DNA from: Marsupella aquatica
Taxonomy: Eukaryota; Plantae; Marchantiophyta
Direction: 5' to 3'
Assembly: GCA_973895155.1 (NCBI GenBank)
Contig: OZ316893.1
Span: 24,107,520-24,171,519, forward strand
Length of the DNA: 64,000 bases
Part shown: in pieces, positions 1-64,000 of the stretch
Numbering within the stretch: the first letter of the stretch is position 1
Layout: each line of letters begins with the position of its first letter
Made by a program: the position numbers and the translations under genes
The notes under the pieces: model-generated
Seen by the model: the letters and a program-made list of their open reading frames with translations, nothing else
What the model was told of the DNA's origin: nothing
The model's database searches: none

Positions 1-2013
1 CATCTCTATGGAATGCAATGCCCTGTATGCCAGAGCTTTCATATATTGGCAGGTTCACATTTGCTCTTGGAATATATGATCCCGAAGGCTTCATGAGCAA
101 ATTTGCTCTTGTTCAGAATTCTGTTTATGTTGTTGTTTCCATCAATTGCAGCTTGGATTTTTGAATATATGTCCTGTCATTGATGATAGAGGGTGGTTGA
201 GATTGGTTTTCTTTCTTCTTGGTAGTGGGTCAGTGTGTTGGCATTTTCCTCATGTCACTCATTCTCATCGGACAAGCTGCGGATTGGTACTGAATATTCA
301 TTTAGCCTATTGCTGCCTCCCACCGCCATTGCCGATTGCCGTTATCATCGTGTATTGCTTGCTTGCTTGCTTGCCACTGCCTTTGTTGGTTGCCACCCTC
401 TTCATACTCTCTCGCATCTATCTTCCGATATGAACACGCAGCCAAGCCCACCAAAAGCTCTGTCCCTACAATCCCTCCCAAATCAACTTTCTTGTTTCCT
501 GCTGCTCATGATCACCGCATTGTTCTTCCCTATTTTTGTTTACTTATTGGTCTCTCCACACTTGTTGCTTCACATGACTATTTTGCTCCTCCCTGGATCC
601 GAACATGCCTTGTGCCCAATGCTCCCACGGTGGAGTGGGGTGGTGAATAGACGACCTCAACACCGTTGCAATCACATTTGGAGGGGTTAGTTTTTTGCAG
701 CTTAAACCTGTCGGGATTTTGCGCTTGTGGCAACGCTATCCTTTCTGCCACTTCATGAGTTTGTTTATGCTGCAGTGGTCGGTCTTGCGCAACTCAATGA
801 GCCAATTTCATTTTCCCTGTGCACTTCTATTTCTCAGAGAATTCCCTGGTCATGCTCATTTGCCCCAGAGTTAGAAAACAAAGAAGAAGAGCTGACTAAT
901 TGTAATTCCAATCCATATCCTGATCGGTCAAGGATTGTGAACTACATTGGCCTTGTCATCGGCCGAGGTCACCAAATTTTGCTTGGTTTCATTCCTGTGG
1001 AGCACTGCTGTGATGGATGAATAGTTGTGTCTTGCCCTAAAGTGGGACATTGGATGAATCCCTCATGCCTTGTCTGTTTTCAAAAGCTCACAGTGTTTAC
1101 CTTTAGCTATGGGCGGTTGACATCTTTTAGCATTCTTTGTGGTGGTGCCTTTGTTCGTTGCAGAGCTCCTGCTCCAACTGCCCCTTTTTCCTGGTAAGTT
1201 GTGCAACCTGGATTCCAGTATAGATTGAAGTATTCTTGTCTTAATTGTGTCTATGTACATAGTGTCCTTCATTGCAACTGTCGCTTTGACCTGCTGAGTT
1301 TCAGCAAAGTGAATAAGGCATTATGCCATCATTCCAATCGACTTAAACAAAAATTGAGCTTCAATATGAACTGAAAGCATTTATCCCCTCCCTAGACTGA
1401 TCAAAGTTTCCTAGCGAAAGTTTATATATTTTAACTGTCCAAGTGTAGGTTTGACCGTGAAAGTTCAGGCCGCTACACCAAGTGCTAGTTGGTGGCCTAA
1501 GTGCAGGGTGGTAGGTGGAGTACGTTGCCCAGCCCTGTCACTTTTTCATTGTTTGCCTATGGTGTTGCCATTTTTCTCACACTCATTCTCATCCTACTAT
1601 AATTGGCAATTCAACTCTCCTCTAGAATTTAGTCAGAAGGTGAAGTATTAGTAAGACTACATTTTCTGCTACTAAGATGTCTTGTTCTGAGCAGCATACA
1701 CCGGAAGTAAGCAATAGTGGAGGTTTAACTGCATATCAACACATCCAGTGAACTACCTCTCTATTGCTCACTGCAGGGTGAGACTTTCACTCTTTCTGGA
1801 TATTGTAGTTTGTAAGCAAGTTGATTAGGAGTGTTTCATGCTATGTTTACACTGTGACCCCTAGCTGGAACCAATGGAATGACACGTGAGTGGGAACTGA
1901 TAATTTAAGGTTGGTTGCTGTTGGTGAGGCAAGTACAGCTCTTGCTCACCTTGCTGATCGAAGGTGCTTATCAGAGGACGTGAACACATGACATCTCCAC
2001 AAAAGCAACACTT

Positions 2014-2460
2014 ATGGTGAGGACCCGCAACGCCGAACATGTGCGGCTTGCACACAAGGCAGAGATGTTGCGCCTTGAGTATGTCAGACTTGGGATCCTT
2101 CCAGCCCAGTCTGCATGGTACTTTGAGTACCCAGTTGTTGCCAGGAACAACTACAGCCGGCCTGTACCTGCTTCTCCCCCCTTCCCAACATCCTTGGTAT
2201 TTCTGTCTCTCGTACATGACCCGCCACAAATTAGGGCCCAAGGGTGTGTGCACAGTTGCCAATATGACTGTCCTGCCTGTAGGGCTTCTGGCCTAGAGTT
2301 GGATGACCGTTCTCTTGGATGTCGGTTTTTTCACAGAGCACAATGTATCATCTGGAATCACTCGCCATCCTGCAGTGTGCCTGGCGATGTCACTTGTCCT
2401 GCCCTCCCAGACCCCACCGGTCACTTTGGTGTCTACACATGTTTGGATCACACGCTCTAG
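2014..2460 (+). CDS. Hypothetical Cys/His-rich protein (possible cargo of element 2)
   Basis: Intact ATG-started 148-aa ORF with CVHSCQYDCPAC...CRFFHRAQC..HSPSC...C...CLDH; family not recognised. Confidence 0.4.
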   Translation: MVRTRNAEHVRLAHKAEMLRLEYVRLGILPAQSAWYFEYPVVARNNYSRPVPASPPFPTSLVFLSLVHDPPQIRAQGCVHSCQYDCPACRASGLELDDRSLGCRFFHRAQCIIWNHSPSCSVPGDVTCPALPDPTGHFGVYTCLDHTL

Positions 2461-2837
2461 AGGACCACTTGTCACACCGCATGCACAGACCAGAGACCAT
2501 TGACCTATAACTTAACACTTTGACTTGAACAAAGAGGATATTTACTTAAGATTTTGAATTATGAGCAATTTTGGGTCCAGGGTTTAGGGTCAACAGTACA
2601 TAACTTATCCTATTATGGCTGCACTAAGTACAATATCCTAATTTAAGAGGCTAGCAAGCTCACTTAAAAGTCTCCTTTCAAAGACTGGAATTAATGGGCC
2701 ATGTGATAACCTGGAAAAAGTGATTTATGCCTAACTTATTTGTCTCATTCACTATCATAGCCTATTTAGGATGTATAAATTACAACCCTGATCACACTGC
2801 TTGATACCAATCCTATTCAAAAAATGCCTGTTTTACA

Positions 2838-2851
2838 CACTAGAAGGAAAT
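2838..2851 (+). repeat. Left TIR of CACTA element 1
   Basis: CACTAGAAGGAAAT preceded by ACA; imperfect similarity to the right end extends to about 29 bp. Confidence 0.95.
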
Positions 2852-3026
2852 GATGTTTTTATTACTGAAAAAATGACTAGCTTATGAGTGGTTTGGGACA
2901 ATTTACAACTCATTCATTTGAGTTCACAAAGGCAAGTCGCTTTGGTATAGTAGTCCTTTTGGACATAGAGTTGTTTTTATCAACAACTGCAAATTGCAGG
3001 TTGTTTATGACACCGTCCATTGGGAG

Positions 3027-3124
3027 ACTGACGGTCTTAAATAACTCAAAATCTTAGTTGAATTGTGTTTCGTTAAAAAGAACTGATGGTCTTAAATAAC
3101 TTAAAATCAGAGTTGAATTGTGTT
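3027..3124. repeat. Subterminal direct repeat (2 copies, 55-bp period) of CACTA element 1
   Basis: ACTGAYGGTCTTAAATAACTYAAAATC..AGTTGAATTGTGTT occurs twice, about 190 bp inside the TIR, as is typical of CACTA subterminal regions. Confidence 0.75.
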
Positions 3125-3784
3125 ATGACTCATCAAATAAGGAAACGACATGTGTCTAAAGCCATCAAATAGCATTTAGACACGTGGAAGGTCTGAGCCA
3201 CACAAACCAAATTACAAGTGGACACGTGTCTCCTTTATATCATCCCAGCAGCCAACAGGTGACACTTTGATAGCTTAATTCCTAGTAGGGTACACGTGGA
3301 GATAATTGTAGTTATTTAGGACATGTTTATAATGACTACTATCGGAGTGATTTTGTTGATGTCTTATATTACCAATATTTGAGTCTTTTCTGCTCAGTCA
3401 TTTATGACTTCATGGAAGTTATTTAGTTAGTCCTTTGTGTCATTTCATAATTGGACCAATTCTCCCAATTGGTCCTATTTCCAATCATCCTGACAAATTG
3501 TCTAGCTAGAAAGACATGTCTTAGAAATCAACTACAAGAGGATATATACATTGCAAATATACACAAAAAGCCATTGAATGAATATAAAATTCTGCATAGA
3601 GACTGTAGACTTCATTTCACCTCCAATGTACAGGTGATCGACTGTTCAGAATCACAGTAAAGTATTTCCTGGATGAACTAATCACAAAACAAGTCTATTG
3701 GCCAACTCAGCTTGTGCATCAAAACTACTCGAGCTTGAACCAAAGAGCTCAAGTCACTACATTCTATCAAAAAACAACTCCTTG

Positions 3785-6700
3785 CTACTTCCTCATCAAC
3801 TTCTGGTACCACAAGAAATGTCTGTCGCCCACATCCTTCAGAAATTTGACCTGAGAGTTTGGATGCTCTTTCTCAAGTAGAGGTGCATCCTGTTCAAACA
3901 CCTCATTTGCAATCACGATCAAATGTCCTGGTGGAATTTCATTGCCATTGTAAAAATCTTGCCCCCAGACTCCCTGCACTGTTGCAAGAGCAACAACCCG
4001 AGAGTCCACTGGGGACTTCAATTTCACCACGTCCCCAATCTTGAACTGCCAGCAGTAAATCAATATATTACGGCTAATTTAATGAGAGACCATATTTTTA
4101 ATCTGCGGTGCCAATGAACCCTTGGCTTGCAACAATACTGATGCGCGCCATTTCAAGGGATGTAATCACTGCTAAGTGAATCATGCATAATGCAGGATAG
4201 TGAACAGATGCAAAATGATAGTAATTAATTTAGAAAAGGAGAAATCTATGAAGATTGTCACCTTCAACACAGTTGGTGAAGACGCTGACTTCAGAACATC
4301 CGTACTTAGAGGTCTTGAAGGGGTTGGGTGTTCTGAGATTGTTTCATTGCCCTCTTCAAGAGCCTGCATGATTCCCACCTTTGGCATCTGATCAAATGAA
4401 AAATTAGACAAACTTAGACTGAGAGCATAGAGTCAGGTGTGCATATATATTGGACTGAAAAAAATTCTACATACTGTGCATATTCCACTCGAACATCCAC
4501 CATCCACGTACAAGACATAGAGCTAATTTGTAAGAACACAGGCCTGAGAAAACTTTGAATGTACACAATTCCTGAGCCCCTGCGCTAAGCACCTTGTCAC
4601 AAAGTTTGCATCTATACTATGAGATAGTTGAGTGCAGCACACAAACCTTACCTTTCCTTTAGGTTTTCGGCCCTTGCCTGTCTTAGGAGTTAGTTGAGGT
4701 GAACTGGAGATAAGGACCTTTGTGGGATCATCTAAGACCTCCTGCTTTACAGTCACAGAGTGACTATACTCCGCATCGTCCATCAGGTCTTTCTGCTCCG
4801 CACCTTCCTCACCGACATGGACATATATTATTCAATTTTTCAGATGATCGAAATGCTTTTACAAATCATTTGCATTACAATGATTTTACAAAATTAAGCT
4901 CTTAATTTTCGATCACCCAGAGCAAATGGTCATGACCTAGCTTAGAGTACAAATTAGACAGACATACCCTCTTTGGACAGATCCACAAAATTCAACTTCA
5001 TTGCAGAACTCTTTGGTGCTGAAGTGCTCGATGCAGCCTTAATTGTGGAAGTGGGTAGGCTTGACGTACCAAGTGCTCCAGGTCCACCACCCCCCTCTTG
5101 GGAAGCTTCAATATTGATACCTACCCCTCCTACATGAGATGTCTCCTTCTGATGCAAAACACTCATATGTTGCTGGTAATTTCCCAAGCTCTCTGCAATT
5201 GTCTTAGCCACCAGTGCCAACCCAGCAGCTAAAGTAGTATTGATAGAACTGGTTATTTTCTCACAAATCACTTCATCATTTCGCTCAACTACAAGGTTGG
5301 ATACAGGTGTCTGGAAAACCACAGTGAGTAAAAAAATTAGCCATATACAGCCACTTTGTGTCCTCTTAAAATATTACCCGAGACAGGTGTACTTACAATA
5401 TGGAAAGGAAGAGAAAGAAACTCACGATTGAGTTCCTCCCTAGCTGGTGAGCAGGTGTACCAAGGATGGACTTAGTACTTGCCAAGGATGGGCTTACATC
5501 TGACCTCCAACCCAAACCATTTGCTTTGTCATCAAAAGGATTAGGTCGAAGGTCTGATAGACCTGGGCTATGACCTCTCTGCCTCTTCTGAAAAAGGCAG
5601 GAACAACTATCAGCACAATAATGCAATCAAACATTTATCAGCACACTCAGAGAATGTATGGCACAAACTGAAAGATGATCATGTCATAAGGGTTAGCACA
5701 CTCACATAAATTGCCTCCCTCCCACGATAGCCACCTCGTCCAACTTTAGATGGATTCTTCACTTCTGCTCTCGCTCTAGTCATTTTCTGAATGTTGGTTA
5801 GTCCTTCTGGGGACAACCACCACTCACAAAGTGTTTTCCATTGCTCAGGCTTGACATTTTCAGGAGGCTTCTTGTCCAAGCGCTTCCCAATCGCTTGAAA
5901 ATGCTTGTGAAGTTTTGCACGTTGAGCCTTCATTATTTTTGACAAGTGGGACCTGAACTTCTTCTCAGACAAAGTCCCCCCTACATACTGCCAATTAGTA
6001 GCCATCACATCATACAAATGGATAATAATGTCCTTGTCTTGCTTAGCAATGTTACGCACGGAAGGGTCGAGTCTGCCAACACAAGCTGCACGAAGGTCGT
6101 CTGCCCAACGTCCCCGGAACTGGTCACTTGCATCAATATCGTCATTCCAAATCTGCACACGAGACATCATTGTCGATTGTGATTGATTCAAACTAACCGA
6201 TGCTATCAGTAGGATAAAGGTCGGGGCTGTTTCCAACTTCTATTTAAAAATTGGCAAGCATCCTATTTTGATCCTATGTTGATCTGCTAGAAGAGTTTGA
6301 ATTAAAGTTGGCATGATACCTGAATACTTGCTTTCTTCATGCCCATTTTACTTCGCTCAGCTGTGTGATCCACCCAATGTTTCTTTGCAGCTCGAGACAT
6401 CTGCCGCATAATTGACTGTTGGGACGGTCCACTTGCACTGGCCATCATAGCACTTCCCTGAGGGATAGGGGTCACTACAATATCAAAGATTTACATCTTA
6501 GTTCAGACTTAGAATTTGCCACCAATATACTTGAACCCTGACTTGAACTTGGCATTAAGCCTTGCAACGTACATTGACAAGTAATTAACAGCCATGGTCA
6601 TCCCATCATATTTTACATTCAATCACAATCATAGGCTGTGTCATATTCAAATTCATACATAGCTAATGTAAAGAAGCTAGTATAGGTGGAAACTTACGCA

Positions 6701-7186
6701 AGCTGACAACTCCCGTGATGGGATCTTTATAATACTTAGCAGAGGTGTGTGAGACAGCCTGAAACAATATACAGTCAACAATCAGTACATTTACTAAATA
6801 TCTTCAATATTCTTATAAGTTGCGGACATATTTCATATATTAGTAAGATATAGCACCATAATTGGTGTCCTTCACAGCACAGCAAAAAAATGAAAAATTA
6901 ATTAGACACGTACCCCTGCGCGTTGTTTGTCCCCAATGGTTATCTCGTCATCACAATTCCCCCAGTCGGCGCCTCCCTCATTCTCAGAGTCACTGTAAGG
7001 TGTACCTTCTGACCGCTCACTGCCCTCAATATCTGAGCCGTTGTCTGCCATAGTTGGTATGTTCATCGCTTGCTGCCTTGCACTCTTCCTTGTTGGTAGA
7101 GAAGGTACCTGCAATTGTGCTGGTTTCTTTCTATAAACACGTTTTGTTTTGCTTCTTCCCACACCTTCTGAACTGCCTTTCATCAA
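3785..7186 (-). CDS. CACTA TnpA/Ptta-like accessory gene, multi-exon; exon boundaries approximate
   Basis: Lies downstream of and co-oriented with TnpD. Exon about 5706-6153 has PPENVKPEQWKTLCEWWLS...RARAEVKNPSKVGRGGY (Ptta/Transposase_24-like). Last exon 3785-4049 has VVKLKS..VVALATV..GNEIPPGHLIV..DAPL..FLW (Tnp1/En/Spm C-terminal-like). Several short GT-AG-bounded exons lie between. Confidence 0.75.
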
Positions 7187-7550
7187 CCCAAACTAATGTT
7201 AATTAATGTCATTCATGCAAATTTTCAAAGGCCACATTATTTAACAATGCCAATAGCAATTCCCAGGCCACTGGACGCATTCAAATTCTACTCTAATGTT
7301 AATCATATAAAGATTGACATAAGGTGGACTACCAAAGTTGGGAGGGACTATATATTCAAGACCTGTTCAAATCTGCCGCAGATTTTCCAATCACAGCTGC
7401 AATGAAGGCGTTGTTTGCTTTTATGTTCCTCAATCTCTCCAACTCATAGGCCGTGAGTTCAGCATTTGACTCTTCTGGGGACTCATCAGCCGAATCCAAG
7501 ACCGAATCACTTGAGTTCTGCATCCACACACTACCAACATAGCCACACGG

Positions 7551-10500
7551 TTACTCTTCCTCAGAATCTTCCTCATCTTCCCAAACATCATCCTGTATTA
7601 TCTCTTCAACTGATTCATCTGTCACCCTTGCAACTGTTTGCTGAGCGACTAAGCTCTCTCCTTCCTCCAATGGCACAGCTCGGTTAGCAGCTGCAACAAG
7701 CTCCGCTTCAACTACCTCGTGATGGTCTACAAGATCATTGTATTCAACATCATAGATACCCTCAACAACTCTACGAGACCTTCCCTCCTTATGAAGGACA
7801 TGCCTCCATGAGGTTCTAGCCTCGTTAGGATAGAAGAAAACTTGCTCAACTTGACCAGGCAAGACATAGTCTAACTTCTCGGCTGCAGGATAAGGCATGT
7901 TAAAGTTGGCCAGCCAGAGACCAGTTTCATCATGTTTCATAGATGGACCAGTATTGTCTGGTCCCCACTTTGACCGGACCCATTTTGCCTTGAGGATAAT
8001 GGCTGGTTCTAAACGCAATAGTGGTCCATAGTCAAGTTTAAGAATCTGGGTGAGAACCCCAACGTAGGTCTGCTTAGCCAAAGCAACTCCTGACTGATCC
8101 CTTCTCTGCTCGTGGAAAGTGGTGGCCAACCCACTGTCAAATGTAGCGTACCCTTGACAATCTGTGTCCCTAAGATGGGATAGCTCACGCCAACTACCAT
8201 CCCTTCCTTTACAGCGCATTACCCTGTAATGATTTCCATAAGCCTTCATTGAAGTATACGTCAAACCATGCTGGCTTGGGGGAAAGGAAATAGCCGTCAA
8301 CAACAACTTGTTTTCATCATCATCAAGGTTAGCTTCGGAAATCTCATTCCTAAACCAAACCCCAAAGGGAATTCCCTCCAATTCTTGAGGATAAGTTGCT
8401 GCTCTACGCCTGTGTGGAGGCCGTGTCTGGTTATTTTGTTGGACAAAAGCTTCCCTCTGTCTTCTTCTCTCTTCCTCTGCATTCTCATAGAGCCTGCAAA
8501 CCAATCCAAAAACGTACAATATCAACCACTAATTACAATATCTGAATAATTATCAGCAAGTTACAAAGTGTGTCATAAATAATAGTTGCGCAAGTAACAA
8601 TTTACCTCAACCATGGTGTTACCAACAAATTATTCTGTAGGTAGTATGTATGAGCAGCATCTCGATCTACCACAGTCAGAGTGACTTTGCATGAGGCCCC
8701 TTCCAACACCACCCCTTTAACTCCTTCCTCCTCTTCAGCATCCCAAACACGCCTCCTTGTAGATTGGCAGTCTACCATATACTCTGTCACAAATCCTAAA
8801 GCCTCTTCGAGAATGTATCCTTCTGCCATTGATGCCTCTGGTCGTGCCTTGTTCCGTACAAAACCCTTCAGATTCTTGAGGTATCGCTCAACTGGATACA
8901 TCCATCTTTGTGATACAGGCCCACAAATGTCCAACTCTTCCACTATATGCACCATGAGATGAGTCATAACATCAAAAAAGGACGAAGGGAAATGCATTTC
9001 CAAAGCACAGAGTGTTTGTGCTACATCTTTCATCAACGCATCCTTTGTTGTAGGGTCCCAAACTTTACAGCAAATCTTACGCCAAACTCTGCACACACTC
9101 ACAATGGCCAATCGGGGTCCCTTGTCCATCAAATTCCTCAATGCCAATGGAAGGATCTGCTGCATTAGGCAATGATAATCGTGAGATTTCATACCTGCCA
9201 GCTTATTGCTAGGCCGCACACACTTAGCTAATGAGCTGCCAAAGTCTGTGGGAACTTTCAGACACTTCAAGGTTCCCAGAAATTGTGTGAGCTCTGATTT
9301 GCTCATGACATATGGTGCCTTGGGTTTCACAAAGTGATCTTTTTTCTGGTTTGGATGAGGCTTCATCCACAATTGCTCATGAACACCTTCAGCTTGCATA
9401 TCATTCCGGACAGCAGCAGTGTCCTTCTTCCCAGAAGTTGTGTGGATAAGATTATGCGCAATGTTTTTCTCCGTGTGCATTGGATCAAGGACATGATTGA
9501 TCAGAAGTTTCTGCGCGCCAGATATAATAGAACATGAGTAACAATTTATAAACATGAGAGCAAAGTCTTGACCAGTCATTTCTTGTGGCCAAATAGATTC
9601 ATCTACCTTCGAAATGCATAGGCGACGGATACAAAGAAAAATAAACTGACTCTGGCCATTGTGGCTCCCCTGCCATAATAAAAAAACAACGATTGGTAGT
9701 GGGCTCTTCCCAAAATTTTCCCGTCCCAATTGCAGTGGCCAGAGTCGACTAATTTAGAATACAATTTAGAATACTAATGAAGAAACAGTTCTGTTAGTAA
9801 CAAAATTGTAGGGTTTTGAGCAAACTCTATGGGTTTTTAAAGTTATCTTAGTCTTTCCAAGGAAGTGAAGTGGACAGGTAGCGATAGCAGATTGAGGCAA
9901 CATGACCCGTAAGATAAGCGACTCTACATCGTGGTTCCTGGCCTTGGACGGCACCACAAGAAATAGAAAGGGCACTATGATGACCAGGAAAGGAGGAATC
10001 ATACGACAGGCCCTTACTGCTTATCAGAATGAATTAGATTTTAATTTAGATTCTAAAGTTTTGCAGGCAGCCCTTCAAACGGTTGTAGGTAGCATCGAGA
10101 ACTACTACAAAGCATTATTAATCATATCTCGCTAGTTCAAACATTAATTTACGCATACTACAATCTTAAAACAAAACAATATATTCTAATCGTTTGATTC
10201 ATTCATTTGCACATGCCTACACAAAAACAAATACTAAAAACCCAAAAAGTACCAGGTCATCAAAGCAGGGGTAAGAGACCCTTGGAGAACTAACTGAAGA
10301 GCCGACTAGGCAAAGACCCAATTCTACAGATGCCTGTCCTCGCAGCCCCCACAATCAATCCAAGAGCCAGACTGCCTGCCAGCTAAGAGATTGCCAAACA
10401 TCTATGCGACTTAGCACATTACACACTGTAATTAAACACTGTGGGCCTGTTCCCTCACAAAGACCAAGAATGTGCTCGAGCAAAACTGATGAATAGCTGT

Positions 10501-12397
10501 TCAATTCAAACTTCCACACGAAAGAGTCTTGTAGATAACTAGTTTAAATAAGAGAGATAAGAAAAGGTAAAGTGATAACTCACAGTCCAATATGGCAGCA
10601 CGGCAAGACCCTGTTTCCTCTTGACTCCATGGAGCTTTGATGGGCAGTGCTTGCTTCCTTGCTTGGCCCCTTCTTTTTTCAGAAACTCTTCAACTTCAGC
10701 AGCATAAGCCAGCTTTAGCTCGCATGTCATCCTGGGGGGAGGGCCTCGTGACTCTATCTTTCCATCAAACTTTGCAGCATAGTCAGGAGTACGATACTTG
10801 TGATTGGCCTCCAGCCATCTATGGCTTCCAGGGAACACATTTTTTGATAGAGACTGGGACCTTCTACAAGTGACATTGGGTCCACACACTACACAACCAT
10901 GGTATCCTTTGGTCACTTGACCAGAAATGAGGCCCAAAGCTGGATAGTCATTCACTGTCCATAATAGAATGGCCCTCAGTGTAAACCACTTTTGTTTACC
11001 CGGCCTATCTAGTGCATCAAAGCACTTGACTCCTTTCCAGAGCTCTGAAAGCTCTTCTATTAGTGGGGCCATGTAGATAGCTATGTTACGATCAGTTACA
11101 GATTCAGGTCCAGGAATCAGTAAAGACAGCATAATAAAAAACTTCTTAGTAGACAACCAGGGAGGTAAATTGTAATTTAATAACATTACGGGCCATGTGG
11201 AATGCTTTAGATTGTTCTCACCAAACGGGTTTACACCATCCAAGGCTAATCCAAGATGAACATTCCGTGGCTCACTCTCAAAAGTATCATCTATATTAGC
11301 TTCAATTTCTGCCCAAGCCCTTGAATCTGCTACGTGACGGACCTTTCCATCCTTGCTCTTATTGTCTGCATGCCAGGTCATGAGCTCCGAAATGGCTTTA
11401 CATCTATACATGCGTCTCAGTCTTGGTATGAGGGGAAAGTGACGGAGAACTTTGACTGCCTGCTTTGACTGCCCAACCTGCTTGTACCTAGGTTTTTTGC
11501 AGGTTGGACAATGATCGCACTCTAATAAATCCTTTCTGAACAAAACACACCCATCCTCACAAGCATGGATTTTGACATAATCTAATCCAAGATGACCAAT
11601 GAGCTTCTTACATGCGTACAGATTCTTAGGAAGCAAATGCTTTGATGGCATAGTGTGTTTTGCCATCAAGGAAAGAAGCTCATCAACACCTGAGTTAGTA
11701 AACCCGTTGTTATGGCAGGTGTTCAGAAAGGTCAATACAAAGGACAGCTGGGAAGTATTGCACCCCTCATATAGAGGCGCACATGCCTCTGTAAAGGCAT
11801 TCATCATTCTTTCTTCTGACTCTTGATCCCAACACTCCTCTTGACTAGTCTGCTCCTGAGGTGTGGAAGTTGTGGACTCCAAGAGCTCATCCATATTAAA
11901 CATCTCTTCCCCACTTCTCTCTGGATTTTCCCTCGAAGGACTTTCATCTACAGGATCACTTGGATGGTTTTCCACTGCAATGCCAAATCCTCCAACAACC
12001 GGGGAATTTCCATATCACAGGTTACATCAATGACAGACCCTCCTATAGCTCCAGTATCTATATTGCTACCCTCTGATGGAGGATTGACCTCGCATAAGTG
12101 TTCATTCCACTCCTCATCTGATGTGTCACATTCATCTCCCCACCAATGTCGCTGAGATGGATGTCGGGAGTACAGTAACAGGTGCTTCTTGACTGTGTGA
12201 ACACTCACACGGTTACCCCTACAGTTGCAAATGGTGCAAGGGCACTTTATCTTCCCTATACTTGCAGACCTACAAGCAGCCAGTTGTCGATGCCATAATT
12301 TGTCATCCCTAATATGCAACTGAAGATCACTCCTTCGGAAGTCTCTGAATAGCCGAGACTGTCCAAAGCCTACACGATTGGCACTCATCTTTGCCAA
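7551..12397 (-). pseudogene. CACTA TnpD/TNP2-like transposase (Transposase_21 + DUF4218 + DUF4216-type regions), 3 exons, one frameshift
   Basis: Motifs CPCTICNC, IHACEDGC, LRHFPLIPRL, GLALDGVNPF, TVNDYPA, DPMHTEKN, MKSHDYH, RWMYPVERY, EQVFF. Predicted GT-AG introns 9511-10583 and 8494-8605. Frameshift near 11985 joins ORFs 11948-12397 and 10539-11975. Confidence 0.92.
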
Positions 12398-14143
12398 TAA
12401 ACTTAAAAGACTCTCACCTTACCGGACCACAATGACATGCAGTACAACACACCTCAAAGTTGAATCAGCGCGACGAAGCTACTGAATTTTTGCTTCAATT
12501 TGATCACGTAAGTGGGACTGCACATTGCCAAGCTCAAATTTGAACATAGTGTTTCATTCCCTCTCATCATTTTCGCTGTATATGGAGAGTAGCACGTACT
12601 CACGATTATATTCATTGTCACATTCTCACTTCATGCTAACCTTCTCGTGTAACTGGCAGTGATTGAACCACTTCTAGGAGATGATACAGAATTTAAATCC
12701 ATGGCATCACATGCAATAAAAAGAAACCAAAGGCGTTGATACCTGCTGAGTCGAGGAGAATCTTGAAGTCTTCAAACCAAGGAGCTTGCATCGTAAACCC
12801 CTCACACCTTCAAGGTCACGGACAGACAGCATGAAATGACATCCATCAGCCATGGTCCAAAGCAGTACTACTCCATCTAACTCTGCTTCGAGTCCAGGAT
12901 GACAGACTTACACGCGAATAGACCACAACAAGAAGTTAAAGAAACTTGACACGCATTGACCAGGCGCGACAACAGAAGTTAACAGGGTTGCGACTGCGAG
13001 GGCGGTGAAGTTAACAGGGTTGCGACTAAAAACCTGAGCAATGAATAAGTTGTTGCTCCTGCAGTCTTGCTGCAAGTCACTGATTCGTCTGCTGACTCTA
13101 CTTCAGCACCACAACAATTCAAATAGATGGCAACCTTGATTTCCTTTCTTGCTGAGGTCCTGGAAATCACCGAGTTTACAACTTCCAAAGCGGGCGGTAT
13201 GATCACCTTGTCTGTCCCACTCCAAACTTCGATTCTATCATGCAAATCCGTCCAACATTTGAAGAATGAGTTCACCAACGATTAAGCCAAGACGTGAGGC
13301 GGTTCAGGGTGAGACTTGCGACGGGCACTGCAGATCAAACTAAGAATGCGAGAATGAGCCTAAGGCAAAGAGTCGAGAAACCGAAACCAACATGATGCGA
13401 ACAAATGTAAAGACTCTGTGCCGCGCGGAGCCGGGCGGGAGTAGGGATCTTACTGCAGAGTGGGACCCGCCCTCCCAATAAATCAACTTCTCATTTAATT
13501 ACCATTGACATTACCCTAAGACAACAATATTAGTGGAGGTCCTTCACTCTTACCTCAAATTCATAATAAATTCCCTCTATATCCTAAGATATTTATTCAC
13601 TAGAAAGTGAACCCCTACTCCTTAAGTAGTCCCCTACAAAGTCTACAACTAAACTCCACTATCAAAATTAACCCTTTGAGTGTTTTACATAACTCATTTC
13701 CAAAGCTTCTTCCAAAGTCAAAAGGGCCATCTATCATGTAATAATTTGATGTCAATTAACCATACCCATACCCATTTTGGCCAAACTACTGGCAACATCT
13801 TAGCTAGAAAAGTGTGACAAAGCTAACACTCTTTTGTTGGATATTATAGCCAGATTCAAAAATGGAAAGTATAGGGTGAAGATGGTACAATATTAAATGC
13901 ACTACCTTTCTGGCCGGTCAGACGATAGTCCAAATTGACCTGTGGATCAAGTATGTTAGAACGCAAGCTACCTCTCTTTTCGTCCACCCCTTTTTGTAAA
14001 GTGCCCCGGTCTTAAGAAAGGGTCAGATAGATTAAAATAATTAGTATTGACTAGGTACTGAATTTTAGCCTGGCCTGGGGATTCTGAAATTTACGGTCAA
14101 ACACCATTCAGCACCCACCAGTCTCAAACCACTTGGGTGATTC

Positions 14144-14746
14144 AGTGGTTTTATAAAACACGGCTCGCACCACTGCAATGAGAGTGGTATAAGCAGTGCT
14201 TTAATTCTTGTCATCTCAAAGCACCTGATTATGAGTGGATTCTGAGTGGGTTCTTCAAGTTGCAAAGACCCAAGCTAAGAGGGCTGGCACATTGTATTTA
14301 TAATTTTAGAACATGGGGTGCCAATGGTAGGCTCATGATTTTTGGTTGTAGCCTTCCTCATTCCTCCAACTTAGCTCCATCACATTGCTCCTGAAGGACA
14401 GCTCTAACACAATGGCCTCCCAGTTTGAGCAAAACCACCCACCCCATCACACAAGAAATCAAAAGGTGCTAAGTTTTGGGGCACATAGAAGTTGAGCAAC
14501 TCCTTCCACCACCTTTAGCAACATCACTCCAAGAGTTTGTGGAATTGGAGAAATAGAGTTAGTGGGTGACCCTACCATGTACCACTGGTGAAACCACTCA
14601 GACCTCTTAGTGGTTTTATAAAACATGGCTCGCACCACTGCAATGAGAGTGGTATAAAGCAGTGCTTTAATTCTTGTCATCTCAAAGCACCTGATTATGA
14701 GTGGATTCTGAGTGGGTTCTTCGAGTTGCAAAGACCCAAGCTAAGA
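14144..14746. repeat. Internal direct duplication of about 137 bp (14144-14280 and 14609-14746)
   Basis: Near-identical AGTGGTTTTATAAAACA...GACCCAAGCTAAGA segments; they explain the two identical-start ORFs 14065-14265 and 14459-14731. Confidence 0.9.
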
Positions 14747-17021
14747 CGTGTGACATATTATTTTGACAATCTAATTTGAGTAGATGAGATGCAAATAGTG
14801 TATGTGTGCAAGTTTTTTGGTTATAACTAACAGCTGCATGCTTCTTCACTCCTCCACGTCAGCCCCTTAGTGATATTAAATTAATTCATTTTAAGCAAGA
14901 ACTAAAGATTGTCTCGCGCAAGACTAAGTGCCAAACGGATAACATTTAAATTAATTAATTTGTGGTAGAGTTGGGAGGTAGCAATGTCCAACCACCGTAT
15001 CAAACTACATTCTTTTTATTCAGATTTGTTCTATAGAGATTAATTGAGAAATATTTACTTTGGGTGTATATGCTTCTATGTCCCTAGTCTAAGGTAAGAA
15101 CCTTTGGATCAACGTAAGTTTGTGTGCCAGTTAAGCAGTTTAAACATACACTGTCTGCTTCTAGCATTGGTGTAGTCACTAGTGCTGCGCGTTAAGTTTA
15201 GTTCAAGAAGAGGAATTCTCGCTACGAGAAGACTTTGCCAGAATGCACTCCTTTGCCAGTTTTCCAGAATGCACTCCCCTTGCATTCCTTTTGAGTGAAT
15301 CCTGAAACGCGAGCAGAGGGGACGACACACACCCGCAAGCTATAAACCACAAGCGCAAGCTGCTGCCATAGGACTCTTGTTGAAATCGAGTACAGTTTTG
15401 TAGCATAGCGGATTTCCTATAGCGGTTCATCGGCATCAGTGAGTGAGCACGCGAGAGGAAGGGAGGTGGAAGGGAAGCAAGGAAGGGAGGGGGAAAGAAA
15501 ATCTGACTTCAAGAGTTCCGTCAAGGCGCAAGCGGCAGTTTTCTTTGGCACGGATCAATGCTTACTCGAAGCAATTCTTACTCGAAGCAATACGAAGGAC
15601 GGATTGACGTCAAGCTTACTCGAAGCAATTCTTTCAAATCTTAGTGATCACTCTGGCTCGGCACAAATGGAGGGCTCAATTTCTTGACAAAAGGTCAATC
15701 ACTCACCGCCCTTGCGAGCTGCGAGGCCGTCAACTTCCTAGTTCGCCACGCCCACAACCATCATCATCAGCTCTTCTCTTGAATGCTGTCACTACATTTC
15801 TCATTTCAAGAAGGCGGGCAATCGCAATAGGAAGCCACTGAGAAGTGATGACCTTCATTAGATGCGAATTGCACCTTAGCTAAGACAGTTTAGGGTTTGC
15901 AGATGGAATAATTTCATGGCTGTATGGGATGGTTGCAATTGGGAGGGACGGGTCACAGGGTGATTTCTCTTGCATATACAACGTGAGGCCAGGTCATAGG
16001 GTTGACAGTCTGGAAATTTGGAATATTTTTACAAGTGTTGTTTCTTACGAAGGAGGAATTTAATTTGGTCGCGCACAGGTAGGCTATAGGTAGGCTACGT
16101 AAGGGGATGAGTGTGAGGTTAAGACGATTGCTGGGAAACCTGGTGGAGGGCAGGCAGGAGGCCATTAGGATAGCAGAGAGGAACAAAAAGTTTGATTCAA
16201 GCTGCTGGAATTGTTGAGGCCGACATCCAACTTTCGTCCGCTTCCATGGAGAGGAAAGCGACAGGAAGACTTTGTATTCCCTATCTTTGTATCTGTCATC
16301 ATCTACTAGCTCTTTGTGTTCCTGGTTAGACTAGCTTGGTGGTCTCTCATACATTGCACGGTTTTGGAAGAAAGTGTGGTGGCGAGTGGCTGGACTATGT
16401 ACTTAATACTATCTCTCTGGTAAGTCTCATTATTTGTTCACCTATAATTAATTGGATCTATTGTCTGCTTACTCAGACAAGCGTTCAGTTTGTCAGTTTT
16501 GCCTTTCGTTCCTTGGCGACTCAACCTAGCTACTTCATATGCATTGTAATATCTCGTAGCACCTGTGTCCGTTACTATCCAGAGTTTGCAATTGAGTTGG
16601 GGAGAACCCCATTGCACTGTCAACAAGAAGATTGCAGTGATTTGTCGAGGGCAATCAGCCATTAGACTCTACTTTTATTAATTAGTTGGTCACAAATGTT
16701 ATTCTTCAGTTGTTATTTCAGCACGCCCGGCATGGTAGTATGTTGCTGATCAAAGCCCGATCGGACTGCATTGCAGAGTTTGCAGCTTCTCATTTGATTA
16801 AGAAAATAATGACCAATTGCAACAATTTAAGAAAAGCTGCTTTGAGCCGTTCATTGATGTTGTTGATGTCTTCACCACAAAGAAATCTGCAACAAGGTTT
16901 TGCCAAATTAAGATCATGCTTGTCGTTGAGGGGTCCACGTGCTTTCAGAGTCACTTTGTATTCTTCTATATCCCTTAGGGCTGATTGTTATACATTGAGT
17001 CACAACTAATTCACAATATTT

Positions 17022-17867
17022 TTGTGGCTTTCTCAGGTAAGTTTCCTCGCTAGGGTACATCATCGATCCTTTGCAAGCAAACGGGAGACTAAGCTAGTAA
17101 CTGAGTCCGCTTGCAGTATGGCAATAGAGGCAAAGTTGGAGGATGCATGGAGCACCTGTAGGCAAGCTTTTGGTGCAATTTTGTGGTCAGCTGTGGCCTT
17201 AGTTTGTGACGGCCTGTTTTGGTCTTGCCTTGGACTACTGAGCGAGTTTTTCCGCTTTTTGCATGAGCTGCTTGAGCGTCTCATTGCTGTTGCTCGTCCT
17301 CAACCAGAAGTTCCTGATTTCAGCCCTCAGTCTGTTGGTAATCTCACTGTTGTTGCTCGTCCTCAACCAGAAGGTCCTGATTTCAGCCCCCAGCCTGTTG
17401 AGAATCTCACTACTGTTGCTCGTCCTCAACCAGAAGGACATAGTTCCAGCCCTCATCCTGCTAAGAATCCAAAAGATGAGCATGGAGAGCAGCAATGGAT
17501 GCATCCTGTATATGAGCACCATAGCCAGCCAGCTCAAATTCCAGCTCAGCAACCGATAGTGAGAGAGCAACATCTACTGTATGAGCATGGGCAGGCAGCT
17601 CAAGTTTCAGGGCATGGCCAGCATCAGATTGATCCAAGCTTTGATGTATTATATTTTAGATGCAATCATCCCTCCTTGCATAGTAGGAAACGGTGGTATG
17701 CAGTGGGGAAAGGCCGGAATCCTGGTATCTATGAATGTTGGGAAGAAGCAGAGCGCGAAGTCTCAGGTTTTAGTGGCAATAAACACAAGTCTTTTAGGCT
17801 TATAGAAGAAGCAGAGAACTGGTTACTGGGTCATGTGCCGATAGAAGGTCTACATAGGAATTTATAA
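17022..17867 (+). CDS. Cargo ORF with C-terminal RNase H1 N-terminal / caulimoviral viroplasmin-type hybrid-binding domain
   Basis: KRWYAVGKGRNPGIYECWEEAEREVSGFSGNKHKSFRLIEEAENWL matches the YAV..GR.PGIY..W.E....V.GF.G..HKSF....EA..WL signature. Likely start ATG 17118. No RNase H catalytic domain follows. Confidence 0.85.
   Translation: MWLSQVSFLARVHHRSFASKRETKLVTESACSMAIEAKLEDAWSTCRQAFGAILWSAVALVCDGLFWSCLGLLSEFFRFLHELLERLIAVARPQPEVPDFSPQSVGNLTVVARPQPEGPDFSPQPVENLTTVARPQPEGHSSSPHPAKNPKDEHGEQQWMHPVYEHHSQPAQIPAQQPIVREQHLLYEHGQAAQVSGHGQHQIDPSFDVLYFRCNHPSLHSRKRWYAVGKGRNPGIYECWEEAEREVSGFSGNKHKSFRLIEEAENWLLGHVPIEGLHRNL
17284..17457 (+). repeat. 60-bp coding tandem repeat, about 3 copies
   Basis: TGTTGCTCGTCCTCAACCAGAAG recurs at 60-bp spacing and encodes VARPQPE repeats. 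Confidence 0.9.
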
Positions 17868-18613
17868 GAACTTTTGCGGATCTAACTTGGCAGTGTTGTT
17901 GCACTGCACATTGTAATACATTTTGTAAAATTAAAACAGTTTCAATGTTTATTTGTACTCACACGTTGTACAAGATGAAGTCTACTTATGGTTGAGTAAC
18001 CAGCAAACTCTCTTGCGATCCTTTGCAAGATTGTATTTCCACCAGAATATTTATACTCCCACCCGCAGAGCTTGCATTGTAGTAGTTCCGTGCTCATTAC
18101 CAACTGGCCCATGCAAATCCACATTTAACTGCGTAAAGAGCTTGCTACCCTGGTTGCTACTAAGAAATGATTTGTAGGCCAAATCAAACTACAAATGGTC
18201 CAACATATATTTGTTCAGCAAATATATAGCAGCTGCTCAAGATAGAAGTGTACAACTATATGTTCCTGACCAAGTCTTTTAATGGAAAACACTGATGTCT
18301 CAAGGTTTCTGTTGGGCCAGTCCTTTCTCACCGTTGTCCCATATAACTCTATGTGTCATAGTCATTAGCCACCGTCACCCAAACAACTACAAAACTACCT
18401 TAAACAACTAGAATCCTCTTCATCTCTAATTAGAGTAGTTTTTTAAATTGTCCTTAGTCACTCAAATAAAACAAATGAGTTATTCTTTCTATTGCAGTGG
18501 TAAACTTAGTTGCTTTTACAAGCCAGATACCACTCTTTGAAAACACAGTTGTTGGGATTGCTTAAGAGTTGTTTCCGACCAGGAGTAAAAAAGGACATAG
18601 TTGTAAAAACCCA

Positions 18614-18627
18614 ATTTCCTTCTAGTG
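18614..18627 (-). repeat. Right TIR of CACTA element 1
   Basis: ATTTCCTTCTAGTG followed by ACA. Confidence 0.95.
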
Positions 18628-18920
18628 ACATGTCACGACTGTTATATGTGATTCAAATGCATTAAATCTTGTTGCAGATCTCCTTTGGTGAATCATAGCC
18701 ACAAAATTGAGGTGTAGGTGGAGCTATTGTACTAGGGGATCAGTTTTCAGTGTGGGCTCAACAAACCAAAAAGTATGTCTACTCTGCACATGTGTGTGAA
18801 CATTTCATTGCAGTAGCAATTGCCACTCTAGTCTATATGCTACACTGTACTTTTTGTACACTGCTAAATTGTATTGTCTGTGCACTCTGCTAAATTGGAC
18901 TATCTATCTCATGCGTAGGC

Positions 18921-19599
18921 ATGGCACGCCCTAAAATCCGAGCCAAGAAGCGGGGGACAGAGGTGAGCAACATAGGTGTAGTTGGGCTAGATGGTAGTAA
19001 CTTCTCCGCAAGTCAGATTTTCCAGAAGGCAGCTCATTGTTGTGCCATTTGTGACGATGGTGGGGGCTTAGCCATATGTGAGGGCCCTTGCATGAGGTAT
19101 TTCCACCTCAACCCGAAGTCTGACCTTGCTGCAGAAAACAACTGTCCAGGGGTGGGCCTCCCGTCAGCACACCAAGGAGGCTGGATGTGCACTGATTGTT
19201 TGGAGAAGCAGGCTAAGTGTGCACAGTGTGGGAAGTTGGGGTCTTGAGGGCTCTGTTGATGCTCCACCACTTGTTAGGAAATGCCCTAATAGATATTGTG
19301 TGAGGTTCTTTTGTTTTTCATGTTTGCCCGATCTTGCCACAGCTTGCCCACTTCATAAGTGCAAGGCATGTGGTCAGCACGATGAAGATTTCTGGGTGGA
19401 CATAGTCCACTGTGTTAGGTGTCCCACCATGTGGCACTTTCATTGTTTGAAGGAGCATCAAGCAGAAGGCTATGCTTGTGACAGACACATCTATCATCAC
19501 TCTGCACATGGTGTTGATCGATGGATCTTCTATTGTCATCGCCATGCCATAGATCCTACTTTGCACACTCCCACGAGAGATCACATTTCTTGGTTTTGA
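18921..19599 (+). pseudogene. EDM2-like composite PHD-finger cassette (frameshift near 19245)
   Basis: CAICDDGGGLAICEGPCMRYFH...WMCTDC..KQAKCAQCGKLGS / CPLHKCKAC...CVRCPTMWHFHCL...IFYCHRHAIDPTLHTPTRDHISW is colinear with the PHD region of plant EDM2 as I recall it (CAICDNGG..CCEG.C.RSFH ... CPLHKC..C ... CRRCP..YH..CL ... LIYC..HEID..L.TP.RDH). Confidence 0.85.
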
Positions 19600-20195
19600 A
19601 CCTGAATAATGTACATGCATAGTGCACCTGATGTGGATACCTTGGAGATTGCAGACATTCCAATTTTGAGAAGAAGGACCTCTGTAGGAGAGGATGCTTA
19701 GGCAACAAGTACCCTAAGTTCATTACTTGTTCCTGGGTACATGCCTTAAAAAACTCCCCTTAAGCCTTCTAGGAACTGTTTTAACTCTACAATCATTTTG
19801 ATCATGACTTACATGACACTGCTTAAATTAAATCAGGACTTCTCATTATGAGCATATAAGTTACAAGGCTATTTAATTTGCGAGAATTCCCTTAAAGTGT
19901 ACCAACATTTTGTATTCTCATTGAATGTCTGCCCATTTACAACATCTGTATGTGGCATCACAAAACAATTGCACTTGTCACCTTCAATATTGTGAAGGCA
20001 CATATTCAAACTATGAGGTGCATGCTTGCAGGTGTCTAGTACGTTTGTCCCAATATTTCTCCCGTTTGGAATCGGAGCAGACTCACCAGACGACTGGACT
20101 GGACCAAGTTGTAAACGCAGCATTTTAAGGGCCCTCCGATTATCAGGTGAACGCATTATCTTCCGGTCTGCAGTGATTAGGTGGCCCGTGTGTAC

Positions 20196-21043
20196 ATGGC
20201 CTCTAGGAAACGTACAAAGGTTGACCACCCGCCTCTGTTGGCTGGAATCAAAGCCATTTTGATTCCTGGCCACTATGGGTTCACCCAAGTGAGTTGGCCA
20301 ATCGTACAAAAATGATTCTCAGAGTTCCATGGGACTGAAGTCAAGGACATCACTCCACAGACTACACATGTTGTTGCGGGGACATGGCTGGATGTGATGA
20401 ACAAGTGGTCATGGTCCTTCATTGATCTGCCATTACCAACCAAGGTCTAAAAGTAGTTGAAGTCTCTTGGCTGACCGATTCTGTTAAACATAGGTGTGTA
20501 CAGAGTACTGAGCAATATGAGTTGTGGGAGAGTGAGGAGGCCACTGCAGAGGCTTTGGCTGAAAAGGAAGCCTATGAAGCAGTGGCAGAGAAACCCAACT
20601 TTGCTTCTGTCCAATATGGACGTGTTGTCAACATAGGACACCATCCTATGCGTGCAGATGCTATATTGAATGAGCATGGCAAGGAGAGAAATACCATTAT
20701 GAAGGGGTTCAGTGTGGTATTTGCAGAAGAAGGAATTGGGGAGACTAAGTGCAGACTGTACAAGTCCATAGTTGTTGAGCTAGGTGGGACAGTGGAGGAG
20801 AGTCTAACAGAAACCTCCACTCATGTTGTAGGTTTGTCATACATGAAAATATGCAGAAAATTCTTTAAGACAATAGTGCGTCATTTTGTCATGAACAACA
20901 ATCTTTGGGTGCTTTCCCCTGATTGGCTTATGGAATCAGCAGATAGAGGGAAGCGACAGAATGCTTGGGACTTTGATATTTTTGAGGCCTGGCCCTCCAA
21001 GATTCAGCGGAGATGTATGCTTAGCAAAGGTGGGAGAGAGTGA
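20196..21043 (+). pseudogene. Tandem BRCT-domain protein
   Basis: From ATG 20196: LLAGIKAILI...GTEVKDITPQTTHVVAG...LKVVEVSWLTDSV..QYEL (BRCT 1; stop near 20313, frameshift near 20424), then MKGFSVVF...LGGTVEESLTETSTHVV...VLSPDWLMES..GKRQ (BRCT 2, ORF 20522-21043). Confidence 0.75.
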
Positions 21044-21275
21044 GGAGTAGGAGTCCCTCATATTTTTGTATAAATCACAATTTTGTAATAAATGTGATCC
21101 TTGAACTAACTCATCTTGTCATGGTTGGTCGCAGTTGAAGTGATTGTTGTTTCCTGCTGCGTGGGGTGTGATTGTGAATCTACTTGCTGGGCTCTGTTTG
21201 GCTGAAGACTTTGGTGGGTATGCTGCCTCTTCCAAACCGTCAGGCCCTATGTAGGGTCCTCCTACGGGTTGCATC

Positions 21276-21758
21276 GTGCATGGCTACTGCTTGGGCTTAC
21301 TTGTGTGGATTGGTAACCAGACAGAGTGTAGCTCCATCCGAGGTATGCCTGCAGACCTTGGATGTGTTGTGAATGCTGTGGTGAATGAGGATGCACAGTC
21401 CGAAGAGGACATTTACTTTTCAGCAGATGAGTTAGACAAGCACGATGTTGTAGGTGGTTCCTTGTTGCCTGATTTGGCAGATGATATAGTTCTTACACAT
21501 GTCTGGCCGAGGGTTCTTGTGGTGTCTGGCGCACAAGATATCTGCAAATATAGACTAATTAGTACGTACCCAGTGGAGGGACTTGGTAGCAACATGTGCA
21601 CCATGGAGGGCACTGCTGCCACTGCTTGTAGGCACGGATCGAAGACCACCATGGCATGAGCAGGGTTTAGACCTTGATGACTTAATGTACATGCCTGAGT
21701 ACCTCAGGGCTGAGTGGCATCGACAACAGGATTGGTATCCGTATTTGATGTGGTAGTA
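21276..21758 (+). pseudogene. F-box-like ORF (frameshifted; 3' end approximate)
   Basis: SLLPDLADDIVLTHVWPRV...ICKYRLIS resembles the LLPGLPDDI F-box start and the F-box-like genes at 43-44.7 kb. Confidence 0.55.
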
Positions 21759-22087
21759 AGATGAGGACATCTCACATCGGTCTCGCACCTGGCACCTGTG
21801 TCTATGACTATACATGATTGGACTCTGATATGGTCATGGATGTACGTGCAGAGGCAGTACATGTGAGGACAGCGGAGGAGTTGACACCCTCAAACATTTA
21901 GGAATTTTGTCTCATTCACTTGAGAATAGGTACATGACTCAGGCACCTATATTTTTTGTTTTTTTGTTTTTTTGGAACGTTATGCTACGTATTTTGGCAA
22001 GTACAGTCGGGGGTGAAATCCTTAACAGGAAGTGTATTTTTCACTTGCATAATAAAATGACAGGGTGCTGAGTGCGTGTGTATAGTG

Positions 22088-25000
22088 ATGGCTCCAAGGT
22101 TGCCTCTTCACAACCCATTTAGGATTAGGCATCATGATTCTAAATTGTGGATGCGTGAACAAGCCCGGGCCGCCCAAGGTAGGAGTAGGAGGATGAGATG
22201 CCCATGCACACAGTGCCAAGGATTCAAGTCGTTGAGTTTGAACACTGTGCACCTTCACCTGCTGCGGCATGAAAGGCACCCTCGGTGGAGGGTTTGGAAT
22301 GTACCAGCAGAAGAAGACTCCTCTGATGAAGAGTGGAGAGCTGACTTTGTGGATTCTAATACAGCTAGGCGTAGAGACTACGTAGAGCAGGACATAGACT
22401 GTGCAGAGGATGGTCCTGGGGTCCAACATGAGAACGTGGATGACCAAGATGGAGATGCAGAGGCAATCACTAAGGACGGTGGGATGGATGTCCCAAGAAT
22501 GGTTCAAGAGATTTTTGAAGACCTTGATGCTTTTTACGACACAGTGGAATCAGAAGAGGACAATGAACCACAGCCACACATTGGAGACGGCCAAGTTGAA
22601 CCTGACTTTGACATTGGGGAAGGTGCAGCAGAGAGGGAGTGGGTGTGCTTGCATTCCTATCTACGAGGGGTCAATTCAAACTGCTCCAAGCTGGGTTTTG
22701 TCGTGTTGTTGTTGAACATTTGTGGCAATCACAATGTTCCCAATATATTTGTGACAGAGTTGTTGACCTTCCTGCGCCGAAATGTGTTACCAGATGGTAA
22801 TTCAATTCCAAAAAATATGTACGAGGCTAGGAAATTGATGTCTAACCTTGGGCTGAACTATGTGTCTATTGACGCATGCCCTGATGGGTGTGTTCTCTTT
22901 TGCAAAGAGCATGCAGATAAATTGACATGCCCTCATTGTGGTAAGCACAGGTACAAGAATGTAGGGAAATGTACACACCCTGCCAAGGTTCTTCGTCATT
23001 TTCCTCTCATTCCTAGACTACAACGTCTGTTTAGATGCCCTGCCATTTCCAAGCTCATGACATGGACTCCTGATAACAAGAGCAGTGATGGCCTGCAGCG
23101 TCACATTGGAGATTCCAACCATTGGAAATTTGTTGATGAGAGGTGGCCACAGTTTGCTACAGAGAAGCGGAACTTTCGATTTGGTCTATCACTGGATGGA
23201 GTAAACCCATTTGGAGACAAAAACAACCGTTATTCATGTTGGCCGGTTACGCTGCTAAATTACAACCTTCCCCCATGGATGACTACAAAGAGGTTTTTTG
23301 TCATGATGGTGCTGTTAATCCCTGGACCAGCTTCTGTGACCGAGCAATTCATAGATATCATGTTGGCTCCAGCAATGGAAGAGTGGAAGACTTTGTGGAT
23401 AGAAGGGGTGTTAACCCATGATGTTCTGAAGGGGCTTCTTCGACCCAGCCCCTTTAGACTGCATGCAATTTGTTTGCTGGATATAGCAGATTACCCAGGC
23501 CATGGCATCATATATGGACAAGTGACAAAGGGCTATGTGGGGTGCACACCATGTGGGAAAAATGTGACAAGTGAGTGGTCGCATGCCCTGCACAGTATGA
23601 AATTTCAGGGGCATAGAAGGTATCTGCCTGTTGATCATCCTTACAGGCACAAACGGTCTCAAATTGCACACTTCAACAACAAAACAGAGCTTCGTGGCCC
23701 ACCACAGAGGGTCACCAGAGAGCAAGTCCTGAGGTGGGCAGCCAGGAAGGCTGATTTGGACAAGAGAAGTGCCACTGATCGAGAACCTGAGGATCCAGTG
23801 GTGAAACACGGTGTGAAAAGACAGACCTTGATGGACTTGGAGTTGGAGTACTGGAGGGTAATGTACTTAGCCTCCAGCCCCTGTATGATTGCAATTTTAG
23901 ATTGGAGCAATGGTGGATTGATGTTGGTTACAATCCTCCTATGTGGTTAATTAGTGTTTTTGTTGTTGAATTCTTTGCTTTGTGGAGTGCAAGAATTCGA
24001 GCCCAGCAAACACAATGTGGACGTCATGCACATTGAGAAAAATATTTGTGAGAGCTTGCTGAAGTTCTTGTCGGGTGAGAAAGATATAGGAGCAGTTTGA
24101 GCTGATATGCAACAGAAGGGGATTCGCCCTCACCTTTGGTTGAAGCCCCATGCAAGCAATCCCAATATACTTCTCAAGTTCCAAGCTCCCTATGTGTGCA
24201 CACAAGAAGAATGGAAGACATTCTTGTATAGATTGAGCTGTCTGAAAGTGCCCTCTGGCTATGCTGGTGCCTTCAAGAAGCATATTACAAAGAATAAACT
24301 TGGCAGTATGAAAACACATGACTACCATGTGTTGATGCAGCACATTCTGCCCCTATGCCTCAGAGGTCTCATGCAGAAACCAGTCCGTAATGTCATTCTT
24401 CGACTGTGCAATGTATTTCGCCGTATATGTGTGAAAGTGTGGGATCCCCAAGGATTGGAGCAGTTGAAGCAGGATGCTGCTTATGTCCTTTGTGACTTGG
24501 AGATATACTTCCCCCCCTGCTTTCTTTGATGTTATGACTCATCTCCTAATCCATGTGGTAGAAGAGCTAGGGCAGTATGGGCCAGTCAGTACCAGATGGA
24601 TGTACCCTATGGAGTGATACATGAAGTTGTTGAAAGGTCATGTGAGAACATACTACAGGCCAGAGGCTTCCATGGCATTGGGGTACATTAAGGATGAGAC
24701 GTTGGGATTCCTAATAGAGTACATGGCTGGGTCTGGTGAAGCTATGACAAGAGTTTGGAAATCTGGTGAAGATGATGGAGTGAGTGGCGAGGTTGTTGAA
24801 GGTGTGGGACGTGCTGTTCAGCTGCCTATTGCGATTCGAGACAAGGCTCATTCATATGTGCTGGAAAACATAGAGCCTATGCAACCATGGTGGAGGTGAG
24901 TGATTGAATTGACTTGCCTTTGTTGTGATGCTTCTTGTCTGTTCCAAGGGTGATCTTAGGTTGTCATGTGTTGTTTAGACCTAACTATGCCTGTACCTCA

Positions 25001-25768
25001 TATTGCAGGGAATATGATATGCAAAAAGCTGCACACTCTGGGCAGCAGGATCCCTTCCCACAGTTCGAGCAGTGGATTTGGGTGACAATTCGAGAGCATA
25101 GTAGACATCACCCAGATATGGAGAAGGATTTGTATCTTCTATCTGTGCCACCACGATTGTCTATTCTGACCTACAAACGGATGAGAGCTTATGGAAATCA
25201 TTATCGAGTGAGGGATGAGCAGGGTGACCATTGTGTATCATATGATTGTGGTTTGATTTCTGTGTTTGAGCAGAGAACCTCTGAAGAACAGAGAGGGTGG
25301 ATGAAGATGGGTTACGTGGGGGAGTTGACCGACATTTGGGTGTTGAATTATGGTAACACAAGTGTCCCAATGATATTGATGAAGGGATCATGGGTGAAAT
25401 CAGAGTGGCAGAGACCAAGGGCCACCATGAAGCATGATCATGATGGGTTCTTGTTGGCCAATTTTAGGTCCAGAGTACCAGAATGGTCTGAGCCTTTTGT
25501 TTTCCCTAGCCAAGTTGAACAGGCTTTCTTTGCAGATGTGGAGGAGTCACATGGCTGGAGGGTGGTATGCCATAGCCAAGCACGGAATAGGCGGATGGAT
25601 GGAAGTAAAGTAGAGTTCAGTTTGGATGACCATGCTGCATTCGAGCATCCTAGTCATGAGACTGTACTTCCAACTCGGGCAGGGACTGACTACATCCCCT
25701 TAACATTGAGAGAGACATATGATGAACCTGGGCAAATGGAATATGATGAGGTTGATGATTTGCAATAG
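22088..25768 (+). pseudogene. CACTA TnpD/TNP2-like transposase of element 2, 3 exons
   Basis: CPCTQC, IDACPDGC, LRHFPLIPRL, GLSLDGVNPF, DYPG, DVMHIEKN, MKTHDYH, EQAFF. Introns start at 23858 and about 24896. Frameshift at the C-run near 24515 and in-frame TGA near 24616 (RWMYPME*Y). Clear paralogue of the element-1 transposase. Confidence 0.92.
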
Positions 25769-25945
25769 GCAACAGCTGGCGATTGGCAAGTATGAGGTTG
25801 AGGATGACTACCTGCACAGAGTCACAGAACGGGAATTGCTGCCTGGAATGATGTTTAGGATAGTTGGATATGCATGAAATTGATTGATACTTTGAATTTA
25901 GTGTGCTGATTCTCCCTATTTGGTTGTGGGTGCTATGCAGAAGCT

Positions 25946-28900
25946 ATGGGGGAAGAGGGTGATGACATGGAGACAGACATGGGGCTTGGAGAGTGGGGTG
26001 AAGAGGAAAGATTGGATATGGATGGAGACCCAGATGCAGGGGGCTCACAGAAAAATGCACCTGTGCAGGATGCACAGGGCCCTCATCAAGTCCCAGGTAG
26101 GTGGGCAGCTAGAGAGAAATCACATAATCCATACCCTAGAAGGAGCCAGAGTTATTGGCAAGGGACGCCTGATAATTATGATGATGACTATGATGGAGCA
26201 GAAGATGGATGTGATGAATATGAACACCCAGAGCGTGGTAGAGACGGGTACAGAGGGCAATGGAAAGGTGAGGAGGATGATTGGACAAGTAAGTGCCTTG
26301 TGCTAGTGATTTTGTGATGGTAGTAGAGATTTAGCTCAATATGGACTTATCTGATGTGTAGCTAGGGCAAAGAGTTTATCTTACAGGTCCATGAGTGTGG
26401 CATGTACCTTTTGGTATGCAGACTCTGATTGGGACAATCACGAAAACAACAAAGGCCATCCACGTTCAGATAGGAGGCAATCATTCACAGGCGGGAGAAA
26501 CGGCCCTAATTCATCAAGACAAAGCAATAGGACAGGTGGTCCAGAACCATCTATGCGCCAAGGGAGAGGTAACTTGGTCATTGCAGAATTGCTCTGAAGT
26601 CCAGTGTATATTTGGCAGCAACATTTATGATTCATACTTACCTAATGGATCCTGTAAATGTGCAGGGACTCCAGGGAGGTTTGGACAATGCAATCCAGGC
26701 CGTGGGGGGAGATCAGGCCGTGGAGGGACCCCAGGCCATGGGGGGACACCAGGCCATGGAGGGACACCTAGTAGCGCTTCAGGGAGTACCAAGGCAGGAG
26801 CCAGTAACAAATTTGGTAAAGTAGAAGTGAATTCCGATGGTTGGATAACTCCCACATGTGATGGTAAGAACCGTTGGCATTCTGACCTAAGAGGAGAAGT
26901 ATTGCGTTGGTTAGATTTGAGCATTACAGAGTTTAGGAGTCAGAACAAAGCTGATTGGGCTGCTATCTGCAAGGACATTCTTGAACGGTGGGACTATGTT
27001 GGTAATGATGGTAAGGGCCCAGTTGAAGATTGCATATCAGATTATGCAATGAGGATTTTGAAACAAGAGAGGCATAGGTTGAAAAGGATGTGGATAGACA
27101 ATGGTTCTAATAGGAGAATGCCACCACCCCCATCATTGGAATTGGATCAATGGACACGGTTAATCAAAGGGTTCATGTCAGAGGCTGGACAGAGCAAAAG
27201 TGAACTGATGTCAAATGCTCGAGGCAAAGTGAAACACCTGTCATAGGCTGGGAGAGGAAGTTATGCTCCAGTGAAAGAACAATTGGTAAGGCAGTGACAT
27301 GCCTGATAGTAAGCCTCAAACTTATCATCTTGCTACCATTATTATATTTTCATTGACAATCAACACTTGGTTTCATTCATATGTATGTTGATGTGGACTG
27401 CAGAAGAAATTGACAGGTGAAGAACCATCAGCACAAGAAGTGAGAGAGGAGTTCATGAAACAAAGGAGTGAGGTGACAAGTGTGACTTCCAAACAGGTGA
27501 TTATGTTGTAATTATGTATGTTCTGTGACTATTTGGCCTTGAGCATCAGAAAGAATTGTAGTAGGAAGTAAGCAACCAGTTCTTGGGGACAATTATCTGA
27601 GATATGTAAGCTGTGTTATGACAAGGAACTGTTACAACTCTCACAGAGATGTGTGAACGGTTGAAGTCATTAGAGTGTGGACTCCCTCGAGTGGAAAGTA
27701 AATTGGCTGATCGTTTGGATATTGTGAAGGCATCTGTAGCGAACCTTCTTGCATCAATGGATCTAATTTCAAGCTTGTGATTGAAAAATTGGGTGGTTCC
27801 CAACCAAACAATGAGGGCAACATTGTACAAAGTGTGCCCTTGTTAACAAAAAAGGGAATTGGCAAATCTGACACAGGTATGGAAATGACACCGGCCCATT
27901 GTTCATTGTGTCCTATGTTCAAATGTTAGAAGTAAGTTTTCATGAATTGAGTGAATGGTTTGAATGCAGGAAGAGTGGAGGCAGAGAAGGACCCTGTAAT
28001 CAGTAAGCAGAATGGCAAAAAGGTTGCTGAGACAGGTAACCTGCTATGATCCAGTACATTACATTTGAAAAGTGCATGGAGTTTTGTGAAGCTTAAGCCG
28101 GTTGGAGGTAATCTTTTCTGTAAGAACTGGTTGGATCAACTAGGATCTGAAGTGACATCATGATTGATGTATCAGGTGATTCAAAGAGCAATGAAAAAGA
28201 TGTGCCCAGTGCCTCAGTGACCATAGCCAAGGAGGTATCAGGTAAGCTGATGCTTTAAATTCCTCTCCTACCATTGTTGAGAAACAATTCAGTGGTTAAT
28301 AGATTGAACCTGAATATTGTGGTGTGTTTATTGATCAGCAGAAGCAGACATGGAGGATATGGCAATGGCAAAGAAGGGGAAGAAGGCTGTTCATAATGGT
28401 AAGGAGATAGTGACAACTTTGTGGTTGGTGACATGTACATGGCGCACATGTGATGAGTGATTCACTTATGTTGGACAATGCACTGAATTGTAGTTGATGC
28501 AGAGTTGACAGACTCTCAACCAAGTGGGAGCAGGGTGAAGCGACGTCGAAACTTGGGAGCAACATTGGATGCAAGTAAGATTGTAGATGCTTCAATTGAA
28601 GCAAGTACAATGTTGGCAGATACTAAGATGATGTCGCAGGGAAATCCTGCTATACAATCGGAAGTGTCAAATATGGATGCAGATTCTTTGAAGAAGAGTG
28701 TAGCCAATTCTCGATCACTAGCACAAAACACTCGTGCCAAAGTCATGACTCGCAACCAAGGTATGAATAATGTCATGTATAAGCCACCCAGGAAAGCCAA
28801 GAAAAATAGCCAGGGTAAGGTGGAGGTGATAGCCACAGCAGAGCCTGTCCATAATCTTCTATCATGGGAGGATGACTCGCAGGTATGTGTGGGTACAGGC

Positions 28901-29092
28901 ATTTTGCGACCGGATCATGCTAAATTCCATGGCAAAGTGGTCCCGGATGACCATGTAGTAGTGTTGTTGACTACAGTGATTGTATCTGATTGTAATTTGC
29001 CATTTCCGAATAGAGACGATGATCCACCTCGATCAGGAAATAATTGCAGATGCAGTAGGATCTCTTGTGCTCTGGCCATCAGAGTGTGTTAG
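25946..29092 (+). pseudogene. CACTA TnpA/Ptta-like accessory gene of element 2, multi-exon, degraded
   Basis: Exon about 26666-27285 (RWHSDLR...ERHRLKRMW...PPPSLELDQWTRL...ARGKVKHLS*AGRGSY) aligns with the element-1 exon 5706-6153. The last exon has VCVGTG..FHGKVVPDDHVVV..LPFPN (Tnp1/En/Spm C-terminal-like). Confidence 0.7.
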
Positions 29093-29954
29093 TCTGCAGT
29101 GATTGAATGCAAGTGTAGATAGAATCATGTGAATTGTGTTACATTTTGACATTGCCTTGGAAAGATCCAAGATATATCTGTACCAATTTTTCCATTTGGT
29201 AAAGAGGATGAAGGAGCCGTTGTGTGTGACATTGATATTTCTGAATTCTGTATATATGAAACAAGTGATTGATGTCAAACTATGGCTCTATGGTGATTGT
29301 CTATGATACTTGAATCTGTTTTGTATCATTTCAGGATTAGTGTGTATGGTATAGACGAATGCACATTGACCTTCTTTGTAGTCTATGATGTTTGAATCTG
29401 TGAATTCATATTAGTGTACATGGTATAGAAGATGGCTTTCTGAAAATTTGTGTGAGGTTCTAATGTTAACATGGTGAATGGTGACCTTATAGAGTGAGTT
29501 CATTCCAAGTACACAATAAAACATGAATGGAATGTGTTATTTGTGCACAAGAGTGAGTTCATTCCAAGTAGTATAGTGGGGTCTTCATCACTCATTTCCA
29601 GTTGACATGAAAGACTTGTACATACCCCACAAAGTGTCTACTTTAGTCGTTTTATAAACCCACAAAGTATACTTAAAGACTACCCTCCATAACCTTTTGA
29701 GTTGTTCCCAATGACTCACCATCGCAGCCCATAAAAGACTGAAAAAGACTCACCAAACCTACCCACACAAAGACTACAATAGACTGAAAATCCAGTCTAT
29801 AAAACGACTTATAAACCAGTTCTATAAATGACTCAGTTGATTATAGTAACAAAACATACGACTCATAGTCCTATAAAGGACTGGAGTCCTTCCCAATCGT
29901 TTCCAAGTCCTATACGGTACTGAATAGTTGTTTAATGGGGTCTAAATACCCCCC

Positions 29955-29968
29955 GGTTTCTACTAGTG
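29955..29968 (-). repeat. Right TIR of CACTA element 2
   Basis: GGTTTCTACTAGTG, about 870 bp downstream of the TnpA-like gene; next bases ACC are the predicted TSD. Confidence 0.85.
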
Positions 29969-30193
29969 ACCCCAATTTAAGGAATACTGAAGTATTAGAT
30001 TAATTCCAATTTTATCTAAATATTATAAGTTAATGAATGATCAACCTCTTTAACATTTGGTGGGATAGTCAAAAACTTCAAATGTTTTGTTGCAAGATCT
30101 TTATAACAATGCATCACTAAATGACATCAAGTACCTCTTGATCCATGCACAAATCCTTAATTAAACTGTCATTCATTGTTTCAATTGTCTATT

Positions 30194-30723
30194 GGCATGG
30201 AACCATATAAAATCAGAAATCATTGAAAGTTGAGTTCACTTGAAGGTGTAACTATAATTATTATTTATTAATAGGATTGTTGTATATTACAATGTCTACT
30301 GGACATTCATTTGAATGTCAATAATATCATGCCTTAATATCACCAAACTAAGGCCCCACTGTCTAACTAATATTATATCTTAAATAAACTAACCAACTAA
30401 CTAACTTGTCTATTTAATTACTATAAGGTTGAATACAAAAAAAGATTGACATGCACCATGGCGTGACCTACAATCATAGTATCACCCTTTAATTAGTTAG
30501 TTTCTATTGCTTTGACTCAATCAGGCATGGAACCATATAAAATCAGAAATCATTGAAAGTTGAGTTCACTTGAAGGTGTAACTATAATTATTATTTATTA
30601 ATAGGATTGTTGTATATTACAATGTCTACTGGACATTCATTTGAATGTCAATAATATCATGCCTTAATATCACCAAACTAAGGCCCCACTAACTAATATT
30701 ATATCTTAAATAAACTAACCAAC
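30194..30723. repeat. Direct duplication of about 200 bp, 330-bp period
   Basis: GGCATGGAACCATATAAAATCAG...TAAATAAACTAACCAAC starts at 30194 and at 30524, nearly identical. Confidence 0.92.
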
Positions 30724-30813
30724 GATAAGACTTGTCTAAACTTGAGTTCTCTGCCTACTACTATTCTGAGTTGCCTTTTAAATTGTATACTAAACTACAT
30801 GCTTCATTACTGT

Positions 30814-33800
30814 CTAGGATTTGTCACTTGCTATGCATGTCAAGAGATAGTCTCTTGCCTTGACAGCAACATTCTTTGGAATTCCTACCAGCCCTGTCAC
30901 TGGTCCTTTGCGTGCTTTGAAACACCACAAGGCAAAGGAAACATCTATTGTCTCAGCTTCCTTGTATATTGGAGTTGGATCACGTTCCCATTTCTTATCC
31001 CAAGAATCTGCCCACCACTCTCTTGGCTGCCAGTCTGATTGACCACGTTGCTTCTTTGCCATAAATGGTCTAAACCACTCAACGCGACATACATGAGTAA
31101 GAAGGTTTTGTTCATTCACTGGTCCTTCTACCACATCTGTAACAACTAACCTCATATGGACGGGATAAACATCCAGGTCTGAGTCGTCCGGCCGTACCAA
31201 CACATGACAGCCCTTCACAACATCAACCCTAGGGTTAAAACTCTCAGGAGGTTTATCTTTTGCTGGTCCCACATAATCCACTATTGCCTCCAACTCACAT
31301 GCCACATTTTGATATTCTGGTGGAACGTGCTCTCTCCATATTGATAAAGGCCAAAACCCGTATTGCAAGTTGTGTGCACCTTCAGGTTCATATTGCACCT
31401 GCTCACCCTGTAGAGTATCTACAATGTCATTCCAATAATTGATGAGAGTTGTCCAATGTCGCTTTGGTTCTTCCTCTTTTGTTCGCTTTAGAATAAACTC
31501 AAAGAATGACACATGCTTCTTCAACCCTGTCAGCACTTCAGGAAGCATTTTCAACTCCATCATTGGTAGCCGTTTGGGCACCCCAATTGGGATGTGAGGA
31601 CTTTTGTCATCTTTCCATGACCACATTTCAATACCTTCCTTGGGTAACCATCCCTGATCAGTTGACTTCATTTTGTATTGGAAGCATGGCATACTATCAT
31701 GACGAACATAGAACCTAAACAGCCTGGGTTTTAAATGCCCCACCAATGCCTCAGGGCCCTTCAACATGAATGGAGCTAAGTAGTTTTTGAAATCTGGGAC
31801 CTCCTGTAGAAAATGTGGGACTGCATTGGGTGTCCTTGCTCTCATGAACAAGGACATTAACTCAGGCAATGAGTATGTGGGGTTATGCATCATAGACTCT
31901 GAAAAATGCCCGAACATACCGTCGACGTCCTCATGAGTATGCCCAACCACCATAAAACCAAGATGAACCTCTTCAAACACCTCCCTTGCCGTCAACAATG
32001 ACAAATAAGCCATCATATATCTGTTCTTGTTGTCTGAGGCACAATTATCCAGTTGTAGCTTCAATACTCGTGGAAGGGGCCTGAACTTTGGTGCCTCAGG
32101 TGCTGCATCACAATGTAACAATCTCAGAATGCTTTTAAATAAAACCCTAGTCAGACCCTAAACCCCAATTTAGGGTTTAGGGTTTAAACCCTATTAATGA
32201 AACCTTGGCTAGGAGGAGCAACAACTACACAAAGTAGAGTGTGTGTGAGCTTATATTATTAAATAATAATAAATTAAAGGATTGTGAGTAAAGTACCTAG
32301 GCTTGAGATGTAGGCAATGTCATCCTCAAATGCTCTAAGGACACTTGCCTCCAAGATATCTGCTCTCCCCAAAAGGAGGTCTTTAAAAAGACTTGTCGAG
32401 TCTGGCCCCTCCACAAGTGATTTGATCATTGGATTTGGGTTTTCCAACATCCTTAGTATTGAATCAATTGACCCAATAGTGATGTTGACATCACCTGCCC
32501 ACACTCCAACATGATATTGGGCTATGGCCTTGGGACCATGACCATGAGTAAGGATACCAGTGACAGTAATTGGGAACTTTTGGGCACCATCCACATGCTT
32601 AGGATTGAAGGGCATTCTTGGGAGAGCTGTCTTTGAATGATCCATCTTATCATGAATAAGGCATAACACTTCCTTTGGACGATGGATGGACTCATATCTC
32701 TAGGTATGATAGCACATTCTTTGCTGTGTGTGGTCTTGGTGATGTTCCTCCTCGTCACGCCTTAGGCCCTCTAACTCTTCCTTAGCTCCTGTAAGGTTTG
32801 CTTTCCGTTGAAGCAACTCACTACAAGTTGTACACTTTGAAAAGTTGTTGCCTTTTTTGTGACGTGAGAACTCCCTGAAATACATCTGATGTAGATGACT
32901 CAAGGTGGGTTGGGAAATTGGAGGAAGACCAGCCTCCTGGTTGACAACATTAACCCTGTTTCTAATATTCTCCCAAGTAAGATTTGTTGGCAATTCCCTC
33001 AAAACCATCCTTGTATTATCTGCCATGGTTCTCAACTTGGCTGGATGATGATGAGCTGCCTCCTCAATAATTAATCTCTTTCATTGACATGAATGCTTGA
33101 GATACTTTCTCGGACATACGCCTTTTTCCAGCATTACCATGGGTACCTATGTTCATTCCAGCCATCACAGTCTTCTTCAAGGCATAAAATTGAGTCTTTC
33201 CTCTTGAATGAATGATTCTCCATGCCTCCAAGCACAATACTTTGCCCTCCACTGCTAGAATCCTTTCTCCAGTACCCAAGTGTATTGTATTTTTAATAGC
33301 CTTGATTTCCTCCTCCTTGCGCTCCGCAAAAGATTTTGACCACCACTTTTGCCTAATTGCCATAGCCAAGTTGCGGTCCAAATATTGGCAACAATGTTCA
33401 CTACAACAGTCCTTAGTGTTTATCAACAACACATCTTGACGTGCCAAAGATGTGTCTCTTCTAGATGTCTGGGAAGATGGACTCTTTCTTTTCCTACTTT
33501 TATGGACGTAGGACCGCTTGCCACTTGTTGGAGATGTGTTCCCTCCCACAGCTTGCCTGATGTTGTGGAAAGACAACAAGTTGCCATCCTTGGCAATGAG
33601 TTGGTCCATCGACCAAGCTTTTAAGCAATCTCTATGCTTCAGATGATCTATGGTAGCTCCCTCGACAAAATTGTTGATCAGAATTCCCACATGTGTATTC
33701 CCAAGGGTGACATCCCCAAGCTTCACTATAGGATCTAGCACATGTATAGTTGCCACTGCAAAAATCAACTTGTTCTCATCCACCACCTTTACAGGCATGC

Positions 33801-34209
33801 CCATCCACAAGGCCTTTGGTAAAACTACTTCCACACCAGACCGACTCTCATTATGGTTGTTCCCATCAGAATTTTGATTGACTGGATCTTGATCATCACC
33901 AACAGTGCCAAACACATCCTCCGATTCCATGGGAGCTCAAAAAAGCTGATTCCTTTCCCATACAAGGTAACCCCCAATCATGTCCTTCAAAAGTTTGCCA
34001 TCTTCGCATAGAATGGTCTCGTCAAAAACTTCCTCCAATAGAAGAAGAACTCTGTCCACCCCAAGAGGAATATTGTGACAAACCCTGGAAGGATCAAGAC
34101 TTATCACGCGACCTTTTCCAACCTGTTTCTCACGTATGCCTATAATAACTTGTCTGCATTCCCTGATCCAGACTGTCGATGTCACCATAATAATTATGAT
34201 CTTGCACAT
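30814..34209 (-). pseudogene. Sola-like / DUF7869-type RNase H-fold transposase
   Basis: FSKCTTC, LIHDKMDHSKTALP, LKLQLDNCASDNKNRY, GFMVVGHTHEDVDGMF. Four upstream ORFs plus 30814-32121 join through stops at 33937 and 32700, a frameshift near 33060 and a predicted intron about 32123-32299. Superfamily assignment needs HMM confirmation. Confidence 0.75.
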
Positions 34210-34258
34210 CAGAGAATATCACTGTAAGCGTACAGTCCTGTCACATCCGTCAATTTCA

Positions 34259-35055
34259 ATGCACTGTCCTGTCACGTCGGTCAATAAGCAAAATGTAGTC
34301 AATGCATTGCGCTGCACGCGATTGGTCGCGTGACCCTAGAGGTACCACACATACCGGCAACAAACTATGCATGGTCCGTCAATCATTTCAAATGAATGAG
34401 AATAACCACAATCGATTACGATCAATCATTTCACATCCACTCAGAACAAATGAGTGGACAGTCAGTAACTACTGAGGATAGTAGTGCTAATAAGCGCCAG
34501 TAAAACGTCCGTGAACTGCATTGTCCTGTCACAACCGTCAATAAGTAGGCAAAATGTAGTCAATGCACTGCCCTGCACGCAACTAGTCGCGTGACCTTAG
34601 TCAGAGGGTGTAGGGATAACAGGGTCTACGACGTAGAAGCTAGAAGGCTAGGCCCAAACTCTAGCTCGTACTTGGTACTTCATAAGTAAGATACAATTGC
34701 GCGTGAGACAGGAAGATACAATTACGGATCTAAAGGCATGTCGCGTGACCTTAGTCAGAGGGTGTAGGGATAACAGGGTCTACGACGTAGAAGCTAGAAG
34801 GCTAGGCCCAAACTCTAGCTCGTACTTGGTACTTCATAAGTAAGATACGATTGCGCGCGAGACAGGAAGATACAATTACGGATCTAAAGGCATCACACAT
34901 ACCGGTAAAGATTATGCATGGTCCGTTAGTCATTTCAAGTGAATGAGAATGACTACAATCGATTACGAACAATCATTTCAACTCCACTCAGAAAAAATGA
35001 GTGGACAGTACCAGTTTACCAATGAGTGGACACCGGACAGTCAGTAACTACTGTC
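34259..35055. repeat. Compound duplication upstream of the transposase, including a 154-bp tandem pair (starting about 34587 and 34741)
   Basis: 34259-34462 is repeated at 34517-35009, with a doubled 154-bp segment (TCGCGTGACCTTAGTCAGAGGGTGTAGGGATAACAGGG...) in the second copy. Confidence 0.85.
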
Positions 35056-35369
35056 CTTCATAAGAAATCTCAGTACTTCACTAGCAATCAGTATTCCTGG
35101 GGCGGTCGCCAAACGTGAAATTAAAGCCATAATTAGAGGACAACTGAACTTCCCGCCAATTCTAATACGCGCCAGTCAAACGCACACTCTCTTCTAGAAA
35201 CCAGTATGTACAATGACTAGTGGAGACTAAACAGTATAAAGCATTGAGATGATCCCTATTGCTCATTCCCCCAGGCATTCCACTTTCTGGCTACTGGATA
35301 ATCTATTCGCACATCAGCTCTCTCATTTCCAATTCATAGTCTCGGTCAACATCTCTTGTTTGAAGGGCG

Positions 35370-35911
35370 ATGACTACTCCGCTGAGCTTGAAGAATGAGG
35401 ATATTCCGACGGACGATTCAGAAGGTTTGACGTATCGAATTTGTGGTACTCCTTACAAAATGTGTCAGCGATGTAATATAATGTTTACGGTGACTAAATC
35501 GCGTCAAATGTTTTGTGAGAGACAACATTGTTCACCACATTTGTCGAGGAAGATCAGATGGAGACCAATCCGACAGAGATGACTACAAAGATGGCATCAG
35601 GGGAGAAGTTAAAGGGCAAAGCCCTCGTGGAATCCATTTCGAGGGGGGAGAAGTTGAAGGCCAGAGCATGCGTCGAATCCATTTCGGGGGAAGCAACAGC
35701 AGACGCTAAGACAATCAAGAAGGAGGCCAAGAAAGTGGACGCACCAAAGAAAAGGCAATTAGAGATGAACGAAGATTCTGATTTGTATTACAGAAAGAGC
35801 AAGCCGAGAAAATCTATGGACGTTAGGACTTGGGCAAAGAAAGAATTTCTGGATTCAAGGGAATCCACACCAGACACCGATGAGTGGATGCCTTCATCTT
35901 GGAATGACTGA
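35370..35911 (+). pseudogene. Hypothetical small protein with possible zinc ribbon, frameshifted
   Basis: TATAAA at about 35236, then ATG 35370. CQRC..CERQHC is followed, in another frame, by a Lys/Glu-rich tail to 35911. Confidence 0.35.
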
Positions 35912-36164
35912 CTCGATCAAAGTCAACAATATTTTGAGTAGTCAAAGATTAGAACTACAAATTCAAGAGTAGTTCAAGTTTGGACTTGTTATAGATACTG
36001 TGTAGCTTAATTTTGTCCCATGGAAAATAGTGTTCGAAAGACCAGGTCAGTTAAATTCCTGGATAGTGCTAGTGGATATGGATTCCACATCCGAAGTCCT
36101 TTGGGATCAATGCAACCATTTTTGAAATCAAGGAAAAATCGAGATTCCTCTGACTGACAATTCG

Positions 36165-36873
36165 TTAGGCTGTCGACTACAATAAACAATATCAAAAAGA
36201 CCTGAGATAATTTGGTTCACGCGACTGTGCGCGTGACGAACTACATGTGTAACCAAAAAACAGGTCATCCTACTAACAAGTTGAGATCAGGAAGATCTGA
36301 GAAATAAAGGGCGATTACGTCTAAGAGTGCAGAGCTTTAGCTGACCTCTAAAACATTAACGCGACCGTGCGCGTGATGAAACAAAGACGTTGGTTTTAAA
36401 ATAGATTGCTGGCCAATTCACTAGGCTATCGACTACAATAAACAATATCAAAAGACACGAGATAAAATGGTTCACACGACTGTGCGCGTGACGAACTACA
36501 TGTGTAACCAAAAAACAGGTCATCCTACTAACAAGTTGAGATCAGGAAGATCTGAGAAATAAAGGGCGATTACGTCTAAAAGTGCAGAGCTTTCGCTGAC
36601 CTCTAAAACATTAACGCGACCGTGCGCGTGATGAAACAAAGACGTTGGTTTTAAAATAGATTGCTGGAGAATTTGCTAGGTTGTCGACTACAATAAACAA
36701 TATCAAAAGACACGAGATAAATTGGTTCACGCGACTGTGCGCGTGATGAAGTACATGTGTAATCGAAAAATCAGGTCATCCTACTAACAAGTTGAGATCA
36801 GTCTGATCTGAAAAATGGACCTCGATTACGTTTTGTTTTGCTAGGCCGTCGACTACAATAAACAATAGCAAAA
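36165..36873. repeat. About 256-bp tandem repeat, roughly 2.7 copies
   Basis: TAGGCTGTCGACTACAATAAACAATATCAAAA recurs near 36165, 36422, 36677 and 36842; full units carry two ACGCGACYGTGCGCGT motifs. Confidence 0.92.
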
Positions 36874-38289
36874 CGTATGGACAACTATAGTTGAACGCCA
36901 TACAATTTTAGACTAGAGAATTCATTCGGATCCTCTACTAGTACTTCTGATACATTGCTTCTGTATTGGACTTGAAACACGGATTGATCAAAATCAGAGT
37001 GAGAAATTGGACCATAACTTCATTGACTCAATTCATGCATTGAATGCGTGATTTAAGGCAACTACTCTCCTCATTTATTGCGGAATTAATGCTGATTGAT
37101 ACTTACAAGTTATTTAGTTGCGTGTGGTCTCAGCAATGTTGGCGGCAACCCTACGATGTTGGCGGAAACCCTCCTCCCAGCCAAGCCTCTTCCTTCCAGC
37201 GTAGCCTCCTCGTCCCAGCCAACTAAGCCTCCTCCTTCAAACTCCAATTTCCTTGAGTATCGTGATCGAATCCCACCACCAGAGAATGACAACTTGTTGA
37301 TCGTATCAATATCAAAATCCTCGACCAAACTGTGATTTCAGAATAGCCGCTCTTTGTTGGTCCGCTAGAATGCTTCGATTAATGAGGCAGACTATGGAGG
37401 TTCTAAATGTTTGTCGTCTCGCTTCGTCGCAACTCTCCCGCTTGATCGGATGTGCTCTCCCCAAGATTGAAGGTGATACAACAAGAACTGCGCCAGCGTT
37501 GCTTGAATGAGCTCCGCCTCCGACTGGAATAGTCGAATGATCCAATCTGCTCCACCTCAAATGTGCCTTGGATCAACCTCTGCTGAGAGCCCAACTAGTA
37601 TCCTGGTCAGGAGAAACTGAAAATGAAGAATGATCCGTGAGCGATGAGATCAGTCTATTGACTCCATGGAGGATGTGTTCATCTGGACTCGATTTTGATT
37701 TTGAAAATTGGTTGAGTCTCCAGCCGTGAGAATCATTGTACAGGATTGATTTTGAATATCGGTCCTCCCCGACCGTGAGAATCATTTTACGTTGTTTAGA
37801 GTAAGGGTTTGAATTGGCAAGATAGAGAGTGGAGTACGGATCCGGATCCGACGGTCTCCACTACCAAAATGGAATGATTTTGAAGTTTGCCTCCAGTACG
37901 TGATGGAACGATCGTGAGAAAGTTATCGTTCGTTCACATTTTGGATTTGAATTGGCAGATATAGTGAAGATACGGATCCGGGGGTCTCCACTAACAATCT
38001 TTCACAGTTGCATAATTACCGGTTTAAATTTCAAATTGGCGATCAAATAGAAATCTCCTTTAGTACGGAAAATCAAAAGGAATCCGATAATCTTTTTTTC
38101 ACGATTGCATAGTTTGTTCAGTCGATGGTGGAGTGTACGGAGATCATCTAGAACCTTCCTGTCGCTAGGCTGTTATTAGGGTTATGCTAAAACAATACCC
38201 TAATTAGTCCTTCCTTAGTGTCGGCGCCCATGGTCTCGAGTTCACTATTCATTGTTGTTGTTTCTCGCTCCCTAGACTTTTGCACGCCT

Positions 38290-38383
38290 GCTCTCGTCGC
38301 TCTCGCTCTCGTTGCTCTCGCTCTCGTTGCTCTCGCTCTCGTTGCTCTCGCTCTCGTTGCTCTCGCTCTTGTCGCTCTCGCTC
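38290..38383. repeat. 15-bp minisatellite (GCTCTCGTTGCTCTC), about 6 copies
   Basis: Seen directly; produces the RATRA / LVALA repeats in the ORF track. Confidence 0.9.
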
Positions 38384-38542
38384 CTGCCTTGGATTTCATT
38401 TTTGTCGTTGCAGCTCGTTCGTTGTGGTCAGGTGCTTGTCGGCGCGTTGCAGCTCTTAGTAGTTGTCGATCGTTTTGACCAAGAGCTCGTTGGCGCATTG
38501 CAGCTCGCATTTACAGCTCGTATTCACTTCTAGTTTGCTAGT

Positions 38543-41500
38543 TTAGGACCAGTTGACGCGACCAGTCGCGTGTGAGAAGGAAACTGGATAGATTTACTGA
38601 GCGCGTACCATATCCAAATCTCCACAAGGAAGGTTAAGTGGATATAGTTGTTTAGGTTCAGTTGACGCGACTAGTCGCGTCAGGTAGCTCTCTCATTGAC
38701 TGGTTCTGTTAGAGGAGGTAAGGTTCCTTTTAGGACCAGTTGACGCGACCAGTCGCGTATGAGAAGGAAACTGGATAGATTTACTGAGCGCGTACCATAT
38801 CCAAATCTCCACAGGGAAGGTTCAGTGGATATAGTTGTTTAGGTTCAGTTGACGCGACCAGTCGTGTCTGAGGTAGCTCTCTCATTGACTGGTTCTGTTA
38901 GAGGAGGTAAGGTTCCTTTTAGGACCAGTTGACGTGACTAGTCGCGTCTGACGTAGATCTCTCATTGACTGGTTCTGTTAGAGGAGGTAAGGTTCCTTTT
39001 AGGACCAGTTGACGCGACCAGTCGCATGTGAGAAGGAAACTGGATAGATTTACTGAGCGCGTACCATATCCAAATCTCCACAGGGAAGGTTCAGTGGATA
39101 TAGTTGTTTAGGTTCAGTTGACGCGACCAGTCGTGTCTGAGGTAGCTCTCTCATTGACTGGTTCTGTTAGAGGAGGTAAGGTTCCTTTTAGGACCAGTTG
39201 ACGTGACTAGTCGCGTCTGACGTAGATCTCTCATTGACTGGTTCTGTTAGAGGAGGTAAGGTTCCTTTTAGGACCAGTTGACGCGACCAGTCGCATGTGA
39301 GAAGGAAACTGGATAGATTTACTGAGCGCGTACCATATCCAAATCTCCACAGGGAAGGTTCAGTGGATATAGTTGTTTAGGTTCAGTTGACGCGACCAGT
39401 CGTGTCTGAGGTAGCTCTCTCATTGACTGGTTCTGTTAGAGGAGGTAAGGTTCCTTTTAGGACCAGTTGACGTGACTAGTCGCGTCTGACGTAGATCTCT
39501 CATTGACTGGTTCTGTTAGAGGAGGTAAGGTTCCTTTTAGGACCAGTTGACGCGACCAGTCGCGTGTGAGAAGGAAACTGGATAGATTTACTGAGCGCAT
39601 ACCATATCCAAATCTCCACAGGGAAGGTTCAGTGGATATAGTTGTTTAGGTTCAGTTGACGCGACCAGTCGTGTCTGAGGTAGCTCTCTCATTGACTGGT
39701 TCTGTTAGAGGAGGTAAGGTTCCTTTTAGGACCAGTTGACGTGACTAGTCGCGTCTGACGTAGATCTCTCATTGACTGGTTCTGTTAGAGGAGGTAAGGT
39801 TCCTTTTAGGACCAGTTGACGCGACCAGTCGCGTGTGAGAAGGAAACTGGATAGATTTACTGAGCGCATACCATATCCAAATCTCCACAGGGAAGGTTCA
39901 GTGGATATAGTTGTTTAGGTTCAGTTGACGCGACCAGTCGTGTCTGAGGTAGCTCTCTCATTGACTGGTTCTGTTAGAGGAGGTAAGGTTCCTTTTAGGA
40001 CCAGTTGACGTGACTAGTCGCGTCTGACGTAGATCTCTCATTGACTGGTTCTGTTAGAGGAGGTAAGGTTCCTTTTAGGACCAGTTGACGCGACCAGTCG
40101 CATGTGAGAAGGAAACTGGATAGATTTACTGAGCGCGTACCATATCCAAATCTCCACAGGGAAGGTTCAGTGGATATAGTTGTTTAGGTTCAGTTGACGC
40201 GACCAGTCGTTTCTGAGGTAGCTCTCTCATTGACTGGTTCTGTTAGAGGAGGTAAGGTTCCTTTTAGGACCAGTTGACGTGACTAGTCGCGTCTGACGTA
40301 GATCTCTCATTGACTGGTTCTGTTAGAGGAGGTAAGGTTCCTTTTAGGACCAGTTGACGCGACCAGTCGCGTGTGAGAAGGAAACTGGATAGATTTACTG
40401 AGCGCATACCATATCCAAATCTCCACAGGGAAGGTTCAGTGGATATAGTTGTTTAGGTTCAGTTGACGCGACCAGTCGTGTCTGAGGTAGCTCTCTCATT
40501 GACTGGTTCTGTTAGAGGAGGTAAGGTTCCTTTTAGGACCAGTTGACGTGACTAGTCACGTCTGACGTAGATCTCTCATTGACTGGTTCTGTTAGAGGAG
40601 GTAAGGTTCCTTTTAGGACCAGTTGACGCGACCAGTCGCGTGTGAGAAGGAAACTGGATAGATTTACTGAGCGCATACCATATCCAAATCTCCACAGGGA
40701 AGGTTCAGTGGATATAGTTGTTTAGGTTCAGTTGACGCGACCAGTCGTGTCTGAGGTAGCTCTCTCATTGACTGGTTCTGTTAGAGGAGGTAAGGTTCCT
40801 TTTAGGACCAGTTGACGTGACTAGTCGCGTCTGACGTAGATCTCTCATTGACTGGTTCTGTTAGAGGAGGTAAGGTTCCTTTTAGGACCAGTTGACGCGA
40901 CCAGTCGCATGTGAGAAGGAAACTGGATAGATTTACTGAGCGCGTACCATATCCAAATCTCCACAGGGAAGGTTCAGTGGATATAGTTGTTTAGGTTCAG
41001 TTGACGCGACCAGTCGTGTCTGAGGTAGCTCTCTCATTGACTGGTTCTGTTAGAGGAGGTAAGGTTCCTTTTAGGACCAGTTGACGTGACTAGTCACGTC
41101 TGACGTAGATCTCTCATTGACTGGTTCTGTTAGAGGAGGTAAGGTTCCTTTTAGGACCAGTTGACGCGACCAGTCGCGTGTGAGAAGGAAACTGGATAGA
41201 TTTACTGAGCGCATACCATATCCAAATCTCCACAGGGAAGGTTCAGTGGATATAGTTGTTTAGGTTCAGTTGACGCGACCAGTCGTGTCTGAGGTAGCTC
41301 TCTCATTGACTGGTTCTGTTAGAGGAGGTAAGGTTCCTTTTAGGACCAGTTGACGTGACTAGTCGCGTCTGACGTAGATCTCTCATTGACTGGTTCTGTT
41401 AGAGGAGGTAAGGTTCCTTTTAGGACCAGTTGACGCGACCAGTCGCATGTGAGAAGGAAACTGGATAGATTTACTGAGCGCGTACCATATCCAAATCTCC

Positions 41501-42831
41501 ACAGGGAAGGTTCAGTGGATATAGTTGTTTAGGTTTAGTTGACGCGACCAGTCGTGTCTGAGGTAGCTCTCTCATTGACTGGTTCTGTTAGAGGAGGTAA
41601 GGTTCCTTTTAGGACCAGTTGACGTGACTAGTCGCGTCTGACGTAGATCTCTCATTGACTGGTTCTGTTAGAGGAGGTAAGGTTCCTTTTAGGACCAGTT
41701 GACGCGACCAGTCGCGTGTGAGAAGGAAACTGGATAGATTTACTGAGCGCATACCATATCCAAATCTCCACAGGGAAGGTTCAGTGGATATAGTTGTTTA
41801 GGTTCAGTTGACGCGACCAGTCGTGTCTGAGGTAGCTCTCTCATTGACTGGTTCTGTTAGAGGAGGTAAGGTTCCTTTTAGGACCAGTTGACGTGACTAG
41901 TCGCGTCTGACGTAGATCTCTCATTGACTGGTTCTGTTAGAGGAGGTAAGGTTCCTTTTAGGACCAGTTGACGCGACCAGTCGCATGTGAGAAGGAAACT
42001 GGATAGATTTACTGAGCGCGTACCATATCCAAATCTCCACAGGGAAGGTTCAGTGGATATAGTTGTTTAGGTTCAGTTGACGCGACCAGTCGTGTCTGAG
42101 GTAGCTCTCTCATTGACTGGTTCTGTTAGAGGAGGTAAGGTTCCTTTTAGGACCAGTTGACGTGACTAGTCGCGTCTGACGTAGATCTCTCATTGACTGG
42201 TTCTGTTAGAGGAGGTAAGGTTCCTTTTAGGACCAGTTGACGCGACCAGTCGCGTGTGAGAAGGAAACTGGATAGATTTACTGAGCGCATACCATATCCA
42301 AATCTCCACAGGGAAGGTTCAGTGGATATAGTTGTTTAGGTTCAGTTGACGCGACCAGTCGTGTCTGAGGTAGCTCTCTCATTGACTGGTTCTGTTAGAG
42401 GAGGTAAGGTTCCTTTTAGGACCAGTTGACGTGACTAGTCACGTCTGACGTAGATCTCTCATTGACTGGTTCTGTTAGAGGAGGTAAGGTTCCTTTTAGG
42501 ACCAGTTGACGCGACCAGTCGCGTGTGAGAAGGAAACTGGATAGATTTACTGAGCGCATACCATATCCAAATCTCCACAGGGAAGGTTCAGTGGATATAG
42601 TTGTTTAGGTTCAGTTGACGCGACCAGTCGTGTCTGAGGTAGCTCTCTCATTGACTGGTTCTGTTAGAGGAGGTAAGGTTCCTTTTAGGACCAGTTGACG
42701 TGACTAGTCGCGTCTGACGTAGATCTCTCATTGACTGGTTCTGTTAGAGGAGGTAAGGTTCCTTTTAGGATTAGTTGACGCGACCAATTGCGTCTGAGGT
42801 AGCTCTCTCATTGACTAGTTTTGTTAGAGGA
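38543..42831. repeat. Higher-order tandem array: 15 x 269-bp units (109+80+80), each subunit headed by a palindrome
   Basis: GAGAAGGAAACTGG recurs at exactly 269-bp intervals from 38761 to 42527. Every subunit begins TTAGG(AC/TT)CAGTTGACGYGACYAGTCGYGT. About 48 palindrome copies including partial flanking units. Confidence 0.97.
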
Positions 42832-42970
42832 TGAAACAACATTTATGATTTGTCACGTTGTGACCCGAAAAAATCAGTCTCTCAAAGAATTGTTTATACA
42901 TTCTGATTTGTAGACGCGACCAGTCGCGTGAAAATAATCTCTGGGATATATCATTTGGCTGAAAAGAATC

Positions 42971-43522
42971 ATGGGCGAACCTGGTCTGGAGAGCTTCAGA
43001 TATCTATGCCCAATATTTGACGTTTTGGACAGAAGCCAAGATGGTCTACTAGCGGGATATTCTGTATTTATTGAAACACTACTACCTGGACTTCCAAATT
43101 TCATTGTTGCGGAATTGATATGGCCTCGGATCAAGGAGACTTTTAATTCCTCAGCTAATGCAGGAAATTTCTCAATAAAGGAATTGGATGAGTTTGTAGG
43201 ACTATCTTCGGTGTGTCGCAGATGGCGCCACCTTGTTGGGAATACCTATCTTCTAGGTGTAATCAAGTTGAGTTTATTAGATTTGGTTTTCCCAGGAAAT
43301 CCTACTAAACCGATCGGAAATGAGTCTCTCTCATCGACAGTTCAAAGTTTCTTCCAGAAATACCCAAGAATTAAATTCATGGGGTCAATGTCCAGAGATC
43401 TTAGGGAACTCTTCACGAAGACTTACGATGCTCTCCACCCTCTTGAAAAATGGAAATTTACAGTCAGATGCCACGAAGTTGGATACCTTGAGGGTGACAT
43501 CTACGCTTTTAAGGAATTCTAG
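42971..43522 (+). CDS. F-box-like protein 1
   Basis: LLPGLPNFIVAELIWPRI ... LSSVCRRWRHLV; intact ORF. Confidence 0.7.
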   Translation: MGEPGLESFRYLCPIFDVLDRSQDGLLAGYSVFIETLLPGLPNFIVAELIWPRIKETFNSSANAGNFSIKELDEFVGLSSVCRRWRHLVGNTYLLGVIKLSLLDLVFPGNPTKPIGNESLSSTVQSFFQKYPRIKFMGSMSRDLRELFTKTYDALHPLEKWKFTVRCHEVGYLEGDIYAFKEF

Positions 43523-43587
43523 TTAACTTACGTGACCAAGCGCGTCGTATGTCATCTAACAATGTTTTGTGATCTGATAAAAGCAGG

Positions 43588-44154
43588 ATGAGCCAACTTT
43601 TGAATGAGGCTTGAGAATTCCTTTCATCTCATGAAAAGAAATAGAAAACAATATGGGATACGCTGGATGAAACCTCCTCTAGTCTCATTGGAGGAATACC
43701 AGATGTTTTGGTCATTTCAAACATTTGGCCAATACTCTACGAACACTTTATTTCAATTGAAAGATTGCATGGATATCGACACCTCAATAACGATTTGGTT
43801 ATCGATAGGGTCCGAGACCTTATTCGGCTTGGAGCTTGTAGCAAGAAGTGGAACTTTTTAGTTACAAATACAAGGTTATGGGCTATCCTCAAACAAGCAA
43901 ACCGGATTGTCGATGTCGCAAATGATGCTCTTTACGACATACCCAAAACTGACGAGTTGGAGTTTGACTCAGTCTGTCGAGTTATTCGACAAGATATTTC
44001 TATGCTTCCAGAAATATCTGTTCTTGGGACTACTACTTCTGACAAAATCGCATTGTTTACGAACAAATATAACAATTTAGATGAGGAAGAACAAGATGTC
44101 CTAATCGAAAGGTTTGGTAGATTTTCTCAGAATCTTGGTGGTCCCAGTTCTTAA
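43588..44154 (+). pseudogene. F-box-like protein 2
   Basis: ATG 43588 with two premature stops, then LIGGIPDVLVISNIWPIL ... LGACSKKWNFLV; paralogue of its neighbours. Confidence 0.65.
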
Positions 44155-44188
44155 TGGATAGGTTCTTGTTCTTAATCTTTTCCATATT

Positions 44189-44719
44189 ATGCTGCAGTCC
44201 TTTGACATGAATCAAAAATCTCATCGTCAAATGATGATGAAGCGCATTGCACGTGCAAAGGTTATCAACCGAAACATGATATGGAGTCAAGCTGAAGACC
44301 TGATACCCGGTCTTCCGGATGATATTGTCGAGAAATATATTTGGCCATTAGTCAAAGAGTTTTTCCACTGTCTTGGGAATTTGTTGGATACTGCGATTAA
44401 AAATCGGGTCATGGACTTGATCGCCATTCGAACAGTCAGTAAGAAGTGGTGCCACATAGTTACTTATAGTAGTACTTGGGCGACGGTCACCTTGGTAGCT
44501 TACGACCTCACTGATAGACTAGGATATGAATCGCTTCGAAGGCATTTGACTTCACGGAGTGTAGCATTAAGATTTACAGAATCCATCAGAACTCTCCTGC
44601 CGCTGGACATTGTGGGTGGATTTGAAGGATCTGAACTTGACACGTTTAGGAACCTTTGATTTTGGTTAGATGAAGATGAGCGAGAAGATTGGGTCAGGAT
44701 AAATGTTCCTAAAATGTAA
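44189..44719 (+). pseudogene. F-box-like protein 3
   Basis: LIPGLPDDIVEKYIWPLV ... IRTVSKKWCHIV; TGA at 44657 is probably premature because the frame continues FWLDEDEREDW to 44719, matching the tail of paralogue 2 (LDEEEQD). Confidence 0.7.
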
Positions 44720-44794
44720 TTCGGCATGACGCGACCATGCGCGTGTTAGTATTTTATAATAAACGTTTAACTTTCAATATTTGTTTGTTTCAGA

Positions 44795-44997
44795 ATGGAT
44801 CCTACCGGAACCTCAAAGCGGAAAAGAGACTCATCTAAAGCTGCTTCTCGTAAGAAAACCAAGACAAAAATGACTCCCGCAGAGACATCCATACTTGCAT
44901 ATCGAGGAAAGTCAATCAGAGAGAGAACAACGGAGACAAAGAGTATCCATCTCTTTGAATCGACTGAGATATCCGATTTTGGAATAGTCGTTCGCGA
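44795..44997 (+). pseudogene. Basic N-terminal ORF fragment, probably interrupted by element 4
   Basis: MDPTGTSKRKR..RKKTKTK (NLS-like) follows a pyrimidine tract plus CAG; the frame closes 30 bp after the putative MULE terminus. Confidence 0.4.
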
Positions 44998-45706
44998 GGG
45001 GAATTTACAAACGATAGCAAACAGATAACAGTAACAGGAAACAGATTCTGGTACCAGTTAAAAGGAGCTATTACCAGTGAACAGTGTTTGGATGGTCGTG
45101 AACAGTGATCTTAAAAAAAGGTCCCAAAATCTCCATTTGAAAGTACAAGAATAGAAAACAAAACCACCAAACCCTCGTGATAAATAAAAGAACAACACGG
45201 GAACAATTTTTTGAAACATAAAAGATGGCTGCCAATTGAGATACACAAAATCCAAGACAAATACAAGTAGAAAAGAAAGGCCGGAAAAAACATTCGCATA
45301 TATTATCGCAAAATAGAAAATGCGCTCGGCTTAAGTGATACAAAATGCAGTTATCAACATCAACAATCTGGCCTAAAAATCCCATCCATGAAGTCACGAT
45401 CGACACTGTCGGAGGTTTGCGACTAATACATGAACAGCGCTCGGCGCTAGCCAAAAACTAACTAGAAAACTAGTCGTTTCTTGGAGACAAGATGCGTCCA
45501 AACCCAGACAACATAGTCAAGATCCATTCCCTCCCACAAAATCCGTTGTCGTTTCAATAGCGCCCGGCGCTAGCCAAAACCTAAATAGTAGACAACCGGG
45601 AAAACCCTAACACCAGAGCTGAGGTCGACTTCAATGCCACAAAATCCGGAAAACTTTAGCAGCGCCCGGCGCTAGCTTAAAGCGATCAGCAAAACAAAAT
45701 TTCCAT

Positions 45707-46249
45707 CTAGCTTTCTGAGTTGCAATCATCATCCACTCCTGCTGCTTCTCTCCGCCGATCTTTCTTGAAGCCGAGACCACGCAAACGAACGTATCCCTCT
45801 GAAGGTCCTCGATGAACAGCCCTCGTAAAATGTTCATTAGGAATATTACTGTCCTTAAAATCAACTCGCCCGAACATTTCTTGTACTCTTCGATCGATTG
45901 GGAGTACCCCATCAACAAGAACTCCCGAGTGAGACGAAAACCGACTAGAGAACGGAGGCGTAGGGGAATCGACAATCCAAGGGATGTTCTTCTCTCCAGG
46001 ACTAATAGCCTCATCATACGGGAGAGCATGACGGTTCCAAAAAGTGGAAGTTTCAGTTTCTTCAGTCTCCATCCGCGATTCAAAAGAGCTGAAATGGCTC
46101 TCTTCCGGACGCACACGAGAAGGACGAAAAGCTGCCTCCCAATCCATTGGCTCATACTGACTCGCCATGTTCCAAAGATCCCGATCTAATATGTAACCTC
46201 TCCTCCCGTAAGAACGTCGTCCGCGAGTGCTATAGCCGACAAAGGTCAA
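45707..46249 (-). CDS. Hypothetical protein (element 4 cargo)
   Basis: 180-aa ORF bracketed by palindromes at 45661 and 46612; family not recognised. Confidence 0.3.
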   Translation of the reverse strand: MTFVGYSTRGRRSYGRRGYILDRDLWNMASQYEPMDWEAAFRPSRVRPEESHFSSFESRMETEETETSTFWNRHALPYDEAISPGEKNIPWIVDSPTPPFSSRFSSHSGVLVDGVLPIDRRVQEMFGRVDFKDSNIPNEHFTRAVHRGPSEGYVRLRGLGFKKDRRREAAGVDDDCNSES

Positions 46250-47182
46250 AGAAAGGTCCGCGAAGACTAAGACACCAGATAAAGGTCCGCGTACACTACC
46301 ATTCCGAAATGACCATCAAACTATCATCGTCCCGTTCTATTGCCTCCCGAAACTATCTTCGCCTTGGTAACAGGTATCGTCCCGTTCTCTCGCCCTGCTC
46401 TAACGTCCCATTCTATCGTCTTCCCGAAACTATGGTTGTCCTCAACTATCGACGTCCCCAACTCTCGTCGTCCCGAACAAACCTAAACGGAAACTATAGT
46501 CCTCCCTTCCGCCCGGTCCCTAAACTATGGTCCCCAACGGTTTTCCGACGACTGACTAAAGAACACAATCCGACGACTGACTAAACGGCCATTTAGAGAT
46601 TCCATTTGGCGAGCGCCAGGCGCTTGTAAAGAACAGAAGTCAAAAGTAATCAACAAGTAGAGAGAAATCAACAATTTCAAAGGACCCTCAGCAAAGGGAA
46701 ATAATACACTTGTTACAAGCGCCGGGCGCTGCTAAAAGATTTAGCCTCAACTACCCACTACTTCTCACGGTTCCGAAAATTCTCAGTCGGAACCAGAATC
46801 TGTACTCTGGGATCTGTGCGTGGACACAGCCTCATCATCTACGTACTGGCTGCGGGAGAAGTCATCAACATAAGGATGTTTAATGAACTTTCGGTCAACA
46901 CGTACCCCTTCGTAACCGAAGACCTTTGTTTTCCCAGCAAAGTGTCCTTGCACTTTCTGCTTTCCTTGCGGCTTTCTCTGCATAGGAGGGAAGAACAAAC
47001 GGTTTTTCCGGTGTTTCTCCGTTGTGTCTCGCGATCTTCCTCCGCAGTTTGAATCGTCTCCTTGCATTCCACTCTGACCTGATATAACAAAGTCCATTTT
47101 GTAAGGCACCTTTCCCCAAAACAACAAAAGAAATGTTATGAATTGACGGGAATGGAGAAAGAAGCTTATGAGTTTATGAACA

Positions 47183-50100
47183 TTACTCGGAAGAGTCATC
47201 ACTATCGGTTTCATCTACAGCTGCACGACGCTCTCCCTTTTCCTCCTCAGAGTTTCTTGTACCTTGTTCCTCTCCACCTTCACTCGATTCATCATCAGAA
47301 TCAAAATTGAGAACCGACCGAAGCTTATCTCTTTTTTTTCTGTCGGCAGTAGGAACAGGTGGAGGTAACACTGCAATCTCTTTGGGAGACAACAAATCCA
47401 TGAAAACCTTTGAAGCGGTTTCAATAAATTCTTTCCGGTGTTCTATCCCGAGTACGAATCGTCCAAAGAAGTCGCCAGCAATGTAAGAGCCTCCAGCCCC
47501 AGCAGTCCAATCCATAAAAATATCACGAGGCCGTGTGACAAGCTCTATAACAGATTGCATAAAACCCACAGACAGACGAGCATTTCCAACAAACTCCATT
47601 TGCGGGAATGGATCTGATTTGAGCGAAGAGAGTCCGATCAAATTGGTAACCGAAGGGTCCTCACTGATGGACAGCGGCCGAAATTTGGGGTCTTTGGGAA
47701 TTTTACATTTCCCATTAATTCGGCCAAATATGTCGAGCCTGAGGGTAAACATCTCTCGGTCTGTCTTTGCCACATACATCGGGTCAGACATCACAACATT
47801 ATGCAAGCATATACATTGAAATTTCCTTGACTCCTGACAGGCAGCAATGACTTGCGACATGGGATCGTACTCCCCATTGTGTAGAATTACAAGGAACCCA
47901 TCATCTGATAAAAATGGATCCATGGATTTGAAAAAAGATCTCGCCATTGAGTGATCTGGAATGTTCCATTTAGGAACCTTCTTATCAATGATAAATGGTT
48001 TGAACCCGGTCGGTAGGTAAATGAAGCCGGCATCCACTCCAAACGATCTTACTTTTCCCCCCGAACAACTCCCTTCTCTTTAAATCCCAACTTAACGAGG
48101 TCTTTTCCCCATTTCTCCACATCACTAACCCACTTGGGCTTCTCCTCCTTGTTGAACGTCGAGTCAAAAAATTCAGAAAGGCTTGTCTCAACCATGCAAT
48201 GGCGAGACACAGTTGTTTTGAAGTTTCCAACTTCACGTTGGAAACCAGAAGCTATAACACTCTCCCTTAAAGATTGTCCACCTTCGACAGCTCTCTTTCG
48301 TTTCTTCCTGGTACTCGTGGCGTCGATAGGAACTATAACCTTCCCTTTGTCGACTGGAGTAATGGGGTCCGATCGAGCTCCCGTGTTTGCCTCGGAAACT
48401 TCAGGTGTAGCATCCTTTTTAGTATCTCCCGTTCCCACCGTATTAGACTTCCTCCCTCCTAAAATATGACCAGGTCGTAGTTAGAATAAGTACTTTTAAA
48501 GTATTGAAAGAAGCTAGTGCCTGGCGCTAACCAAATACAATTCACTTAAGTCGCAACCGAAGCCTAATAACCAAGAAAGAGAATACCCTCAACAGAATAT
48601 TCGCTGGCAAAATCATGGATAGCAATACTTACTCTTCTTTCCAGATTTAGTAGACTCGCTCGGTGCTGCTAGCTCCGCTTTGGCTTTCGCGCGAGGTTTC
48701 GACTCCGGTCCACATGCACAACAGTTGTTTCACAGATAGTTTGCAAGTTTGTGGCAGACTTGTCTACATCGTCAAGTAGACCCTGCTTCATGTCGGACAC
48801 AAGTTTTGCTGGTATCTGAGACTTTGAAAGCTTATGGAAGGCATCTTTTTCCCTTTGATCAAAAGGAGAATCCCATCTATCTGTATCTAGATACCAGGGG
48901 CAGTGAGTTCTCTCCCATTCTGTCATTGGTCTCGGAGGAAATATGCCCTCCGTGGGGTACATAGAGTACAAATCAGCCAAGGCATCATCTTCACTTATTG
49001 AAATCCACTTCATAAAAGCTGCAGGATATGCCCAGAAGTAATCAGGTTTGGTTACCTCCATGTGCATGTAGAACCTATACACAAACCTCTTCGCTCGCTT
49101 CTGGTTTCTCTGGGTGTAATCTTCTTTGTCAGGGTACTTTGAAGGCCACATAGTGTGAAAGAACTTATTCTTCACGGAATCACCAAATCTCTTGAATTCA
49201 TTTGTAACAAACTGAACTAGATCATCAAACGAACTACAATTCCACTCTTCCAATCTATTCGCGGGCATGGTTTGCTCAACTTCACATAGACATGAATGTA
49301 ACATGCCAGCAGCAATTCCCTCCACACTATTCCAAGTGATCCAAGTGTGGCACCACTATTTTACTGGATCATCGTTAACACTTGCTGGGTGAAAAAACTG
49401 TCTCCGCAGCTCAGGATTGCAATGTGCCACAAGTAAAGTGCTTCGTAACTTTGGGTCTAGAGCAGAAACAGCGGTGAACAATCGTGCGCGATCCATCGTA
49501 CATACAACGGTGTCAGGCTTCTTCTCTCTCTTGTTTCTCTCTGTGACAGCATACATTTCTGCACATGTACTGAGGAAATCTTCAAATTCAGGACTTAATA
49601 AGGGCGTAATTTTTGAAGACTTCACTGCCCAATCTTTGGTTGCGTCTTTCATCATGGCCGCATGCCGTTTTGAAATCTCGTCCGCCGACCATGGACTCCC
49701 TTGAGCCTCCGCTGCCTCCATGTCGAGTTTGAATTGATGCGAGTACGACTTTATCTTATTCTCACAAAGAATGTAAACAAGTGCTTCTTGTGGCATCTTC
49801 TTCGTATACCATGACCCCTTCCGAGTTTTCAGCCGAATGCTTTCAAACTTCTTGAAATTACCCAGGTCAATCAGTTTACTGTAATACTCAAGGTCATGCG
49901 CCAGAATTTGTTTGATTCTGTCCGCATCCAGGATCCAGGAAGGCTCTACAACTGCTTGGCCAAGCCTACACGAACAAACATTGAGAGTAAGAGTCAATGA
50001 AAAACAATTCATGTATAAGCAGCGCCGAGCGCTAGTAAATACAGCACTCGCAAGATTTAAGGAAAGAACTGGAAATCATGAGAACTTACTGATTCATGGT

Positions 50101-50877
50101 GTGCATAGCTGCCTCAATTTCAATGAGAGATCCCTTGTCTCCTTTAAATATTGTACAGAGCACACGAGGATGATATTTTGGATTGTCCGGGTTCTCCTCT
50201 GTTACAAGCGTCTAGGAGTACAGCCTGTGATTTCCATCGAATACAGAGAACATCTTATCCTTCAAGATGAGAAAATCCGGGTCAGCCTCGCATTCAGCCT
50301 CAAACTTCTCGTTCTCCAATTGCCATATTGGATCCCATGAATCACGAATGTCATGGGTACAGGTCAGAACAATTCTGTTCTCATCCGTTGGTTGCACATA
50401 GAAACGCATCCCTATCAAAGAGTTGTAACCCATACTACGAAAAGAGTCTTTCAGCTTCTCGATGGAAGAGCTGTCTTTCTACAGAGTACGAACCACCTCC
50501 ATGTGAACCAATCGACACAGAGGGATTCGAGGCGGCTCCTTGTCAAATCCACGAGAATCCTTTCCAAAAGACATGACATGCTTCGAAATGAGATCAGTCT
50601 CAGCAAGCGCGCAATCCGCAACATCCTGGATCGCAATTGTGTCTACGTTGTCCATCTTTCTTCGCAAAGGATTTGGACCCAAAACACCGCTGACAGAAGT
50701 GAGCGGCAACAACTTTGAGGAACGAGTTACACGACGTGTATAGACTGAACCAGTAAACGAAGACTGCGAAGATTCAGAATAAGCTCGCTCCTGGTCAGGA
50801 ACCACACTATACCCTCTGGAAGAAGAGGGGAATACCTCCATCATCTTCCTTCTAGAAGCGTACAAACTATCGTACAA
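47183..50877 (-). pseudogene. Spliced gene: ParB/Sulfiredoxin-like N-terminal domain + helical region + beta-class N4C/N6A DNA-methyltransferase-like domain
   Basis: Exon 1: RIPLCRL...VR...IEKLKDSF..MGY...FSVFDGNHRL (ParB/Srx DGxHR box). Intron 49966-50089 and intron about 48475-48632. Last exon: VDAGFIYLPTG (motif IV position), FLSDDGFLVIL, and SVGFMQSVIELVTRPRDIFMDWTAGAGGSYIAGDFFGRFVLGIE (motif X-I, like LI...T.PGD.VLDPFAGSGTT..AA...GR..IGIE). In-frame stops at 50479, 50212 and 49356; +1 frameshift in the G6 run at 48057-48062. Confidence 0.8.
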
Positions 50878-51103
50878 TGAAATTATGGAACTATAATCAT
50901 CTCTAAACGTGTAATATATTCTAGCGGAAGGATGACATAACCTAGAGGAAAGCCATTAGCTCTGATGTTTGGCGGTTTCCAACGTCTGTATACGGAAGGT
51001 TTAATTACCAAAATCAAACGGTAGAAGATGCGTAACACACACGGAAGTCATAAGTTACCGTTGAATGTTACCGTTAAAGACATTTCCTAACATCATATCA
51101 ATA

Positions 51104-51526
51104 CTAGCGCCGGGCGCTAGCATTAATGATGACCATCAAGGTGAACAATTTAGAGTATGCTTATAATAGCGCCCGACGCTAGTATAAACTGGAAGAAATT
51201 TAGAGGTCTTTTTTGAAGGAGCTATGACATAAATTTCGGCCTTTCCACCCCCATATTTTATTAAAGTATCCTTCAGTACATCGTTTACGGAGAAAATTTC
51301 TCAAATGTAATACTAGCGCCCGACACTAGTATAAATGTTCATTTATCATCCATAATCAATCAAAACCATCCTTTGAAGGCACCATTTATTCCCAATTACC
51401 ACCTGGTATGTGGTCATAATGTTCATTTTAAGGGAATTTATTCTATACTAGCGTCGGGCGCTAGTTTGGAATGTCGAGATTTCAGACACATTTTTAGTGG
51501 CGTATTTTAGTTAGCGCCAGGCGCTA
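51104..51526. promoter_or_regulatory. Cluster of five TAGCGCCNGGCGCTA-type palindromes in the divergent intergenic region
   Basis: Copies at 51104, 51167, 51314, 51449 and 51512 in otherwise AT-rich DNA between the ParB-MTase and transposase starts. A regulatory role is inferred. Confidence 0.7.
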
Positions 51527-51749
51527 CTAAAATTTGATAATACCTTGTCATATCTTATGGTCTGTTTAAGTAAGGTTGGTGATCTTTTTAGCAATATGTT
51601 CGTGTCTGACATCCGGACTTCTCGGGGAAAAACAACAAAAATCATTTATGGTGCCAACGGATCCTCCATCGTCAATGTTTTATGTCATATACAAACGGAT
51701 CGGTTAACGTCAAATTCCCAGGTTCGACAGATATAAGCTGAACAATACC

Positions 51750-52789
51750 ATGAACTTTTCTTCTTTCAAACGCTATAGCCCTCGGTTTTTGTTTTTGTTC
51801 ACCATGTCTCGGTCTATCGTTCTTTCTCGATTCAGTTTTGAAGATATTGTGACTATCCCCGTCCCCATGGAAGATACGTACAAGCAGGTCCGGGAGAGGT
51901 ATCTCTGCGGGAGATTTGATTTGAAGATGAATGACATTGAGGCCATTGTTCGAGAGCTCGAATCCATTGATGATATCGAGGATGCTACAACGTTCAATGT
52001 CGATGACGGTGAACAGTTTTGGCATCTCTACGCAGGGATCTTGTACTCGGTTTGTTTAAGACAGCATGTAGGACTGTCCAATTTCCCGCCGGTTCCATGT
52101 GATGTGGTTGAGATTTCTTCAAGTGAGGATGGAGATCGTACTCTAAGTCCACCGTCGAAGAAGAAAAGCCCGCTCCCTACTGTCGTGAAAGCTGAGACTC
52201 CGGGAAGCTCTAAGCAGTTGGAGGTCGTGTACCGGCGCAGTGCGATGGATACGTTACTCAAATCAACTGGTCATAGTGAGTTATCACGGTTCATATCAGC
52301 GGGTCATTTCAAGCATGAACAAGTGTCCTGTCTACCAACTAAGTACAATGGTAACGTCGTGTTTGAGTTGCCGCCCATTGATAAGATGCTCTCTAAAGGC
52401 TCTAGGCTTAGGGACATGGATCGTGCCAAAGATTGTTACATTTGGACACGCATATTTCCAACAACTGCAACTGTTCATCCTAAAAACCTTTGGCAGTTTG
52501 GGAAGGTTACCTGTACGGGATTCATTGAATGCAGGAACAAGTCCTGCGACTATTTCCAAAGGAAGAAGAAGGCAAATGCTAAGGCATGGCAGGGTACTCC
52601 AAAGCTCAATGGTCAGTATGCTGTGGGATCTTTCATCGAAGAGGGAGGTGTTGTTTGTCATTACTGCGAACAGATTCCTTTTTGTGTGAAGTACTGCCCT
52701 GCCCGTTTGTTTTACATGTACCCCCAAGTATTACTTGATGCGGAAACATGCAGTCATATGTCCCGCCTGGCAATTCATATAGGTGAGCA
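51750..52789 (+). pseudogene. MULE transposase, 5' part (GCM/WRKY-type zinc finger)
   Basis: CTGFIECRNKSC...CHYC..CVKYCPARL...LAIHIGEH; removing the 52790-61583 insertion and one TSD copy restores in-frame IGEHNHPGR. Confidence 0.85.
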
Positions 52790-54167
52790 TGTAGTTTGCT
52801 ATGAAGAACCAAAAACACATTTATAGGTCTTCAAACTCGGTATTCGTTCCCATAAAGAACAAGATGGGGTTGATTTGATACATAAAAACACAAATGAGAG
52901 TTTAAAGACTCTCTTTAACACATAGTAATCAGGATTGATTACTTTACTAAGGTATTTTGAAGATCGCTCCACAGCGGTGAGTGGTTTTTAATGACAACTC
53001 AGCATCATGTAACCATAAATTAATGAAAAGGAAATGATTAACAAAACACAAGAAAAAATATCTCAAAGTATGCTAAGGGAGTCTGGAATAGACCAAGGTT
53101 ACTCCTTAGACATAAGTCAAAATGAAAAGACTTCAGGATTCAAATCTATATTGCTTTTCAGATCTAAATTGCTTACTAGAGTACTCTTTTAAAATGCCGT
53201 CAACATGTCTTATCCTTTCTTTCTAAATGGTACTCAGATAAGATCTAAAAGGTAGCTACTTCAACATTTAGATGGTACTAAGCAACATGAAAGAAAATCC
53301 ATCAATTTCAAATAAGACTTAAACTCAGTGAGTTAACTCCAAGAACTCAGGAGATTGTAATGAGTCACCAAAGAGGAATCTGTCATCAGATCTCATAAGA
53401 TTTACACAATTGGAATTTTACTTCCCATGATTTATTCAAAGGATTAAACCACAAGAAGGAGGAAAGTCTTCTCCTGGTGTCAAGCTTGATCTCGAACTCT
53501 TAACATTCATGATCAACTGGTAGAACACCAAGGAAAGGCAAAAATTGCTAAACTTTACCATCATCTACACTAGTGGTAGAGGGGTCTTATAGTAAAAATC
53601 TACTGAGTGAGAGGTCACAGGGTCGAAGAGACATGCCTCTTCATACCCCTCAAAATTTTAAAATGACGATTCAGTAAGTGAAAAGCCGGAAAAATGGCTA
53701 AGTATGAACTCGTAACTAGTAACTATTAACTCGTAATCGGTTGTCTATCGGAACTCGTAATCGGAAACTAGTAACTCTTAAACTAGTAAAAGCTAAGTCG
53801 TAACTCGTAATCGCGGTAAAGTAAAGACTTGATGAATTCAACTATTTTTAACTTTCTAACTATAAGTCAGAAAACTCTGAGATTTTGCCAGGAGGTTTTC
53901 CTAGGTACAGACTATACACTAAAGAAGTATGACAGCTTCTAAAGCTCTAGAACACATTTCTAAAAATCAGATAAGATGCACTACTCTAAAAACTAACTAA
54001 AAGACTTCTTCAAGCTTGCTGTCGGATGTCGTCGGGTTCTAGTAACTCCACAAGGGTAACAATTCGGTTCTGGGTAACCTCTATCAGCTCAGCTTGGCGT
54101 GGGGATCCTCTGGAGTAATGTAGGCACCTCAGTTGTCTCTCAGGGTACATCAAAGGCATTCTCTTCA

Positions 54168-55769
54168 TCAAATAACAGTTGTTCTACAACCTCGTTTCTC
54201 AAGAGCTTTGTACTCCCTGTAAACTCGGAGTCGAAAGTCCTGCTCTGTTTTTATGCTAAAACAGAGCGAACAGGTCAAGTCAATAAACCCTCCACCAAGT
54301 TTTGATATTCGCCTACATTCTCTATGTCTAAATAAACCAGAGATCACACAGGTTTCTTGAGTTGTCAAACACCACACCTCTGCCCTCACTATGGGCTCTG
54401 CATACCAATTCCCATCTAATTTCAGTTGATCATTTAAGATTTCCTTGATAGGCCTGGTATCTGAACCATATTTCACCACATCACGCCAGAGACCCCAGCA
54501 TAGCAAAGAGAGATTGTCAAGAGTACCTTTGTCTTTTGAACTAGAACTCGAAGCTCCTCCAGTTGAGGGGCGAGTTAAGAACCCAGCTATTTTCTGTTGT
54601 TTCACATCTCTTCCATCTGGTGCACGAGGTCTCCCTGGCCTTCCACTATGCATTGGATTGCCCATTGCAGGCCTTTGACTTCTCATGACATAATTAAGAT
54701 GACTCAAGCCTCCCACATGGGCTTCCAGATTTGTTTCCAAATTGCGTTGTTTTGGAATCAATGTCAGGTTTTCAGCACAAAACTCACAACGAAGTTTGAA
54801 CTTGACCAACTCTACAGGCTCTTTGTGCACATCACCTATTACAGTAAATGTATCATGCCCGACAAGCCCACCAGCAATCTGTGCTGAGTTAATCTTCTCC
54901 ACAATCTTCACATGTTGATCAAGTATGGCTCTATCATTCAGAGTACTAGCCTCAGCCCTCTGAGCAATCACTCTGTGATCCACTTTCTCACCCCTGTTAG
55001 ATGCTACACGTTGAGCATGCTTTTTTGATGGCAAGTGTTTCACTCTGAAGTTTGTAAACACATTATTGACCATAGTTTTATCCACACCCTTGACTCTGCT
55101 ACATGCAACTGCTTGATATCTGTAGTCACATTCGCAACACTCAATATGCCCACGAGGCACACCATCCTTGTCCCACGTTCTGACTTTCCATTTGTGGTCC
55201 ACACACTTAAGAAAAGTCATCCACTCTCTCAACTTTGTCACAGAAGTCTCCCATGCTATCTTTAAGTCCTGAGACATCAATACAGAGTCTAGGCTCACTT
55301 GAGACTCAGTGGATTGGGCTCCACCTGCAGGATGGTCCTCCTGGGATGAAGCACTTGCAGGCTGGGTCTCCTGGAATGGAGCTCCACTTGCAGGCTGGTT
55401 AGAGGGTTCATCTATTGCAGGAGTACCAACTTGGTCTCCAGTAGATGTGCTACCAGGTCCATTGGATGCATGGCTGCTTCCAAGGACTTGTTGTGCCCCA
55501 TTCTGTACATCTCCTTGGACAAAATTGTTGGGGCATTTTGGGACAATGACAATCTTTCCACCACAATCCTCTACTAGATTATACCTCTCAAATTTCTCCA
55601 ACATTCTACAAGCAAGGTTGACGTCCATGAAATGGAACTCAAAGTCAAAACCTGACTCCAAATTCTTTCTAGCATCATAAAAGGTTTCACCTATCTTGTA
55701 GCTATATGATGTCAAGGGTTTACGTTCCCCTGACTCTGAGTCTGCTTGAAATATAGTGGCAGGCGACAT
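54168..55769 (-). CDS. Hypothetical protein with two C2H2/U1-like zinc fingers, probably the truncated N-terminus of another transposon protein
   Basis: 533-aa ATG-started ORF: ECCEC...KHLPSKKH and CEFC...LEAHVGGLSH, plus HREC..CSLC; ends abruptly against LTR-like DNA. Confidence 0.6.
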   Translation of the reverse strand: MSPATIFQADSESGERKPLTSYSYKIGETFYDARKNLESGFDFEFHFMDVNLACRMLEKFERYNLVEDCGGKIVIVPKCPNNFVQGDVQNGAQQVLGSSHASNGPGSTSTGDQVGTPAIDEPSNQPASGAPFQETQPASASSQEDHPAGGAQSTESQVSLDSVLMSQDLKIAWETSVTKLREWMTFLKCVDHKWKVRTWDKDGVPRGHIECCECDYRYQAVACSRVKGVDKTMVNNVFTNFRVKHLPSKKHAQRVASNRGEKVDHRVIAQRAEASTLNDRAILDQHVKIVEKINSAQIAGGLVGHDTFTVIGDVHKEPVELVKFKLRCEFCAENLTLIPKQRNLETNLEAHVGGLSHLNYVMRSQRPAMGNPMHSGRPGRPRAPDGRDVKQQKIAGFLTRPSTGGASSSSSKDKGTLDNLSLLCWGLWRDVVKYGSDTRPIKEILNDQLKLDGNWYAEPIVRAEVWCLTTQETCVISGLFRHRECRRISKLGGGFIDLTCSLCFSIKTEQDFRLRVYREYKALEKRGCRTTVI

Positions 55770-56456
55770 CCTCTATGTCCCACGTTTAATTCCCTATCCA
55801 ATTGACATATGCCAAGGGCATAGGCCTGCAAACAGAACACAACACAAGAAAGAAACACCACAATCAAAATGGACTCAATCAGAGCAACACAGATAGTTAT
55901 CTATTACTTTGTAAACCCACAAACTCATCCAATGACAACAACATAGGGATTTATGAAGATCTGGTGCCCTACAAGTAAACTAAGGAAGCCCATCTGTCAA
56001 GACCGCATCCACCAGACCAATTCCACAAGAGCCTTGCCCCATCCCGGCCATTTCTCATGGTGATTGGCTTGTAAAAGATCCATTGCAGCTTTCTCCTTTC
56101 GGGTGGGAAGGGACATACCCTTTGCATGCAAGGACTCTAGTTTGAGCGTAAGCACAAGAGAGAGTGGGATCTACACATGGCCACTTCAGTTTGTCCCAAA
56201 ATAGCTTGTCCTAGATTAGCTTGTCCCAATTGAGCTTGTCCCAGTTTGTGCTTGGTCCATGTGCAGTCGAGGCCAGGCCCATCACTCCAATCTCTCTCCT
56301 CAACATGTGCAATGGGCTGTTTGGAATTTATTTACTCACAGACTTGCTCAGAGAGGCTAGACCTTGCTTGAATAGTGACATCCCTTGGACAACCCATACC
56401 CTATGGCTAGGCTCTAAGTAGTCTTCCCCCCCACTTCCAGGCTACCTGCACCTGCT

Positions 56457-56696
56457 TCGCCTCCAAGGAGCGCTAGATTGCCAGGGATGAAATCTGGCAG
56501 TCTCCATTGAGGGCATTACTTCCCCAATGGTCTCCTTGGATTTGATGGGCCCTACAAACAATCCTAGATCTACAGCTCGCCTCCAAGGAGCGCTAGATTG
56601 CCAGGGATGAAATCTAGCAATCTCCACTGAGGGCATTACTTCCCCAGTGGTCCCCTTGGATTTGATGGAACCTGCAAACAATCCTATATCTATAGC
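56457..56696. repeat. 120-bp tandem duplication
   Basis: TCGCCTCCAAGGAGCGCTAGATTGCCAGGG starts at 56457 and 56577. Confidence 0.92.
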
Positions 56697-57375
56697 AAAA
56701 AGACAAAGCCTAACTCACAGAACCTGAAAAGAAATGCTTACCTGAGCAAAGCACACAGAGCCCTGTTTGTTAAAGCCACACAAGAGCGACAAAAAATAGG
56801 AATGCACAGAGCAAATGAAAGTAGCAAAGACAGCAAGAAGTACCAGTGATTCTCCACTCACCTATGTATTTGCAAAGGCTGATTCAAAGGTAGCTAAATC
56901 CACCTTGCGTCTAGCCCACCACAAACCTGCTCCCGACAAAGAACAATGAACGATCAAATAAGTCAATGTGCTCACTTGACTAGACCATCCAACCTTCTTA
57001 TTTCACTATTAATTGCTTTAGGGGGATGTAGGAGGAGTTCAACACAAATAGTAGGCTTACCGATCTCAGCATGGAGCTGGAGCTCAGGAAATGGAGAAGA
57101 ATGTGCAGCGTAGTCAGGACTCGCAGAAAGCATATACACAATGATCCTCTTGATGCCATCTCGATGGAGAGCTGGTGAGCCTGGAGGATTCACGGTCTAA
57201 TGTCAAACTCCCTCTAATTGTTTGGAGTGAAGCGTATTAGGGGTTGAAACGCCAAAAACTCGTCTATTCCGAGAGTATAGGGCTGTAAGTTGGCGGGAGT
57301 AAGAAGGCCAAAGATGTTCTTGAGGCGCAGACTTTTGAAGTGTGGAAGAGACACAATATCATGGCAATTATCAAA

Positions 57376-58185
57376 TATATGCTTCGATCAAGAGATTGAA
57401 GAGCAACTACATACAACTGAGGTCAAAACTTCGAGCAAAGCAGCCATGGACAATTTTTTCTATATCTGGATCTGAAGTGTACGTAGTACGATCCGTTGCA
57501 GGATGAATTAAAAGTCCACCGATTTGCCACTGGGAAACATACTAGCAAGATTAACCAATCGACTGCAGCAAGAAGAGAAACATGGAAACATCCTAGCAAG
57601 ATTAACCAATCGACCGCAGCAAGAAGAGAAACAAAGAAAGTCTGAAATGACGACACTACAAGCAGTGGTCGGGGCACTAAAATAAGTTTAGATGTGAAGC
57701 CTCATTTGAAAGCCAGAGAACTATATACTACAGGAGAAGCAGATATCCAATGTCAAGGCAATCATGAATATATGCTCAGCTAGTCTTCGGTCGGGGCACT
57801 GAAATAAGTCTTAATGAGAAGCCTTGTTTTGAATGAACCAGAGAAAGACGTGGTAAGGAGAAGATCAGACATCCAATGTCATGACAATCATGAACTATAT
57901 GCTTCGATGAAGCGAAGAGCAGCTACGGACATCTGAGATCAATATTTTGAACATGGCAGCTTGTCGCATTTATTGTCCTATATCCGGATCTGGAGCGTAT
58001 CACGATCCGTTACAGGATGCATTATAAGTCGACCATATTCCCGATGGGAAACATACTAGCAAGATCAACCAATCGCGCGCAGCAAGAAGAGAAACAAAGA
58101 AAGTATGACAACACGGCAAGTAGTCTTTGGTCGCACACTGAAATAAGTTTAATCAGACGAGAAGACTCTTTTGAATGAGCAAGAG
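57376..58185. repeat. Diverged nested duplications (about 500-bp period, with a 51-bp tandem pair at 57533 and 57584)
   Basis: ATATGCTTCGAT..., GATCCGTT.CAGGATG, GGAAACATACTAGCAAGAT.AACCAATCG and GGTCGGGGCACT.AAATAAGT recur in the same order. Confidence 0.8.
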
Positions 58186-61100
58186 AAATAGTACACGACA
58201 AGATCAGGTTAATTAACAATTGGTGCAGGTGAGAGTTTAAGGTGTCATCGCGCAATACTGACCACTGAACTTACTCGTAGTGAGCAGGTTAAGTGACGGT
58301 AAATGGAACATAATGCGTACCTCTAACATTGAAAACACTGGCCCAAAATCTGATCAAAGCATGTACGCATCGATCACACTCACAGACCTGCCTCCGATTG
58401 CAAACTGTCTGACCCTCACAAAGCCAATCACCAAGAGCACTCTTCTGAATATCCCTCTAAATTGCAATGAGAGGACGAGCTCGAACGGAATTTTTTCTGG
58501 GATTGGAAGCGGAATACCTATCAAACCCACTTAGGAGCTGATTGTGCCTGCAATGCGTTCTGCGCGCATAGAGCAGGAATGTTCGAGGTTGGGTTGAGTC
58601 AGTGTCTGAATGACCTAAAGCGCGATGCCCGCTTCAATGCAATCTTTTTATGTAAGAATACGATGTCTGCGTCTCGATCCCGGAGTCACGCACCTACCTC
58701 TTTTGGTTTGGGTTTCCTTTATATATACGTAACTACAAAGGGAAGTGAAGGAATCACTATTTGCTGGATGTTCGCTGACTTTACGACTCAATGTGCGCTG
58801 TGATGCCATAGTTGCGCTAAGGTCAGCATTTTTGGATGAGTAAATCTGGCTTGAGTGGAAAGGACTGTAGTGAGCATTTGCTCCAGTGGTTGCGGTCAGG
58901 CCTAGAAGGAGGACGAGTTGTGAGCATCTACGGCGCCGCAGGAGAAGTAGGCCCATAGTGGTGAGGAGAGGAGAAGAGACGTTAAGTGAAGTGAAGTGAG
59001 GTCAGGAAGGGAAGCGAGAAGGGACAGAAGGAAAGGGAGAAATGATGGAGGAGACGAAGAAGAAGAAGAAATGAGAAAGCAGTCAAGTAAGAACTGGCTG
59101 CGGCAGGCCTCCTGGCTGACGTCTAAGAGTGCCGGCATGTGGGCTGCCGCGATGCTAGCTTGGTGGACAGCATCACAAGATTAGCATTGGTGTGCTGCCG
59201 GGACAACCCGGACGAAAGGCAAACGATTGGAGAGGTCGCAACTCAGCTGGAGTTGTGAAAGGGGACCTAAGTATACCAAGACTGACGACGGGATTGATAC
59301 CGCTGATGCATACAACAAAGAAATGAACTCACCTGAGAGGAGGGAATCATTCATCGGCAGCCCTGGCGCCAGTCCCACCAAACTGCTCCCGGGATTATCA
59401 CCGATCCTGGATTTTACACTCTTCAAACAAGTCAAATGGTACTCAATAAAAATTTATGTTCAGGAGGTGGGCAAAGGATCACAACGCAATGGACTTCCAC
59501 TATTCTTTCTGACTCGCCTTCCTCATGCGTGAACCAGATGGGGAGAGCACAACTACGCAGTGTCTCACCTCACAATGGTTGCTTCTGCCCTCGCTTATGT
59601 TCCCCCTATATTGCTCTCTTTTCACCCCAAGTCTTTTGCCTCGCGCGAAGTAGTAGCAGCCACAGCCAATTTGATGTACACAAACGCCAAGAAAACAAAT
59701 GAAGGCACGCAGGCAAGTCCTCTAATCCTCTTCCTCCTCCCGGCCTCCACCCTTGTCCTCGTACTCAAGTTTGACGTTGACCCCCCGCTCGACCCCCGCC
59801 TCGACCTTCACCTACTTTCGCTATTCCCCACCTTGAATGTTCTCACTGTATTGACTCAGATAGCAAGCACACAAGACAAGAGCTCAGAAGTCCAATTGCG
59901 CGAAAGCAGCTGCAACAGCATGGATGAGATTGGAGTTATAACTACTGTTACATCCTTATTATACCTCTGCTTAATGGCGAAGCTGCTTGCCAACGTACAT
60001 GTTGCCACCTTACATCACTCGATCATTTTCCAAAGATAGGTTACTTTGTTGCAAAATGGATTGCTTGCAATCTGCAATGAAAGAGCTGATGTTCAGAACC
60101 CGGTTCAGTAGCTTTCCGTTGCTTTATGGTATCACAGTTAGATTGACAAAAAGGGATGCAAAGTAATACCTTCAAAGCTTGGGCGCTCTTTGGCTTTCAC
60201 CGAGTCCAACCAAGCCAAAACCCTGCATCAGAACATGTGCCAAACTGTCAACTACAAAAACCCCCACAAATCCCACATTAAAACCTGTATCACCAGAGTC
60301 ACATCAGCTCACAGGCATACATTGTAACGCAAACTAGCAAGAGGGTGGCATGCACTTACTACCAAGCGAGGAGCCGATGGGGAGTCAAAAGCAATAAGTT
60401 GACTGTGTAAGAGCAGAGTATAGATGCAGGATGCAGCCCAAAGAAGATACAAGAGCTATGGCGAGTCTGAAATTGCGTGACCTAAACTGGCAAGCGGGAG
60501 CGGGAGAGAGTACCTAGGGGAGAGAGAAACAGGGTACTCCTCGCATGACGAAGGCACAGGGAGCGGGGCGAGGAGGAGGAGGCAAGGGGAGCTGGTGAGT
60601 GAACCCCCGAGCGGGCCCCAGAGCCGGCCCCCGAGTGAACCCCAGTGTGGCCAGCCCCCAGGTACCCCCCGACACCCACCCATGATCACAGGAGCACACA
60701 AACCCTGACGCATATACACCAGGCCCCGCACCAGGCCTCATATCTGGCCGTCTGACTAAAGCAAGAATTAATCTGATCCGTCTATGTGGGATAATACCAA
60801 GTTGGCCCCAAAGACCCCGGCCCAATATCTACTCAACTCCCAAACATGTCTCCCAAAACCCATTTGCCTCAACTTATGGATCACAAACCCTAAACCAAAC
60901 TTGCCTTAGCATACCACATAATTAAATTATTGATTTAGTACATGGACACGTGTACTAATGAGGTGATGACACGTGGACCAACCATATAGTGACGCGTGTC
61001 CTAGGCATTTTGGGTAACCTTGCGTAAAATTCTTGTGACATGTATTTGATAAGAACCTTATTATTAATATTGTGCCAAATGTATATATGGGGATGTTATC

Positions 61101-61583
61101 TACTTTAAAAATTATTGTAAAAATTACTTTGCATTGTATTAAAAATACCCTTGCATCGTTCGCACGTCCGCCCTGTATTAGTAAGACTGAGGGCCCAGGG
61201 GAATAGAAGGGTCGAAGTCTCCATTTGACATCTCTGAAATACCGGTTGAAGCTGGGCAGAGTTTGAGAGGTAAGGTGGAAGAGAAGTCAGTAATGAGCAC
61301 CTATGTCTTGCATTCCTTCCCTTTCAAGGTGAGCTCTTCATCCGTTGTGGAGTCCCGTTGAACTAGTTGTAAGATGTCACGATCACAGAGTCGCCAAATC
61401 TTAAGGTGTAACTCGTAAAGCAGTGAACTAGTAAACTCGTAAACTGAGTTTACTCGTAACTTAGGAACTTAGTAACTTTGAATGCTGTTTTAGTTATAGT
61501 TAGCAATAATTGCAGTCTAAACACCGTAAAAAATTTAAAAATTTTCAGTTTCTTCATGCTTTTGGAATTACCCACTACTTACA

Positions 61584-64000
61584 GAGCACAACCATCCAGG
61601 TAGAAAAACCTTTTGTAGGAGTGCGGAGAAGATAGCTGAGGATTTAATTAAAAAAAAATGAAGCCAATCCTCTGTCAAAACCGGCAGGGATCTTGAATTC
61701 TGCTATAGGGTCCTTAGTGAAATCTCTCTGCAAACATGTTGACGACATGGTCGATATCGAAGAAACTGAAATATGGAAGTCTCTGATGGTCCTTTCCACT
61801 CCGCAGAAGTTTGCATCTCTTTGTCGGAGCGTTAGGATAGACCAAAAAGGTCGGGTGAATTAGATTTTCTCTCGCAAATGCAGAGGAGGATTCATGTGTC
61901 GTTTCTCCAAAGGTATTTGCTTCCAGGTCAGGGATGTCAGAACGATAGGCCTCACATCTTTAAAATGACCGTGAAAGGTCACGGTTCCGGTGTGGATCTT
62001 TTGAGGCAGATGCAACCGGGTGGAAGACTCGAAGGAGCCTGGGTAAGTTTTGATGTGATGCAGCATGTCACCACGGATTGGTTTACTTTCAGCGCACACG
62101 TCTACGACCACAATTTCCGTGCACTGTGTACAATTTTCACATGCGAGTTGAAAGGTGAAGACACTGAGTCCTTCGAAAAGGCATGGAAAGTGATGATTGA
62201 GGTTTGCAAAGAAAATGAACTTCAGGAGGTTGTCATCCAAGGATTTATGGCCGACAATGCACAAGCTGGATGGAATGCAGTGCGAAATGTTTTTTTTGGT
62301 GGACACCCGGACCCGGAGAGGGAGCGCTCTGATGCATTTCACTTTTATCAATCTTTTCATCGTCATTCCAAGGAAGGAGTACTGGAAGAATGTCAATCGG
62401 AGCATCGGAGACTTTGGGAGAAACTGAGAAATGCTCCATCATTTGTGGCAGCATACCGGGTGTCCCGAGAGATTGTTGTGTGGTGGCAATCAGGAAACTG
62501 TGTCCCCGGAAAGCTGAAGATGCTGCAAAGCTGGATATCTTGGTGGGTTGTTCGCTGGCGCCAGTGGGGCAATTTTATTCGAGTGGTAAGGCATCCATCT
62601 ATCTAGACTGTAATGTTCATCAACTTCATATTAGCGCCAGGCGTTGGTTATTTTCTCCATACACGTCAAAACAAGTAGTATAGGATATTGAAGCCAATAT
62701 GTAGTTAGAATTCAGTATTAAACATTGAAATTGTATTTCAGGCCTGTTCTACATATTTATGTTGCCAGCGCCGGGCGCTGGTAATAGAATACTACTTACG
62801 GTTGACATTTTCGTATGGCAGAGCAAAAGCGCTGAGGAAGGTGCCTTGATCCCCAACTGTACAGGGTCAGAATCAAGGCATGTGTCCATGAAAGCCTCGG
62901 CTACAAAGAAAAAGGTCGGTCTTTATGAAGCTTGCGAAGTTGACCAAAACCGTGCTCTCTCTCAAGTTGCCGGATACAGTGCATACCGTAAAGGCTTGAA
63001 CCGGGGGAAGGGGCCAACTATATGGGAATTGGCGTTTTGTTCCGCCGATCAAGCAGGTTCGCCAAGATTGTTTGAAGAAGCGACTAATATGCTTCTATCT
63101 AACGCAGCAGAATTCGATTTGGAAAGAAGTACTCCCTTGAATGGAGATATAATGACAAAGTCAATGAAGAGGAAGGGACATGCAACTGGGACTGTCTCTC
63201 CACAAGATTCCCATCGGCATGACACCGTTCTAATAACCACACCAAATACTCGTGGTTTGAAAAGGAAGAACCTGAATAGAACTGACTTTTCTTCTATTCC
63301 CTCAAGTTTTGATCATCCTGTCACAAAGGTGGTGAATCTCTCAGGTATGGTCACATTAGAGAGTGATACTGATTCACTGGACTATACTCCTCAAACAACC
63401 CGAACAACAAGATCCTCAAAACCTCCGCTCAGTGCCCCAGCAACACTTCAGAATCAACTTCCATGCACGATTGTGCTAGAGAAGGATGTCCCTCCGGGGC
63501 AGTGGCAGTTGCAACGGACATCGAAGTATGGAGCAGGTCCGCAATGCAATGGTACACTGAATGGGAGTTCGGATCGCGATGAGTGTCGAAATTGTATCAA
63601 GAAGGTTGGCTTCCATTCGTCTGAAGGTGTTGTCGGAATTGTCGTGAAGGGCCATCGTCTCTTCAGGGGCGAACCCATCTCCGAAATGATTTGGTTTTGC
63701 CCGAACCAAGCGTGTTACAAGAGTCATCCGTGTCGTGGTGTTCAGAAGCTTCCTCCTTTTCCTGACATTTTGCCTGTTCTGAAGGGTACGAGCCTGTCTC
63801 CTTCTGAAATTACATTCCTGGAAGAGCAAGGACTTGTATTAGCGCGAACAACAGGATTGAGTCAATCTGCGCCATCTGCTTTTGACCTCAGGATAAATGT
63901 TAACGTGTTCCCAGAAACAATAAGGTTTTTGGAGCCGAATCTCCGACTTGGTAGTCGGAATGGGAGGACCTCAAGGCCTCGGTCTAATCTCACTGTGGGT
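61584..64000 (+). pseudogene. MULE transposase, 3' part (DDE core; runs off window)
   Basis: WVSFDVMQH (D1), GFMADNAQAGWNAV (D2), AFHFYQS, intron 62586-62821, then PNCTGSESRH (E) and an open frame to the window end. Frameshifts at the A9 run 61650-61658 and near 61855. Confidence 0.85.

Follow-up and report, generated by a model that had tools for sequence, protein, structure and literature searches.

A transposon in the genome of the liverwort Marsupella aquatica carries both an accessory gene and 14 copies of a palindrome, which raises the question of whether the accessory protein recognizes the DNA of its own element and, if so, to what effect. The first-pass annotation of this locus had proposed a new system, a self-recognition module in which a protein joining a ParB-like domain to a DNA methyltransferase loads on the element's palindromes and marks or shields its own copies. 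We analysed the whole 64,000-nucleotide stretch of contig OZ316893.1 that contains the locus (the window).

Anatomy of a dead transposon copy

The element is one multi-copy DNA transposon, MULE-like in its transposase, that holds all 14 palindromes and exceeds 10 kb with a later insertion excluded. Before position 44,998 the flanks are unlike in 3–11 contigs per run in all four runs (agreement 0.39–0.59), and 3–5 contigs in three of the four runs depart at 45,044–45,045 with a common continuation that we read as the other end of the element. The terminal inverted repeat, which in MULEs goes with a target duplication of 8–11 bp, is inferred from these left-end junctions, the right end lying beyond the window. 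The junction at 44,998 rules out a left end that coincides with the first palindrome or lies past the F-box genes. The features are as follows.

44,998–45,044, forward strand: left end with a putative terminal inverted repeat of ~47 bp, placed by contig junctions
45,436–45,673, no strand: three palindromes, cores at 45,436, 45,559 and 45,661, 440–660 bp inside the left end
45,707–46,168, reverse strand: ORF4, matching no family, about 150 codons long
46,612–46,730, no strand: two palindromes, at 46,612 and 46,718, between ORF3 and ORF4
46,783–47,173, reverse strand: ORF3 or a further exon, frameshift near 46,900, start uncertain
47,183–48,458, reverse strand: accessory exon 3, linker then predicted methyltransferase fold (about 48,080–47,380), frameshift near 48,056
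48,459–48,632, reverse strand: accessory intron 2, GT–AG, 174 nt, palindrome at 48,516
48,633–49,965, reverse strand: accessory exon 2, some 440 codons of conserved middle region, with a stop (49,356) and a frameshift (near 48,720)
49,966–50,089, reverse strand: accessory intron 1, GT–AG, 124 nt, palindrome at 50,021
50,090–50,844, reverse strand: accessory exon 1, predicted ParB/Srx-fold domain, DGNHR at 50,238–50,224, stops at 50,479 and 50,212
51,106–51,525, no strand: five palindromes in the spacer that separates the divergent genes, at 51,106, 51,168, 51,315, 51,450 and 51,513
51,804–52,789, forward strand: transposase 5′ part, Cys/His-rich region, interrupted by the insertion
52,790–61,583, no strand: later insertion of 8,794 bp, TG...CA ends, 5-bp target duplication GAGCA
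61,589–62,585, forward strand: transposase core with both catalytic Asp and with frameshifts close to 61,649 and 61,850
62,586–62,821, forward strand: transposase intron, GT–AG, 236 nt, two palindromes, at 62,633 and 62,767
62,822–64,000, forward strand: transposase last exon, likely catalytic Glu (GSES), continuing beyond the window

At this one locus the accessory gene lies head-to-head with the transposase gene on the opposite strand; on no single contig were the two found together at a second locus. The first-pass annotation had described this head-to-head arrangement, the later insertion, the DGNHR motif and a β-class methyltransferase fold, and each is present. Other copies show an empty site at the 8,794-bp insertion, which is palindrome-free and no part of the system. 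Stops, frameshifts and, in the transposase, the insertion break both genes; this copy is dead, and its decay runs by C>T. The first-pass annotation mentions neither this damage nor the lost catalytic motif of the methyltransferase. ORF3 also follows the methyltransferase exon in relative L001 (35% identity, E 7e-8).

The MULE-like label rests on residue spacing rather than on a profile match, the apparent DDE triad and DxxH (picked by eye) being spaced D–D 67, D–DxxH 26 and D–E 127 residues (the last two counted from the second Asp), compared with 66, 21 and 107 in ISCth4 (PMC7780238), and a C/DxxH in the insertion domain being also common to hAT, P and Transib. No profile match of the transposase to MULE/IS256 was returned from Pfam, NCBIfam, PHROGs or PDB. 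Plasmid matches at E 5 are those expected by chance.

Palindromic sites and retained CpG

Scanning the window for AGCGCCNGGCGCT gave 7 exact matches and 13 at no more than one mismatch, and dinucleotide shuffles gave any match in 0 of 100; a fourteenth copy, at 51,314, has two mismatches in its core. All 14 sites of the earlier annotation are real, with offsets of at most two bases, as is their confinement to the element: at up to three mismatches there are no copies in 1–44,997 and none in the 8.8-kb insertion. The coding model spans 72% of the element, and none of the 14 falls within it (P about 2e-8). All three predicted introns, including both in the accessory gene, hold at least one, that in accessory intron 2 having a perfect core in other copies; the first 437 bp of the left end hold none.

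The palindromes' flanks are unrelated (median identity 30%, best 39%), which rules out remnants of tandem duplication, and we found no tandem array spanning the sites. Yet at the outer positions all 28 half-sites have a purine and all 28 have A or T, extending the site to 23 bp, WNRCTAGCGCCNGGCGCTAGYNW. With unrelated flanks and conserved outer positions, the site looks selected rather than duplicated. The eight core mismatches in this copy are all C>T or G>A, seven of them in CG or CCG context, so this particular copy was not shielded.

The composition of the element offers evidence of long-term escape from CG methylation. With motifs masked, the element has a CpG o/e of 0.82, against 0.37 for 1–30.5 kb and 0.51 for the insertion. 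The synonymous NCG share is 0.36–0.42 in the element, compared with 0.05–0.14 in four transposon genes of the window that lack palindromes, and the corresponding NCG:NCA counts are 86:135 and 37:389 (P 2e-19), a contrast that by lineage sets two palindrome-bearing against four palindrome-free cases in one window (P 0.067). CpG o/e is 0.74 in a relative whose gene order is identical and whose protein identity is 44%. Retention is partial (codon-junction odds ratio 0.36–0.54), reaches coding exons far from palindromes and drops only slightly with distance from a palindrome (CpG o/e 0.85, 1.00, 0.80, 0.71). A neighbouring element, whose palindrome differs, likewise retains CpG, the rise starting at 34.0 kb, just ahead of its first palindrome; its visible 11 kb, cut by the insertion of the present element, contain no ParB or methyltransferase homologue. 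A DUF7869 transposase (30.8–33.9 kb) was rejected as owner of this second palindrome because it is CpG-poor and lies to the left of both the palindrome's first site and the CpG rise.

Because the element retained CG that its neighbours lost, we tentatively favour, at slightly under even confidence, a reading in which the accessory protein binds its own 23-bp palindromes to blunt host silencing, which would keep CG methylation low across the element. The "shields" half of the first-pass proposal thus gains indirect support from CpG retention.

The foremost competitor assigns the palindromes to the transposase, or to ORF3 or ORF4, as the binder that switches on and protects cognate copies, leaving the ParB-fold protein with a different role. 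An Arabidopsis Mutator transposase is reported, in the accessible part of the source, to activate cognate copies sequence-specifically (bioRxiv 10.64898/2026.08.24.746577); here, five of the 14 sites occupy the gap separating the gene starts and three are close to the left end, and the neighbouring element pairs palindromes with CpG retention while showing no ParB gene in its visible part. But the terminal 437 bp carry no sites whereas internal introns do, the symmetry of the palindrome suits a ParB-type dimer, and ParB genes co-occur with inverted repeats on unrelated algal transposase types. We consider a transposase binder a serious rival but, on balance, unlikely.

The accessory protein

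The three exons probably encode a single protein of about 1,120 residues. We infer this ParB–methyltransferase fusion from the in-phase GT–AG introns and the ends of homologues; a search for longer, fused homologues found none, an absence that the tool itself rates as weak evidence. The homologues are diverse (21–72% identity) and span two liverwort classes, which suggests that the family is old in these plants; among the 10 that were looked up, the named matches are liverwort. Searches for related loci found none in metagenome contigs by exon 2, a single 1.1-kb metagenome contig by methyltransferase alignment, in which this type of palindrome is absent, and none among viral contigs and prokaryote genomes.

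The N-terminal domain is predicted to adopt a ParB/Srx fold, on matches that are singly weak and together consistent, in agreement with the earlier assignment. Modelling used homologue P0087 in place of the broken exon of the window. Ranks 1–10 in Foldseek are Noc, ParB, KorB and Srx (best E 0.027), and 13 of the 14 VIA rows are ParB/Srx-superfamily chains as judged from their titles, all scores being below Z 8 (KorB, Z 7.5, rmsd 3.0, 95 aligned). None of 12 homologues has a Pfam ParB match, and the domain has no PDB profile match; it weakly matches the DGQHR family (E 0.06). DGNHR(L) is invariant in 11 of 12 homologues, which suggests a nucleotide pocket under selection. ParB/parS CTPase clamps carry an arginine-rich CTP-binding motif of the GxxRxR type, and the same 11 of 12 homologues have DGNHRL instead. 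The N-domain of ParB does not read parS by itself; the middle region (exon 2 and two homologues) was without a profile match, helix-turn-helix included.

These features bear on a second competitor, in which the protein binds the palindromes for transposition, loading internally, sliding or bridging as a ParB clamp and pairing the ends, with CpG retention a side effect of occupancy or family history. The resemblance to KorB, Noc and ParB, the selected nucleotide pocket and an element of more than 10 kb would all suit such a role. CpG retention nevertheless extends through coding exons far from the sites, the clamps' arginine-rich motif is replaced, and bridging has no need of a methyltransferase fold; a transposition role is, in our judgement, quite unlikely.

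The methyltransferase domain has a complete β-class fold in its predicted structure (pLDDT 93.7), with motif IV preceding motif I. Foldseek matches it to M1.HpyAVI (E 1.6e-12) and CcrM (E 3e-12), confirming the first-pass identification of an N4C/N6A enzyme fold at E 1e-12. SAM-binding motifs I and II are retained in this copy and among the homologues (motif I Asp in 45 of 46, Gly in 39 of 46 and 41 of 46; motif II Glu/Asp in 43 of 46). The catalytic DPPY-type motif IV, in which the tyrosine stacks the target base and the Asp/Ser–Pro pair holds the amino group, according to the accessible portion of PMC10406627, reads YLPT here (48,019–48,008). Position 4 is Y, F or W in 0 of the 38 homologues covering it, being T, N, S, another non-aromatic residue or, once, His; at position 1, 29 of the 38 have Y, A, F, C or R. 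The Asp persists in 6 of 38, mostly in the Riccia-type group, and GNARLS is the segment that aligns with a phage enzyme's HPTQKP-type motif. Given the loss of motif IV here and of its aromatic residue in all 38 homologues, the methyltransferase is probably catalytically inactive and unlikely to write 4mC or 6mA, which tells against the "marks" half of the original proposal.

An active enzyme that writes 4mC or 6mA on the element, blocking 5mC or marking self, accordingly strikes us as very unlikely. The complete fold, its SAM-binding residues and the six retained Asp are in keeping with such a writer, the palindrome offers three CpG, and 4mC on CpG exists in Marchantia; positions 1 and 4 of motif IV and the GNARLS segment speak against it. 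Least probable is the absence of any protection, with CpG richness due to the element's having come recently from a lineage with weak methylation or to insertion in open chromatin, and the palindromes transcription-factor sites or relics: the comparison of only two with four lineages, the C>T decay of this copy and the related architectures in distant algae, which suggest horizontal movement, are in keeping with it, but the family is old, the 44%-identical relative also retains CpG and the sites are conserved in introns despite unrelated flanks.

In the favoured reading, that the accessory protein counters silencing from its own palindromes, a dimer would read the symmetric site through the middle region. 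Bound or spreading protein might then exclude or reverse 5mC silencing, by analogy with VANC, and the methyltransferase fold would serve as a DNA- or SAM-binding scaffold rather than a 4mC/6mA writer. A more specific version holds that liverwort transposons load a ParB clamp of bacterial type at intronic parS-like palindromes, from which it spreads over the element, with the dead methyltransferase as shield or decoy against 5mC, independently of VANC and with one palindrome per family, as the first land-plant case of the red- and brown-algal module; taken whole, this version is doubtful.

Comparison with known systems

The claim of a new system does not stand, since in 2025 self-binding, and ParB accessory genes accompanied by inverted repeats, had already been put forward for red- and brown-algal transposons (PMC12477816; bioRxiv 10.1101/2025.02.11.637652, both in their accessible text). 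With PAG3 and Sola1-1_Ec32 the present element shares a ParB-like N terminus, a large DNA transposon, a fused DNA-modifying domain and inverted repeats, here dispersed. The Sola1-1_Ec32 accessory gene of Ectocarpus, as far as the available description goes, likewise joins ParB-like and N4C/N6A methyltransferase domains in one protein (1,104 aa, against about 1,120 here) and lies opposite the transposase strand on a giant DNA transposon, with self-binding and self-modification proposed (PMC12477816). That element has a Sola transposase, a brown-algal host and a predicted methyltransferase, and the accessible description mentions no palindrome (PMC12477816); ours is MULE-like, from a land plant, with the catalytic motif lost and the site defined, the likeness being one of described architecture.

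With Plavaka PAG2/PAG3, from Bostrychia and other red algae, a giant DNA transposon likewise encodes a ParB-like domain and has inverted repeats next to that gene, in a cassette that includes a PF01555 methylase and also occurs on Chondrus Mutator elements; the authors propose parS-like self-binding and cite VANDAL (bioRxiv 10.1101/2025.02.11.637652, accessible text). There, according to the same text, ParB is fused to a 2OG oxygenase, the methylase sits in a separate SET-fused gene and the repeats form tandem arrays (bioRxiv 10.1101/2025.02.11.637652), whereas the present element has one ParB–methyltransferase fusion and single sites dispersed in introns and spacers. In the accessible portions of both algal papers, self-binding and self-modification by transposon-borne ParB are proposed and functional evidence is not given (PMC12477816; bioRxiv 10.1101/2025.02.11.637652).

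The working analogue of function is VANDAL/VANC of Arabidopsis, a MULE that also has an accessory protein and family-specific non-coding motifs; VANC recognizes these intronic and intergenic motifs and reduces methylation (PMC5735166, as available). Unlike the sites here, VANC motifs are 8–9-bp, non-palindromic and multiply in tandem repeats, and the available text reports no ParB or methyltransferase fold (PMC5735166); no ORF scanned here matched a VANC-type Pfam family. CcrM, M1.HpyAVI, bdelloid N4CMT and Marchantia DN4MT1 have in common with our protein the fold, the order of motifs (IV before I) and the SAM-binding residues. Relative to these β-class amino-methyltransferases, the present protein lacks the catalytic (D/S/N)PP(Y/F/W), is fused to a predicted ParB fold and is transposon-borne, not a domesticated host gene.

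Bacterial ParB, Noc and KorB with their parS-type palindromes share the N-domain fold, a symmetric site of similar size and several sites per replicon-like unit; here DGNHR replaces the arginine-rich CTPase motif, there is a 40-residue insert, and neither ParA nor a helix-turn-helix was found alongside the ParB-fold domain.

The family-wide loss of the catalytic motif moves the question from "writer" to "shield", and the locus supplies a precise candidate site together with a likely host group that has transformable relatives (Marchantia, Riccia). If true, the favoured reading would mean that land plants harbour a second, unrelated path to VANDAL-like anti-silencing, and would offer a programmable protein–site pair able to hold a long stretch of DNA free of silencing. 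Set beside the known systems, three things are new here: the occurrence in a land plant (a liverwort), a 23-bp site that is dispersed and found in all predicted introns, and evidence, drawn from the sequence, that CG methylation was escaped.

Palindromic sites in a decaying element

The 13-bp core AGCGCCNGGCGCT occurs in the window in seven exact copies and in 13 at up to one mismatch, with matches in 0 of 100 shuffled controls; a fourteenth palindrome carries two core mismatches. The 14 positions listed by the first-pass annotation proved correct to within two bases. At up to three mismatches, a 15-letter pattern gave 12 copies in 44,998–52,789, two in 61,589–64,000 and zero in the rest of the window, which bears out their reported absence from the 8.8-kb insertion and the first 45 kb. 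All 14 are non-coding, in keeping with the introns and intergenic DNA to which they had been assigned: the non-coding share of the element is 28%, yet it holds every copy (P = 2e-8), and all three predicted introns contain at least one. Because half-site positions 9 (purine, 28/28) and 11 (A/T, 28/28) are invariant in class and the flanks are unrelated to one another (median identity 30%), we lengthened the site to WNRCTAGCGCCNGGCGCTAGYNW. Such conservation is consistent with selection imposed by a dimeric reader. Every one of the eight departures from the core is C>T or G>A, seven of them in CG or CCG context, and the change at 48,518 is missing from contigs of four out of four runs, indicating that the palindromes were once perfect and are decaying through 5mC deamination in this dead copy.

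The ends and copies of the element were assessed by comparing assembled contigs of public runs with the region (four runs per comparison, five in total, from at most three studies). Before the left end at 44,998, sequence is unlike in 3–11 contigs per run in 4/4 runs; at 45,044–45,045, 3–5 contigs per run in 3/4 runs diverge with a common continuation, which we read as the opposite end of a terminal repeat of roughly 47 bp. The right end lies beyond the window. In this copy, the accessory gene is broken by three stops and two frameshifts, the transposase by two frameshifts and the 8,794-bp insertion. At a minimum, the stop at 50,479 and the frameshifts near 48,056, 46,900 and 61,649 are absent from other copies, and long contigs diverge from this copy by just 1–2%. 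A 5-bp target duplication flanks the insertion (52,790–61,583), and other copies show its empty site. Its ends are TG...CA and of high depth, no long terminal repeats were found in it, and a contig joint jumping from 54,178 to 61,200 suggests a nested 7-kb piece. It includes:

54,171–55,772, minus strand: 534-codon Cys/His-rich ORF without a Pfam match

The accessory gene and the transposase

The accessory gene is predicted to comprise three minus-strand exons with GT–AG introns (about 1,120 codons). Homologous fragments start or end at the exon junctions, supporting the spliced ParB–methyltransferase gene proposed at first pass. Seven of ten homologues looked up were named, all belonging to the liverworts Calypogeia fissa and Riccia sorocarpa, which makes a liverwort or another bryophyte the likely host. 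For exon 2, searches gave two homologues (33–49%) and no family match.

A ParB/Srx-like domain in exon 1 is upheld at the level of modelled fold. For P0087, an intact exon 1 homologue (62% identity; model pLDDT 85), Foldseek ranks 1–10 are Noc, ParB, KorB and sulfiredoxin (best E 0.027), and 13 of the 14 VIA rows at Z ≥ 2 belong, by our reading, to the ParB/Srx superfamily (best match KorB: Z 7.5, rmsd 3.0, 95 aligned). Profile scores agree with this fold (PHROG ParB E 0.054; DGQHR E 0.06); counting against it, Pfam ParB matched 0 of 12 exon 1 homologues, and a PDB profile search with exon 1 gave no match. For P0087 the ESM Atlas lists DUF3723 clusters (31% of members) and ParB_N clusters (11%), with the ParB-like domain's likeness to the fungal DUF3723 clusters scored at 0.94. 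DUF3723 is common cargo of Starship elements, and the likeness hints that ParB-fold cargo may form a broader class; our literature search found no paper containing both terms.

Our leading, tentative proposal is that the accessory protein would bind the element's palindromes and would lower host 5mC over the element, the methyltransferase fold being a non-catalytic component. The binder could instead be the transposase or one of the small minus-strand ORFs near the left end (ORF3/ORF4), an unlikely reading for which a preprint offers support in the transposase's case (bioRxiv 10.64898/2026.08.24.746577). Transposase and accessory gene are linked at this locus only, and none of the public-run contigs compared with the region joins them. 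Profile searches gave no transposase match. Residues picked by eye, two Asp 67 apart followed after the second by DxxH at 26 and Glu at 127, compare with spacings of 66, 21 and 107 in IS256-family ISCth4, an element that its describers relate to MULEs (PMC7780238). Because C/DxxH is common to hAT, P and Transib too, the MULE assignment of the first pass is kept only as a probable 'MULE-like'. That the accessory system serves transposition is less probable than binding by the transposase or ORF3/ORF4.

The methyltransferase exon yields a model (pLDDT 93.7) matching beta-class enzymes at E 1e-12, in agreement with the N4C/N6A fold first suggested; PF01555 was matched below its cut-off by 18 of 39 aligned members. 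YLPT of the window aligns opposite DIPY of a phage enzyme. Among 83 homologue matches, 38 span motif IV and 46 span motif I, the remaining rows being fragments without the region or unaligned there. Motif IV position 4 is Y/F/W in none of the 38, and position 1 is Asp in six and Ser in three; the motif I Asp is kept in 45/46 and the motif II acid in 43/46. In N4CMT and CcrM, the motif supplies the tyrosine for stacking on the target base and, in Asp/Pro, the residues holding the amino group (PMC10406627). With this base-stacking position lost in all 38 and SAM-motif residues kept, the most likely reading of the fold is a pseudo-enzyme in which SAM binding may persist. Although some homologues may themselves be pseudogenes, their common xLP(T/N/S)G pattern points to a change at family level. 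An active 4mC/6mA writer, as envisaged at first pass, is accordingly improbable, slightly more so than a role in transposition. Riccia-type homologues (P0040, P0051, P0056, P0069 and P0079) keep the motif IV Asp (DPPT, DMPT, DLPS); they appear nearer active enzymes than the Calypogeia-type group and are the best candidates for residual activity. Many homologues appear to have an intron inside the domain at 47,730–47,760 (minus strand); the window's gene has none there.

CpG retention

CpG retention is the new evidence at this locus. The comparison draws on these features:

5,700–12,400, minus strand: CACTA-like transposase gene set, CpG control (label from ORF reading)
20,400–27,250, plus strand: second CACTA-like transposase gene set, CpG control (label from ORF reading)
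30,817–33,936, minus strand: broken DUF7869 gene (Pfam E 1e-36), strongly CpG-depleted, transposase-like by our reading
34,000–44,997: second multi-copy element and insertion target of the ParB element, with its own palindrome ACGCGACNNGTCGCGT
38,651–42,798: tandem array, 15.4 units of 269 bp, three ACGCGACNNGTCGCGT-type palindromes each

A BRCT-like ORF and an F-box-like fragment precede the second CACTA-like set. With both motif families masked, and on tiles that are not independent, CpG o/e is 0.82 in the ParB element (19 tiles, median 0.76); the insertion stands lower at 0.51 (17 tiles; P = 3e-4), and 1–30.5 kb lower still at 0.37 (60 tiles; P = 9e-10). The synonymous-site share NCG/(NCG+NCA) reaches 0.42 for the accessory gene and 0.36 for the transposase, versus 0.14 and 0.05 in the CACTA-like genes, 0.05 in the DUF7869 gene and 0.08 in the insertion ORF (pooled P = 2e-19). 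In L001, a relative contig at 44% identity, CpG o/e is 0.74 across 1.1 kb and the methyltransferase–ORF3 order is kept. The neighbouring element likewise retains CpG (0.33), its masked array excepted; outside palindromes the array is depleted (o/e 0.28). That element holds 58 copies of ACGCGACNNGTCGCGT, ten of them outside the array, with none in the rest of the window, and F-box-like ORFs at 42.9–44.7 kb. Its visible part contains no ParB, methyltransferase homologue or transposase; the remainder should lie past the window.

As copies differ by just 1–2%, it is lineages that the contrast describes; counted by lineage (two palindrome-bearing versus four palindrome-free) P is 0.067. Retention is partial, and the neighbour's visible part, free of ParB and methyltransferase homologues, further limits the case. 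Horizontal arrival or chromatin context could also give the CpG signal. That the system has no protective role is the least likely of the readings.

Published relatives of the system

The feature is real, but the 'new system' of the first-pass annotation is a variant of one already proposed in print: architecture and self-binding idea have been published for algal transposons. Sola1-1_Ec32 carries a 1,104-aa ParB and N4C/N6A methyltransferase gene opposite its transposase, for which self-binding and self-modification were proposed, citing Iyer 2011 and Petroll 2025 (PMC12477816). Petroll 2025 describes ParB-fused PAG3 with adjacent inverted-repeat arrays in Plavaka, Mutator and Zisupton elements and already draws the VANDAL comparison (bioRxiv 10.1101/2025.02.11.637652); VANC, the VANDAL anti-silencing protein of Arabidopsis, supplies the precedent (PMC5735166). 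A ParB-HTH-fused Dam family belongs to a different methyltransferase group (PMC4738411), and fungi carry TET/JBP cargo (PMC12730594). 'ParB' does not occur in the available text of the Marchantia and bdelloid 4mC papers, and the literature searched gave no land-plant report, although Iyer 2011, Repbase or supplements may have one. The locus is less novel than first supposed, since the idea has already been published and writer activity is unlikely. It still rises above routine: with a defined site, a putative pseudo-enzyme and a CpG signature, it opens the hypothesis published for those relatives to direct testing in a land plant.
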